A DNA stretch of 54,892 nt from Candidatus Bathyarchaeota archaeon (GTDB lineage Archaea > Thermoproteota > Bathyarchaeia > Bathyarchaeales > Bathycorpusculaceae), in contig CAWGZR010000007.1 of assembly GCA_963827165.1 (NCBI GenBank), positions 1 through 54,892 on the forward strand. Reading direction: 5' to 3'. The notes below the pieces were generated by a model. That model was not told where the DNA came from and did no database searches. It saw only the letters and a list, made by a program, of their open reading frames with translations. Numbering within the stretch: the stretch's first letter is position 1; the number at the start of each line of letters is the position of its first letter. Shown here in pieces: positions 1-54,892 of this stretch. Both the position numbers and the translations under genes were made by a program.

Positions 1-126
1 AATGGGACAAATGTAAAAATCCTTATTCGAGATACTCATAAGTACGGGATCATACTGGGATATGTAAAGAAATACGAAAACGCATTACAAGATGTAGCTG
101 ATTCAGTTTTGAGTGCTATCGAGTGA
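1..126 (+). CDS. 3' end of an unidentified CDS running in from the window edge
   Basis: Frame 1 is open from base 1 (NGTNVKILIRD...VLSAIE) to TGA at 124-126. Confidence 0.4.
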   Translation, partial: NGTNVKILIRDTHKYGIILGYVKKYENALQDVADSVLSAIE

Positions 127-656
127 GTTGTATCATCGCTGAAAATTCTACCCTGGAGGAGCGATGATAAAACTCGGCAGGATTCTCGGTCGTTTGTTGA
201 TTGGGGCGAGATGCGCATCCCGATCGAACAAACCGAAGGACACCTGCCATTGATGCCGTAAGATTGCACATTGCAGGGACACGGCGGCGCCGTGTTCCTA
301 GCTTTTAATCGGTATGCCAGCCAGGCAAAGAAGGTCACTCCTGCGCAACTGGCAAGGAAATCAAAAATATCGGATTGGCGCGTATGGAAAAAGCGCTGCG
401 AATATTCTTCGAAGCCGATAAACAAAGCCAGGACCAAACTTGTGATAACGGCGAGCCGCCTCTTATCCGCGAATGGACGCGCCTCGAAGACGCTTAAATT
501 AATCACGAAACTCAACAATCCAAATAGCGTGAAATGTCCAACCTTATCGCCGTATGGGAAATCATAGACTTTGGGCAGCGCACCCATATGACCGGTATCG
601 GCCAGGATGATAATCAAAACCATGAACAGCCCAAAGAAAACCGCCCAGCGTTTCAT
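36..656 (-). CDS. VanZ-like membrane protein (real domain ~first 120 aa; the tail probably reads through the REP/intergenic DNA)
   Basis: DKVGHF..FGLL and EEYSQ...R.SD.FDF motifs typical of the VanZ family; several TM segments. Confidence 0.75.
   Translation of the reverse strand: MKRWAVFFGLFMVLIIILADTGHMGALPKVYDFPYGDKVGHFTLFGLLSFVINLSVFEARPFADKRRLAVITSLVLALFIGFEEYSQRFFHTRQSDIFDFLASCAGVTFFAWLAYRLKARNTAPPCPCNVQSYGINGRCPSVCSIGMRISPQSTNDRESCRVLSSLLQGRIFSDDTTHSIALKTESATSCNAFSYFFTYPSMIPYL
273..301. repeat. REP-like GC-rich palindrome
   Basis: GCAGGGACACGGC-GGC-GCCGTGTTCCTAG resembles GTAG-type bacterial REP elements (GTAGGGGCACGGC..GCCGTGCCCCTAC). Confidence 0.55.
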
Positions 657-663
657 AAAAGAT

Positions 664-685
664 TGAAGCGCCTCGCGGCGCTTCA
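664..685. terminator. Stem-loop between dedA and vanZ
   Basis: TGAAGCGCC-TCGC-GGCGCTTCA, perfect 9-bp stem; T-rich 3' flank on the minus strand. Confidence 0.45.
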
Positions 686-688
686 GAT

Positions 689-1327
689 TTAATTCGCTGT
701 CGCGGGTTCGCTAGCGCGCCACGCTTGCCATGCTTCCCACACCGCCGGAAGAAGCGAGACCACAACGATGCCGATCACAACCATGGAAAAATGATCCCGC
801 ACGAATGGAATGTTGCCAAAGAAATAACCGGCGAACGAAAAGAGCGCCACCCATACCACACAACCCGTAACGTTATACATTGAGAAATAATCAAAAGGCA
901 TTTTGCCGATGCCTGCCACGAACGGCGCAAAGGTGCGGATGATCGGGATGAAGCGCGCCAGGAAAATCGTTTTGCCACCATACTTTTCAAAGAAGGCGTG
1001 CGTGCGATCCATGTAATCCTGCTTGATCCATTTTATGTTTTTCGCTTCATCGCCGAGCCAATAACCGATCCAATAATTGGCTGTATTGCCCGCAATCGCG
1101 GCGATCATCAAAAGAATCAGCAATAACCAAAGGTTTATCGAACCGATTGCCGCGAACGTTCCGGCAGCGAAGATCAGCGAATCACCAGGCAGAAACGGTG
1201 TGATAACAAAGCCGGTCTCCATGAAGATGATGAAGAACAACAGGCCATAGGTCCACGCGCCGTATTGCGCGATCACGGCGGCCATGTGTGTATCAAGATG
1301 CAGGAATAGGTCAATCAGAAAAGACAT
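689..1327 (-). CDS. dedA: DedA family membrane protein
   Basis: ETG..PFLPGDSL.FAAG, FFEKYGGKTIFLARFIPIIRTFAPFVAG motifs. Confidence 0.93.
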   Translation of the reverse strand: MSFLIDLFLHLDTHMAAVIAQYGAWTYGLLFFIIFMETGFVITPFLPGDSLIFAAGTFAAIGSINLWLLLILLMIAAIAGNTANYWIGYWLGDEAKNIKWIKQDYMDRTHAFFEKYGGKTIFLARFIPIIRTFAPFVAGIGKMPFDYFSMYNVTGCVVWVALFSFAGYFFGNIPFVRDHFSMVVIGIVVVSLLPAVWEAWQAWRASEPATAN

Positions 1328-1361
1328 GAATTACCTCGATGGAAATTTTTGGAACACCGCA

Positions 1362-1648
1362 TTATACCGCATCACCCTTGTCGTTGGGGCTGTGCCTGAC
1401 CAAACTGACCCAGTACCCCACGGCAAGCAATATCAAGCTTCCGACAATTCCCATCCCAAGATTGAGTGTGCCAATTCGAAACAAAATCCAATTACGCAAG
1501 ATTCCAATAAGTTGACCCCCCGCAAATCCAATCAATGATAGGATGAGATAGAAAACCAACCGAAAAAATCCGCCGCCGAGAAAGAGATGAAACAACGCGC
1601 CAATCAGTACGGCGACAACACAGCCAACGCGAGAGACGAAATCGTCAT
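1362..1648 (-). CDS. Small membrane protein, one-base frameshift near 1626
   Basis: ATG at 1648 (MTISSLA) joins GCVVAVLIGALFHLFLGGG after a 1-nt shift; hydrophobic; lies directly after the mnmA stop. Confidence 0.6.
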
Positions 1649-1650
1649 GG

Positions 1651-2682
1651 TCATTGAATCAACCCGCCGCCGATCAATACATCGCCGTGATAAAAGACCG
1701 CGGCTTGTCCGGCCGTTATATCTCTCTGCAGCGCATCAAACTGGACTTTGACTTTTCCATTGTCCAATGGCATGACCAGCGCCCCGGCCTCTTTTGCGGT
1801 ATAACAAATCTTAACTTCGGCGTGAAACGCTTCGCTCGGCGTTTCGCCCGAGATCCAATTCACGTCATGCGCGATCAATTCGCGCGAGCCAAGTTCATCT
1901 TGCGTTCCGACGATCACGGTATTCGCCAACGCATTTTTTCCTAAAACATACAGCGGCACCGACAAAGGAATACCCAATCCTTTTCGCTGACCGATCGTGT
2001 AATTCGCCAGTCCGTTATGTTCGCCAACCACTTCCCCATCAGGTCGCGTGATCTTCCCCGGTTTTAACCTACCCGCCGCGTTGCGTTCAAGAAAGTTGCG
2101 ATAGTCATCACCTGCAAGAAAACATAAATCCTGGCTATCATGTCGAGATGCAGTCGGCAGTCCAAACAACTCGGCGATCTTGCGAATCTCCGGCTTGGTG
2201 TAATCGCCAACTGGAAACAAAGCCCGCTTCAATTTTTCTTGATTCAAAACATGCAACACATACGATTGATCTTTGGCGCGATCCACCGCGCGCCACAACT
2301 GATGCTTATCTCCAGCATCTTGCTTTCTGGCATAATGTCCAGTTGCCATAAATTCCGCATTCAGAGCCAGTGCATAATTCAATAAAAACTCCCAGCAAAT
2401 CTGGCGATTGCAAATCAAGCATGGATTCGGCGTCTCGCCGCGCGCATAACCATCCAGAAAATATTCGACGACCGTTTTACGAAAAACATCTTTCGCGTCC
2501 ACAACATAAAACGGAATATCCAGCTTAGCCGCAACGCGACGCGCTAATGCCATCGCATCCGGCGTACAACATCGATTTCGAGTTTTCTCTTCCCGGCTCC
2601 GACCACAACCTCAGCATCATGCCGACGACTTCATATCCCTGTTGTTTGAGTAACGCCGAGGCAACCGACGAATCGACTCCGC
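1651..2682 (-). pseudogene. mnmA: tRNA 2-thiouridylase MnmA, 5'-truncated at 2682 and frameshifted at ~2577
   Basis: [61 protein letters not shown] motifs; extra A in TCG-A-AAT-CGA-TGT-TGT; start codon and MxxxxAMSG missing. Confidence 0.9.
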
Positions 2683-2829
2683 AATTCTACAATTGTCTAA
2701 TATGTAAATTAGAAGGTTCCCCACCTTCAAGCAAAACCTAACGAGACTACGATCTTTGCCTTTGCCTCGATTAATCTATTGCAAAAACCTGCGAATTTTT
2801 TCCTTTGTGTTTTGAGTTGTTTTCTGGCG

Positions 2830-2842
2830 GAAAAGCTTAAAT
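2830..2842 (+). promoter_or_regulatory. Archaeal BRE/TATA-like promoter
   Basis: GAAAAG-CTTAAAT about 20 nt upstream of the decamer array. Confidence 0.45.
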
Positions 2843-2856
2843 CATCTGCAGGTTGC

Positions 2857-2971
2857 GTCAACTATAGTCTACTAAAGTCAACAAAAGTCAACTATAGTCA
2901 ACAAAAGTCTACTAAAGTCAATAGAAGTCAACAAAAGTCAACCAACGTCAACAAAAGTCGACTAAAGTTAA
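2857..2971. repeat. Tandem array of 11 decamers, consensus AC(T/A)A(A/T)AGTCA
   Basis: actatagtct actaaagtca acaaaagtca actatagtca acaaaagtct actaaagtca atagaagtca acaaaagtca accaacgtca acaaaagtcg actaaagtta read directly from 2861. Confidence 0.95.
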
Positions 2972-3042
2972 TAGGCGGCCACGGCACTCAATAAGCGCAA
3001 ATGAAGTCAAATTTGATAAATAAAAAACAGGATAAATAACAT

Positions 3043-3333
3043 ATGCCCATAATTGAAAAAATCGCATTTAAGAACGTGCTTGAAAAAGGCAGCAGAATCC
3101 AAGTTCCAAAGTTGATCCGCTGGGAATTCAAAGTCGAAACAAATCAACTATTAAATGTTGGAGTAAACGACATAAACACTCAAATCGGATGGCAATTCTT
3201 TTTCGCAAAAATGTCAAAAGAAGGACGCATAAGAATTCCCCTAGTGATAATAAAACTTCTCCAAACCGACGAGTCAGACATTACCGGGCATGTCCTAGAA
3301 GTAACACTCGAACCCGGACAAACAACAGAATAA
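3043..3333 (+). CDS. Small protein with two AbrB/SpoVT/MraZ-like swapped-hairpin repeats
   Basis: LEKGSRIQVPKLIR and MSKEGRIRIPLVII both match the AbrB-type 'xxxGRIxIPxxxR' motif. Confidence 0.7.
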   Translation: MPIIEKIAFKNVLEKGSRIQVPKLIRWEFKVETNQLLNVGVNDINTQIGWQFFFAKMSKEGRIRIPLVIIKLLQTDESDITGHVLEVTLEPGQTTE

Positions 3334-3525
3334 AATAAAGGCTCTTCTAAAAAGCTAGAATGAAATCTTTTCTTCTTACTTCATTTGCTAACAGGCATGC
3401 CAAGAGCAATCAATGGCTTGGTAACCTCTTTGAAGTTGTGTGACAGCTAGCACCCGACATTCCCCATTTAGTCGTTTAGGAGTTTGAATTTTGACTAAAA
3501 ACTCTTCAAAACGAAAACTTGGGGG

Positions 3526-3642
3526 TCAGATGCTGTGTTCCATTATCTTGCCGCTGTGGGCTACTTGTCTATGAACCCAAAGTTCACGGGGGTTAGAGCA
3601 GGGCTGCTTGCATACTGGGCACTTGAAAACTTGATTCATCAT
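3526..3642 (-). CDS. 38-aa C2H2 zinc-finger microprotein (absent from the ORF track)
   Basis: MMNQVFKCPVCKQPCSNPRELWVHRQVAHSGKIMEHSI; F-x-C-x2-C-x12-H-x4-H pattern; GAGG upstream. Confidence 0.65.
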   Translation of the reverse strand: MMNQVFKCPVCKQPCSNPRELWVHRQVAHSGKIMEHSI

Positions 3643-3818
3643 GGGCCAAAACCTCAACGCTAACTATCAACCGAGCGGGTATATTAAAAAGTGTGACTGT
3701 ATCGATGCAGCAACAGGCGAGCAAGCATTTCTGAGCTTGAACGCAATGCCTTAAGATTAACGGATTTTCCATGGAAACCGTAGAAAAACATGCTACGATT
3801 CAGTCCGGGTGTTTTTCT

Positions 3819-4118
3819 TTAGAGCCTATTTGGAACCTTTATTTTTAATGAAATCTTTTCCTCAGGTTTCAAAAATTCCTGAAGTTGCATCCATTTCGCA
3901 AGAAAATCCAAACCTTTTCCTGTTGTGGCATACTCCATTGTTCCATGCTGCAGTTGAAGCAACTTTAATTCTTGGAGTTGCGCTAGGCATTCTTGAATGG
4001 TGTTGAAGGAAAGGTTTAGCTTTTGCATCAACCTTGTTTTTACCATGGGCGTTCTGCAGGTTTGAAGTATCTCTGTGGAAATCTGCAGCCGACTTCTTTT
4101 TAGTAGAGCTCGTTGCAT
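3819..4118 (-). CDS. Archaeal winged-HTH transcriptional regulator
   Basis: KRSRLQI..EIL, KTRLMQK.NLS, Y.TT.KG..FL pattern of archaeal wHTH regulators. Confidence 0.8.
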   Translation of the reverse strand: MQRALLKRSRLQISTEILQTCRTPMVKTRLMQKLNLSFNTIQECLAQLQELKLLQLQHGTMEYATTGKGLDFLAKWMQLQEFLKPEEKISLKIKVPNRL

Positions 4119-4174
4119 GACATCTTGACCTTTTGTAGGCTAAGGTTTTGTCATGGAGGTTAATGTAGGGTTTC

Positions 4175-4393
4175 TCAGGAAACTATTGATGTCTCTGTAA
4201 TCTCTATAGTTAGAGTAGGGGTTCCTTCCAAGGCAGAGGCGTCTTTGTCTCTAGGTTTTTTCCGTGTTTTGCAATCTTTGTAAACTATGCAGCTTTCGCA
4301 GCTAGGCGTGTTGCTTTTGGTTTGGCAATCCAATACTATTGTTTGATCCATTATTTGATCCATTTTTTTTCCTCTAACGCGGGTTATAGCCAT
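4175..4393 (-). CDS. Small Cys-rich hypothetical protein
   Basis: C-x7-C-x2-C-x5-C; AT-rich TATA-like region upstream. Confidence 0.45.
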   Translation of the reverse strand: MAITRVRGKKMDQIMDQTIVLDCQTKSNTPSCESCIVYKDCKTRKKPRDKDASALEGTPTLTIEITETSIVS

Positions 4394-4664
4394 AAAGGCT
4401 CTTTTAAGATTAATCTTAATATTATATATTCATATATAAGATGACAATGTGCTCTATATATAAAAATATTTCCCAAAAATATTTTCCCCTAATGCAACGG
4501 TTCACATACACTTCAAGGTGGCGGGATGACCCCTACTTTCCTAATGTTAACTGATTCTGGAAAGCCCAGATAGGCACCCCCGTTTAGAAACTATTTGGCG
4601 CCTGACTCAAAGTACCTAAACTACGCTCAATCATGAAACATTGGGCAAAAAACTGGACTGAATT

Positions 4665-4907
4665 TTAGGATTCAGCTAAAACTCCGATTAACTTCATTTT
4701 CTGCAGTGCTTCTTCGCCATGGGGAGCAATTTCAAGTGCCATCGTTAAATCTTGGCCTGCTTCGTGACCCAAATGGTCGCCACTCGCCCACATACTTGAA
4801 TCGGTCACGTCATAAACTTTCCCTTTATACGCAAAATAAGCGGGGTTACCGTTCTTGCCATTAAATTTGCTTAGTTGCTCCATGGTGAACTGTTGCTGTT
4901 TTTCCAA
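4665..4907 (-). CDS. Cytochrome b5-like heme/steroid-binding protein
   Basis: FT.EQL..FNGKNG.PAY.AY.GKVYDVT.S..W..G.H..H.AG.DLT......PHG; probable TTG start at 4907. Confidence 0.88.
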   Translation of the reverse strand: MEKQQQFTMEQLSKFNGKNGNPAYFAYKGKVYDVTDSSMWASGDHLGHEAGQDLTMALEIAPHGEEALQKMKLIGVLAES

Positions 4908-4990
4908 AAACCTATCCACTCCTTCGATGCCTATACTCATCAAAAAGGCTAACTCTATAATTGCATTTAAACGGTATAACCCTTGCGGTT

Positions 4991-5986
4991 TCAACACAGG
5001 TGCTGCTTAGCCTTAAGCTGAAGGTTTTCTGCAGCTTTTTGAGCCCACTTTGCATCTTTCCAAATCGCCCTACCCACCGCTACCAAGTCAACTTTTCCTT
5101 CGCAAACTAGCTTATCCGCAAATTTAGCACTGCGAATCCCACCCACTCCGACGATGGGAACCCTGACCGCCTTCTTAATCTCGATTGCCTGCGGAACAAA
5201 ATAGCCTACGATGCGTCGGAGCTGTTTTGGTTCACTTCCACACATGCCCCCCGACACATCAATAATATCAATGCCCACCTGCGCCAACTGAACTGCAAAG
5301 GCAACGGCGTCTTCAATTTGGGTTCCATTAGGCGCTAAATCATCTGCTCCCAGCCTGTAGAGCAGCAACTTGTTGCGGAGACGTTCGCGCACTTTTCTAA
5401 CAACCTGCAGCGGGAAACGCATCCTGTTTTCCAGCGAGCCGCCGAATTCGTCCGTTCGCAGATTCATCAGGGGTGAGAAGAACTGGTTAAGCAGGTAACC
5501 GTGGGCACCGTGAAGCTCAACCCCATCGAAACCAGCCTTAGCCGCGCGTTCCGCCGCAGCAGCAAACTCTTCGGCAATGGCATTCATCTCGCTTACTTCC
5601 AAGCCTCGGGTTTTGCCTCGTGTTGAAGGACCTGCAGGCTGGGCGCCAATGATCTTTTTGTTGGCAACTCCGCCGGCATGAGTAATTTGAATCACCGCGG
5701 GGGCACCTACGTAATGAATTGATTTCGCAAGTTTTTCAAGCCCAACAATGAGTGAGTCATCGTCAATTCCCAGCTGTTTAGGGCCTATCTTCCCAAACCT
5801 TGAGATGTAGGAGTGCTCAATAATTGGCAAACCCACTGCAGTCACACGCCTCACGTAGAAGCTAATCAATCTGCTTGTCACTTCACCCTCAAATGATGCC
5901 CGACCCGATTGCATCGGAGCCATGACAATTCGATTTCTAAGCGTAATTCCTTTCACGGGTAAAGGATCAAGAAGCCCCAACAGCAA
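4991..5986 (-). CDS. NADH:flavin oxidoreductase (Old Yellow Enzyme family)
   Basis: LRNRIVMAPM, AGFDGVELHGAHGYLL.QF.SP..N.RTDEFGGSLENR.RF, D.VAVGR. Confidence 0.93.
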   Translation of the reverse strand: MLLGLLDPLPVKGITLRNRIVMAPMQSGRASFEGEVTSRLISFYVRRVTAVGLPIIEHSYISRFGKIGPKQLGIDDDSLIVGLEKLAKSIHYVGAPAVIQITHAGGVANKKIIGAQPAGPSTRGKTRGLEVSEMNAIAEEFAAAAERAAKAGFDGVELHGAHGYLLNQFFSPLMNLRTDEFGGSLENRMRFPLQVVRKVRERLRNKLLLYRLGADDLAPNGTQIEDAVAFAVQLAQVGIDIIDVSGGMCGSEPKQLRRIVGYFVPQAIEIKKAVRVPIVGVGGIRSAKFADKLVCEGKVDLVAVGRAIWKDAKWAQKAAENLQLKAKQHLC

Positions 5987-6153
5987 GTCACCAACGTCAT
6001 AATGCCTTGCTCAAGAACTATAAGAACATATTTTGCTGGAAATCTTTTTTTCTAAAGGTCTCAGTCGGCTCTTATTAGAAGAATTTCATTGATTGTAAGG
6101 GTAGGCGGTACATGTACACGGGACGACTTCAATTTGCTTAGGATTCGCGGCGA

Positions 6154-7180
6154 TTACTGTGATTTGTTGAAAACTGCTTCAACGATTCTTCTTACGTCTG
6201 CTTGGACTTCAACGTTGTCGCTGGTTAACCCAATTATCGTTTCTTCAGCTGCCTCTACAGCGGATCATTCCGTCAAAAACCAGCATTCCCCAATTTATCA
6301 AGTCACCTAGCGAAGGTCCATAGGGCAAATCGCCCGACTTATATTGTCTGCGCAGTTCTGCGCCTGCTTGGATGATTTTGTAGGCGGTGTCTTGGTCGAT
6401 TTTTGTTCTTTTTTTAAGCATGTCTACTTCGTGTGGTGAGATGGTTTCTCCTACGCTGAGGAAGTCGAAGTTTATCCAGACTGCCATGCGACGTCTCATG
6501 GCGGCGTTTAGGGGTTTTGTCCCTGAGAACTCAGCTGTGGCTGGGTTCATGCTGATAATCATGTAGCCGTATTTGTGGCGCTCGATTACTTCACTGTCTT
6601 TTTCGTTAAGTACAAGGTGGCCCCTGGTGTCTAAAACGGGGTTTAATCTTGTGGCGACGTCCTGCTTCATCATGTTTGCTTCGTCAAGGTACATGATTCC
6701 GCCTTTGCGTAGCCACTGAGTCAGCAATCCATCGACCCAGTTTTCCTTGCCAAGTCCGATGAAACGCCCGATTAAGTCAAATGAAGAGGTTGATAAGCCG
6801 CAGTTAACTTCCCAAATCGGCAAGCCGGTGAGTTCAGCCACCAGGTAAACGATGTGGGTTTTGCCGGTTCCTGAGGGTCCGATTAAGCTGCATTGCTTGA
6901 AATAGTACATGGCGCGAACGATGCGTTCCACGTAGTGTTGCCCGTGATCAAGGTATTCGGGGGTGCCTTTAGGAATCATATCGTCCAGGTGAGCGAAGCT
7001 AAAGTTCGGATGCAGATCATACTTTTGAATTGCATACTTCTCATAGAGCGGGCACTTACTCATCGGGCGCTCCTTATCCAAAGAAACCGTAACCTTGAAT
7101 TTATCCTCCTTGTGCGAAGAAACCTCCTGAATCCTGCTAACCTGACCTTTTTCCTTTAACCCCTGATGCCCATAACTCAT
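6154..7180 (-). CDS. MoxR/CbbQ/NorQ-type AAA+ ATPase; 1-nt frameshift near 6265
   Basis: Walker A GPSGTGKT, Walker B YLDEAN, sensor MNP, LNAAMRRR; C-terminus SAVEAAEETIIG...FNKSQ* continues in another frame to 6154. Confidence 0.85.
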
Positions 7181-7396
7181 AAACAGCCACTACCTAACTC
7201 GATTCTCTGTACCGGATAAATAAATATTGTGTATTGTGAATTGAGAGTCGATATATGTGCCAACCTTCCGAACGCTTCACTCAAAAATTGACTTAAAAGC
7301 CGATTTTAGAAGATAGATTCCAACTCTCATGTTACGATTCGTGACTAATGTTCACGTACACAATCTTTTAATATGCTATCGTAAATCGTAATATAG

Positions 7397-7620
7397 TTGA
7401 CTAAGAGCGTCATCACACAAGCTAACCTTGCTTCAAAGGGTGGAGGACGCTCGCTGAACATGCAGGAGCAAAGAAGCAGACCGGTGAAGCTGCAAATGTG
7501 GGGGGTCAGCTCACCAAGAAGCTTCGTTGCATGTTCAGAAGAGGTTCCTCCATCACAAAGCCTCAACGACCATAACCGATCAGCCGAATTCTCTCGTTTT
7601 CGATCTTTGAGAGACGGAAC
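7397..7620 (+). ncRNA. Candidate structured non-coding RNA
   Basis: Nested helices 7405-11/7446-52, 7454-64/7528-38, 7483-92/7507-15, 7541-46/7559-64, 7590-96/7608-14; TATA-like TTTTAATA at 7366-7373. Confidence 0.45.
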
Positions 7621-7651
7621 AAACACACAATAAATTATGTTGGCAACAAAA

Positions 7652-9313
7652 TCATGCTACTGCTGTTGCGGGTTTGAAAATCGTCCCAGCGACAGTGGAG
7701 TTTGGTGCAGCAGAGCTAGGAAGGTGCCCTGTAAATCCGGGAAAATTGCAAGTTTCGAGAACGCCTATGCCGTAACCATACCAAATGCCGTATTGAATGT
7801 CGCATGTAAAAGTAAACAAATAATATTTTCCCTCAACTCCAACTGGGATGGTCCAGGGGTTGTAATTGGTTGAGTTATCCCAGTAAGAAAAAGACCCCAC
7901 ATGTATTCCCGTGGTTGAATTGTAGTATTCGCCGTTAGATGTACTTAAGTAAGGTGTGTTTCCCATGAGAAATATTCCGCAGCCTTCTTGTCCATAGGAA
8001 GAAGTGTCACTGTAGACGGTGGTCCACGAATTCAAATCAGAAGACTCTGCCAAGTGAGGATAAACTAATTTCCAACTTGCAGTGCCGTTTGTGTCAATAA
8101 AGTAAAGGTACCATTTTGAATCAATTTTGTAAACGACGGGATCATAAGCAGAATGAAGTGTTACATTAGATAGGGGTACTTGAGAGCTTGTTTGTATTAT
8201 TTGTACTCCCGCGTTTGTTAACGGATTGAATGGCAATATTGCTTGCCAAAGGTCAAGTTTAGCGTCAAGGTCGTTGCTTCCCCATGAAACGAAGAAGTCG
8301 TGCCAAGTTTGTGTTTCTTGATCGAAGAAAATGTCTCCGGCGCCGTCACTAAATATCCCTTTTGTTCCAGTCCCGTTGTCAATCCGGTTATAATACAATA
8401 GTGATATGATTCTGAGTTGATTGCTTGTAAGGTTCCACGATACAATTCCTTGAACGGTTTCTCTAATTCCGTTTCCACCAAGGTCAACCGTGTAGTAAAG
8501 GCAGTTTTGGAAGAGGAATGGTTGTCCCGTGGCGTAAGATATTGGTCGTTCGTCTCTGTATGTTAGTCCCTCAGACTGGAATGCTGAGAAGTTTGAAATT
8601 GTCAGTGAAGTCATCGATGAAACAAAGCCGCTTCTCCACTGGAACTGCCCAACCGCAAACCTCATGTCCCAATATATGTTGTGCTCAAAATTGTTATTGT
8701 TACAGACTTGAGTCCATTGTTCCCCATTGGTTGTATAGTAACCAACCGCGTTTTTGCCTTGAAGAACTAGTGCCATAGTAAATGGACAACTAACATTTGA
8801 CATGCTGCTCATAACTGGCCACGACGTTCCAAAAACATTTTGAGTTAAAGACCAAGTAGCCGTGTCGGGATTATACTCCAAAGCAATATAGTTTGAAGGA
8901 TCTTCGTATATGTGAAGGCCGAATTTCCCGGTTCCCGAATAGGAAGCCACCGTCATTTTGGCGCAGAGGTTGCAGACTTGAAAAGGCTCTGAATTAGAAG
9001 CCATTATGAAGGCTGTCCCGCTTATAGTTGCGGAGCCGCTTGATATTTTGAGCGTGCCATTACCTAATAATGTAAAGTTGGACTCGGAGTTGGTTCCGAA
9101 TTCATCTGTGAAAACTGGGAAGCCATTTCCAAGATTAGGTACAAAACTTGCGATCTTAGAGAAGTTCAGCGTTGAAGGATTGTTGTCTGGGTCAGCGGTG
9201 GCATTATCTTGGGTGTATAACCCGTAAAAGGTGCTAGGCACCAGTAGGGACAAAGCGATTATCGCTAGAATTATTTGCTTTCTTGACCTCTCCAATTCGC
9301 GTTCCCCGATCAA
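7652..9313 (-). CDS. Secreted/membrane-anchored protein with a C-terminal glycoside hydrolase-like 5-bladed beta-propeller
   Basis: N-terminal TM/signal; DPVVYKIDSKWYLYF, HLAESSDLNSW (Asp-box-like), QEG motifs as in GH43/GH32-clan propellers; many N-x-S/T sequons. Confidence 0.55.
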   Translation of the reverse strand: MIGERELERSRKQIILAIIALSLLVPSTFYGLYTQDNATADPDNNPSTLNFSKIASFVPNLGNGFPVFTDEFGTNSESNFTLLGNGTLKISSGSATISGTAFIMASNSEPFQVCNLCAKMTVASYSGTGKFGLHIYEDPSNYIALEYNPDTATWSLTQNVFGTSWPVMSSMSNVSCPFTMALVLQGKNAVGYYTTNGEQWTQVCNNNNFEHNIYWDMRFAVGQFQWRSGFVSSMTSLTISNFSAFQSEGLTYRDERPISYATGQPFLFQNCLYYTVDLGGNGIRETVQGIVSWNLTSNQLRIISLLYYNRIDNGTGTKGIFSDGAGDIFFDQETQTWHDFFVSWGSNDLDAKLDLWQAILPFNPLTNAGVQIIQTSSQVPLSNVTLHSAYDPVVYKIDSKWYLYFIDTNGTASWKLVYPHLAESSDLNSWTTVYSDTSSYGQEGCGIFLMGNTPYLSTSNGEYYNSTTGIHVGSFSYWDNSTNYNPWTIPVGVEGKYYLFTFTCDIQYGIWYGYGIGVLETCNFPGFTGHLPSSAAPNSTVAGTIFKPATAVA

Positions 9314-9474
9314 AGTTCTTGTTGATTGATGTTTAAAGTCTAGACCCAGATGTTTGTATCTTTCGCGTCAGTTACTAAAAAACCTACTTTGGGAATAGAC
9401 GAAAACTTAAGTAAAATAGCATATCATTATTAGGCTGGAGCAACACCTTCTTATTCCTTCCAAGTGTTGGTTCT

Positions 9475-9888
9475 ATGGATTGCAGACTGCAAGTATTCAA
9501 ACTTGATCCGGCAGACGGCAATTTAACAAGGACTTATCGATTCGCCGTCGTCGACTATAGTAGGTCTAAAAGTTACCCTGCTAATTTCGTTTGCATGTTA
9601 CCCGCCAAAGTAGATCAGGGGAAGGGGAAAATCGCCAACGTGTTTGGGACGCTTTTTGGAGATAGAAGCCTAGAATTGGCGATAGGCTTGTTGAATGACG
9701 CGTTAAAAAGCGAAAGCGACGCTGAAGTTAAAACTGAGATTGAGCGAAGACTTAAACTCCTTGACCCTAAGCAAGCGGGCTTAGTTGAATGCAGCCTTTG
9801 CAAGAAAACATTTCGACCGCCCAGAATGAGAAAATACAAACAGCACTATTGCCGCGATTGCTTTAGAAAAAGATTTGGTGTCCGATAA
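9475..9888 (+). CDS. Hypothetical protein with C-terminal zinc finger
   Basis: CSLC...CRDC, basic C-terminus. Confidence 0.65.
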   Translation: MDCRLQVFKLDPADGNLTRTYRFAVVDYSRSKSYPANFVCMLPAKVDQGKGKIANVFGTLFGDRSLELAIGLLNDALKSESDAEVKTEIERRLKLLDPKQAGLVECSLCKKTFRPPRMRKYKQHYCRDCFRKRFGVR

Positions 9889-9947
9889 CAACTCGCATAG
9901 TTTGAATTGGCCGTCAACTCAAAAAACTATGTCGTGATGAATCATTC

Positions 9948-10193
9948 ATGAAAATCGTTAAAGGTTGGAAGCGAATAAGCAATAAAGGCGGTTTTGTCAA
10001 CGAAGTTACTGGACAAACCTTGATCATCGCAAAGCAAGAATTTGGGATGCATTATCACGTTTTACTTTTTACGCAAGAGCGAACCGATGATGCTCAAGGC
10101 AACAAAATATCTCCTGAATATTCCAGTGAACCCAAAGCTGAAACTTTCGCAATGGACTGGATGAAAAAAAATCCAAATGGATTAATCAAGTGA
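9948..10193 (+). CDS. Hypothetical protein
   Basis: 81-aa ORF with natural composition, co-directional with the upstream gene. Confidence 0.55.
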   Translation: MKIVKGWKRISNKGGFVNEVTGQTLIIAKQEFGMHYHVLLFTQERTDDAQGNKISPEYSSEPKAETFAMDWMKKNPNGLIK

Positions 10194-10768
10194 AAAAACA
10201 GATTTTGTTAGCTTTGCAATAGTTTAATGGGAAATGATTTTGGTAATGAGAGTTTTGCTCTCAAGCTTCCTAGTTTAAGACTCTTTCTTTTTGATGGTGT
10301 CACTGTAGCTTTTCTTGCTGTTTTTCTTTCTATAGGTGCAATTGAGTCGAACTGATGATTTACATCTACGACAGTTTTTAACTAATCCTGCCCTTAACAT
10401 ACACATACTTATTTACCTCTTTTTTTTCGGTTTTAGAAAAGAATCAATTATACAATTAGGGCCAATCCAACAGGATAAGAGAAACTCTTCAGCCTACGGA
10501 TAGAGTTCTCTTCTTAATAAAGATTGGAAAATAAATCTTGTTTTTGCCAAAGAAAAACATTGAATTCTCTTTTTCCAAAAAGAATTAAATAACAAATTCT
10601 TTCGAAGTTTTAAGCAAAAAACACAGTTTTCATGTGCATAGCCTAATATAGTTGCCGATGCCATTATTGAGTGTTAGAATTCTTTAGGGAAAGAGTCAAT
10701 CCAAACAGGCTGCTTTTTCTCCAGATTATTCTATTTAAGTTGGCTAGCAGCCAAAATTGGGGTATAAA

Positions 10769-11074
10769 ATGGGTAAAAGAAAAATTACAAATGAAGGCAA
10801 CCTAGACAGCATGGTTTTGCCTTCTTCGAACGACGTTTTAGGCATGGCAGTAAAAATGCTTGGCGCCGACAGAATATTGGTAAAATGCCAAGATGGGAAA
10901 GAACGGTTATGCAGAATCAGAGGCAAACTCAAGAGACGTGTGTGGATCCGTGAAGGCGACATTGTTTTAGTTTCTCCCTGGGATTTCCAGACTGAAAGCA
11001 GAGGAGACATCTTTTGGCGCTACAGAAAGAACCAATCAGATTGGTTAAGAAACCACAATTATCTCACGATGTAG
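10769..11074 (+). CDS. eif1a: Translation initiation factor aIF-1A
   Basis: MLGADR..VKCQDGKERLCRIRGK.KRRVWIREGD.VLVSPWDFQ..RGDI.WRY. Confidence 0.95.
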   Translation: MGKRKITNEGNLDSMVLPSSNDVLGMAVKMLGADRILVKCQDGKERLCRIRGKLKRRVWIREGDIVLVSPWDFQTESRGDIFWRYRKNQSDWLRNHNYLTM

Positions 11075-11093
11075 AGAGGAATGCAAGATTATT

Positions 11094-11258
11094 TTGAAAT
11101 GCACTGAATGTGGAAACACATTCCAAAAAGAACGTCTGATCAATGGCGAAGTGGTTAGTTGTCCAGTTTGCGAGGCTAATTACAAAGCAGCAATGAAAGA
11201 TGGAAAATTACGATTAGAAGATTTGGTCTTTGAAGAACAAGACCTTGGCGAACTATAA
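11094..11258 (+). CDS. LysW-like zinc-ribbon microprotein, 54 aa (absent from the ORF track)
   Basis: TTG start after GAGAGGA; MKCTECG...GEVVSCPVCEA...EEQDLGEL; LysW pattern CxxC..GEVV.CxxC..EDWGE. Confidence 0.72.
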   Translation: MKCTECGNTFQKERLINGEVVSCPVCEANYKAAMKDGKLRLEDLVFEEQDLGEL

Positions 11259-11273
11259 ATAAACAAAATCGAG

Positions 11274-11819
11274 GTGAAACAAATGGGTATGGAAAACAAA
11301 ACCAATTTCATAATTGCCGTTAACGGCTATAAAGTCGTGAAAAAAGAGAAGAATGCCAACTTTACCGATGTTACAGTGTCAGATAGTTTGAATAAAAAGG
11401 TGCTACTGCGAGTAATCGAACCAGTGAGTGATCAATGCATCGTCACTAATGATGTTAAAAGCATGGCTGAGTTAGTAAAACGTGATAGCTACGATTCCGC
11501 GTTTTTGATAAGCAAAAAGTTCACAGATAACGCGGTCAACGAAATGGAGAAACAGAAAATACAACATGTTTCAGACGATTACATGCCTCCTTTCGAAATT
11601 GAAAAGCTTTACATGGCCATAGTTGGTTGCACAAACAATCAATGTCAAAAACAATGCGGTAAAGTTTCGTTAGATAGTTCTGATTGCACGGAAAAGAAGA
11701 CTGCTGACCTCTGCCGAATAAAATCGCTTTCGAACAACGCGAAATCGCACTTTGATCGGGAGCTGGTTGGTTTACTGAAAAACGATCTTAAGATTGCTTT
11801 GGCAATAACCAAACCTTAG
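11274..11819 (+). CDS. Restriction-endonuclease/Mrr-like fold protein with Cys-rich C-terminal part
   Basis: AFLISKKFTDNA..EM....I resembles the Mrr_cat C-terminal motif; C-x4-C-x3-C-x9-C-x8-C cluster. Confidence 0.45.
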   Translation: MKQMGMENKTNFIIAVNGYKVVKKEKNANFTDVTVSDSLNKKVLLRVIEPVSDQCIVTNDVKSMAELVKRDSYDSAFLISKKFTDNAVNEMEKQKIQHVSDDYMPPFEIEKLYMAIVGCTNNQCQKQCGKVSLDSSDCTEKKTADLCRIKSLSNNAKSHFDRELVGLLKNDLKIALAITKP

Positions 11820-11946
11820 TTTTTTCAGATTTTTCCTTTTGTTATCAGCATAATTCGATGAAAAGGTTTAAGTCACTTGGCAAACAATATGGTCACGTTA
11901 ATTATTCGCTATTTTTCATAGCAAAAAATTAACAGGACAAAAGATA

Positions 11947-12165
11947 ATGTCAGAACGCGCCTCAACTGAAATAAAATGTAGTGATTGTGGCAAAACCGCC
12001 GTTGTTCCATTCAAGCCGACAGCAGGCAAACCAGTTTACTGCAGAGAATGTTTAAGCAAACATAGAAGCAGTCGCCCAGAGCGGGGCGGCAAAATGGAAA
12101 CTAGACCCCCAGAACCTGAAAATGAAAAACAAGCTTGGTCTAGACGAAGAGAGAGCTGGAAATAA
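11947..12165 (+). CDS. CxxC-x17-CxxC zinc-ribbon protein
   Basis: CSDCGKTAVVPFKPTAGKPVYCRECL signature. Confidence 0.9.
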   Translation: MSERASTEIKCSDCGKTAVVPFKPTAGKPVYCRECLSKHRSSRPERGGKMETRPPEPENEKQAWSRRRESWK

Positions 12166-12173
12166 AGGTTTTT

Positions 12174-12452
12174 TTAACCTATTAATTGAACAGTTGTACC
12201 TATCGCTTGGCCTGGAACTGGTCGTGCGAACTTTACTTTGACAATACCGTTTCTTCCGTGCGGTCCAACAATTTTTCCGGTATGCGTTTTTTTGCCATTT
12301 ACCCAAATTACCTTTTGTCCGACGAGTTTTCCAGCTAATGAAACAGAATTTACATTGGTAAATTCGATTAAGCATTCTTTGGGTTGTTGTGCTTTTATTC
12401 CAATCCGATAATTAGTTATCCTACCTATTATTTTCTGAGACAAAATATTCAC
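12174..12452 (-). CDS. rpl35ae: 50S ribosomal protein L35Ae (eL33)
   Basis: G.I.NYR.G...Q.P...LI, GKIVGPHGRNGIV.VKF...VPGQAIG. Confidence 0.9.
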   Translation of the reverse strand: MNILSQKIIGRITNYRIGIKAQQPKECLIEFTNVNSVSLAGKLVGQKVIWVNGKKTHTGKIVGPHGRNGIVKVKFARPVPGQAIGTTVQLIG

Positions 12453-12590
12453 CGTTTAAGTACCCCCATTAAGGATTGCATGCATTTAAAGCCTGCCCAA
12501 TTTAACAAGGAAAAGTCACGGTTGCGTGGCTGACCGTTTCAAAATAAACATTAACTCGCCATTCAGATTCATTTTGCGTTGGCGGCAGAC

Positions 12591-12839
12591 TTAGAAATAG
12601 TTTTTTGGGTCCGGCGAGAGAAGGGGATGGTTAGATATGATAAAGTTCCCAACTTCCAATTGCAGATTTAGTTCTCTTTGGGCTACAAAATCCGCTAGTA
12701 ATTTGTATAAATCGGCGCCAAGGCTTTTTCTTTCAACGTATAAAACAAAGCCGTCTTCTTTAGTGTCAAGCATTTTGACTTCTATGCCGCAGTTGGCTTG
12801 GATCTCATGTTTAAACTTCATTGCGTGGGACAAATTCAA
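12591..12839 (-). CDS. Hypothetical protein
   Basis: 82-aa ORF with TTG start, plausible composition. Confidence 0.5.
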   Translation of the reverse strand: MNLSHAMKFKHEIQANCGIEVKMLDTKEDGFVLYVERKSLGADLYKLLADFVAQRELNLQLEVGNFIISNHPLLSPDPKNYF

Positions 12840-12973
12840 CTTAACTCATCCAGCGGACATATGATGCATTTAACTGCACTTACGTAGCGTAATAACTAAT
12901 TGAATCTTTCGTTAAGTTTTTTCATAAAACGGGCAATATACTGTTATATACCATAATTAATAGTATACTTGTT

Positions 12974-13762
12974 ATGTCAGAGCACAAACTTGAATGGCCT
13001 GAATCCGGCGAACTCGTCATAGCCAGTATTGAGAGCGTTATGGATTACGGGGCCTATGCAAATCTGGATGAATACCAGAAACGAGGTTTTCTTCACATTT
13101 CTGAAATTTCCAGCGCCAGAGTAAGAAACGTTCGCGATTATGTTCGTGAAAAACAAAAAATGGTGCTAAAAGTCGTCCATGTTAACCTTGAAAAAGGCCA
13201 CATTGACCTATCTCTCAGACGCGTTACAAAACGAGAGAGGATCGAAAAGGTAAAGGCTTGGAAAAAGGAACGCAAGGGCGAGGTTCTTTTGCGGGCGGTG
13301 GCTGAAAAGGTGGGTTTGCCGGTTGAGGAAGTTTACCAGAAAGCTGGTACAATTCTGGAAGAAAGATTCGGTTTATATGAAGGCTTCGAAGAAGTGCTTA
13401 AAGAAGGTGCCGAGGCTCTGACAAAACTCGGAATACCTGAGGATATCGCGACAGCTTTTTTCCAAGTAGCTGAAGAGCGCATCCGCATCAAAATGGTACA
13501 GGTGAAAGGTGTTCTAGAAATTCGCTGTATGAAGCGAAACGGTGTCGGATGCATCAGAGATGCATTTACCGGCGCGAAGAAATCAATTAAAGCGAAAGAC
13601 GCTAAAATCGAGTTTTCCGTTATTGCCGCGCCGAAATACAGCGTGGAAGTTTCAGCTGATAATTGGAAACGCGCTGAAGACCTACTTGATGAAGTGAGCC
13701 AAAAAGTAGTGGCCAACATTACAGAAGAAGGCGGACATGGCTCCTTCAAGCGAGAAAAATAA
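12974..13762 (+). CDS. eif2a: Translation initiation factor aIF-2 alpha subunit
   Basis: WPE.GELV, YGAY..LDEY, LHISEISS..VRNVRDYV, KGHIDLSLRRV, AAPKY. Confidence 0.95.
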   Translation: MSEHKLEWPESGELVIASIESVMDYGAYANLDEYQKRGFLHISEISSARVRNVRDYVREKQKMVLKVVHVNLEKGHIDLSLRRVTKRERIEKVKAWKKERKGEVLLRAVAEKVGLPVEEVYQKAGTILEERFGLYEGFEEVLKEGAEALTKLGIPEDIATAFFQVAEERIRIKMVQVKGVLEIRCMKRNGVGCIRDAFTGAKKSIKAKDAKIEFSVIAAPKYSVEVSADNWKRAEDLLDEVSQKVVANITEEGGHGSFKREK

Positions 13763-14112
13763 TGGTGTATTGCATGAGAGACACTAGCGACAAGATAGTT
13801 TGGGGAAAAGTGGAAAAAGTCGGGAAAGGCACTCGAGCGAACTACGACCTCGGCAAGAAAACAATAACTTTCTGCTTTAATCGGAATCTCGAAACGTCAA
13901 GTGAGCAACTACGCAAACTTCGGGAGACTCTTATGAAGGAACTGAAAGATTTAGGCTACCCGAGCCGCATGAAGTATAACGGGGAAGTTGTTGTGGAAAA
14001 CATTGAAGAGGAAAATGTGGTTCTAGTCACAGAAAACCATAAACTCACTATTCGCCTCAACCCAAAACAATCTCCCGAAAAACCAAGCGGCACTCAAGAA
14101 ACACCAACCTAA
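13762..14112 (+). CDS. Hypothetical protein
   Basis: ORF overlapping the eif2a stop (TAATG). Confidence 0.55.
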   Translation: MVYCMRDTSDKIVWGKVEKVGKGTRANYDLGKKTITFCFNRNLETSSEQLRKLRETLMKELKDLGYPSRMKYNGEVVVENIEEENVVLVTENHKLTIRLNPKQSPEKPSGTQETPT

Positions 14113-14230
14113 ATGCCTCAATTAATGCAATTGCCGTTTCAGCCTATTTCTTTTTTCGAATCGGCTCAAAGATGCTTTTCTTTTATTGAAAAATCTTTTA
14201 AGCGTGACCATAGTATATCATGCTGATATT

Positions 14231-14299
14231 ATGCCATCTTTGAAAAAGAAGAATGCTGGAAAAAAAGCAAAGCACGAAGCTAAAACGGGCAAGCAATAA
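14231..14299 (+). CDS. 22-aa Lys-rich micropeptide
   Basis: MPSLKKKNAGKKAKHEAKTGKQ*; TTTTAA box at 14196-14201 about 30 nt before the ATG; T-run after the stop. Confidence 0.45.
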   Translation: MPSLKKKNAGKKAKHEAKTGKQ

Positions 14300-14509
14300 G
14301 CTGCTCTTTTCCTTAAGCGCAAAACAAAAGCAACGTTAGTACAGCGTTGCTATTGCCAGTTTTTTCCTTCTCTTAAAAACCGCTTCGGTATTTTCCGTGA
14401 ACGCTTAAACTCTTGAGCGGATCGAGGGCAATTGAATTGAGGAAAGAATGCAGGAGGCTATAACGGGAAAGCTTAGGCGCCCGCTTTTTTGTGAAAATTT
14501 CTCTTTGCG

Positions 14510-14956
14510 CTATTTGGACAGCCCAAGCTGCTGCATAAACCCGACTACATCGTAGAACAGTCTTTCTTCCACAATTTCGCCGTTTTTCCATGTTGCAACC
14601 GTGCAAAATTCAAGTTTCGCCGTCTTACCGGTAGGTGGAACTACTTTTCCATCTGCGCCCTTCATCGATCCTTTCATGGTTACAGTCCAATCAGCCACCG
14701 TGCACGTGTGGGTTTCATCTGCGAATGCTATTTTGTATGGGTTATTGATTAAGTGGTTGTCAAACGTCTTGAAAAAGTCAGTTGCCTCTACATCGTGACT
14801 GTGTCTTCCTATTGTTGGGTTAGGCTGGGCGGGCCAGTACACTTTGACGTCTTCTTTGTGACGCTTCTTAAAAGTCTCCCAAAGCGGCGAGTTGGGTCCT
14901 GCATTCCAAGCATCATCAAGCGTCTTCATCAACTCAAGATTTTCTTTAGCTCCCAT
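14510..14956 (-). CDS. SnoaL-like/ester cyclase family protein
   Basis: DDAWN, PPTGK...EFCTVA.W.NG.IVEE.LFYD..GFMQQLGL. Confidence 0.85.
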   Translation of the reverse strand: MGAKENLELMKTLDDAWNAGPNSPLWETFKKRHKEDVKVYWPAQPNPTIGRHSHDVEATDFFKTFDNHLINNPYKIAFADETHTCTVADWTVTMKGSMKGADGKVVPPTGKTAKLEFCTVATWKNGEIVEERLFYDVVGFMQQLGLSK

Positions 14957-15170
14957 AAAATCAACCTCACCTATAGTTTACCGTTTAATCCTAATAAATT
15001 TTGTATATGCATAGTGAAAGAGCGGTAAATGTTACCATTACAAAACGGATGCATCACGGTGCCACTATTAGCAGTCGCCATCCTAAAAGAAAGAGAAACC
15101 AACCTTTGAAAATTACCTTATAGAGTCACACTTGAACCCGCATCAAACCCGCCACCAAGCGCCGCGATAG

Positions 15171-16796
15171 TCAAAACGATTGACGAGACGCAAACTGTTT
15201 CTTCAATGGCGTTGGTCGAGTTAGATAGATTTTCCAAGCTATTTTCTTCTTTGCAATTATAATCACGGAAATGATTATTATTATCATAAAGACGACAAGC
15301 GTGATTCCTGACAATTGGGCCAGAAATTCTGGAACTGATGGAGACGGCGAAACAGTTGTCACAGTGTTTAAAGTCGTACTTATCACCAAGACCGAACCGT
15401 CTGCATTTGTAACATAGGCATATTTGCCATCAGGAGTTATAGCCACCCACTGAGGATTACCGCCAAGGGTCGCTGTCGCATTCACTGTGTTTGAAGCCGT
15501 GCTTATCACCGACACCGTACCGTCGGCATTTGCGACATAGGCATATTCGCCATTGGGTGTCACAGCAACACCTATAGGATCACCACCAACGGTCACATTC
15601 ACTTTCACTATATTTGAAGCCGTGCTTATCACCGAGACCGTACCGCCGTAATTTGTAACATAGGCATATTCGCCATTAGGACACACTGCCACATCATTAG
15701 GACCATTACCAACGGTCACTGTCGCCTTCACCGTGTTTGAAGCCGTACTAATCACCGAGACCCCGTCTCCATTTGTAACATAGACATATTCGCCATTAGG
15801 AGTCACAGCCACAGCACCAGGTTGAACATTACCAATATTTACTGTCGCCTTCACCGTGTTCGAAGCCGTACTAATCACCGAGACCGTACCACCATCAGTA
15901 CCGAAGTCATTTGCAACATAGACATATTCGCCATTAGGAGAAACAGCCAAAAACTGAGCATCACCAACGGTCGGACGATAACCAACGCTCAGTGTCGCCT
16001 TCACCGTGTTTGAATCTGTGCTTATCACCGAGACCCAGCCACCATTTGTAACATAGGCATACTCGCCATTAGGAGTCACAGCCACATCATAAGAACTACT
16101 TAAAGCGGTCACTGTCGCCTTCACCGTGTTCGAAGCCGTACTTATCACCGAAACCGAACCGCTCCCTCTATTTGCAACGTAAACGTATTTACCGTTAGGC
16201 GTTACAGCCAAACCCTCAGGAAGGCTAAAACCCGTTATAGTCTCTGTCACCGTCAACGCCTGGACTGGCTTTTCGCCCAAGCTTTCAATCAGTTGCCACC
16301 CGCTCTCGCCTTCTGCAGAATTGCCGTTTTCTCCGAAGTACACATCAAAATAATAGTTCCCTCTCACCCACACAAACTCCCAATAGCTTTCACCGCTTTG
16401 TGTATGCTGGCAATACCCGCTGATTATCCCTGAAATGCTTATGTTACCCGAAGATATGTTGCCAGCTACCGTTTCATTTTGGTATTCTGCAAGAATAGAT
16501 GTTGCATCCTCGGTTAGAGAAGCGATAGAATAGGATAGCCCCATTGAATTTTCATAGTTGACAACGACAAAATCTGCTGAATCGTTTGATTCGAAAGCCA
16601 TTTGACCGGCGCCCTGCGGGTCATGTATCCCCTTGAGAGATGGATAAGCAGTCTCACTTTTTAAATACCAGTTCGCAGGTAACGTTACAGTCGGCTTCAA
16701 AAGTGCATTTCCGATTGGAACAGCGATCAGAAACAAGAAGGAGAGGACAAGTAGGATGCCCACAACTTTCATAGTTTTTGTTGCCCCTCGCTTCAT
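15171..16796 (-). CDS. Surface protein with YVTN 7-bladed beta-propeller and PEF-CTERM-like anchor
   Basis: Signal peptide; seven repeats VAVTPNGEYAYVTN..G.VSVISTASNTVKATV; VPEF followed by a TM helix and KKK. Confidence 0.88.
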   Translation of the reverse strand: MKRGATKTMKVVGILLVLSFLFLIAVPIGNALLKPTVTLPANWYLKSETAYPSLKGIHDPQGAGQMAFESNDSADFVVVNYENSMGLSYSIASLTEDATSILAEYQNETVAGNISSGNISISGIISGYCQHTQSGESYWEFVWVRGNYYFDVYFGENGNSAEGESGWQLIESLGEKPVQALTVTETITGFSLPEGLAVTPNGKYVYVANRGSGSVSVISTASNTVKATVTALSSSYDVAVTPNGEYAYVTNGGWVSVISTDSNTVKATLSVGYRPTVGDAQFLAVSPNGEYVYVANDFGTDGGTVSVISTASNTVKATVNIGNVQPGAVAVTPNGEYVYVTNGDGVSVISTASNTVKATVTVGNGPNDVAVCPNGEYAYVTNYGGTVSVISTASNIVKVNVTVGGDPIGVAVTPNGEYAYVANADGTVSVISTASNTVNATATLGGNPQWVAITPDGKYAYVTNADGSVLVISTTLNTVTTVSPSPSVPEFLAQLSGITLVVFMIIIIISVIIIAKKKIAWKIYLTRPTPLKKQFASRQSF

Positions 16797-16858
16797 TCTT
16801 CCACCTAGCGCGCTCTTTCTTAACTTGTAACGATGCTCGATGCGATAAAAGGCTACCC

Positions 16859-16898
16859 GTCAAACTTTCTTGACTAAGCTCAGTCAAAGTCTCTTGAC
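16859..16898. promoter_or_regulatory. Two tandem GTCAA-N6-TTGAC dyads (putative operator)
   Basis: GTCAAACTTTCTTGAC at 16859 and GTCAAAGTCTCTTGAC at 16883, just upstream of the YVTN gene TATA-like box. Confidence 0.5.
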
Positions 16899-16968
16899 TT
16901 TGGGCTACGAGCGCGGTCGTGAAGTGGGAGATTGCAGCGCCTTGGCATAATAAGAGTATCATGTTCGC

Positions 16969-18057
16969 TTATGATGAAATTAACTGGGGATTAAACGAGA
17001 ATTTGTCGGAAAGATACTGTGGCGCTGCATTGTAAAGCTCTGTGTCGCCTTGAAGATGAAACACTTTAACGAATCCATGCACATAAACTGGCAGCCCCGC
17101 GGTTGCGTATTCGTAGGCAGTAACAACTGGCTTTGAAGTAGACATGTCAAATGTGTAAATCCTTGCGATAGCTGCTCCCTCCTGATTATATTGATACTGC
17201 ATGTTGAAGAAAATCTCTTCACGGTTGATGCCTTCTCTTTGGTATTGAACATTTTTTTCAGCATATGGAGAGACGTTTCCAATATCGTGTCCGTTTAATG
17301 TCATGAAAACGTTTGGATATTTGTTTAGAAGTAATTCAAAGTTTTTTGCCCACGTAACATCTTTTGGGCTTTTTACAAATCCGTAGGTGGCATGACCGTT
17401 TAGGAAGTTGTGTGTTGCAACTATAATGTTGGCCTGTGGGTTCGCCGCTATAAGGTTTTCCATCCAAGTCAGGGCTGATGAGTTTGCGTCAAATTGAACG
17501 TTGATGACCATGAACCTGTAGTTTTTGAAGCTGAATTTTACAGCGGTGCTTGTCCCATCAAAGATGCTGCTAACCCAGTATGGCTTTGACTTCATAATGT
17601 CGGGGTTGAATGCCGAGTAATTTTCTCCAATATACGTGTAGTTTGTAGATTGTGTGTTTAGGAGATCATGGTTTCCAGCATCCCAACAATATGGGACACT
17701 GTTGTTATACAGAATCATCATGGCGTTATTTGCGTTAGCCCATTGGTTTTTTTGGTTAGGGATATTCACGATGTCACCGGTATGGATCACCATCTGTAGG
17801 TTTAGCGGGTGACTATTTGCCACTATCCATTTGGTTAAGTTATTGTACAATTGCGGGTAAGATTGACTTAGAAACTGGGTATCAGTGATTTGTATGATAG
17901 AAAAGCTGTCGCCAGGATGTCGAGCAATGGGGTCTTCGCCGGGTATTGGCATATAGATTAAAACGCTAAGACTTAACACTACTATAAGTGCAACCGAAAC
18001 CGCTATGATTGGTACAACCCGAGACAAATGATTTTCCCTGGTTTTGTGAGGTACCAA
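16969..18057 (-). CDS. Membrane-anchored calcineurin-like metallophosphoesterase
   Basis: DTQ, HTGDIV, AGNHD, ATH, NGHD motifs; N-terminal TM. Confidence 0.88.
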   Translation of the reverse strand: MVPHKTRENHLSRVVPIIAVSVALIVVLSLSVLIYMPIPGEDPIARHPGDSFSIIQITDTQFLSQSYPQLYNNLTKWIVANSHPLNLQMVIHTGDIVNIPNQKNQWANANNAMMILYNNSVPYCWDAGNHDLLNTQSTNYTYIGENYSAFNPDIMKSKPYWVSSIFDGTSTAVKFSFKNYRFMVINVQFDANSSALTWMENLIAANPQANIIVATHNFLNGHATYGFVKSPKDVTWAKNFELLLNKYPNVFMTLNGHDIGNVSPYAEKNVQYQREGINREEIFFNMQYQYNQEGAAIARIYTFDMSTSKPVVTAYEYATAGLPVYVHGFVKVFHLQGDTELYNAAPQYLSDKFSFNPQLISS

Positions 18058-18561
18058 TGTTTTGGTAACCCTTTATTTAATACTATGCTGACGAACAAGC
18101 GTTCTAATAGCTAGAATGGGCTTTTCTCCTTCATCAAAGCATCAACGCCTTGGTTGGATTTAATTTTTTGGCACAAATCCAGCAAGTGGTGCTCACTCGT
18201 TTTTGTTTACCAGCAAATCTAGGGTAACTGTTGCAGATAGAACTAGTAAACACGATAACGACAACCCAGAGCTTTATGCGTTCGAGCAGGTTGAATGCGT
18301 TTTTCCAAAAGAGGTTTACGCGCTCTCTTGAAATGTTTAAGTAACATCAAATCAAAATTAAAACAACTAAAAAGGAAAGAAATTCAAATAAGATTATCAG
18401 ACACCGTTGCCAGGAAATCCAGACTGTTATAGCAAAATGCAATCACAAACAAATAAATCGGTTGATTAATCAATTTTTAGATATACAGGCAAGAAAACTG
18501 AAAAGAATGGCAAAAAACCCCTGTCTCATAAATCAGTTTCTATTATCTTACGGAGATTATT

Positions 18562-19221
18562 GTGCCTATTTTTTTAGCCCCAGTTTTACTAAACTATGAA
18601 GCGGCAACGAAAACTTACGCAGCATCAGCATTGGCGTCTTCTCAAGCAACCGGTTCGCTGAATCTTTCTGGTTTAGTTCAGGTACTGAGCGCGATAAGCT
18701 CTATAGCTGTAATCCTTGGAGTCGTCTTCATTGTTGTTCAGCTACGACAGAATGCCAAATTGATTGATTTGAATGCAAAGTTAACGGATGCAAGTTTTCA
18801 GGAAGTGAAATCAAACATTTCTTTTGAAATACTGGAGAAATTGACAGATGAATCATTCGCCAGGCGCAGAAGCTTCATGTGGCAAACAGTGAAGAGATAC
18901 CAAGCTTCTAATTGGGAGGACTTCGACGATAGCGCTGACGACTTTGAGATACGTAACTTCGCATTCATGTACGACCTTTTCGGTCAACTAGCAAAAGAGG
19001 ACTTAATTGACATCGAAACCCTTGCTAAAACATTCAAGTTTCTTGTCGCCTTAGATTGGCAAGCATTCGAGCCTGCTGCAACGCATATCATGAAGCGTTA
19101 TAACCTCAAACAAAACGAAATGTTCTCAAATTTTCAGTGGCTTGCTAATGAAACCGAGAAAATACAAAAGAAAAGAGGCAGCCATTTCCCGCCAATTATT
19201 AACCTCGAAAACGAAAGTTAA
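18562..19221 (+). CDS. Membrane-anchored helical protein (DUF4760-like)
   Basis: One TM followed by QLRQN..., Y.D.FG.L...LID, F..F.WL pattern. Confidence 0.55.
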   Translation: MPIFLAPVLLNYEAATKTYAASALASSQATGSLNLSGLVQVLSAISSIAVILGVVFIVVQLRQNAKLIDLNAKLTDASFQEVKSNISFEILEKLTDESFARRRSFMWQTVKRYQASNWEDFDDSADDFEIRNFAFMYDLFGQLAKEDLIDIETLAKTFKFLVALDWQAFEPAATHIMKRYNLKQNEMFSNFQWLANETEKIQKKRGSHFPPIINLENES

Positions 19222-19362
19222 GTACTGCCATAGCGAGCACAAAAGTGGTTTTGACCTTAACCGAGTTAAAGCAAAAAAAGCTTAAGGCGAATTAGACGGG
19301 CAAATTGTTGGTTTGGCAATTCTTAAATAATTGCTCTCTTTAACTTGTCTTAGTTGTTTTAG

Positions 19363-19671
19363 GTGAGTTTCTTGGTTTCTGACGAAGAATTAAAAAGCAG
19401 AGCACTGCACAGGGCTCGAGCAAAGCTCGGGTTTTACATTCATCTGACGGTTTATGTTTGTGTAAATCTTCTGCTGTTTTTTGTCTGGTTGTTTACTCGT
19501 GGAGACACCTCTGTTCCTAACGCCTCTTTTCCTTGGTTCATCTTTCCATTAGTCGGCTGGGGAATCGGCTTGATAGCACATTGTCTAAGTGTGTTTGGGA
19601 ATGCTGCAGGCTACCTTGACAGAATGACAGAGCGAGAATATAGAAAACTCAAGTCAGAACAAGGTCAATAG
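19363..19671 (+). CDS. 2TM domain protein
   Basis: GFYIHL.VY..VN, PWFIFPLVGWGIGL.AH...VF. Confidence 0.88.
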   Translation: MSFLVSDEELKSRALHRARAKLGFYIHLTVYVCVNLLLFFVWLFTRGDTSVPNASFPWFIFPLVGWGIGLIAHCLSVFGNAAGYLDRMTEREYRKLKSEQGQ

Positions 19672-19739
19672 ACTTAGCCAAAAAAAAAGTTCCCAACTGA
19701 ATGTCCCTTGTGCGGTGCAATGCTGAAATAGTTTTCTCA

Positions 19740-22700
19740 TCATTTAATTTGGTAGTTTTCTTTTCCGTTCTTGTTTAGTTTTGGAATAGTTATGATGAAT
19801 TTTGCTCCTTCGCCAGCTATGCCGTTTTCTTGGATTCGCCAGCCGTAAACATCCATCATCTTCTTTATCAAAAATAAGCCGAAACCTGTTGTACCTCCAG
19901 TACTGAAACCTTCAGTGAAAAGTTCTGATTTATTCGCAGCGGAGATTCCCACACCGTCGTCTTCATAAATCAGCAGCAAATCATTCAACTCTGTCATTTC
20001 GCAATAGACTCTTATGGACGTGGCTTTTATGCCGTATTTTCGTGTATTATCCATAAAATTGAAGAACATCTGTCTCAGGAACGAATCCGCCTGCACACTA
20101 ATATCGTAGCAGTCATTAACCACCTTAATAGTTAGGTCTGAGAAAAGAGCCACAGCCTCATCCATAACCTTACCTACCTCAACATGCACCAGCTCTTCAA
20201 CGCCAAGTCGCTCATACATTCTTGCGAATTCAAAAATCTTAGCAGAATCCTTAACCTGTTGCTCAATCTTCGCTAATCCCTCGACAATGTCATTTTGGTC
20301 CGCATGTTTCTTTTTCAGCAAATACGCATAACCATTCACCGCTGAAAGCTTGTTACGAACATCGTGTCTAGACAAGCTTCCCACAACGCGCAACTTCTCG
20401 TTCATCAATTCGAGTTTATCACGACTTTCTTTCAAATCCACTTCAGCTTTCTTGCGTTCTGTGATATCTATAACTAGCCCTCTTACTCCTATCACTCTGT
20501 TTTCAGAAATAATTGGAGTAGTTTTCACAAGCGCAGGATAAGTAGCACCATTTTTTCTTACGAGCGTATACTCATTTGCGTCGGGGTCTTCTCCAGCCAT
20601 CGATTTCTTCATATTTCCCATCGCCCTTTCTCGTTCTTGGAGCAGGACGAACGATGTAATGTTTGAGCCTTTCTCAATGTCTTCTGGTGTGATGTCTGTT
20701 AACTCGAAAGCCCGTTTACTGAAGAATGTAATTTTTCCCGTTAGGTCAGCCTCAAAAACAATTACTGGCAAAAAGTTGGCGAGTTCCCGATACCTCTCCT
20801 CACTTTTTCTCATCGTATCTTGAACTTGCTTGAGTTCAGTGACGTCGGTTACTATCCCCAATATAGCATTGTCGCCGCCGAATTCTATGAGCGTAGTATT
20901 GATTATTGCATTAATTCTCTGGCTGCCTTTAGCGATGAGCACGTACTCATAGGGAGGAACAACCTCGCCTCTCATGTGCTTGGCATAGGCTAACTTTACT
21001 GCTTCAGCATATTCTGGCGGATTTAGCGAAAGGAAATTGAAGTCGGCAGAACACAATTCCTCTGCACTATAGCCTGTAAGTTCTTCACATTTCTTGTTAG
21101 CATAAACCACTCTTCCCTTATGGTTTATGAAAATCATGTTAGGCGACTGCTCTGCGAGAGTTCTAAACTTAACTTCATTTTCTATTAAGGACTGCTGAAT
21201 TTTCTTACGTTGAGTTATGTCTTCGCAGAAAGTTATTAATTTTCCATCCGGCAGTCTGGCGGCATTCAAGGAAACATTTACAATTTCTCCATCTTTTCTC
21301 CTTAGCCTAAATTCCCGAAAAGTTACACCGCTGTCCCTATTCTTAAATGCGTTAAACATCTCTATTGCTTGAGACAAATCTTCTTTTACTAAGACGTCTG
21401 CAAAACTAATTCTTGATAATTCTTCTCGGCTGTAACCTAATAAGTTACAAGCTGCTTTGTTTGTGAACTCTGCTTTTCCATCAGGGCTTGAAACAAATAA
21501 AGCCAAAGGAGTATTTTCAAGATAAACTTGATTCTTGTCCATCGATTCTCTCATTGAATCTTCTGTTTTCTTTCGTTCAGTTACGTCTCTCAGTATAGTT
21601 TGATAGCCAATAACTTTACCATCTACCCATATGGGGTTACTGTTGTACTCAATGCTCCTTTTTCCGATCGGTGTGATTATTTCAATTTCGTTGTGATAAG
21701 AATTTCCAGCGGCCATGTTTTTGAGTCCTTTCAGCATTTTTTGTGCGTTTTCTGATGGGACAAGGTCGAGTATAGGTCTTTTTACTAAATCTTTTTCTGA
21801 AAAACCAAATTGACTTATGGTTTTATTTACTGAAATTATTTTTCCAGTCATATCGGTTGTGATAATAATGTCTGGCGCATTTTGGAAAAGATTCCTGTAT
21901 TTCTCTTCTGATTCAGCTAAGGCGCGTTCATCCTTTTTTCGCTCTGTGATGTCAATTATTGATCCCTCGAATACTCCCTGTTCAGGACAAATCTTAGATG
22001 ACAGTAAACACGTCTTGACCTCACCGAGTTTGCTGACTAACTTTATTTCGGAATCCACCAATTGGCCCTTAGCTTGAAGAATTTTTACTAACTCCTGGCG
22101 CTGGCCCGGGTCAGCATAGTATAGCGTTGCGGGTTTACCTTTCATTTCTTCACTAGTGTAACCGAGAATCCGTAAAAGCTTTTCATTACATTCTAAAATT
22201 TCAGAATTATGTATCTTAGTCCTGAACATTCCCACTTCTGAGGCGTTGAAAAGTCGAAGGTACTTTGATTCGGACTGTGCAAGCAATTCTTCCGATTTCT
22301 TTCGTTCGGTAATATCGCTGCAAACAACAACTGTGCCTAGAAATTTGCCATTCTTCGACATGATTGAAGAAATCTTGAGTTCTGCACGTCTTTTTTGCCC
22401 GCTCCGTTTCTGGTAAAAAATTTCTCCTTGAAATTGACCTGAAGTCTTCAACTTGCATATTAATTCATCTAACGAAGGCGTAATTTGTATTTTTTTGAAA
22501 ACATCCTCTATCTTTTTCTGTAACACTTCTATGGAACTATAACCAAAAAATTCTTCGGCGGCTTTATTCCACGCTGTTATTGTAAAGTTTGCATCGGAAG
22601 AAACTATGGCGTCATGAACGTTATGAAGCGCCAACGAATCATTTTCTATTCTAAGCTTGTCACGGGATTTTTCAATTGCAGAAGAAACTAAATGTGCCAA

Positions 22701-23111
22701 TTCGTGGTAGACTGCTTCTGCGGAACCATGTTTATTGACATAATGGTCCGCACCCAAGTTTAAAGCCTGTATAACGACTTCTTCCCTGCCTTTACCTGTG
22801 AATAAAATAAACGGAACATCGTTTTTTCCTTCACGAAGCTCTTTTAGAAACTGCAGGCCATCTTTTTTGGGCATTTCATAATCAGAAATGACAGCATCAT
22901 ATTGGCTATTTGCCAGTTTTTTGAATGCTTCATCCACACAGCAAGCGTGATCAATTTCGAAGTTTCCCATATCCATTAGCATTAGTTTTGATATTTCTAG
23001 AAAACACTGGTCATCGTCAACATGCAAAACACGAATGGTGCTCTTCTTGTTTGGGGACTCGTCATACGTATCAACTATTACACCACCCGCAGGTTCAACC
23101 GCTTGCAACAC
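19740..23111 (-). CDS. Hybrid sensor: receiver - 6 PAS - histidine kinase
   Basis: VLHVDDD, ISDYEMP, FTGKG receiver; repeated DITERKK PAS linkers; RHDVRNKL H-box; DDGVGI and GTTGFGLF G-boxes. Confidence 0.93.
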   Translation of the reverse strand: MLQAVEPAGGVIVDTYDESPNKKSTIRVLHVDDDQCFLEISKLMLMDMGNFEIDHACCVDEAFKKLANSQYDAVISDYEMPKKDGLQFLKELREGKNDVPFILFTGKGREEVVIQALNLGADHYVNKHGSAEAVYHELAHLVSSAIEKSRDKLRIENDSLALHNVHDAIVSSDANFTITAWNKAAEEFFGYSSIEVLQKKIEDVFKKIQITPSLDELICKLKTSGQFQGEIFYQKRSGQKRRAELKISSIMSKNGKFLGTVVVCSDITERKKSEELLAQSESKYLRLFNASEVGMFRTKIHNSEILECNEKLLRILGYTSEEMKGKPATLYYADPGQRQELVKILQAKGQLVDSEIKLVSKLGEVKTCLLSSKICPEQGVFEGSIIDITERKKDERALAESEEKYRNLFQNAPDIIITTDMTGKIISVNKTISQFGFSEKDLVKRPILDLVPSENAQKMLKGLKNMAAGNSYHNEIEIITPIGKRSIEYNSNPIWVDGKVIGYQTILRDVTERKKTEDSMRESMDKNQVYLENTPLALFVSSPDGKAEFTNKAACNLLGYSREELSRISFADVLVKEDLSQAIEMFNAFKNRDSGVTFREFRLRRKDGEIVNVSLNAARLPDGKLITFCEDITQRKKIQQSLIENEVKFRTLAEQSPNMIFINHKGRVVYANKKCEELTGYSAEELCSADFNFLSLNPPEYAEAVKLAYAKHMRGEVVPPYEYVLIAKGSQRINAIINTTLIEFGGDNAILGIVTDVTELKQVQDTMRKSEERYRELANFLPVIVFEADLTGKITFFSKRAFELTDITPEDIEKGSNITSFVLLQERERAMGNMKKSMAGEDPDANEYTLVRKNGATYPALVKTTPIISENRVIGVRGLVIDITERKKAEVDLKESRDKLELMNEKLRVVGSLSRHDVRNKLSAVNGYAYLLKKKHADQNDIVEGLAKIEQQVKDSAKIFEFARMYERLGVEELVHVEVGKVMDEAVALFSDLTIKVVNDCYDISVQADSFLRQMFFNFMDNTRKYGIKATSIRVYCEMTELNDLLLIYEDDGVGISAANKSELFTEGFSTGGTTGFGLFLIKKMMDVYGWRIQENGIAGEGAKFIITIPKLNKNGKENYQIK

Positions 23112-23305
23112 GAAAACTCCAGCTTACCTACGCTTTAATTGACTTCGAAATAAATTCGTTATGAATCTCAAATTCTGATTACCAAAGTAAAACCTATCCT
23201 AAAGAATTGAGGCGCCCCTGGAGGCATAACATATTAACGGTAAGATTTTTTAAATCTCGGTAGTGAGCCCGTATCTGCTTCCAGCGAATTTAGGCGAGCG
23301 AACGC

Positions 23306-24031
23306 TCAAAGGATAACGGACACAAGCAAAAGTTCCGCTTCACCCTTAGCAGTTACAATCAACTCATTTTCGTTGCGAACCATGGCGGCGCCAAGAACTG
23401 GAAGCGTTTTCCCATTGAGCTCCACTGTTTTGCCTTCCAGTACATAGAGGTAACAGCCCCAGCCCGGCTTCACTTTATGTAAAACAGTTTTATTCGCCTG
23501 CAGAAAACACGAATGCACTTCCGCATCTGACTTTATTTTTAATGCCGAAGACACATGGCTAAATACGAGTGGAAGCCATTTGTTTGTCCGCTGCTCTTTT
23601 TCCACGGGCATTTGCTCCACGGACGGTTCGGCGTTGGGATCCCATGGGATGAACCACATCTGGATGAATCTCATCGGCTTATCGGGCAAGTTGTTGATTT
23701 CGCTGTGCCACATGCCCCGCCCGATTGTGGTGTGTTGGACCCAACCCTTCTTGAGAACGCCCCCTTTGCCATTCTGATCCGCATGTCTGAATTCGCCTTC
23801 CACAACGTAGGTAACAACCTCATTGCGGGTATGTGGATGAAGGGGCCACACGGCTCCAGGCGATAACGTATCATCGTTAAGCACCCTAAGAGTGCCGAAT
23901 TGGACGAAGAGTTCGTCATAGTATTCGTCAAAGCTGAAGTGCCATCTGCCACGGAAGCTGCCATTCTCAATTCTTCCCTGAGGAATGTGTATTGTGTCAG
24001 GTTGACGCACCAAAATCACAAAAATCCCCAA
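23306..24031 (-). CDS. Pirin family protein
   Basis: HFSF..YYD, FG.LRVLNDD, HPH...EVVTYV.EG..H.D, HSE, F.Q.W. Confidence 0.9.
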   Translation of the reverse strand: MGIFVILVRQPDTIHIPQGRIENGSFRGRWHFSFDEYYDELFVQFGTLRVLNDDTLSPGAVWPLHPHTRNEVVTYVVEGEFRHADQNGKGGVLKKGWVQHTTIGRGMWHSEINNLPDKPMRFIQMWFIPWDPNAEPSVEQMPVEKEQRTNKWLPLVFSHVSSALKIKSDAEVHSCFLQANKTVLHKVKPGWGCYLYVLEGKTVELNGKTLPVLGAAMVRNENELIVTAKGEAELLLVSVIL

Positions 24032-24189
24032 AAACCAAAATGCTACAAGCTCTTAAATTCGTTTTGCAGTCATAAAAAAGAATTGCCGCTACAAACTTCT
24101 TGAATATCCAGTGTGACCACCAAATGTAACCACAAACGTTTGTATTTTGCAGACTTCAACAGTCACTCGTATTTTAAGGTGGTAAAAAC

Positions 24190-25218
24190 ATGACACATCA
24201 TTATTCTGGACCGAATTTCGGATTTCCTCGCGGAGACCCCCGGGTGAATCTAACAGACCTTTTCGCGTTCCCCAAACGCAGCGACCCTAGCAAGTCGATA
24301 GTGATTATGAACATGCATCCCTCATTCGGATTGAATCCACAGGGACCGACAACCACCGAACCCTTCGCACCAGAAGCACTCTATGAGCTAAGAGTGGATA
24401 CAAACGGAGACATGGTTGCGGATATTGCTTATCGAACACGCTTTTCGCCCAGCGGCAACGGTGCAGTGACAGCGACAGTTCGTCGTGCAGAAGGTTCCAT
24501 GGTAGCCTTCATGGGCGAAGAAGGAAAAGTCATCTTTCAGGGATCGCCCGTTTCAATGGGACGCGAGGCTCAGGTAACGGAGTCTGGTGCTTATCGTTTG
24601 TTTACCGGTTGGCGAAGCGACCCGTTCTTCTTTGATGTGGAAGGTGCCATGAACAAAATGCAGTTCACCGGGAAGGACTTCTTCGCAGACAAGGATGTTT
24701 GCAGCATAGCCTTAGAGTTGCCCCTAAGCGACATCGGCGGCGGGGTAAGAGTTAACCTATGGCATAGGTCTCTCATTATGTCTAATAGCGGCTGGGTGCA
24801 AGCGGACCGCGGAGCGAGACCCACACAGACACCCTTTATGACGGACGCAGAAAAAGATGCTTACCTCGGGGGAGAACCGGCTCAGGATGAGAGATTCGTA
24901 GCGATGTTCGCACATGTCCTTGAGAATTCTGGTGGCTACACACCGGAGAAGGCACAGGCGGCTGCTAGGAGCTTATTGCCTGATGTTTTGCCGTATGACC
25001 CTATGAAGCGTGCAGCGTACCCCGCAAATGGACGCACACCGATGGATGATTCAAAAGACGTCTTTTTGACGGTGTTCAATGGCAGAATGACATGGGATAT
25101 GACGGGACCGCACACTGACCTGCTGGATGAATTTCCTTATCTGGGTGCTCCGCATAGCCCGAAGATCTTTGAAGCAAACATGGCTCAATCCAAAGAAATG
25201 GTTGCACCAACACAGTAG
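24190..25218 (+). CDS. DUF4331 family protein
   Basis: SHH-like start, D..LTDLFAF, G.RSDPFFFD, DR.ARP, PDVL, NGR...DD, FPYLG.P. Confidence 0.8.
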   Translation: MTHHYSGPNFGFPRGDPRVNLTDLFAFPKRSDPSKSIVIMNMHPSFGLNPQGPTTTEPFAPEALYELRVDTNGDMVADIAYRTRFSPSGNGAVTATVRRAEGSMVAFMGEEGKVIFQGSPVSMGREAQVTESGAYRLFTGWRSDPFFFDVEGAMNKMQFTGKDFFADKDVCSIALELPLSDIGGGVRVNLWHRSLIMSNSGWVQADRGARPTQTPFMTDAEKDAYLGGEPAQDERFVAMFAHVLENSGGYTPEKAQAAARSLLPDVLPYDPMKRAAYPANGRTPMDDSKDVFLTVFNGRMTWDMTGPHTDLLDEFPYLGAPHSPKIFEANMAQSKEMVAPTQ

Positions 25219-25342
25219 AATTCGTCGCCAGTGGCGCTAAAATCTTGAAGCAAAACGCAGTTGGCCGTTTGGACTTATCTCCAGCCATCGGCGATCATTT
25301 TCGCGGATAAAACATTGAACTAAGAAAAAAAGTGGTTGGTTC

Positions 25343-26020
25343 CTATTTAGCCGGTTGATCATACATCTGTTTAACCTTTAGGTTACTTTTTGCTTGTTGT
25401 TTCCAGCCCCTGTTGCCCATCCATGTGTACAATGATCGCGGTATGCCAAGTTTAGCCATAGACAATAATGCTTCATTTGGAATTGATTCTCCTTTTTCTA
25501 AAGCGTCAGCCGCCAACTTTAGAGCCTTTATTTGATTGCGAGCTTGCCCCTTTATCTCGTCGAGTGGAACGCCATGTATCATTCCTCCACCGCCCATTGC
25601 TAACCCTCCTGCCCAAACAAAACCAACTTGGCGTGCAAAGATTCGGAAAATAGTTAATGCAGTGTTGTTTTGGCTGGCTTCTGGAAAACCGCAATTTGAA
25701 ATTGCTACAATCGTCTTTTGAGTTTTGTTTGGTTTACTTTTTTCATGTTCGGCAATCAATTCCAAACTTTTGATCACTTGCGAATGCAGACTGTCGACAT
25801 ACAACGGAGATGCAAAAATGATTAGGTCAGATTCATCTACTGCTTCAAGCATGGCTGCTTGTTTTTCAGATGAACATAGGCTTTGATTAATAATCTCTTT
25901 TCTAGTTTTGAAGCCCTTTTTCTCTAGCTGGTCTAGCAGGTAGGTGCCAAGAGAGTTCGACGTGCTGTTAGATCCTTGTGGACTTCCGACGAGTAAAAGC
26001 GCAGTTCTTGGTTTCTGCAT
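25343..26020 (-). CDS. Flavodoxin-like NAD(P)H-dependent oxidoreductase
   Basis: LLVGSP...STS..LG, SPLYVDSL, NCGFPE. Confidence 0.82.
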   Translation of the reverse strand: MQKPRTALLLVGSPQGSNSTSNSLGTYLLDQLEKKGFKTRKEIINQSLCSSEKQAAMLEAVDESDLIIFASPLYVDSLHSQVIKSLELIAEHEKSKPNKTQKTIVAISNCGFPEASQNNTALTIFRIFARQVGFVWAGGLAMGGGGMIHGVPLDEIKGQARNQIKALKLAADALEKGESIPNEALLSMAKLGIPRSLYTWMGNRGWKQQAKSNLKVKQMYDQPAK

Positions 26021-26593
26021 CAGTTTTCACCTCCAAACGGTAAGATGGCGTCTATTTTCAGTCTGATCGCTTCCGGTTTATCACTTGAGTAGACTATGCA
26101 TGAAGATGCTTTCGTGTGAAGGTTGATGGCGTTCCTTGCAACAAGCGTCTTGAATGTTTTTTCGCTTTCGCAGTCTTGGTTTTACTAGAGTTCCAATTGC
26201 AATTATGTTTGGATACTTTTCATATCGCCCGTTGTGATGAATTTCTCCATTTACCTTTTCAAAAAAAGGCAACAGTATGGGACATGCGTATCGGTCAATG
26301 GCTTTCTTTAGTTCCGAAGAGTACATTCCAAATGTGACAGGCGTAAGATAGACTAGCACGTTGCTTTGAATCACATCTCGGGGAAGGGTGCTCGCATCAT
26401 CTTTTATTATGCATTGCCCAGGAGTTTTTAGCCAGCAGCCAAAGCAGCCAAGGCATGGAGCGATTTTTTCTTCGCGTAGCGTCCTTACTTTAGTTTCATA
26501 ATTGTTGTTCTTTAGGCATTCTTCCAAATAATCATAGGCTTTGCTGATTGTTGTTTCTTTTCTTGGTGAACCATCTAAAATTAAAGCTTTCAT
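26020..26593 (-). CDS. Iron-sulfur flavoprotein/flavodoxin family protein; 1-nt frameshift near 26176
   Basis: ILDGSPR, CLGCFGCW.KTPGQC, TPV.FG.YSS.LK..IDR; the corrected frame ends TGATG overlapping the next start. Confidence 0.82.
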
Positions 26594-26603
26594 TTATTTC
26601 ATC

Positions 26604-27338
26604 TCATTTCTTTATTTTTCCAAACGTGAATTTGATTACGTGTTTTGGACAGCTGTCAACGCAAACTCCACAAAGAATGCATTCCGTGTTCTCCATAAAG
26701 TTCTTGTTTACCATCGTGTTGACGTCGAGGCTCATTGAGCAGTTTCTGTTGCATGTCTTGCAGTTGATGCATTTGCTGCTGTCAGCTTGCAGTTGTAGTG
26801 AAGGCCAGTTTGCAAAGTTTCGGAGCTTCCGTCCGATTATCATGAATGGCGCCATCCAACATATTGAGTGGCACGTGGCTCGTTTTCCAACTGCGAGTGC
26901 AAAGATCGCGATTGCACCGCCGATAATTGCAAACATGATTACTGACTGTAAATCGTAAATCGACAGCCCATAATAGGTTTGGTAAAGCGGATCGACGGCT
27001 TTTACCTGGCCTGCTTGGATGAACATAACCACGATTATTGAAACCCAAGGCGCCCAGATAAAGTACTTTGCGAGGTTACGTTTTTTACCGTTGAAGCTTT
27101 TTTGGTTTACTTTGCCGCACAATTCTTGCATTGCTCCACCTGGGCACAACCAGCCGCACCAGGCTCGTCCCAGCAACATTGAACTTAAAAATAAACCTGT
27201 GAAGACGATCAAGTCGCCGGCGATTATTCCTTCCGAAGCGGCCTTAATGATTAAGTAAGGAGACAAGTAATAGTAGATTAAAGGAAACAGGATGGTCAGA
27301 GCTATCGCGAGTGAAAATCTTGTTTTCTGTCTATTGAT
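26604..27338 (-). CDS. Membrane 4Fe-4S binding protein (NapH/MauN-like polyferredoxin)
   Basis: GRAWCGWLCP.G, C..IC, CINCKTC...C, CILCGVCVDSCP; frame stays open to an ATC at 27338. Confidence 0.88.
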   Translation of the reverse strand: MNRQKTRFSLAIALTILFPLIYYYLSPYLIIKAASEGIIAGDLIVFTGLFLSSMLLGRAWCGWLCPGGAMQELCGKVNQKSFNGKKRNLAKYFIWAPWVSIIVVMFIQAGQVKAVDPLYQTYYGLSIYDLQSVIMFAIIGGAIAIFALAVGKRATCHSICWMAPFMIIGRKLRNFANWPSLQLQADSSKCINCKTCNRNCSMSLDVNTMVNKNFMENTECILCGVCVDSCPKHVIKFTFGKIKK

Positions 27339-27601
27339 TATTCTTTGGCCTCCAGAGGACTTTTGTTATTGAAGCAGTTTTGAAGTTCTTCTTTGCTAAC
27401 GTCCATACGCAGGGTTCCGTTGATGCCTTCAATTTGCAGCATCATTCCTTCAACCATGAATATGTTTGTTAGCTTGCCAAGAGAACCCTCGAAGAAAATG
27501 TGTTTGTCTTCTTTGTCTGCGAAAACCATTTTCTGCACACTCTTCTCTGATTTCATTTCTACCGAGAATGAGTGTTCGTCTGTTTTTCTGCTCATTACCA
27601 T
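27338..27601 (-). CDS. Hypothetical protein, first gene of the redox operon
   Basis: 87-aa ORF whose stop overlaps the next gene start. Confidence 0.65.
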   Translation of the reverse strand: MVMSRKTDEHSFSVEMKSEKSVQKMVFADKEDKHIFFEGSLGKLTNIFMVEGMMLQIEGINGTLRMDVSKEELQNCFNNKSPLEAKE

Positions 27602-27891
27602 TCATCTGCATTGCTCATAAGATACAAAAAAGATGATAAGGCGATCTCAACAGAAAATATGAAATATCACAATTGATTATGAAAGTCAGTTATTAACCGT
27701 TAAGTTTGGAGATGCCCGATTGGAGAAGATAAGCAGTCTGTTGTTCGAGCTTTCAAGTTCAGACAGACTTGACATTCTTCAACTCATAAAGAAATCTCCA
27801 CTCAGCCTTTCGCATATCTCGGCTAAACTTGATTTTACGGTTCAGGAAGCTTCAAGAAACCTAGCCAGATTATCGGACGCTAAACTAATTA

Positions 27892-29376
27892 CCTAACTTT
27901 TAGCTCGTTTTTATACACTACGGACGATCATGATTTTTGATGGTGCTTTCCCATGCCTCTGTTGGAGGATGCGAAAATTTAAAATATGTAGTGCATAGTA
28001 TTTACACTACATGCCATTCGTCAGAAGAATCAAAACAACCTCAGGAACCTACCTTGCGCTTGTAGAGTCCAAAAGAGTAAACGGAAAGCCAAGGCAACAC
28101 GTCATCAAATACCTGGGCAAGGAAGTCGAAGGCAAAGCAGCTAAGAAAAGTATTCACCAACAACGTCAAAATAACCAGCGTCAAACGCCACCTCGACGTA
28201 GAAATCATCGACCAACTCGCAAACCAACTGGGATTAAAACAGCTGCTTCCAACAGCCGCCCTCATCCTCGCATACGGTCAGCTGCTTGAAAGACCATCCA
28301 TAAATAAAATGGAGCAGTGGCTGGACGAAACCGACATACTTCAAACCCTCGGATTAGAGAAAATAACAGCCACGCAACTCTATGAAGCTCTTGAACAGCT
28401 TCAGGAGGTAGACTTCTGCAAGATTGAAGAGAGCCTTGCCGCTCGACTCTCAAAACATGAGGGCAAACGCTCCTTGGTGATAGACGTAACGGACACCTAC
28501 TTTGAGGGAGAAAGCCTCGATGAGGCGCCCAGACGCGGCAAAGACGGTAAAGTCCGAAAGCTCGTTCAGATAGCTTTGGCGGTTACTGAGAAATGGGGCT
28601 TTCCGATATTCCACAGGACCTTCGAGGGTAACATTAACGGCAAGCGCATGTTCATGGAGATGCTTGCATCTCTCGCCCGGTTGGGCTATGAGGGAATGAT
28701 CTTGGACAGAGGGTTCTGGTCGGCTGCAAACATTGAGGGGGCGCTTGCCCTGAACCAAAAAGTGATATGCGGCGTGGTAAAGGACAGGCACTTCAAGGCA
28801 GTTCTGAGTGGTGTTGATAAAGCGAAGTTGTATGCGAGGGAGAATCGTGTCGCACTCAAGAACACCAAAGTCTATGTGATGTCGACGGACTATAAAACTG
28901 GCAAGCTGCTGGTTATTTATAATCCGTACATAGATGTGGCTAGGCGCGAGAGCCTCTACGATAGGGGTGGGGAAGAAGGTGATGCTGCTTTTCTTGGTTA
29001 CTCACTGATTTTCCACAATACGGATTTAGGGGTTGGTGAAGTTGTGGGGAAGTATTTTGATAAGGACGTTGTTGAGCGGTCTTTTAAGCAGTTGAAGGGG
29101 ATTTTGTCGCTTAGGCCAGTGCGTGTTTGGCTCAGGTCTCATGTGGAGGCGCATATTAAGATATGTTATGTTGCTTATGCGATTCTTTCACTTCTTCAGT
29201 TTGAGGTTGCGGGGTTGGATATTTCGGCGGTGGAGGCTCTTGAAGTTATCAGGCCAGGTTATAGGGTGAAGCTTAAGGACGTAGCCAGCGGCTTTGAGTG
29301 GGAAGCTTTCGTTGAGTTGAAAAAAGTTCAAGAAAGAATAAGAAATGTAGTGTATAAAAATGGCTAAAAACTCAGG
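27892..29376 (+). mobile_element. IS1634-family insertion sequence, 1485 bp, 6-bp TSD TAATTA
   Basis: Left end CCTAACTTTTAGCTCGTTTTTATACACTAC vs reverse-complemented right end CCTGAGTTTTTAGCCATTTTTATACACTAC; TAATTA at 27886-91 and 29377-82. Confidence 0.92.
28011..29367 (+). CDS. IS1634-family DDE transposase, 1-nt frameshift near 28143
   Basis: N-terminal Y..LVES.R.NGKPRQ..IKYLG; IDVTD.YFEG, LDRGF, VERSFKQLK, LRPVR.W...VEAHI.IC. Confidence 0.9.
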
Positions 29377-30282
29377 TAATTAGAAAAGACGTCGACGGCA
29401 CTTTTCATTTGACGCCTTTCGGCGAAGAAGCATTAAACATGCTAAAAGGCTACAGCTTTCTCTCCAAAAACAGAGAATACCTGCTGCATCATTCCCCTTC
29501 CCTGTTGCCCGAAACGTTCAGAGCAAGCCTTAGCGTCCTCGACAATTTCACCTATGTCAACGACATAATGATTGCTTTTCACGATGTAGAAAAAATGATT
29601 GAGAGAGCTGAAAAACTTGTTTGGATCATGACAAATCAAATCCTAGTAAGCACTCTTCCCTACATTGTGCAGGAACTGGAAAGAGGAGGGGAATTCAGAC
29701 TTCTTATGCCAAAAAATTATCAAATGTCAAACGAAATGTTGCAGTCAACGAGCCACCCCATTTTTGAAAAAGCCCTTCGCAGCAAAAAGTTAGACATGCG
29801 TTTTCTTGACAAAGTGGATTTCTTTTTGTGTATGTCAGAAAAAGAGGTCGGCGCGTTTGCTTTTCCTAATGTTGAAGGCAAACCAGATTACAGCGGAAGC
29901 TTTAGAGCCGAAGACCAATCTGCCATTGAGTGGGCAAAAGATCTGTATATGCACTACTGGCAAAAAGGCAGTGATGAATTTCCATATCGCATAGTGGACC
30001 ACTAGCGCACTGATTCTTTTGGACCTTATAATCAATCGCGTCAATTTCGGCAAAAGGCGGCACCTTGAGGTCTTGTCGCTGTCTTAAATTAGTTTATCAT
30101 TTAGAAGGAGTCTCGGACATATGTGTATAACAGTAGCTGTTAATGTCAAGGCTTTCAACATAAAATTTTTTCTGTATTGACTAAATTGCCAAATTACTGT
30201 TATTATGACTATTTGTTGTCGGCTTTATGCAACAACATTTCCTTATACTCAGCGGTTCATCTATCTGAAGGAGGTGTAAAAA

Positions 30283-31404
30283 ATGAAAAGAAAATTTTTA
30301 GCAATTTTGAGCATTATAATTGTGGCATTGTCAACATTTGCGGTTGCAAGTTTTGTCGCTGCAGGATTTGGAAATGCTGGAACAGTCTACACTATTGATA
30401 ACGCAGCATCTAATAACGTTCTATACTATAGCAGAGCCTGGGACGGGTCACTTACATTGGGTGGTTCAGTTTCAACAACTGGTTCGGGAACTGCATCTGC
30501 ACTTGCTAGCCAAGGAGCGGTAGTACTCTCAAATGATGGCCGCTTCCTTATCGTTGTTGACGCTGGAAGCAACCAGATCTCGGTTTTCATGGTGCAAAAC
30601 AACGGAGTCCCCGTTTTTAGTTCAATAATAAGTTCGCATGGAACTATGCCGATTAGTCTGACAGCCTACAATAATTGGGTTTATGTGCTGAATGCGGGCG
30701 GAACTGGAAACATCGCAGGATTTTGGCTAAGCAATTCGGGTACATTAAGCTACATAGCAGGGTCAATTCAACCTCTGAGTGCAACATCTGGCACTTCTGC
30801 GGAGCAGATAGGATTCAACCCGGACGGAAATGTGCTGGTTGTAACAGAAAAAGGCACAAACATGATTGATACATACTTAGTAAACTCGATGGGAGTGGCC
30901 AGTGCTCCGACAACTCATCTTTCAGTTGGCGATGGACCCTATGGATTTGCATTTACAGGCGATGACACGTTGGTTATCAGCGAAGCTGCTGGGGGTCTTG
31001 GAACTACTGGTCTGGGCATGTATGACGGCACTTTGTCTTCATATGTCCTTTCTGACCAAGGGAACTTGAGAACTATCAGCGGTTCTATGCCTACTTTTGG
31101 TGCGGCACCATGCTGGGTAGCAATAGATAAAGATGGAAGCTTTGTCTACACTTCTGACGCCCACGAAGGAACCATATCTACCTTCTCAATTACGGGAACA
31201 GCCACATTAACCCTGACAAGTTCCGTGGAAGCAAAACTTAACATACCCACACTTGATTTGGCATTCAGCAGAAACAGCCAATTCCTCTACGCTCTTAACG
31301 GTGGCAGCATAACTGGCTTCAAAGTATACAATGACGGAAGCTTATGGCAAGTAACATCAGTCAGCTCAGTTCCGGCCTCAGCCGCAGGATTAGCAGCAAC
31401 TTAG
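30283..31404 (+). CDS. Secreted lactonase-family 7-bladed beta-propeller
   Basis: Signal peptide; SQG.V.LS.DG.FL.VVDAGSN.IS.F, PYGFAF, APCWV motifs. Confidence 0.8.
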   Translation: MKRKFLAILSIIIVALSTFAVASFVAAGFGNAGTVYTIDNAASNNVLYYSRAWDGSLTLGGSVSTTGSGTASALASQGAVVLSNDGRFLIVVDAGSNQISVFMVQNNGVPVFSSIISSHGTMPISLTAYNNWVYVLNAGGTGNIAGFWLSNSGTLSYIAGSIQPLSATSGTSAEQIGFNPDGNVLVVTEKGTNMIDTYLVNSMGVASAPTTHLSVGDGPYGFAFTGDDTLVISEAAGGLGTTGLGMYDGTLSSYVLSDQGNLRTISGSMPTFGAAPCWVAIDKDGSFVYTSDAHEGTISTFSITGTATLTLTSSVEAKLNIPTLDLAFSRNSQFLYALNGGSITGFKVYNDGSLWQVTSVSSVPASAAGLAAT

Positions 31405-31500
31405 AACTACGAAAAAATGGAAAATCATTTCTTCCCATTTTTATTTATCTCTTAAAAAATAAAAAATTTTTGATTTCTCCTGAACGTTAATATTTCTTTT

Positions 31501-31713
31501 TTGGAGGTGATTTTTTTGGAAAACAAAACACAAACGGTTGAGACCAAGAAAATGAGATCATTCACTTGCCCCACCTGTGGATGGACGGTGATATCACCTT
31601 TCGGCGATGATGACATAATGGAAGATGTTATACTCCATTCAAAGAATCATCATGGTGGTGGGGTAACTCAAAGCAACGCTGAAAGTGTGAAGAAAAGGAT
31701 TAAGGATGTGTAG
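31501..31713 (+). CDS. Small CxxC/HxxxH zinc-binding protein (DUF1059-like)
   Basis: FTCPTCGW...HSKNHH. Confidence 0.6.
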   Translation: MEVIFLENKTQTVETKKMRSFTCPTCGWTVISPFGDDDIMEDVILHSKNHHGGGVTQSNAESVKKRIKDV

Positions 31714-31821
31714 AATTTAAACCTCGAAAATCTTGAAAAGGTGAAGAGGACTTTTGGGACGTACTTGGAGTTACGGCTTGCGCTTGACCGATTGGTATAA
31801 AGTACTTCATAATATTTCAAG

Positions 31822-32400
31822 ATGAATGATATGTTGGTGATTGTTAAGGATGCGCCATTTAAGGTTGCTTGGGAAGCTCTCGCGTGGAAAGGAACCGAAT
31901 ATGGTACAATCAGATATGAAGAAGACGGCTACGTTGTCGATGGCAAAATAGATGGCACCTTAAATGAACGATCTTTTGATATAGAATATGAGATAGACGT
32001 CAATTCTCAATGGCAGACAATTTTGGTAAAGATTAGTTGGCTGATGGGCGTTAAAAAGAGCCTGTGCCTGCACGTAGAAGGAAAAGATAATTGGTTAAAT
32101 TCAATGTCTAGAGTTCTTAAGAAGTTTTCAGGATGTAGTGATGTAGATATTTCTTTATCAGCGTTTACTAATACTTTGCCTATACGCAGACTTGATTTCA
32201 GAGACAATTCCAGGCAGACTATCAAAGTAGTATACATTGATCTGCCGAGCGGCAAACTCAAGCCTTTGCGTCAATGGTATACACAACTGACGAATAGGAG
32301 CTACAGGTATGAAGACGAAAACGGATATAGTAATGTCATTTCTGTTGACAATAACGGTTTGGTAGTTGATTACCCGGGGCTTTTTAGGCGAAAATTCTAA
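31822..32400 (+). CDS. Putative glycolipid-binding domain protein
   Basis: GC.DVDI..S.FTNTLPIRRL, Q.YT, VD..GLVVDYPGLF. Confidence 0.85.
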   Translation: MNDMLVIVKDAPFKVAWEALAWKGTEYGTIRYEEDGYVVDGKIDGTLNERSFDIEYEIDVNSQWQTILVKISWLMGVKKSLCLHVEGKDNWLNSMSRVLKKFSGCSDVDISLSAFTNTLPIRRLDFRDNSRQTIKVVYIDLPSGKLKPLRQWYTQLTNRSYRYEDENGYSNVISVDNNGLVVDYPGLFRRKF

Positions 32401-32489
32401 TTAGGAGCCACAATATTAGTCAATCTTGAAAAAACGATAGGTCCCAGACGGAGCGCGCGGTTTTATATTGGGATTTGATTAATCACTCT

Positions 32490-32900
32490 TTGCCGAAATA
32501 TTCGGATAAGCCTGAGAAATGGGACATGCGGTCTTTGTTGGGAATAGCGACGTTTCTTGGAGTAATCTGGATATTCTCTTCTTTCGGAGTGCTCTATATC
32601 GGATTAGTTGTACTGAAGTTAAACCCACTCGTGCGCCAATCGCCTATATACCTAAAGCTTTCAGTTTGCTGGCCACTTAACTGTTTTTGTTGCGAGGACC
32701 GAGGACCACTTTTGGTCGGTGAAACCGGCAAAAATGATTCTCTTTCCAATCATTCCTACTCAAATTACCGCTACAATAATTACGGTGCACGGCATTCTGC
32801 TTCCCGCCATGGCTGAGGGCTACCGCTCTAGCTTGGGGTTATGCGTTGCTCCTCTTTGTCATGACAGATTTTGCCAAAGGAAGATTTTACAGCTACTGAA
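32490..32900 (+). pseudogene. Degraded C-terminal fragment of a P3A H+-ATPase
   Basis: KYSDKPEKWDMRSLLGIATFLG..SSF..QS.IYLKLSV parallels EKPVRWNMRGVL..SSF..QSLIFLKMAV in 39041..41608; multiple frameshifts. Confidence 0.75.
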
Positions 32901-33803
32901 TCGCGAGGGCAAAAAGTTGAAAGAGACGTGGCCGCCAACGTTCTCAGAACAGTAACACCCGATATGACCTTTGCTTTCTACAGGGATCATGGGCAACCTC
33001 TCGGCGTTACCTCAAAAAGCTTGGACGACTTGCCGCCAGCCTGAAGAATATCGAGCCATCTTCAGTGAGGTTCCATTTTGAAGAGGGAGACTTTGAAAAT
33101 GGGTTCACGATGATGGGAGACAATCGCTGGCAGGCCAAATGGCCGCATTGCGCGGCAAGAACATTTCTTCGGATAAGCTGAAGAAGAAGGTGAGTTCGAT
33201 GGTCAATAAGCGTGTGTCGGACAGTTACACAAATCATCAAGACGAAGGAAAGCGGCGCGCAAGCGCTCCCTGCAAGACAGGTAACTTGAGCTGGATAGAC
33301 AGTTTCTTTTCCGCCTCACCGCTTAAGCAGCGACTTTTAGAATCTTTCAAAGAGGGATTGCACCTAATCCGTGCGCGCTGAGATATGAAGATATTTCAAA
33401 ATCACATTCTGAAGCATCTTCTTGGACTAAAGACCAAGAAGAATATTCTTACAGGTATTTTCTGATCGATGGATAGTTTCACCTAAGCATTTGAGACTTC
33501 ATCAGAATTTTAAATACGAAACTTCAATGAATCTCATGATGAAGTTTTGTGCCTGTTTGGGGGGTAAATACTTCTACGTTACTTTTGAAAATATTTGCGA
33601 AGAGATTTGCGAATTTACATTTGACTATTTTTTCTCGTGATGGAGGCAGCATCTCTTGCGACTGGAGCATCAAACACGTCACCCAAGCGTCGTTTGTTGA
33701 TAGAAGCGAGGAATCAGGAAAGACGCGAGGCACTGGAGAAGTAAATGGCCAGACTGACAAAAAGCGTTAACGACAAATGTAAGTCCAAATCCCTATTGAT
33801 CGC

Positions 33804-35015
33804 CTATCCAGATAGCCCTATCTTCGATTGCCTCATATTTAGTATCGAACCGACTGTTGTGACCATGTTAGTAAGAATAATTATGTAGGTTACGATGTTT
33901 AGGAAGGTGTCTGCGAGTGGCAACTGGAGACTTACAGCTAGGACGCCGAGTGTGGCAGGGGTCAGACCCATAGCGCACGTAAGGATTATCTGCTTTCTTT
34001 CGTTGTTTAGTTCAGATTTGAAAGTCGAGATTTTTACGGCTACAAATCTGGTTAAGAGAAGCATGATAAGAATCAGAAGTCCTATTGACAGGTTGCTTAC
34101 GACTAAAGCAGGGGTAATTATGAAAGTCAATCCCAGAAAGACAAAGAACAAAGTTTCCAAAAAAAATGAAATTTCCCCTTGAAACACTTCGAGCTGCTTC
34201 TCAAGAGGATCCATGTTTATTTGTCTTTTGAAAACTCTATTTAAGAGGTGATAGTTTCCAAGAATTATGCCGAAGATAAGAACAGCAAGAATGCCATTGC
34301 CTCCCAGGACAGTACTCAACGAGTACGTGATCAAGACAAAACCGATAGTTAAGACGTAAGTCAATCCTTGCTTCTGGAAACGATACAATAAGAAAACCCA
34401 TGGCAGACTTAGGACAAAACCTATCGCTATTCCAATCAGAAACTGTGCTGATATGCTGGAAACAATTGAAACCCAACCAATTCCTCCGTTATTGTAGATT
34501 CCTACAAAAGCAAAGAAAAACACCACGGACAAAATGGAGTTCATTGCAGATTCCAGGGTAAGAAACGTCACGGCTCCCTCTGAAAGTTTCATCGCCCTAG
34601 AGAGAGGCACAACGACTGCAGCAGTAGTTTCTCCGCCAATGATCGAAGCAAAGATGAATGATGACAGAACATTCCATTTTAAGATGAAAATTCCGATAAG
34701 CCCAATTAACATCATGCTAAACCCGACATAGATTACTGTCTGAATGAAAGCTCTGCCTCCGTTTGCAAGAACTGAGCTAAAATTCAAGCCTAATCCACCG
34801 TAAAAGAGAACCATAAACAAGGTTAGTTCAGCAAAAATAGCAAGTTCCGGAATTAACGATTCTCTTGGGAAGAGGTTTAGAATTGGGCCAAGAATGATTC
34901 CTGCGAGTATGAGGAAAATATAAATGGGTATACCGGTTTTCTTGAAGAATAATTCACCTACAAAGCCTAGGACGATGATTCCAGCAACCAAGGCAAAAAT
35001 AACGGATACATCCAT
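33804..35015 (-). CDS. CPA1/NhaP-type cation:proton antiporter
   Basis: GIILGP, LFYGGL, ETTAAVV, LESAMN, FFVFLG, GLTPATL; about 12-13 TM. Confidence 0.88.
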   Translation of the reverse strand: MDVSVIFALVAGIIVLGFVGELFFKKTGIPIYIFLILAGIILGPILNLFPRESLIPELAIFAELTLFMVLFYGGLGLNFSSVLANGGRAFIQTVIYVGFSMMLIGLIGIFILKWNVLSSFIFASIIGGETTAAVVVPLSRAMKLSEGAVTFLTLESAMNSILSVVFFFAFVGIYNNGGIGWVSIVSSISAQFLIGIAIGFVLSLPWVFLLYRFQKQGLTYVLTIGFVLITYSLSTVLGGNGILAVLIFGIILGNYHLLNRVFKRQINMDPLEKQLEVFQGEISFFLETLFFVFLGLTFIITPALVVSNLSIGLLILIMLLLTRFVAVKISTFKSELNNERKQIILTCAMGLTPATLGVLAVSLQLPLADTFLNIVTYIIILTNMVTTVGSILNMRQSKIGLSG

Positions 35016-35034
35016 CTTTTTCCACCACCCATCT

Positions 35035-36252
35035 TCAAGGAGTTAACGGTTTGGCTTCAGTTTCTCTTTGGCTTAAAATTGCTCCAACTGTCGTAACAAT
35101 GTTAGTGAGAATGATAATGTAGGTTACGATGTTGACGAACGTGTTTGAATGTGGCAACTGAAGACTTACAGCAAGAATGGCAAGGGTAGCTGGGGTAAGT
35201 CCTTGGGCACACATTAGCAATATCTTCCTTTTCTCATTCGATAAGGGTGACTTGAAAGTTGATGCGTGTATTGCCACAAATCTGACTGCGAGAAGTAAGA
35301 AAAGAATCACAATCGCAATTGACAGGTTAGTGGCGATATGGGATGGAGTAATTACGAAAAGCAAGCCCAGAGAAACAAATAATAGAGTTGTGAGAAGAAA
35401 GGAAATTTCCTGTTGAAATACTCCAAGCTGACTTTGAAGGGTATCTAAGTTCATTTGTCTTCTGAAAAGTCTATTCACGAGGTAGTAGTTTCCAAAAACG
35501 ACTCCGAACACAAGCACGGCGAGCGTGCCATTGCCACCGAGTTGCGTAGTCAATGAATAAGTAATTAGGATAAGCCCCAATGTTAGGACGTAAGTGAATT
35601 TCTGTTTTTGAAAGCGAAAGAGCACGTAGATCCATGCCAGGCTCAAAATAGCGCCGAACACTATTCCAACGGAAAACTGTGAGGCGACGCTTGAAAAGGC
35701 TGCGGACAAATTGATTCCGGGGTTCGTATAGACTCCGACAAAAGTGAAGAAAAGCACGATGAGAAAAATGGAGTTTATTTCAGCTTCCATTTTTAGGAAT
35801 GACGACGTTGCTTCTGACAGTTTCATCCACTTTGAGACAGGTACAAGAAGCGCGGCTGTGGTTTCGCCTGATATCATAGAAGCGAAGATAAACGATGGTA
35901 TCACACCCCAATCCATTATGAAAATGCCTATCGCTGCAATCAAGATAGAGCTTAATCCGACGTAGATTACCGCTTGGATCAAAGCTCTTCCTCCATTTGC
36001 CAATAACACATTTGGCTTCAAGTCTAATCCACTGTAAAAAAGGACCATGAGAAGTGTCAGCTCCGCGAAGGGAGCAAGCACAGAAATTACTGATGCTCTC
36101 GGAAAAAAGTTCAGGATCGGTCCTATTATTATTCCTATCAGTATGAGGAAAATGAAAATGGGTATTCCCGTTTTCTTAAAGAAGAATTCTCCAGCAAAGC
36201 CAATGACTATGATTCCCGCAACCACTGCAAAAACAAGGGACGTATCCGTCAT
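35035..36252 (-). CDS. CPA1/NhaP-type cation:proton antiporter (tandem paralogue)
   Basis: Colinear and highly similar to 33804..35015. Confidence 0.88.
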   Translation of the reverse strand: MTDTSLVFAVVAGIIVIGFAGEFFFKKTGIPIFIFLILIGIIIGPILNFFPRASVISVLAPFAELTLLMVLFYSGLDLKPNVLLANGGRALIQAVIYVGLSSILIAAIGIFIMDWGVIPSFIFASMISGETTAALLVPVSKWMKLSEATSSFLKMEAEINSIFLIVLFFTFVGVYTNPGINLSAAFSSVASQFSVGIVFGAILSLAWIYVLFRFQKQKFTYVLTLGLILITYSLTTQLGGNGTLAVLVFGVVFGNYYLVNRLFRRQMNLDTLQSQLGVFQQEISFLLTTLLFVSLGLLFVITPSHIATNLSIAIVILFLLLAVRFVAIHASTFKSPLSNEKRKILLMCAQGLTPATLAILAVSLQLPHSNTFVNIVTYIIILTNIVTTVGAILSQRETEAKPLTP

Positions 36253-36610
36253 TTCACGCTCCGTTAATTATCTTATGTAAAATGTGGCTATTTTTGTTTT
36301 GCTAATTCCATAATTCCCAAACATGTTTTTGTGTGATTTTGAAGAGATTGAGGCGTCTCATGACTGCAGTAGCTTCGCAAATAACTTGGGATAGAAACAA
36401 CTCTTCGAGATTAAGCTATTTCGTGAAAAAAAGTTTAACGGTGTTAAAGCAGGCGTTAAAGTTGATACATTGGAAGCTGGATTTCATGATATCGCGGCAA
36501 AGTTGCCCGCTCAAGCAATAGAATCAAAATACCAGTACATATGCAAGACGCGCAAATTTTGCTGTTAGATAAGTTTTTAGAGAAATAACAAAAGAGACGT
36601 TTTATGGTGG

Positions 36611-36847
36611 TTATTTTTCTTCAACTATAATTATTGTAAGTGTTGAGCGTACTTTGTCCAGTCGTCGAATGCGCCAAGTTACTATTTCGCTTAATTTATC
36701 AATAGTGTTTGCATGACTTTTGCTACTATGCGTTTTAGAATCCGTAAACGGTGATACTTCCTCTACCCCTTCGACTTTCGTTAATTCTTTCGAAACGTCC
36801 GATTCTGAGCCTATCTCGGTGTTTATTAAAACAAAGGCTTTTGACAT
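36611..36847 (-). CDS. Lrp/AsnC ligand-binding (RAM) domain protein, central segment scrambled
   Basis: KAFVLINTEIGSE.DV..EL..VEGVEE..IRRLDKVRSTLT; expected VYG..I.AKV appears in shifted frames. Confidence 0.75.
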   Translation of the reverse strand: MSKAFVLINTEIGSESDVSKELTKVEGVEEVSPFTDSKTHSSKSHANTIDKLSEIVTWRIRRLDKVRSTLTIIIVEEK

Positions 36848-37213
36848 GCCGATTCAAGCATATAATAATTGATAATTGAGGTTAACATCAAAATGTTCTC
36901 TTGAAATCGCTAAAGTTAAATGTACACTTTGAGAGAAAGTAAATGTACAAGGCACATGCGCCGCTTCTGTTCCGTAGTAATCGGGCACGGATTAAAATTA
37001 GAGTACTATTGTATACGATAAAAGTTGTACCAAGCCTACAAGGGGCGGAGTTCATTTGGTTTACTTGCTCTTTTTCAACCCACATGAAAATAGACAGTAG
37101 TCTATGAGAACCTGGAGATCTCGTTTTTAATAATCTCTTTTGGATAAGTTTATGCGCGTCATTTATATTCGACTGTGACCTGCTCACCGTATCTAGAGAA
37201 GGATCAATAATTA

Positions 37214-39025
37214 GTGAAGTCTCCTGGCGCTTCTCGCGAGTTTGGTTATCTTAGAAAATGGGTTCCAATTGCTGTTTTGATAGGGGTAGTCAGCGGAGTT
37301 GGAAGCATTGTCTTCTATGAATCTATTCGATTTGTTAGCTCGGTTCTCCTCGGCGGTGTCACTGGTTTTTTTGCGCCTCAACCAGTTGGAGAAGGCGGAG
37401 CCTTAGGAGTAGTAGCCTCCCGTCTTTATTTGATACCCTTAGTGACTACGGTCGGTGGTCTTCTGAGCGGAATAATCGTCTATGGCTTTGCGCCAGAAGC
37501 TGCGGGTCATGGAACTGACGCTGCAATAGATGCTTTTCATAATAAAAAGGGTGAAATTCGATCTCGAATACCTTTAGTTAAACTTGTAGCCTCGGCATTA
37601 ACTATTGGTTCAGGCGGAAGTGCAGGCAGGGAAGGTCCGACGGCGCAGATAGGGGCAGGCTTTGGTTCTTTTCTGGGCAAGCGGCTTCATCTAAGTGTAA
37701 AAGACAGAAGAATCGCAGTTGCAGTCGGGATAGGCGCAGGAATCGGCTCCATTTTCAAGGCACCTTTCGGCGGGGCCATACTAGCCACGGAGATTCTTTA
37801 CATTGGTGACTTTGAAGTTGAGACGTTGCTGCCTGCCTTTATTGCTTCGACAGTGGGCTACAGCATATTCGCGTCATACACAGGATGGACGCCGATATTT
37901 GGCAATCTTAATCTGGGTGCTTTCAATGATCCGCTTAATCTACCTTTTTACGCCGTTTTGGGTGTCATCTGCGGTTTAGTGGGCATTTTATATGTTAAAG
38001 GGTTCTACGGCATACATGCCTATTTTCAACGTTTGAAAATGCCGCGTTTCTTAAAGCCAGCCTTAGGCGGATTTTTAGTAGGTATTATCGGGATATTTCT
38101 TCCTCAAGTCCTCGGCACGGGCTATGGCTGGCTCCAGATAGTAATGTCAGGTAACTTTGTCTTGTTCCCAATAATTTTAATTCCAATAGTTATCGTAGCC
38201 AAGATAGTTGCCACATCTCTGACAGTAGGTTCAGGAGGAAGCGGCGGAGTCTTCGCGCCATCCCTGATCATAGGCGGCTTAATAGGAGCATCCCTCTGGA
38301 TTTTATTGAGCGGGATTTTGCCGAGTTTCAGCCCTGTTATCGCTGCATTTGTTATAGTGGGTATGATGGCGTTTTTCGGAGGCGTAGGAAAAGTGCCCGT
38401 TGCCGTTATTCTCATGGTTAGCGAAATGACAGGCGGTTTTACTCTGCTGGTTCCCTCAATGGTAGCCACCACCATTGCATACGTAATCACGGGAAAAGTA
38501 ACGATCTATAAAAACCAAGTTCAATCGAGGACTGAATCGCCAGCACATAGAGGTGAATACTCAATTCCTCTTCTGCAGAAACTCTTTGTCAAAGATGGCA
38601 TGACCAAAAAAGTCATAACGACCACTTCAAACACACTGGTTTCAGATGTCGCTGAGACATTGTCAAAGAACGGAATAAAAGGTATACCCGTTCTTGATGA
38701 CAATGGCAGACTTGCTGGTATTATCACGCTTACAGATGTTCTTCAGGTCCATCCAGATCAGAGAGCAACGACCAAAGTGCGCTCCGTCATGACGAAAGAG
38801 CTAGTCACAACAACCCCTAATGAAAGCCTCTATACAGCTTTTGACAAGATGACAAGCAACCAGATCGGACGCCTGCCCGTCATGGATCAAGAAAGCAACT
38901 TAAAGTTGATAGGTATTATCACGCGAGAAGATATCTGGCGAATCTACAACATTGAGATTAGATCAAAACTAGAAGATACTAAACTTTCGGGAAGCATAGA
39001 AGATAACAACAAAACAGATTTTTAA
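37214..39025 (+). CDS. ClC-family chloride channel/transporter with two CBS domains
   Basis: PEAAGHGTD, GGSAGREGP, F.APFGG, GGSGGVFAP, EMTG, TIY; CBS pair. Confidence 0.93.
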   Translation: MKSPGASREFGYLRKWVPIAVLIGVVSGVGSIVFYESIRFVSSVLLGGVTGFFAPQPVGEGGALGVVASRLYLIPLVTTVGGLLSGIIVYGFAPEAAGHGTDAAIDAFHNKKGEIRSRIPLVKLVASALTIGSGGSAGREGPTAQIGAGFGSFLGKRLHLSVKDRRIAVAVGIGAGIGSIFKAPFGGAILATEILYIGDFEVETLLPAFIASTVGYSIFASYTGWTPIFGNLNLGAFNDPLNLPFYAVLGVICGLVGILYVKGFYGIHAYFQRLKMPRFLKPALGGFLVGIIGIFLPQVLGTGYGWLQIVMSGNFVLFPIILIPIVIVAKIVATSLTVGSGGSGGVFAPSLIIGGLIGASLWILLSGILPSFSPVIAAFVIVGMMAFFGGVGKVPVAVILMVSEMTGGFTLLVPSMVATTIAYVITGKVTIYKNQVQSRTESPAHRGEYSIPLLQKLFVKDGMTKKVITTTSNTLVSDVAETLSKNGIKGIPVLDDNGRLAGIITLTDVLQVHPDQRATTKVRSVMTKELVTTTPNESLYTAFDKMTSNQIGRLPVMDQESNLKLIGIITREDIWRIYNIEIRSKLEDTKLSGSIEDNNKTDF

Positions 39026-39040
39026 ACAAAAAAACGTTGG

Positions 39041-41608
39041 TTAATTCGTTTTATCTTTTTGGAGATGAAGCCTTGCGCCTCTCAATTTTTGAGGATGAAA
39101 GATTTTTTTATTTTTGAAAAAGAATTGTTTAGCACGAGAAAATGTGGGTGAAGCAACGAAAGGTTGTTGTTTGTTGGATATTGCTTCTTCGTGTCCCATT
39201 AATCTAAAGAAGTGAATTTTCAGCTGGTCAGTTATCAGGAAGGCAAGCAAAGCGTAGCCCCACACGAAGGCAGCGAAACCCCATCCAATCGGATTCATAA
39301 ATACACCATAAACAGCGAACAACGTTGCAACAACTTGAGTCCCCTCTGTGGCCACAAAAAGAATACTGGCTGGAAGAGGCCGTTTCCAAAAATGGTTCAC
39401 TCCAGTTCGCGCCAAATAAATCGTGAGGTGCCCAGCAACAGCCATTTTAAGGAAAATCAGCGACTGCAGCGTACCAGCGCTTAAGTGGAAAACGTTCAAA
39501 CCAATTAAGAAGAGCAAGAAGCTTGAAACAACGCCCGTCGCGCCAAGCAGAGAAGCCACAATCAATACACCACGCATGTTCCAGCGAACGGGTTTCTCTT
39601 GAACCCTCACATTATCATAAGCGATAGTCATAATTGGAATGTCGTTCAACAAAGCCAGAATGACTAGCATAACTGCTGTCAGCGGGTAGAAGTTGAAGGC
39701 GAGAATTGCAAGCGACAAGAAAATTAATACTCGAGTAGTCTCTGCGATGCGGTAGACGGCGTAATTGGACATGCGCTCGAAAATCCTGCGGCTCTCTTTT
39801 ATAGCATCTATGATGACTGAAAGCCCTGGCTTTGTTAGAACGACATCGGCCGCGGATTTAGCTGCATCAGTTGCTCCTGCAACGGCAACCCCAGCATTTG
39901 CTTTCTTTAATGCAGGTGCATCGTTAACTCCATCGCCGGTCATCCCAACAATGTGTCCTCTCTCTTGGAGCAACTCAACAATGCGATATTTATGCTCTGG
40001 AAAAACTTGGGCAAAACCGTCAGCACTCTCAATAATGCCTTTCGCTTCACTGTCGGGCTTGTCAATGAAAGATGAAGCAGGTATAATATTTGTGCCTAGA
40101 TTGACTTCTTGAGCAATCTCCTTAGCTATAGCAATGTGGTCTCCGGTGACCATCTTGACGTTTATGCCCATCTTTTGAGCTGTTTTTATTGTTTCAGCAG
40201 AGTCCTCTCGCGGCGGATCATAAATTGCAAGAAGCCCAACAAATTGCCAGTTACCCTCTTCGTCTCCCCTAATTATTCCTAAGGCTCGATGTCCCTTGGC
40301 CGCAAAAGTGTTTACAATCTCATTAACTCTATCTTGGATTTCGGTTCTGTTGGAAACAAGAGACAAAACAACCTGCGGCGCGCCTTTAGCAACTCTGAAA
40401 CGCTCACCATTCTGGTCCTCCACAATGGCTTCAGTCTTCTTTAAAACTGGGTCAAACGGCTTAAAATCAATTACACTATATTGACCAAGAGCACCGGCAA
40501 CTGCTCTGATCGACTTGGCTTTGGTGATGACAGCATCATCTATTGGATCGTGATTTTCTTCCCGAGAAGCTAATGTTCCGTACAAGAGAGCATCGTCAAT
40601 TTCGAACTTTCCAAAGGCTTGCGCTTCTGCGATAGTAAGTTCATTCTCTGTTATTGTGCCCGTCTTGTCTGAACATAACACGTCAACTCCAGCCATTTCT
40701 TCAATTGAAACTAGCTTGCTTACAATAGCTTCTTTTTTGGCTAGGACGATTGCGCCAACAGCCATAGTGACTGTCAAAACAGCAGGCAATGCTACTGGAA
40801 TTGAAGCTACAACCAAAATCAGGGCAAACTGCAAAATAGATAATGGGTTGGCGTGTCGAAATAAAGCGGCAATAACAACGGCAGAAACCATTATTGCCGC
40901 AAGGATAATCAGATAGTTACCTATTTTTACGACAGCTTTTTGGAAGTGGCTTGCAGTTTTAGCTTCTGACACCAGTTTGGCGGTTTTGCCAAAGAAGCTG
41001 CTTATTCCAGTAGCCACCACGTATGCATCCATTTCGCCTTGTCTGATAATGGCTCCTGCATAAGCTATATCAGAAATGTGTTTCTCTACGGGCAAGGATT
41101 CGCCGGTTAATGCAGATTCGTCTGCGAGCAAATAGGTGCCTTTCATCAGTTTAACGTCGGCAGGTACAATGTCGCCCAAGCGGACACGCACAATGTCGCC
41201 GGGGACAAGTTCCTTTGATGGTATCTCATGCCATGTTCCATCTCTTAACACTCGGGCTTTTGGAGAAAGCCGCTTTTTCAACAATTCTATCGCGTTGTCA
41301 GCTTTTCGTTCTTGCCAAAATCCCACAACTGCATTCACAATTAGCAAAGTGAAAATAATTGCAAAGTCGTCATAGTGTTGTATAATTATGGATAGTATTG
41401 AGGCAATTTCTATCATCCAGGGAATGGGTCCCCAGAAATAGCCCAAAAACTTGCGAAAAGGGTTTACTTTCTTTTCAGGAATCTCGTTGGTGCCATACTT
41501 CTGCAGTTTTCGAGCTACCTCTTCTGAAGATAGCCCCATCTTGATATATGTAGAAAATGGAGTTTCTTCTTCAGATGGTTTGTTTGATTTTTCTGACGTC
41601 ACTTTCAC
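39041..41608 (-). CDS. Plasma-membrane proton-efflux P-type ATPase (P3A)
   Basis: FWGPIPWMIE, LTGES, SIPVALP, CSDKTGT, KGAP, DPPR, TGDGVNDAPALK, LLND. Confidence 0.95.
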   Translation of the reverse strand: MKVTSEKSNKPSEEETPFSTYIKMGLSSEEVARKLQKYGTNEIPEKKVNPFRKFLGYFWGPIPWMIEIASILSIIIQHYDDFAIIFTLLIVNAVVGFWQERKADNAIELLKKRLSPKARVLRDGTWHEIPSKELVPGDIVRVRLGDIVPADVKLMKGTYLLADESALTGESLPVEKHISDIAYAGAIIRQGEMDAYVVATGISSFFGKTAKLVSEAKTASHFQKAVVKIGNYLIILAAIMVSAVVIAALFRHANPLSILQFALILVVASIPVALPAVLTVTMAVGAIVLAKKEAIVSKLVSIEEMAGVDVLCSDKTGTITENELTIAEAQAFGKFEIDDALLYGTLASREENHDPIDDAVITKAKSIRAVAGALGQYSVIDFKPFDPVLKKTEAIVEDQNGERFRVAKGAPQVVLSLVSNRTEIQDRVNEIVNTFAAKGHRALGIIRGDEEGNWQFVGLLAIYDPPREDSAETIKTAQKMGINVKMVTGDHIAIAKEIAQEVNLGTNIIPASSFIDKPDSEAKGIIESADGFAQVFPEHKYRIVELLQERGHIVGMTGDGVNDAPALKKANAGVAVAGATDAAKSAADVVLTKPGLSVIIDAIKESRRIFERMSNYAVYRIAETTRVLIFLSLAILAFNFYPLTAVMLVILALLNDIPIMTIAYDNVRVQEKPVRWNMRGVLIVASLLGATGVVSSFLLFLIGLNVFHLSAGTLQSLIFLKMAVAGHLTIYLARTGVNHFWKRPLPASILFVATEGTQVVATLFAVYGVFMNPIGWGFAAFVWGYALLAFLITDQLKIHFFRLMGHEEAISNKQQPFVASPTFSRAKQFFFKNKKIFHPQKLRGARLHLQKDKTN

Positions 41609-41805
41609 GAAAGCCTTCTAATTGACAACAAAACTATTAATTCAATAGTAAAAAGCGATGCATTATTGCTTTTTAGCTTTTCGTTGACATCGAACAACAA
41701 TGTTCTGAAAACAGAGACAATATATAATTCATTTTTTATTTTTTTTTTTTAATTCATCTGAAATGTTGTCTGTTCCGAAAGTATTGTTGCTTTGAAATTT
41801 ATAAA

Positions 41806-43455
41806 CTACTCTTTTGCTGTTTTAGTTTTTGTTTCTTTTTCGTTGGTTTTGCGCTTGGGTCTTTTTGGGAAAGAATTGTATAATGCTGCGGCTCTTGCTC
41901 GGATAATTTTTCTTGTTTCAACTGTGACGGGCGAGGTTGCGATTAACTCATCAAGTTTCTTTTTGTTTTCGTCTATTCTTTTTGTGAATTCTTCGTTAGA
42001 TATTTTGCCTTCTGTTTTTAGTTTTCTCAATTCTTCCATGTGAGCGACCATTGATTCGAATTGTTCGTCAATTTCTTTTTCTGAAGCAGTATTCGTTTGC
42101 GGCATTCTTTTCCTCACATAATTTAAAAGCAAAGGCACCTGAAATACGATTGAGATGAAAGCTACTCCAAGCACCATTGTATCTATTGTGTTGATATCTC
42201 CCTGAGAAATAACAGCTGAAGTCGTTATCGTAGCCACTAATGCTATGGACAAAGCGCCTCGCACTCCGCCAAGCATAGCGACGTTACTCCAAACGGCAGA
42301 TATTTTGTCACCGAACCTGTTGAAGATACCAAGTATTGGGTACACTGTGGCGGCTCTTGCTATTGTGACGGCTCCGTAAGCCACGGCAATGAGCAGAACT
42401 GATTGCGAAAGAGTAATGATGTTTGTCTCAAAACCGATTATTAGAAACGCTATCGAGTTGCTTAAGAAGGCGGCTATCTGCCAAAACGTCGTCACAGTTT
42501 CTTTTGACGCGGGTTCCATGGCTGATCGCATCGTGAAGTTGCCAAAGTATAACCCTGCGACGGCGACCGCTATTAGCCCTGAAGCGCCTATTCCTGTTGC
42601 CAAAGCGTACGACCCGTACACCACCGCGACTGCCAAGATGGTTTCGGCTACTTTGTCTTCTATCAAGCTTGAGAGTAATTCGCCTAGAAACGCGATTGCC
42701 AACCCGATTAAAACGCCTGCACCAAGTGTAAACCCGAAATTGAGCACTGTTTGAGTTACTGAGATCTGATGAAGACCGACGGTTGAAAGAATTATTGTGA
42801 AAAGGACGATGCCGGTGGCGTCGTTGAAGGCCGCTTCGGTGTCGAGCAACGTAGATAGTTTGGAAGGAACCTTCACCCGTCGAAAGACCTCCAAAACCGT
42901 AACTGTATCTGTGGGCGCAATCAGCGCAGCGAAAAGAAAAGAAACATAAGGCGAAAGACCCACGATCTTCCACAAGATAAGCCCCCCAACACCAGTCGCT
43001 ATCAAAACACCAACGGTTGCCAAGGCTAACGAAGGCTTGATTACAGCTCGCAAATCACTCGCGCGAAGGTGAATCATGGCTTCAAATATTAATGGGGGAA
43101 CAACTACGCCCACGAAAAGGCCGCCTCCGCCACCTTGGAGAAGTTGAGCGCAAAGAGACCTTAATTGGGAAATCAGATTTTCGAAAGATCCTCCTTGCAG
43201 AGTAAATAATGACGCAACTAAGGTTATTACGACCCCTGTCAAGACCAAAATCAAAGTGTACGGTATCTTGAGCTTTGTAGATAGTACTGCAGCTAAGAAA
43301 GCTATAAGCAGAAATGCTGCCACGATGAGCTCGATGCTGGGAACCAGAACAATCGCCTGCCCTTTGGGTACAACTTTTGTTTGAAGCTTGTTTTCTAATT
43401 CTTCAAAGTCCTTAATCAATCTGTGCTGACAAATAAATACAAAGACCAGCTGCAA
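41806..43455 (-). CDS. Na+/H+ antiporter, CPA1/NhaP family (true start probably ~35 codons downstream)
   Basis: PPLIFE, APTD.V.V, E..FNDATGI, SGLIAV, GGVRGALSIAL. Confidence 0.9.
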   Translation of the reverse strand: MQLVFVFICQHRLIKDFEELENKLQTKVVPKGQAIVLVPSIELIVAAFLLIAFLAAVLSTKLKIPYTLILVLTGVVITLVASLFTLQGGSFENLISQLRSLCAQLLQGGGGGLFVGVVVPPLIFEAMIHLRASDLRAVIKPSLALATVGVLIATGVGGLILWKIVGLSPYVSFLFAALIAPTDTVTVLEVFRRVKVPSKLSTLLDTEAAFNDATGIVLFTIILSTVGLHQISVTQTVLNFGFTLGAGVLIGLAIAFLGELLSSLIEDKVAETILAVAVVYGSYALATGIGASGLIAVAVAGLYFGNFTMRSAMEPASKETVTTFWQIAAFLSNSIAFLIIGFETNIITLSQSVLLIAVAYGAVTIARAATVYPILGIFNRFGDKISAVWSNVAMLGGVRGALSIALVATITTSAVISQGDINTIDTMVLGVAFISIVFQVPLLLNYVRKRMPQTNTASEKEIDEQFESMVAHMEELRKLKTEGKISNEEFTKRIDENKKKLDELIATSPVTVETRKIIRARAAALYNSFPKRPKRKTNEKETKTKTAKE

Positions 43456-43627
43456 AAGCAGGATTTAAGCAAGATTTAAAAATTCGAACCTGAAGCAGTT
43501 TGGATCAATGGGTTCCACACACAGAAGACTAATGACGAGATCGAATCTAAAACAGGAGTGGAACGGAACAGCAGAGGGCTCGGTGGATTCGACTTCAAAA
43601 AGGTCTTTTTGGCAAAATGGGTAAAAT

Positions 43628-43667
43628 CACGGGATTTAATTTTTACATTCACGTTTAAATTCCACAC
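43628..43667 (-). repeat. tRNA-Ser 3'-derived dyad site A
   Basis: CACGGGATTTAATTTTTACATTCACGTTTAAATTCCACAC aligns with site D. Confidence 0.7.
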
Positions 43668-43705
43668 TTTTGGAACCAAGAAATCATGAAACTTTTCTTT
43701 TCTGG

Positions 43706-44356
43706 CTACAAGCATTTGAGGTAACTGATTAGCTTTTGAAATTCTCCAGTTTTCTTCATCTGGTTTTTTCGAAGCATTTCTTCTATATTGGACTTGATGT
43801 AGAGTCCCCCAGGAGGGTACAATTGACGAGCGATTAAAGTGAAGACTTTGCAGTTTTCTTTGTTTATCACTTCTTCCTTGAATCGCCATTTGAAAGGGGA
43901 TCCGGGTGGAAGTAACGTTTCAGAAAGAACGATAACAACAAAATTCCTAACATTGGTAGTTCCTTCGAGTTCGTTGAATTTTGCGCGCAGGACCTTGTTA
44001 GCGTCTTCTCGCTTCCCGTTTTCCAAAGTTTTGCCACCGACAGCATTGTTCTTAATCTCTATTACCATTTTTACGTCGCTAACGGGGAAGGTCTTTTGGT
44101 TTGGGTCCACACCGTTTTTTAACAGAAGCAGATCATTTTTGATCTTAGATCCGTGGATTGTGACGTCTGGAATCATTGAAAGGTTAAGATTCCTTCTCAG
44201 CAGGTGATTGCGTAAGACAATTTCCGTTGCACTTCCAGATTTCTCGCGAGCTGTTTTGTCGATTTTCTGTTTCTCAAATTCTTCACTGACCTCGATCAGC
44301 ATGGCATATTCTTCATCGGTAGCTGCTAAGAATGGTTGATTGGAATAATTGGGCAT
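43706..44356 (-). CDS. PD-(D/E)xK nuclease-like protein (restriction-endonuclease-like)
   Basis: G...E..LR..L helix, NDLLLLK, MVIEIK motifs. Confidence 0.55.
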   Translation of the reverse strand: MPNYSNQPFLAATDEEYAMLIEVSEEFEKQKIDKTAREKSGSATEIVLRNHLLRRNLNLSMIPDVTIHGSKIKNDLLLLKNGVDPNQKTFPVSDVKMVIEIKNNAVGGKTLENGKREDANKVLRAKFNELEGTTNVRNFVVIVLSETLLPPGSPFKWRFKEEVINKENCKVFTLIARQLYPPGGLYIKSNIEEMLRKNQMKKTGEFQKLISYLKCL

Positions 44357-44559
44357 GTCCTAAATATCTCATCACTAACATAAAAAAACTAATCCGCCTT
44401 TTCTTGTTTTTTCGTTTCGAGGGTTTTTTCACGGTTGAATGTGTTAATCATGGCTAGGAAGTAGAAGGTTCTAATGACAAAAGTATCAAGTAATAGATCG
44501 ACAGCACGCCCTAGAAAGCAATAAATTGATGTATTCTTTGGACATACTGAGCGATTTAC

Positions 44560-45009
44560 ATGTCACTTGAAGTTGTGCCTCATGTTGAGCTGGAAAAATA
44601 TTTAGGTAAATGGTATGAGATAGCACACCTTCCTGCAAAATTCCAAGAAGGCTGCAACGAAACCACAGCCACATACACGTTATCAAAAGATGGCAGCATA
44701 TCCGTGCTCAATCAAACGATAAAAAATGGCAAGATGAAACAAGCCAAAGGCAAAGCAAAAGTAGTTGATAAAAACTCTAACGCAAAACTCAAAGTAACCT
44801 TCTTCTGGCCATTCTATGGCGATTACTGGATTATTAAATTGGGAAATAACTACGATTATTCAGTTGTAGGCGCACCCAACCGCAAATATCTTTGGATATT
44901 GAGCCGAACCCCACAAATGGATGACAACCTATACTCACAAATAATAGAATACGTAAAGTCAAAAGGCTTCGACGCAAACAAGCTCATCAAAACTCTTCAA
45001 AAAGCATAA
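44560..45009 (+). CDS. blc: Lipocalin (Blc family)
   Basis: KYLGKWYEIA, KLKVTFFWPFYGDYWI, YLWILSRTP. Confidence 0.92.
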   Translation: MSLEVVPHVELEKYLGKWYEIAHLPAKFQEGCNETTATYTLSKDGSISVLNQTIKNGKMKQAKGKAKVVDKNSNAKLKVTFFWPFYGDYWIIKLGNNYDYSVVGAPNRKYLWILSRTPQMDDNLYSQIIEYVKSKGFDANKLIKTLQKA

Positions 45010-45149
45010 AGCGCATTCAACTAAAAATAATTCACCAGAAACTTCGGATTAAATTTATCGCGTAATTATTGGCAGCTTCAACTTTCACATTGTATTTTGG
45101 ACATAATTGTCAAAAATAAGTTCAGAATAGACCGAAGTTGAAAATGAAA

Positions 45150-45188
45150 CTGAATATTAGGTTTAAATTCACGTTTTAGATTTCACAC
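45150..45188 (-). repeat. tRNA-Ser 3'-derived dyad site B (most degenerate)
   Basis: CTGAATATTAGGTTTAAATTCACGTTTTAGATTTCACAC aligns with sites A and D. Confidence 0.55.
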
Positions 45189-45224
45189 AAAAACCTATGG
45201 AGAAAAAACATTCTGTTTATCGTC

Positions 45225-45839
45225 CTAGTGAAAGTATCGTCCTCCGAATATAATATAGAAAATAGTGACAAAAGCGTAGAATCCTAAGCTGATTTCAATT
45301 GCGAAAAACGAGAAAATTATCGCCAGGGAATATGCTATTGGTCCAATAATCACAATTTTGCTTCGTTTTGCTATTATTTTTGGGTTCGGTTCCTCATGAG
45401 TCAAATGCTGTGTTCTGGGATAGAACCATAGAATGTTGAATAGTATTGAACATGCTAAACCGTTAAGGCCATAAATAATAACTGCAATTGGTTGCAGAGG
45501 GTATCTTCCAAGCAAGGCTGTGGAGAATGGTGCAAGACCGACGCTGAGGAGCAGGAGAAGGTTGATCCACAAAGTCTTAAGATCAATATTTTCGATGTGA
45601 CTAAACATGTTTTGGTGGCTTATCCAAAGTACGCCTAAGAAAATAAAAGTAATAATGTAAGCTAAGAGGTCTGGAATAAGGTTTACGATGTCAGCTTGCA
45701 AAGTCGGGGAAGCGTTTGATCCGGTAATAGCGGGAACCACTAAGCTAAGTACTAAAATAGTCATTACGGTTGCAAATATGCCGTCCGTAAGACCTTCCAC
45801 CCTATTTTTGCTAAACCGAGAAGAAACCTTTTTGCTCAT
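45225..45839 (-). CDS. TMEM175-family K+ channel
   Basis: RVEGLTDGIFATVMTILVL, Y.ITF...W.SH..F, NL.LL.....PFST. Confidence 0.9.
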   Translation of the reverse strand: MSKKVSSRFSKNRVEGLTDGIFATVMTILVLSLVVPAITGSNASPTLQADIVNLIPDLLAYIITFIFLGVLWISHQNMFSHIENIDLKTLWINLLLLLSVGLAPFSTALLGRYPLQPIAVIIYGLNGLACSILFNILWFYPRTQHLTHEEPNPKIIAKRSKIVIIGPIAYSLAIIFSFFAIEISLGFYAFVTIFYIIFGGRYFH

Positions 45840-46125
45840 TTGTTTTTGACGCCTGCCACTGCGCTTTCGTCACGAAGTATTTTTGTCTGATTAATTCTTA
45901 AATTCGAATTTCAGAATACAAGCTCTTTCATTTGACAAAAAAATAGTCAGGTTGATCTAGCATGATCCGATATTGATAGATAATGTTACTCCAATGAAGC
46001 TACATTGACCAATGACAGAGTCAAGCCGTCTTATGCGATGCTGTTCAGTTATGTTATCAAACAAGTTTTCCACGTCTTAATTGGTTAAAAAAGATTTCCT
46101 TGAGTTCTGATTGCCAAAAGAAGCG

Positions 46126-46166
46126 TGGCGCGGGATGTTAGATTTGCACCCACATTCAAATTCCCC
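46126..46166 (-). repeat. tRNA-Ser 3'-derived dyad site C
   Basis: TGGCGCGGGATGTTAGATTTGCACCCAC matches tRNA TGGCGCGGGATGTGGGATTTGAACCCAC at 25 of 28 positions, followed by ATTCAAATTCC. Confidence 0.88.
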
Positions 46167-46253
46167 GAAGATTATTGGGATTTAACTAAGATCGATGGCT
46201 TTTTCAAATTGTTTTTATGTGAGGCTGTCCTAATCTACGAGTGGTGTTTTTGA

Positions 46254-46535
46254 ATGGTTGAAGATTTTGAACAAGACGATTTCGATATGATTGACCCGAC
46301 AGCCAAAAGAGTTCTTGTTACCCTTTCCCAATTTGAGAAAGGTCTTTTGGTGACTGTGGACCTCTTACACAGAAAGACAGGTTTAATGCCTGAAGCCTTA
46401 AACGACGCTGTGCGCCACCTGACAAAATCCAAGCTCATCGACATACCTGAACCCGAAAAAAAACATGGCCCTTACGATTTCAATACCATCGAAATAAGCG
46501 ACTTCGGAAGGCAAGTGATAGCGAAATTCGGATAA
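46254..46535 (+). CDS. Small winged-helix protein
   Basis: L...TGL....LNDAV..L....LI, I.IS.FGR pattern. Confidence 0.6.
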   Translation: MVEDFEQDDFDMIDPTAKRVLVTLSQFEKGLLVTVDLLHRKTGLMPEALNDAVRHLTKSKLIDIPEPEKKHGPYDFNTIEISDFGRQVIAKFG

Positions 46536-46666
46536 AACGCTACAACTAAGCCCTCACCTTAATTATCAACGATACTTTTTTCTTTTTTTAAGAATAACCA
46601 AAATAATGAGATAAGTCCCATCGGGCTAAAACGCAGTCCGCAGGCTAAGCAGGACTCAGTGATTAT

Positions 46667-46936
46667 TTATATTAACTTTGAGAAGTCGTCGTACACCTTT
46701 TTTCTGTAACCGACAAAAAGTACTGTGACTTGGCTTTGCTCTGCATCGATTTCGTAGATTGCTCGGTAATCACCTGACCTTATGCTCCAATAATCTGACG
46801 GGTGTAGCTGTTTTCCCGCCTTGACCGGGTCAAATGAAAGTTCTCCAAGCGCCTTTTTCATTCTTTCTTGACTTACCGGGTCTAGCTTCCTCAGCTCTTT
46901 GGAAGCGGTTGGATGCAGCAAAACCTTAAAGGCCAA
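46667..46936 (-). CDS. relE: RelE/ParE-family toxin
   Basis: A.KELRKLD, W.IR.GDYRAIYEI, V.VLFVG.RK.VY. Confidence 0.9.
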   Translation of the reverse strand: MAFKVLLHPTASKELRKLDPVSQERMKKALGELSFDPVKAGKQLHPSDYWSIRSGDYRAIYEIDAEQSQVTVLFVGYRKKVYDDFSKLI

Positions 46937-46939
46937 AAA

Positions 46940-47158
46940 CTAGGCGTCCTCTAGCGGGACCAACTTTTCAGGGTTCTTTTTGGCTTCTTCGCTTCGTTTG
47001 TTTAGGAGTTCGTAGAATTTGCGGGTTTTTTCGCGTTCTTCGTAGAGGCTTATGATGGTTTTTATGGCGTCGCTTCGGCTTTTGAATTTGCCTTCTTCAA
47101 CCCAAATGTCGATTTCCGCAATCATTTCCGCTGGCAGTCTCAACTGAACTTGAGCCAT
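46940..47158 (-). CDS. Ribbon-helix-helix antitoxin
   Basis: QVQLRLP.EM..EID.WVEEG.FKSRSDAI; directly upstream of the toxin. Confidence 0.88.
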   Translation of the reverse strand: MAQVQLRLPAEMIAEIDIWVEEGKFKSRSDAIKTIISLYEEREKTRKFYELLNKRSEEAKKNPEKLVPLEDA

Positions 47159-47462
47159 AAAGGTTCACTGTAAACAGTAGTGTTTACACGCCTCTTAAGC
47201 CTTGTGCACGGCGCTTTCACATCAAATTTTTGTATCGCCACTCTCTTATGTGATGACACTGCACGCTTCGACCTTGACATGGCAAAACTACAGCCTATTC
47301 AAGAGCTACGCAGGCAACAAACAGGGCATAACCTATCCTGACATGACATGGGAACCAAAGGAATCCTTCAGGGCAGTACCTGACTATTATGCAAAACATT
47401 AGCAGGCGAGCAGGCTTTTGTGCGGTAGCCTTATTTGGCGGATGCAGATTTCTTTGGGTATT

Positions 47463-48071
47463 ATGATTTTGCCTCGGAGCTTCTACAGGGGGGATGTGTT
47501 AGAGGTTGCGAAGAACTTGCTTGGGAAAGTTCTTGTTCATGACACATCCGAAGGCATGACTTCAGGCAGGATTGTTGAGACTGAGGCTTATTGTGGCCCT
47601 GAGGATTTGGCTGCACATAGTGCCCGCGGCCGACGTACGGAAAGAGTCGAGCTTATGTACGGGGAAAAAGGGCATGCCTACATTTACTTCATTTATGGGA
47701 TGTACTGGTGCTTCAACGTCACGGCTGGAGCAACCCCAGGCAAACCTGAAGCCGTCCTTGTAAGAGCACTTGAACCTGTCAGAGGCACAGAGTTGATGGA
47801 TAAGCGGCGAGGCACACAGAACGTCACCAACTTATCAAATGGCCCAGGCAAACTCTGCATGGCGATGTCGCTTACGGGGGCACAGACTAAAGCCGACTTG
47901 ACCAAACCGCCTTTACGCATAACAGACGCTCCGGCCATTCCGCAGGAATGTATTCTAGCTACGGCCCGCATCGGCGTCGACTATGCCGGCGAATGGAAGA
48001 ATCAGCCATGGCGATTCTACATCAAAGACAACAGTTTTGTTTCCACATGGAAAAAGCATTCGCAGGTTTGA
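47463..48071 (+). CDS. mpg: DNA-3-methyladenine glycosylase (MPG/AAG family)
   Basis: VA..LLGK.L, GRIVETEAY.G.ED.AAHS, Y.Y.IYGM.WC.NV, AVLVRALEP, GPGKL, RIG, PWRF. Confidence 0.93.
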   Translation: MILPRSFYRGDVLEVAKNLLGKVLVHDTSEGMTSGRIVETEAYCGPEDLAAHSARGRRTERVELMYGEKGHAYIYFIYGMYWCFNVTAGATPGKPEAVLVRALEPVRGTELMDKRRGTQNVTNLSNGPGKLCMAMSLTGAQTKADLTKPPLRITDAPAIPQECILATARIGVDYAGEWKNQPWRFYIKDNSFVSTWKKHSQV

Positions 48072-48380
48072 TGTGTTTGCTGCTTTCTTAAGCGGTAGCT
48101 TTTTCTTTTCTATGATTTAACTTCCGCTCTTTCAGCCAGAATGATAATGAAAGCGTGAATGGATAGGCTGTGAGCTTAATCAGCTTATTCGAGATAAAGA
48201 ATTAGCAAATAGGAATTCAGGAAGAGTCGAAACTTTTCTAAAAAGAATCAAGAAGTAAGTTGCTGCATCAAGATAAACACAAATGTTTATTTTTCGCTCA
48301 CAGTTTGAGAAATGGCGGAGTAAAGGTTATGCCGTTAAACGTGAATGAGCAAAAAATAGTTCTTGGAAGCAGAGGTGCCT

Positions 48381-48851
48381 ATGTCAGAACAATCAGCGTC
48401 TAAGCCTGAAACCCTGAAAGAACCGGCGCGGCATCATCAGCCGGGGCAGTCGGCATTCCGAGCCATCCTTGCCGAAGACGTTGAGTGGAAACCGTTCGCG
48501 GCGTTCCCACCGGAGGCGCGCCTGGCAGTTCTGGTTGGCCAACCCTTGGAGCGCGGACCTTATACTATCAGAGTCAAAGTGCCCGACGGGGTGAAACTAA
48601 TGCCCCACCGTCATCCTGAGGACCGCATTTATACGGTCATTTCCGGCGTCTTCTACATCGGATTGGGTGATGAATTCGATGCCGATAAGCTAGATGCATA
48701 TCCGCCCGGCGCTGTAATTATTCTTCCCGGAAACACTTCCCATTTCCACTGGGCGAAGTCCGGCGAATACGTCACGCAGGTAACCGCAATAGGGCCTCTC
48801 GGCATGAAATATATCGACTCGAAAGATGATCCGCGGAATGTTCCTCATTAA
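48381..48851 (+). CDS. Cupin domain protein (DUF4437-like)
   Basis: PHRHPEDR.YTVISG.F.IG.G, PG....LPG.T.HFHWA. Confidence 0.85.
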   Translation: MSEQSASKPETLKEPARHHQPGQSAFRAILAEDVEWKPFAAFPPEARLAVLVGQPLERGPYTIRVKVPDGVKLMPHRHPEDRIYTVISGVFYIGLGDEFDADKLDAYPPGAVIILPGNTSHFHWAKSGEYVTQVTAIGPLGMKYIDSKDDPRNVPH

Positions 48852-48988
48852 TACGCACATTTAACCATCTTTTACAATTTAGCGCAGAGCGGGGAATCCC
48901 ATTACCAATTTACCAGTAAAAATATGCATTGAAACGGGCGATAAGAATGCTCAGCCGGTTTAAGAATTCTCGTGCTATCGTGTTAAGC

Positions 48989-49375
48989 TCAGGGCTTCAT
49001 CAAGGTAACATGAATCGGTTCTATTCTTAGAATTACCCTATCGCCGTGTTGTCTGTAATCTATGCCTATATATTTGTGCGATAGCTTATCGATATGTTCC
49101 TCAGCACCTTCCTTTCTTATCTCGACAACTTTGCCCCTGATAAAAAGCGAATCGTAGGGGTCGTTCATATTGAACACGCTTATCGCCACACGGGGATCGC
49201 GCCTAATATTCCTCGTCTTAACCCTGTTCTCGGTCGTGTTAATCAATACGATGTTGCTGTCGTGGTCTACCCAAGTTGTAGTTACGTGTGGGGAACCATC
49301 CCTCATCAATGTGGCTATGTTTGCGAAATTTTTCGCTTCAATCAACTTTTTCGCTTTTTCAGGCAGGTTTACCAT
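48989..49375 (-). CDS. PPOX-class F420-dependent oxidoreductase
   Basis: NFA.IATL..DGSPH.T..W, K.RN..RDPRVAISV, IDKL..KY.G. Confidence 0.9.
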   Translation of the reverse strand: MVNLPEKAKKLIEAKNFANIATLMRDGSPHVTTTWVDHDSNIVLINTTENRVKTRNIRRDPRVAISVFNMNDPYDSLFIRGKVVEIRKEGAEEHIDKLSHKYIGIDYRQHGDRVILRIEPIHVTLMKP

Positions 49376-49706
49376 GTAGACACCCTTACCAAGACTGATA
49401 GCACAAAGATTAATAGCTTTCTTGGCTAGCGAGTCGTGAAACAACGTATAGCAAATGGGCCCGAAGGCGCACGCTGATTCGTGTGAACGAGATAGGGCAA
49501 AATATTACCATTACATTTCGTGGCAACAACGAATATTTATGTGGTTTGTAATAGGTAAAGCGCGCTGGCTTGTCCCGAAATTAAAGCTTATGCTGAAACA
49601 GGGCCTGCTTGTTTCTTCGCGTGGAGGCGCCTCAAAATACGGGACGAAAGAACCAAGCGGTATCACCGACTTATTTCAACACATAATACCCGAACAAGGC
49701 AGCGCG

Positions 49707-50573
49707 CTAACGCTTTACCTTTCTTCTACGAATGTACAAAACCAATCCTCCTGCTACAGCGACTGCCACCACGACTGCAACGACCACGTACTCGGCAAGA
49801 GTTGTGGTTGAAAGAGTGGAAGATGGAGCAAGTGTGGCAATTGGCCCGATGGAACTTTCCTCCCACCAAGCGACAGGCGAATTGACTGTTTCGACTGCCT
49901 GAGACATATCTTGTTGACTGAGTCCTCCAGAATCAGTAATCGCCTGGTTTGCCTGCAGCAAGGCGGTGCTGTTACTTGCGAGGTCTTGAACCTCAACCAA
50001 GCCCTCAATCACCATCACATTAGCGGTGCCATTCTCATATGCTGCCGCAGTAAATTCAGTTCCCCGAACCCCAACAACAGCTGTCACACCGATATCAGCA
50101 TCCCAATTATCGGATCCACCAGTTGCGCTTTGGATGTTTGCCCACAACATACCAAACAGGAGATAAAGGAGGTGGTGTAGGCCGTGAGGGTCTTTATAAG
50201 TGACATTTGTATTCTGGCCTAATAGGATTTTACCGCCAGAGAATTGGATTAACAGTACACTATTCGGTCCCGTCATTATAGTGTCCCCTAAACTTACGGT
50301 GTCAGAGGGAACTAAAGGTGTCCATTCAACGCCTCCATTTGAGCTTATCTGGACTGTCCCAGACACCCTTTGAACGGTAATAGGCTGCTCTGTGGACCCA
50401 TTAACTGCGGGTGCAAGTGCTGGAATTGAGGTGAATGCCGCAGCCAATATGACAGCTGCTATGATTAACGCACTGCAGCCGTAGCGCGCACTAACCCTTC
50501 CTCGCAAGTTATTCGCTCCATCTAACCGCTTTTCGCTTCTTTCATTTAAAGCCTTCCCCCATGTGCGTGACAA
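49707..50573 (-). CDS. Surface-anchored FecR-domain protein
   Basis: Signal-like TM; GD.I.TG.NS, AVVGVRGTEF, V.VIEG.VEV; C-terminal TM plus RRRK. Confidence 0.75.
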   Translation of the reverse strand: MSRTWGKALNERSEKRLDGANNLRGRVSARYGCSALIIAAVILAAAFTSIPALAPAVNGSTEQPITVQRVSGTVQISSNGGVEWTPLVPSDTVSLGDTIMTGPNSVLLIQFSGGKILLGQNTNVTYKDPHGLHHLLYLLFGMLWANIQSATGGSDNWDADIGVTAVVGVRGTEFTAAAYENGTANVMVIEGLVEVQDLASNSTALLQANQAITDSGGLSQQDMSQAVETVNSPVAWWEESSIGPIATLAPSSTLSTTTLAEYVVVAVVVAVAVAGGLVLYIRRRKVKR

Positions 50574-50674
50574 GTCGAATTGATGCCAAGCGCGTCCTAA
50601 AAGTAAGTTAATCGGATGAACTCACCCGTGGAAGTTATGATTCCATGACACTAAGCATAAAAGATGGGTGGGTT

Positions 50675-51109
50675 TTACCCGAATGTTATGTATTTCTTGG
50701 GCTCCATCATGTTAACTCTGCTCCAGTGTTGAGCCTGGCATTTTGCTACCTTCACGATGATCAATCCGGGGCTTTCTGCCGTTATCCCCATTTGCTTTAG
50801 AAAAGGCCGCGCTTCTATCACTTTGCGCTTCATCTCTATATCGTTCACAAACTCAACCTTGCCTGTGACTCGCACCATATCTCCAGTTTTGCTTTTGGGG
50901 TCGAAGAAGCAGACTTCCACTTTGGGATTGACTTTAAGCTGCTTATATACATCTTTGCTCGCGTCCATGCTGTAGTAAAGGCCGGTTTTATCGGCAGAGA
51001 AAAGCTGCAACGCACGCACTTTCGGTTGATCGCCGTCTAAGGTGGCGAAGAAGCTGATTGGGTTGTCGGTTACAAACTTGAGAATTTCGTTCAATTCCAT
51101 AATTATCAC
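50675..51109 (-). CDS. Pyridoxamine 5'-phosphate oxidase-like FMN-binding protein
   Basis: FFAT.DGDQP.VR, K.VYKQL..NPKVE.CF, RV.G.VEF. Confidence 0.88.
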   Translation of the reverse strand: MIIMELNEILKFVTDNPISFFATLDGDQPKVRALQLFSADKTGLYYSMDASKDVYKQLKVNPKVEVCFFDPKSKTGDMVRVTGKVEFVNDIEMKRKVIEARPFLKQMGITAESPGLIIVKVAKCQAQHWSRVNMMEPKKYITFG

Positions 51110-51292
51110 CTAAACAGTAATACTTATGACAACGATTATAGGCTTTTCCAAAGCAGACAAACTGGCGGTTTGGCAGTTTACGGAGCCTCTTGATACTTCA
51201 CACCTGTTTGGTTAGGTTGAATTTGGAAAAACCGAATTACCTCACTTCCATGCCATATGATAAGCGTCTCACAAATTAACGGAATATGGAAG

Positions 51293-51336
51293 TGGCGCGG
51301 GGATGTTAGATTTACACTCACGTTTAAATCCCACAC
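51293..51336 (-). repeat. tRNA-Ser 3'-derived dyad site D
   Basis: TGGCGCGGGGATGTTAGATTTACACTCACGTTTAAATCCCACAC; flank GAATATGGAAG matches the tRNA flank GAATTTGGAAA. Confidence 0.88.
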
Positions 51337-51463
51337 GATAAAATCCATAAAAATATAGGCTACAGGTCTACCATCAGCCTTTGATATTAGCTTTGTGACT
51401 ACTATCCTTCAGTCACATATTCTTTTAACCTTCAAAGTTTTCTGTTTTTTTGGTGGAATCTAA

Positions 51464-51859
51464 ATGATTGGTGAATTAATAATTGAAATAAAAGGGAAAA
51501 CAACGGGTGTCCGCGTTCTAGCAGAAGGAAAGGTAGAGGCGTCACATTCGGGAGCTGGGACACTTTTTGGAAAAGAAGCCACGGTAATGGACACAGCCGT
51601 TTCAACATTCATGCCTAACGGAGTGTTAATGGTAGATGTGAATGGAATACTCATGAATGCTGAAGGTGACTTGGTAATGACAAAGATCAATGGAATGGGC
51701 TGGCCTACAGGCAAAGGCTTGAAATCAAGCTACAGAGGAGCCTGTTATTTCATGACAAACTCACCCAAACTCGCGAATCTCAACAAGACTGTCGGCGTTT
51801 GGGAACTTGAAACAGAAGAAAACGGAGAATACAGTCTCAAAGTCTGGGTATGGAAGTAG
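51464..51859 (+). CDS. Conserved hypothetical beta-barrel-like protein
   Basis: 131 aa, GGTGGA RBS, T-rich terminator after the stop. Confidence 0.7.
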   Translation: MIGELIIEIKGKTTGVRVLAEGKVEASHSGAGTLFGKEATVMDTAVSTFMPNGVLMVDVNGILMNAEGDLVMTKINGMGWPTGKGLKSSYRGACYFMTNSPKLANLNKTVGVWELETEENGEYSLKVWVWK

Positions 51860-52355
51860 TAGCACCCTTTTTTGGGATTATTTATTTCGCAGTTGCTTCT
51901 TTAATATTGCCCAATTGTACTCGGCTAGGCTCACGCAGAGCTAGATTTTTCAATAATTAGCGCGGCGCACCTTAAAGTCTTGAAATGCTTCCTTTAACAA
52001 GATTTACTTTTAGGCTTTTCAATTTTGGGACAAACCAACGCGAATTGCATCACTTTATGTAAATGCTGGTTATTTCAATTTTTTTAACTGTCGCTATATC
52101 ATCAGGTTTTTCTCTATAGTCTTATCCTTCTCGCCTGTCACGCTCAACTTATTTCCAAGTATGTGGATTTAACACTTTTCGGTTCCAAAAATGACCATTA
52201 GACCGGCAACCACCAAGAATGCAATCGCTATTAATGCTCGTATACGAAAATTGTTTACACAGGAAAATCATCTAAAACGTTTGGATCATGAACTAAACCT
52301 GTCCGGAACAATATTGTTCCAGCACTGACAAATATTTTGTTGATTATTCCTTGCT

Positions 52356-52838
52356 TCATGGCTCGGCAAGTATTTTCAAAAGGTTCTTTTCTGTAAAAAT
52401 ATCTCCATTAACCTCTTTATCCACTTCATACAACGTTTTTAGATTGATTTCTTCGTTGACACTCTTTATCTTGATTAGCGCTTTAAGCAGAGCTTTTTCT
52501 CTATCGTCAAAACTCCTTAATTTTAAGGCTCTCTCAAATCGCTTAATCCATCTTCTTTTTTCAATTCCTTGGAAAGCAAACGAAAAAAAAGCTACCAAAG
52601 CTACAATTGAGACCGGCAAGATTGAAATTGAAACTAGAAAATCATGCGCAACGTAGCCTACAGTTACAAGTGCACCAATTAAGAAAACAAGCGCCAAGAA
52701 AAACTCCGGGCGCGCGCCATCATAATTTTTTCTAATTTTCGATTTGTTTTCTTCAACCCAATTAATGAGATCAAGAACTTTATCCAGTGGCTCTTTCGGC
52801 ATCTGGGGCTCTATTTGCTGATTCTCTTTATTAGTCAT
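52356..52838 (-). CDS. Two-TM membrane protein
   Basis: Likely ATG at 52838 after GTGGTGG; two hydrophobic segments. Confidence 0.6.
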   Translation of the reverse strand: MTNKENQQIEPQMPKEPLDKVLDLINWVEENKSKIRKNYDGARPEFFLALVFLIGALVTVGYVAHDFLVSISILPVSIVALVAFFSFAFQGIEKRRWIKRFERALKLRSFDDREKALLKALIKIKSVNEEINLKTLYEVDKEVNGDIFTEKNLLKILAEP

Positions 52839-53162
52839 TTCCACCACTATTTCTAGCGCGCAAGATTTAACTTTTGGCGTTTCCCGTTTTCCCCAAAGTC
52901 TTAAGGATAAAGACAATGAAATAGAAAAACGAGGAGTCCTCGCCACCAATGGGCTCAAAAATTTTCTTAATACTTGACTTCGGATTTTTTCTCTGAACGC
53001 TGAGCGGCGATTCCTAGCCCATTTAACCAACAAAATTTTTTTACGCCAGCCCTGGCATGCCCCAAACCGTCTGGAGCGCGTTAAGCGCGTAAAGCTTGAC
53101 TTCCCGATAACTTAGCGTAAAGATTATTAATTTTAAGAACATTAACTAGAATTGGTGTTTTT

Positions 53163-53561
53163 ATGAGGATTAAGTATCCTGGCGTGTACGTTAGTGATCA
53201 GGGCAAAGCATTAAAGTTTTATACTGAGGTCCTTGGTTTTGTCAAAAAGGCAGATATTACAGCAGGAAAATACAGGTGGCTGACCGTTACTTCGCCTGAA
53301 GACAAGGATGGTGTGGAGTTAGTTCTTGAGCCAAACGAAAACCCAACTGCAAAGGCATACCAAGAAGCTCTCTTCAAGCAGGGTATTCGCGCAAATAACT
53401 TCATTGTGGATGATATCCAAAAAGACTATGAACGATTGCAAAAACTTGGTGTGAAGTTTACTATGCAGCCAACAAAGCTACCAGGCACACCTTCAACCAT
53501 AGCAGTACTTGATGACACCTGTGGCAATTTGATACAGATCACACAGATGGTTTACTCGTAG
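53163..53561 (+). CDS. VOC/glyoxalase family protein
   Basis: VYV.DQ.KAL.FYTEVLGF, RWLTV.SP, ELVLEP, F.VDDI, DDTCGNLIQ. Confidence 0.92.
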   Translation: MRIKYPGVYVSDQGKALKFYTEVLGFVKKADITAGKYRWLTVTSPEDKDGVELVLEPNENPTAKAYQEALFKQGIRANNFIVDDIQKDYERLQKLGVKFTMQPTKLPGTPSTIAVLDDTCGNLIQITQMVYS

Positions 53562-53593
53562 TAATATGGGAGATTGGCGAGTCTAATTTGGAA

Positions 53594-53974
53594 TCATGAA
53601 TATTTGGAACGACTTGTTTCTTTCTGGTTTTCCTTTACTCTGAACTTTACCATTTCCTTTATCAAATCTAATGGTATTGGCTTGTCCAATGGAAATTTGA
53701 CGGTGCCTTGGACTCTGCTTACTTCATAGCCTGACAGTTTGTTTTTGAATTCCTCTATTGCCGACTTCCGCGGATAGAAACCAATGTGATTCTTGAATGC
53801 TCCAAACCAGACCAAGTTGCTATCGAGTTTGAAGGCTGGCATGTTGTAACTAATTGCTTCTTCGGCTTTGGGTGCGGCATCCCTAATCGCATGCCTTATT
53901 TGTTCCAAAACAATTTGAACGTTCTTGGGAAAAGAAGCTATGTATTCATCAATCGAATCAAAATTCTTTTCCAT
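53594..53974 (-). CDS. DUF1801 (YdhG-like) protein
   Basis: IDEYI..FP, AP.AEE.ISY.MP.F, HIGFYP, GT..FP.DKP.P.DLI..MVKFR. Confidence 0.9.
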   Translation of the reverse strand: MEKNFDSIDEYIASFPKNVQIVLEQIRHAIRDAAPKAEEAISYNMPAFKLDSNLVWFGAFKNHIGFYPRKSAIEEFKNKLSGYEVSRVQGTVKFPLDKPIPLDLIKEMVKFRVKENQKETSRSKYS

Positions 53975-54214
53975 GGACTAAAAACACCAAGAGGATATTT
54001 GCAGAGCTTTTCCTAATAACTTTTCGCGTCGCATCCCTTACCCGAAATTTCCATACCATAAAAAGTTTGGGCCTCTATCGGGTTCTGCCCCAAAGATTAT
54101 ATGTGAGTTGATTTGGCTTCAAACAATAGCTCGCAGGGAGTACAGCATTATTTCTGGCGGATAATTTAGGCTTAGTTTCCAAAATTAAAGGTAACAATAA
54201 GCTGAATTTGGAAA

Positions 54215-54300
54215 TGGCGCGGGATGTGGGATTTGAACCCACGCGGCCTTTCGACCACAGACTTAGCAGGCCTGCCCCCTACCAGGCAGGGCAATCCCGC
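54215..54300 (-). tRNA. tRNA-Ser(GCT), CCA encoded
   Basis: GCGGGAT/ATCCCGC acceptor stem, CAGGC-CT-GCT-AA-GTCTG anticodon arm, long variable arm, GTGGG-TTCAAAT-CCCAC T arm, G discriminator + CCA; the usually invariant A14 reads T. Confidence 0.92.
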
Positions 54301-54892
54301 ACGAAACTATTTGGTTGTTCTAAGCCTGTTTAGACTTATTTAGATGTTCAATTTGAACACCTAAGTGGTCAGTCTCAGCCATCTCAGTATGAGGTAATTT
54401 AATTAAAGTTTTCTGAGCATTTAAACCACTGCTATCGCTCAGTTGTCTCTCTGCAGACATCTTGGACTGTTGATAATAGACCAATTTTTGTTCTTGCCGT
54501 AGTCAGCCTTGCCTTCATAAAGCCTAATCATGTAATAGTTGCTAACTGCAGAATAACGTCGATTACACATATGAGATTAGCATCATTTACATCATACTTG
54601 ACTTTGGGACCCATCGTGGTCGATTGCTTTTAAGATTCCCAAGAACTGATTTTGATTCGTAGAACGTGAGATTTCTTTAAACTCAAAAATACGCAATTAT
54701 CTCGCAGTTGCTTCCTAACAAGTGATTGATTATCTATTTTTGTTCTCGCTTTTGTTTTTCTAATTTTTTGAGGTACCTTGAGGCATCTTCAATAAACTTT
54801 TGCTCGGAAGCTGTCCTTTTAGATTCATTTTTCTTTTTCATACGAATCAAGCAATTTATTTAAGATCTTTCCAAACAAGGTTTAGTTATTCA

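Follow-up and report, generated by a model that had tools for sequence, protein, structure and literature searches.

An integrase-less cassette array behind a tRNA-Ser gene in a genus of Bathyarchaeia

The window analyzed here, a stretch of 54,892 nucleotides, belongs to the array contig (C7) of the 3.13-Mb genome of a Candidatus Bathyarchaeota archaeon (source genome, G000). The only tRNA gene disclosed in it by ARAGORN is tRNA-Ser(GCT), preceded upstream in this assembly by PNPOx and YhfC genes, and by other genes elsewhere. Four partial copies of its 3' end (sites A to D) are located 3' of the tRNA and separate the modules reported in Table 1, whose genes lie on both strands, within as well as between cassettes. 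Among the names given to this cargo in a previous sequence-only reading, lipocalin, TMEM175, ParE/RHH, MPG, cupin, glyoxalase/VOC, and DUF1801 agree with Pfam, while the "nuclease" at 43706-44356 has no Pfam match.

Table 1. Features of the array, from the tRNA outward.
Feature	Position	Strand	Content and basis
tRNA-Ser(GCT), array anchor	54215-54300	-	CCA encoded; ARAGORN and sequence
T1-type trailer	54114-54214	-	TTTCCAAATTCAGC...; conserved start of cassette 1
Cassette 1	51341-54113		DUF1801, glyoxalase/VOC, two ORFs without family (Pfam)
DUF1801 (cassette 1)	53594-53974	-	Pfam
Glyoxalase/VOC (cassette 1)	53163-53561	+	Pfam
ORF without family (cassette 1)	52356-53033	-	Pfam
ORF without family (cassette 1)	51464-51859	+	Pfam
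Site A	51293-51340	-	Left arm, T-arm look-alike, tRNA-Ser acceptor end; profile E 5.8e-13
63-nt segment	51230-51292	-	Opens with a second trailer-like CTTCCATATTCC; precedes the true PNPOx cassette start TTTCCAAATTCA
Module 2, fused cassettes	46168-51229		Internal sites gone; Pfam, shared cassettes
PNPOx F40 (module 2)	50675-51109	-	Pfam
FecR-like (module 2)	49707-50573	-	Pfam
PNPOx F44 (module 2)	48989-49444	-	Pfam
Cupin (module 2)	48363-48851	+	Pfam
MPG (module 2)	47418-48071	+	Pfam
Gene fragment (module 2)	47202-47402	+	
RHH (module 2)	46940-47158	-	Pfam
ParE (module 2)	46667-46936	-	Pfam
93-aa ORF (module 2)	46254-46535	+	
Site B	46126-46167	-	Profile E 1.9e-10
Cassette 3	45194-46125	-	TMEM175-family channel, 45225-45839 (Pfam)
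Site C (decayed)	45146-45193	-	Profile E 6.9e-4
Cassette 4	43668-45145		Lipocalin and a 216-aa protein of no family
Lipocalin (cassette 4)	44560-45009	+	Pfam
216-aa protein, no family (cassette 4)	43706-44356	-	Pfam search
Site D (decayed), last in array	43627-43667	-	Profile E 7e-6

The alignment of the four sites, read on the minus strand, confirms that they are co-oriented copies of the tRNA-Ser 3' end and that an additional arm stands before each of them, with module spacings (2.9, about 5.1, 0.94, and 1.5 kb) as originally given. Site A reads TGTGGGATTTAAAC GTGAGTGTAAATCTAACATCCCCGCGCCA and site B CGGGGAATTTGAAT GTGGGTGCAAATCTAACATCCCGCGCCA, whereas decay is more advanced in C and D. The 28-nt tRNA end, with three mismatches at most, has two matches versus none in 100 out of 100 shuffles; a chance origin of the copies is excluded. 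An independent profile, built on 51 sites from other genomes and on none from the source genome, was scanned against the whole 3.13-Mb sequence and recovered all four sites (E from 6e-13 to 7e-4), a fifth one on contig C8 (2.4e-12), and two more on contig C1; in the genus profile scan, site A was also found with an E of 4e-16. The T-stem change (CCCAC to the CTAAC type), which had been attributed to B, C, and D only, is present in all four sites, A included. The sites had also been described as all intergenic; D lies under an ORF of 137 aa without Pfam family (43476-43889) and A under a 56-aa ORF, both of which we take as non-genes. About 100 bp past site D, similarity to a paralogous region on contig C3 begins.

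The dyad symmetry of the sites is real as sequence (67.9% of cells are paired, versus 15-49% when the partner column is slid), with a 14-4-14 layout in the 42-nt site. No covariation of the pairing was detected in the sites (2 two-sided changed pairs versus 1.9 in shuffles), and the pairing of minihelix and hairpin alike equals that of the shuffled controls. These data bear on the possibility that the sites are functional RNA or expression signals (mini-tRNA processing, promoters, terminators) rather than recombination sites. Indeed, one possible reading of a site is a fusion in which the 5' leader and the acceptor strand of tRNA-Ser (tttcgtG.GG.ATT, 12/14) are linked with the T arm, the acceptor strand, and CCA, and TTTAAA resembles an archaeal TATA box; however, besides the lack of covariation, the neighboring genes are found in either orientation and, in the arrays located behind a tRNA-Leu (see below), the left arm does not match the tRNA-Leu 5' end, so that this explanation appears extremely improbable.

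The consensus of the site family is tttttcgTGTGGAATTTAAACGTGGGTGTAAATCTAACATCCCGCGCCA. Strong matches (best E <= 1.5e-6) were retrieved in 57 of the 120 genomes of the genus; at E <= 1e-3 the number rises to 72/120, the weak matches being mostly the tRNA end itself. Beyond the genus, just two weak matches were found among 138 genomes of the order, and the viral contigs gave 0 matches. In an alignment of 53 strong sites from many genomes, the extra dyad arm and the shared substitutions hold throughout, i.e., four fixed differences from the tRNA (TC to GT and CC to TA) are kept, which bears out the idea of a propagated site family as opposed to separately decayed tRNA ends. Nine out of 20 tRNA-Ser loci of relatives harbor one to three sites within 12 kb, all co-oriented with the single exception of one in G010, and the analysis of 20 site-centered loci revealed tRNA-Ser(GCT) upstream in seven, tRNA-Leu(GAG) in one, and no tRNA within the retrieved DNA in 12. 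In relatives, the sites are interspersed with longer partial copies of tRNA-Ser (positions about 30-86) that are nearly exact. A DDE transposon or MITE would be recognized by terminal inverted repeats and a transposase; on contig L121, one DDE transposase adjoins a site.

The arrays located behind different tRNAs are informative on the position of the junction. One and the same end of about 38 bp (tttcgTGTGGAATTTAAAC-GTGGGTGTAAATCTAAC) continues into the final 9-11 nt of the adjoining tRNA, which is Ser(GCT) or, in four genomes, Leu(GAG); a third type of acceptor part was also found. Behind tRNA-Leu(GAG) in G087, G131, G106, and G088, the end ..GTGAATGTAAACCTAAC is unchanged and leads into CCTCCGCA(CCA). 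The filled tRNA-Leu ends with ..CCTCCGCAC, directly followed by TTTGCC (T2), while the empty tRNA-Leu of the source genome ends with ..CCTCCGCACCA accaac; the CA of CCA is missing from the filled gene and kept at the distal copy. The cassette end and the Leu T arm are alike in 12/17 nt, and the switch occurs exactly at the stem boundary. Since the same end carries the acceptor end of whichever tRNA adjoins it, the sites are hybrid recombination junctions, whose joint is placed at the T-stem/acceptor boundary and at the tRNA 3' terminus, outside the dyad center. The lox/dif-like core that had been proposed at CCAC/TCAC is thus not retained, the hybrid sites and the cassette alignments placing the junction 3' of CTAAC. 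A direct repeat of the tRNA 3' end is present at the far junction, the acceptor end being copied at every site and tracking the adjoining tRNA; in the Leu array of G087, the farthest site is Ser-type.

Shared cassettes and alignments revealed that the modules of relatives begin and end at the sites. Two sites flank the PNPOx cassette (window 50675-51109) in G016, G131, and metagenome contig L110, with homology beginning right after ..GCGCCA; according to the alignment, the 63-nt segment that precedes it in the window also occurs in G131 and is missing from G016. The cassette of the 93-aa ORF has two flanking sites in G116, and the ABC, ADH, Fic, ParE/RHH, and 216-aa cassettes are found again at other array positions in other genomes, the last one being a cassette also in G008, G010, G012, G023, G125, G135, and metagenome contig L107. 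Some cassettes with a site on each side hold a single gene and measure 0.7-0.9 kb, and in G019 an integrase-free stretch of 2.6 kb lies between the 100% identical copies of a 57-nt repeat. The cassettes start with trailers of two types, T1 and T2 (..CCTTTTGCCAAATAGGGCTTGATTATTG..), reaching 60-100 nt past the site; the T1-type trailer of the window shares 93% identity with that of contig C8, despite the different cassettes. No degenerate sites were detected inside the 5.1-kb module 2, so that the array has in part become fixed DNA.

The first cassette is polymorphic in contigs assembled from public runs (not raw reads), with a breakpoint inside site A. In runs X2 and X3, contigs extend from module 2 to 51301 and then continue into a C8-type site; the depth of cassette 1 is 0-2 in X2, versus 5-7 for the rest, and 0 in most X3 bins and in X5. 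Of the four runs, three show it as rare or leave it uncovered. No circular cassette junctions were seen in these assembled contigs. Between the C7 and C8 haplotypes of this assembly, the tRNA and its upstream flank diverge as well, by 6.5%, which fits an import through homologous recombination better than a mere exchange of cassettes. It might be supposed that homologous recombination moves the cassettes in general, the site plus trailer (about 100-150 bp) acting as a portable homology patch through which DNA acquired from relatives could replace cassettes or add to the stack, with no dedicated recombinase operating today. Such a patch does recur at the tRNA and at each boundary between cassettes, T1 and T2 extend it past the site, and C7 and C8, which differ in the tRNA flank (93% identity) and in cassette 1, converge from inside site A, as a patch imported in this way should. 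However, it would leave unexplained the origin of the first sites, the co-orientation of all of them but one, and the tRNA-Leu hybrids, with their limited homology and exact switch; hence, we regard this explanation as unlikely.

The statement that no integrase is located between the sites is confirmed, PF00589 being absent at E <= 1 from the whole contig C7. Neither matches to nor remnants of PF00589 were detected in or beside the arrays of 16 genomes (the source genome and 15 others), no integrase was found among 10 ORFs scanned from 43 metagenome contigs, and no resolvase in G135 or G131. The clustering of the integrases of six site-bearing and four site-free genomes revealed no subfamily marking the former. 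No helper element with a matching att site and integrase was found, although the MAGs in which it was sought may lack plasmids and viruses. Two ordinary elements are present in the source genome, one composed of tRNA-Ala, a 421-aa integrase, and a 24-nt repeat 14.8 kb away, the other of tRNA-Leu(TAG), an integrase, and a 26-nt repeat, and both are without the extra arm. The array might in principle be the outcome of a tandem accretion of elements of this kind, the sites being attR scars and the tyrosine integrase of each module having been deleted later. The tRNA 3' ends are their classic target, the two elements just mentioned and the longer tRNA-Ser copies of relatives are in line with it, module 2 has decayed (a gene fragment and lost sites), and arrays formed through the re-use of one site are among those described in PMC6563490 and 10.1101/2020.12.28.424599. 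Nevertheless, not a single integrase or fragment (E <= 0.1 to 1) is found in the arrays and metagenome ORFs scanned, the 0.7-0.9 kb cassettes are too small for an integrase, the perfect repeat of G019 encloses integrase-free DNA, and the ordinary elements lack the arm. An origin by accretion is therefore rather improbable.

The cassette-array reading of the locus is supported. Given propagated sites, boundaries at the sites, and integrase-free arrays, an enzyme acting in trans is the simplest reading; thus, of the tRNA-derived cassette-capture system with a trans-acting recombinase originally envisaged, the array stands and the enzyme is retained as such a reading, whereas the core does not hold. 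We consider it probable (about 60%) that small integrase-less cassettes were stacked by serial insertion at the tRNA-Ser(GCT) 3' terminus. Each cassette, consisting of one to few genes and devoid of its own recombinase, would start with a trailer-like sequence (T1 or T2) and finish with the end of about 38 bp imitating the tRNA T arm; its insertion would copy the last 9-11 nt of the target tRNA, i.e., the acceptor 3' strand, the discriminator, and C or CCA. Since the tRNA end is duplicated in this way, the tRNA would remain intact and the far end of the cassette would become a "site" (cassette end plus tRNA-end copy). Newcomers would enter beside the tRNA and displace the older cassettes outward, whose sites would decay (C and D) or vanish (module 2). 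The reaction might be a conservative site-specific recombination of a circular cassette, with the enzyme encoded at another place of the chromosome or by a plasmid or virus that escaped binning, and this enzyme would most likely be a tyrosine recombinase with an overlap of roughly 7-9 bp corresponding to the acceptor strand.

As the overlaps must match for a tyrosine recombinase to act, separate circles of the Ser and Leu types would be required, and a target-duplicating mechanism would account for the hybrid sites more simply. According to such a transposition-like scheme, a linear cassette would be inserted by staggered cuts flanking the acceptor 3' strand, with 9-11 nt duplicated, in a casposase- or Cas1-Cas2-like fashion. 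The acceptor part always matches the adjoining tRNA, the 38-bp end is identical for Ser and Leu targets, no target-specific circles are necessary, and the loss of CA from the filled tRNA-Leu, retained at the distal copy, points in the same direction. On the other hand, Cas1 (PF01867) is absent from the complete, array-bearing genome G003 and broken by a stop in the source genome, no terminal inverted repeats between cassette ends are visible by eye, and the Ser-type distal site of the G087 Leu array is not predicted (it is predicted directly by neither simple model); this scheme appears quite improbable.

The array resembles several known systems. The attC sites of integrons are imperfect hairpins with R''/L''-L'/R' boxes, recombined as a folded strand, and integron cassettes are mostly promoterless single ORFs in one orientation. 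A fixed entry point, a head-to-tail array, small cassettes with mostly one to few accessory genes (TA pairs, small enzymes) and a conserved distal site, and the newest cassette adjoining the entry point are shared features. However, no IntI is present in or beside the arrays (PF00589, 16 genomes), entry takes place at a tRNA 3' end, each site combines a T-arm look-alike of 38 bp with a copy of the target end and shows neither covariation nor an attC-type hairpin, and the cassettes occur in both orientations with their own upstream regions, so that an integron was rejected. Integron cassette arrays are reported in archaeal MAGs in 10.1101/2022.02.06.479319. A classical tyrosine-integrase element is matched only in part, the tRNA-end repeat being present but the integrase gene absent from the cassettes. 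The tycheposon islands of Prochlorococcus are described as tandem and tRNA-anchored, with integrase-carrying elements and integrase fragments (10.1101/2020.12.28.424599), and arrays of archaeal integrative elements are noted in PMC6563490. In tandem tRNA islands, as here, one tRNA 3' end is re-used, partial tRNA copies lie between modules, older modules are displaced outward, and the cargo varies among strains; what differs is that integrases and their fragments were not found in the arrays of 16 genomes, that the joints form one conserved family, propagated as such and set apart from the tRNA by fixed differences, and that several tRNAs are served by one cassette end.

Xer-exploiting elements and pdif modules are integrase-less and rely on short dyad sites, with a dif-like 11-6-11 sequence, and on the host recombinase. 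The cassettes are likewise integrase-less modules between short dyad sites, but the anchor is a tRNA, the site is not dif-like, and the junction is outside the dyad, for which reason a Xer/dif-type module (pdif, IMEX) was rejected; no link to XerA has emerged. CIMEs are decay products beside an ICE mobilizing them in cis. With them the cassettes share att sites on both sides, the lack of an integrase, and a presumed dependence on the enzyme of another element, and they have the sites on both sides and the absence of recombination genes that define att-flanked elements; unlike CIMEs, no helper adjoins them, they are far smaller, and they form a genus-wide family. CIMEs and att-flanked elements without a recombination module are a topic of PMC5704250 and PMC7563491. 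Insertion at tRNA gene 3' ends, target duplication, and tandem arrays are ascribed to casposons in PMC4779613 and PMC6563490. All three features are also observed here, but the cassettes contain no Cas1 or PolB, and inverted terminal repeats were not seen. The target duplication, 14-15 nt in casposons, is 9-11 nt here; a casposon was rejected on the distribution of Cas1 reported above.

The recurrence of the arrangement in about half of the genus makes it probable that a gene-capture platform, so far undescribed, is at work. More tentatively, and with doubt prevailing, it might represent a previously undescribed archaeal platform, in which a pool of integrase-less cassettes, all bearing a portable 38-bp T-arm mimic, would enter at the 3' termini of class II tRNA genes (Ser, Leu), and an unlinked enzyme would both move them and duplicate the acceptor end; candidates for this enzyme are a tyrosine recombinase domesticated by the host and an integrase of a new kind. 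If this were true, a genus of Bathyarchaeia would harbor an independently evolved functional analogue of the integron.

The four co-oriented copies of the tRNA-Ser(GCT) 3' end proposed by the sequence-only reading were found on the minus strand of contig C7, all 54,892 bp of which make up the window, of assembly G000 (3.13 Mb in 14 contigs, 94.5% complete, 3.9% contaminated), and all of them carry the extra arm, not present in the tRNA, that had been attributed to them (see the table). When up to three mismatches were allowed, the tRNA end gave 2 matches in the window vs. 0 in 100 shuffles. A profile scan of this genome was run with 51 sites, all from other genomes, and recovered site A (E = 5.8e-13), B (1.9e-10), D (7e-6) and C (6.9e-4), together with three more sites, two of them on contig C1 and the third at the end of contig C8. 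The lack of matches in the shuffles and the recovery of all four sites by an independent profile therefore indicate that A-D are not due to chance.

Features of the tRNA-Ser(GCT) array and of related loci. Coordinates refer to the window unless a contig is named; G001-G138 are other Bathyarchaeia genomes.
Feature	Location	Strand	Remarks
tRNA-Ser(GCT)	54215-54300	minus	found by ARAGORN; single tRNA of the window
Site A	51293-51340	minus	
Site B	46126-46167	minus	
Site C	45146-45193	minus	
Site D	43627-43667	minus	
Cassette 1	51341-54113		lies between the tRNA and site A
Module 2	46168-51229		lies between sites A and B
PNPOx cassette	50675-51109		between two sites in G016, G131 and metagenome contig L110
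93-aa ORF cassette	46254-46535		between two sites in G116
216-aa ORF cassette	43706-44356		cassette in G010, G023 and L107; immediately 3' of the tRNA in G008
ParE/RHH cassette	46667-47158		first module in G035
ADH cassette	contig C8 of G000		site-flanked in G001 and G104
ABC-ATPase trio	absent from window		first in G003, G019 and G138; second in G105
Fic gene	absent from window		0-140 nt, mostly 10-45, from site/tRNA end in at least 11 loci
Element at tRNA-Ala(TGC)	G000 C10 392660-407473		421-aa Zn-ribbon tyrosine integrase, 24-nt repeat
Element at tRNA-Leu(TAG)	G000 C5 314726-333146		integrase fragment, 26-nt repeat

Other repeats were disclosed in the window. The region 37214-43528 (about 6.3 kb, including a Na+/H+ exchanger gene) is 80-86% identical to positions 32242-38632 of contig C3, with one part inverted, the similarity ending about 100 bp short of site D. 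Tandem repeats that are 75-79% identical and offset by about 120-250 bp occur within 15359-16253, probably a gene for a repeat-domain protein; related stretches lie on contig C4 at 257.3-257.9 kb and on contig C9 at 202.9-203.2 kb. The adjoining 1.16-kb stretches 33850-35006 and 35084-36240 are 70.7% identical and represent a tandem gene duplication, and a dispersed repeat of about 160 bp (2789-2968) occurs on at least eight other contigs with 75-94% identity.

The analysis of 20 tRNA-Ser(GCT) loci of relatives revealed one to three like sites within 12 kb downstream of the tRNA in nine of them, co-oriented with the tRNA with the only exception of one in G010. A covariance model, built from 18 sites on sequence only, gave matches at E ≤ 1e-3 in 72 of the 120 genus genomes; 57 of these 72 have a best match at E ≤ 1.5e-6, and the 15 weaker ones score at the level of the tRNA end itself. 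In an order-wide draw of 151 genomes (E ≤ 1e-5), matches were obtained in G000 and in 2/12 other members of the genus, along with two weak ones among the 138 genomes of the order outside it. Apart from these weak matches, this type of array is confined to one archaeal genus, in which about half of the species have it. The consensus of 53 strong sites reads tttttcgTGTGGAATTTAAAC GTGGGTGTAAATCTAAC ATCCCGCGCCA, and its T-arm part shows four fixed differences from the tRNA (GTGGGTTCAAATCCCAC ATCCCGCGCCA). In addition, two linked variants exist, GTGGAAT..GTGGGT (n = 23) and GTGAAAT..GTGAAT (n = 15), with five mixed cases, among the 43 scorable sites out of the 51 from genomes other than G000. The sites therefore do represent a propagated family, as had been proposed. 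The dyad is present in the site sequence, and no covariation was detected when it was tested as a hairpin and as a tRNA minihelix; that the sites work as an RNA or expression signal appears most improbable.

The position of the joint was disclosed by arrays located behind other tRNA genes. In four genomes (G087, G131, G106 and G088), tRNA-Leu(GAG) has the end ..GTGAATGTAAACCTAAC behind it in the same orientation, at a distance of 1-3 kb, and this end is followed by the Leu acceptor end CCTCCGCA(CCA), which replaces ATCCCGCGCCA. Four additional loci show a third type of acceptor, CCCGCCCGCCA, after this end, and the terminus of site C1a of G000 resembles tRNA-Ser(TGA). The occupied tRNA-Leu genes terminate as ..CCTCCGCAC|TTTGCC.., i.e., with the trailer T2 described below, and the unoccupied tRNA-Leu(GAG) of G000 as ..CCTCCGCACCA accaac. 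In every case, the sequence switches immediately 3' of CTAAC; thus, the sites are hybrid junctions in which a mobile end is joined to a copy of the terminal 9-11 nt of the target tRNA. The sequence-only reading had noted a lox/dif-like core in the centre of the dyad; the crossover, or staggered cut, is not located there and instead encloses the acceptor 3' strand. At 12/14 positions, the left arm agrees with the 5' leader and acceptor strand of tRNA-Ser, and there are hints in this similarity that the 38-bp end closing each cassette may have begun as an internally deleted tRNA-Ser copy. The idea that the left arm is part of the 5' end of the target tRNA was rejected, since it is unchanged in the Leu arrays and therefore belongs to the cassette rather than to the target. 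In G087 (locus L068, 5915-5962), the two proximal sites of a tRNA-Leu(GAG) array have the Leu acceptor and the most distal one has the Ser(GCT) end, which hints that array segments moved between tRNA loci.

The explanation that we favour, with a probability of roughly 0.6, is that a site-specific recombinase acting in trans, probably of the tyrosine type, inserts integrase-less cassettes one after another at the tRNA 3' terminus; the overlap would correspond to the acceptor strand. PMC8371274 gives 7 bp as the overlap of lambda and describes the use of tRNA stem-loops by archaeal integrases. Transposition with duplication of the target might also be invoked for the repeated acceptor ends; we consider it quite improbable.

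ORFs were predicted in all the loci and clustered, which revealed that the same cargo recurs in different genomes, bounded by sites and at differing array positions. In the alignment of the PNPOx cassettes, homology starts right after ..GCGCCA, at TTTCCAAATTCA, and stops shortly past the stop codon. The flanks 3' of the sites and of the tRNAs belong to two trailers (T1 and T2) that are conserved over 60-100 nt and related to each other; therefore, a cassette consists of a trailer, the cargo and then the 38-bp end. Module 2 (5.1 kb) contains at least five recurring cargo units plus one gene fragment, no degenerate sites were found inside it, and it is partly fused, fixed DNA. The cargo is as named in the sequence-only reading, save for its "nuclease", a 216-aa protein without a Pfam match that is among the most widely shared cassettes (eight loci); by eye, its E-x-K motif (VIEIK) is compatible with a PD-(D/E)xK fold. 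This family (F12) and f26 (406 aa), both without a Pfam family, were considered as the recombinase and rejected, and F21/F23 resemble, on visual inspection, a pair of regulators. The Fic-domain gene, identified through its HPFxxGNGR motif, always lies on the opposite strand in the arrays (loci L065, L066, L067, L069, L071, L074, L077, L051, L038, L039 and L035), with its stop codon 0-140 nt, mostly 10-45, from a site or tRNA end, the spot usually taken by an integrase. In L071 (G105, oriented 6668-6977), the first site is located about 310 nt past the tRNA with no ORF in between, apparently an empty cassette.

Tyrosine integrases (PF00589) were searched for in 21 genomes overall. In agreement with the claim that no integrase lies between the sites, contig C7 gave no match at E ≤ 1, nor did the arrays of G000 and of 15 array-bearing relatives. 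Integrases at some distance were discarded: that of G016 (C6, 582349) is 7.5 kb from a weak site and that of G023, 17 kb downstream, adjoins tRNA-His, neither with a demonstrated link to an array; the far integrases or pseudogenes of G010, G029, G030 and G001 (21-63 kb) are not accompanied by any strong site, and the extended regions around them gave only weak matches (score < 19) away from the arrays. The clustering of 46 integrases from six site-bearing and four site-free genomes disclosed no subfamily marking the former, a Zn-ribbon/421-aa family and a family of about 490 aa being present in both groups. The serine recombinase (resolvase), absent from G135 and G131, and Cas1, absent from G003, were also rejected, since each is missing from some array-bearing genomes; the Cas1 gene of G000 (C4 270196-271088) is broken by a TAG stop. 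The site pattern had 0 matches in viral contigs. The same cassettes are carried by 43 metagenome contigs, in which ten scanned ORFs included no integrase and one DDE transposase. The absence of integrases from the arrays, of sites from the viral contigs and of a marker subfamily thus indicates that the enzyme is either unlinked or unbinned. The arrays might otherwise be decayed ordinary integrative islands, which seems rather unlikely; the ordinary elements of G000, at tRNA-Ala and tRNA-Leu(TAG), have an integrase adjoining the tRNA, simple 24-26-nt repeats and no extra arm. In both of these elements, a palindrome, TGGCGATATC(G/A)CC, lies to the left of the far repeat at a distance of about 10-15 nt.

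Another tRNA-Ser(GCT) is present in the same assembly on contig C8. Its first cassette (ADH) is not that of the window, and the site there adjoins the flank that also follows site A; the two alleles of the locus (window 54114-54892 and C8 47273-49798) are 93% identical over 782 bp. C8 terminates within this flank, and the two contigs therefore probably represent alternative haplotypes from strains that occur together and not two loci of a single genome. Logan contigs of four public soil runs were placed on window 43000-54892; these are assembled contigs, in which circles and rare forms cannot show. In runs X2 and X3, contigs track module 2 as far as 51301, a position within site A, from where they enter a C8-type site. 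The depth of cassette 1 is 0.7-2 vs. 5-7 for the rest in X2, 0 in X3 save for one bin (1.16, 52131-52527), and 0 throughout in X5. The switch of the contigs at 51301 and this low depth show that the first cassette is polymorphic in nature, with the breakpoint in site A. The joints 47208>51301 and 49384>54215, each on one low-depth contig probably from related strains, are hints only. Homologous recombination on the portable homology of the sites, possibly alongside the recombinase, would fit the 6.5% divergence of the tRNA flanks between the two forms, which is compatible with replacement; as an explanation of the arrays it is unlikely.

To our knowledge, integrons are the sole well-understood platforms collecting promiscuous single-gene cassettes, and they require a linked integrase. 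The arrays share their overall architecture but are of another origin, and none of the three defining integron features tested here was found; they differ from integrons in the tRNA anchor, in the lack of a linked recombinase and in one cassette end serving several tRNAs. The CIME concept is the closest in logic. Tycheposon islands (10.1101/2020.12.28.424599) and the archaeal arrays of PMC6563490 are likewise tRNA-anchored (the former being tandem islands) but contain integrases. A search of the main texts of the openly accessible literature disclosed no description of such arrays in Bathyarchaeia and none of a T-arm-mimic cassette end. Provided that the cassettes are active, they would explain the exchange of accessory genes (toxin-antitoxin pairs, Fic, transporters and small redox enzymes) in these uncultured soil archaea, would suggest that there is a recombinase whose target is compact and portable, and the 38-bp end would represent a sequence marker for the flexible genome in metagenomes.
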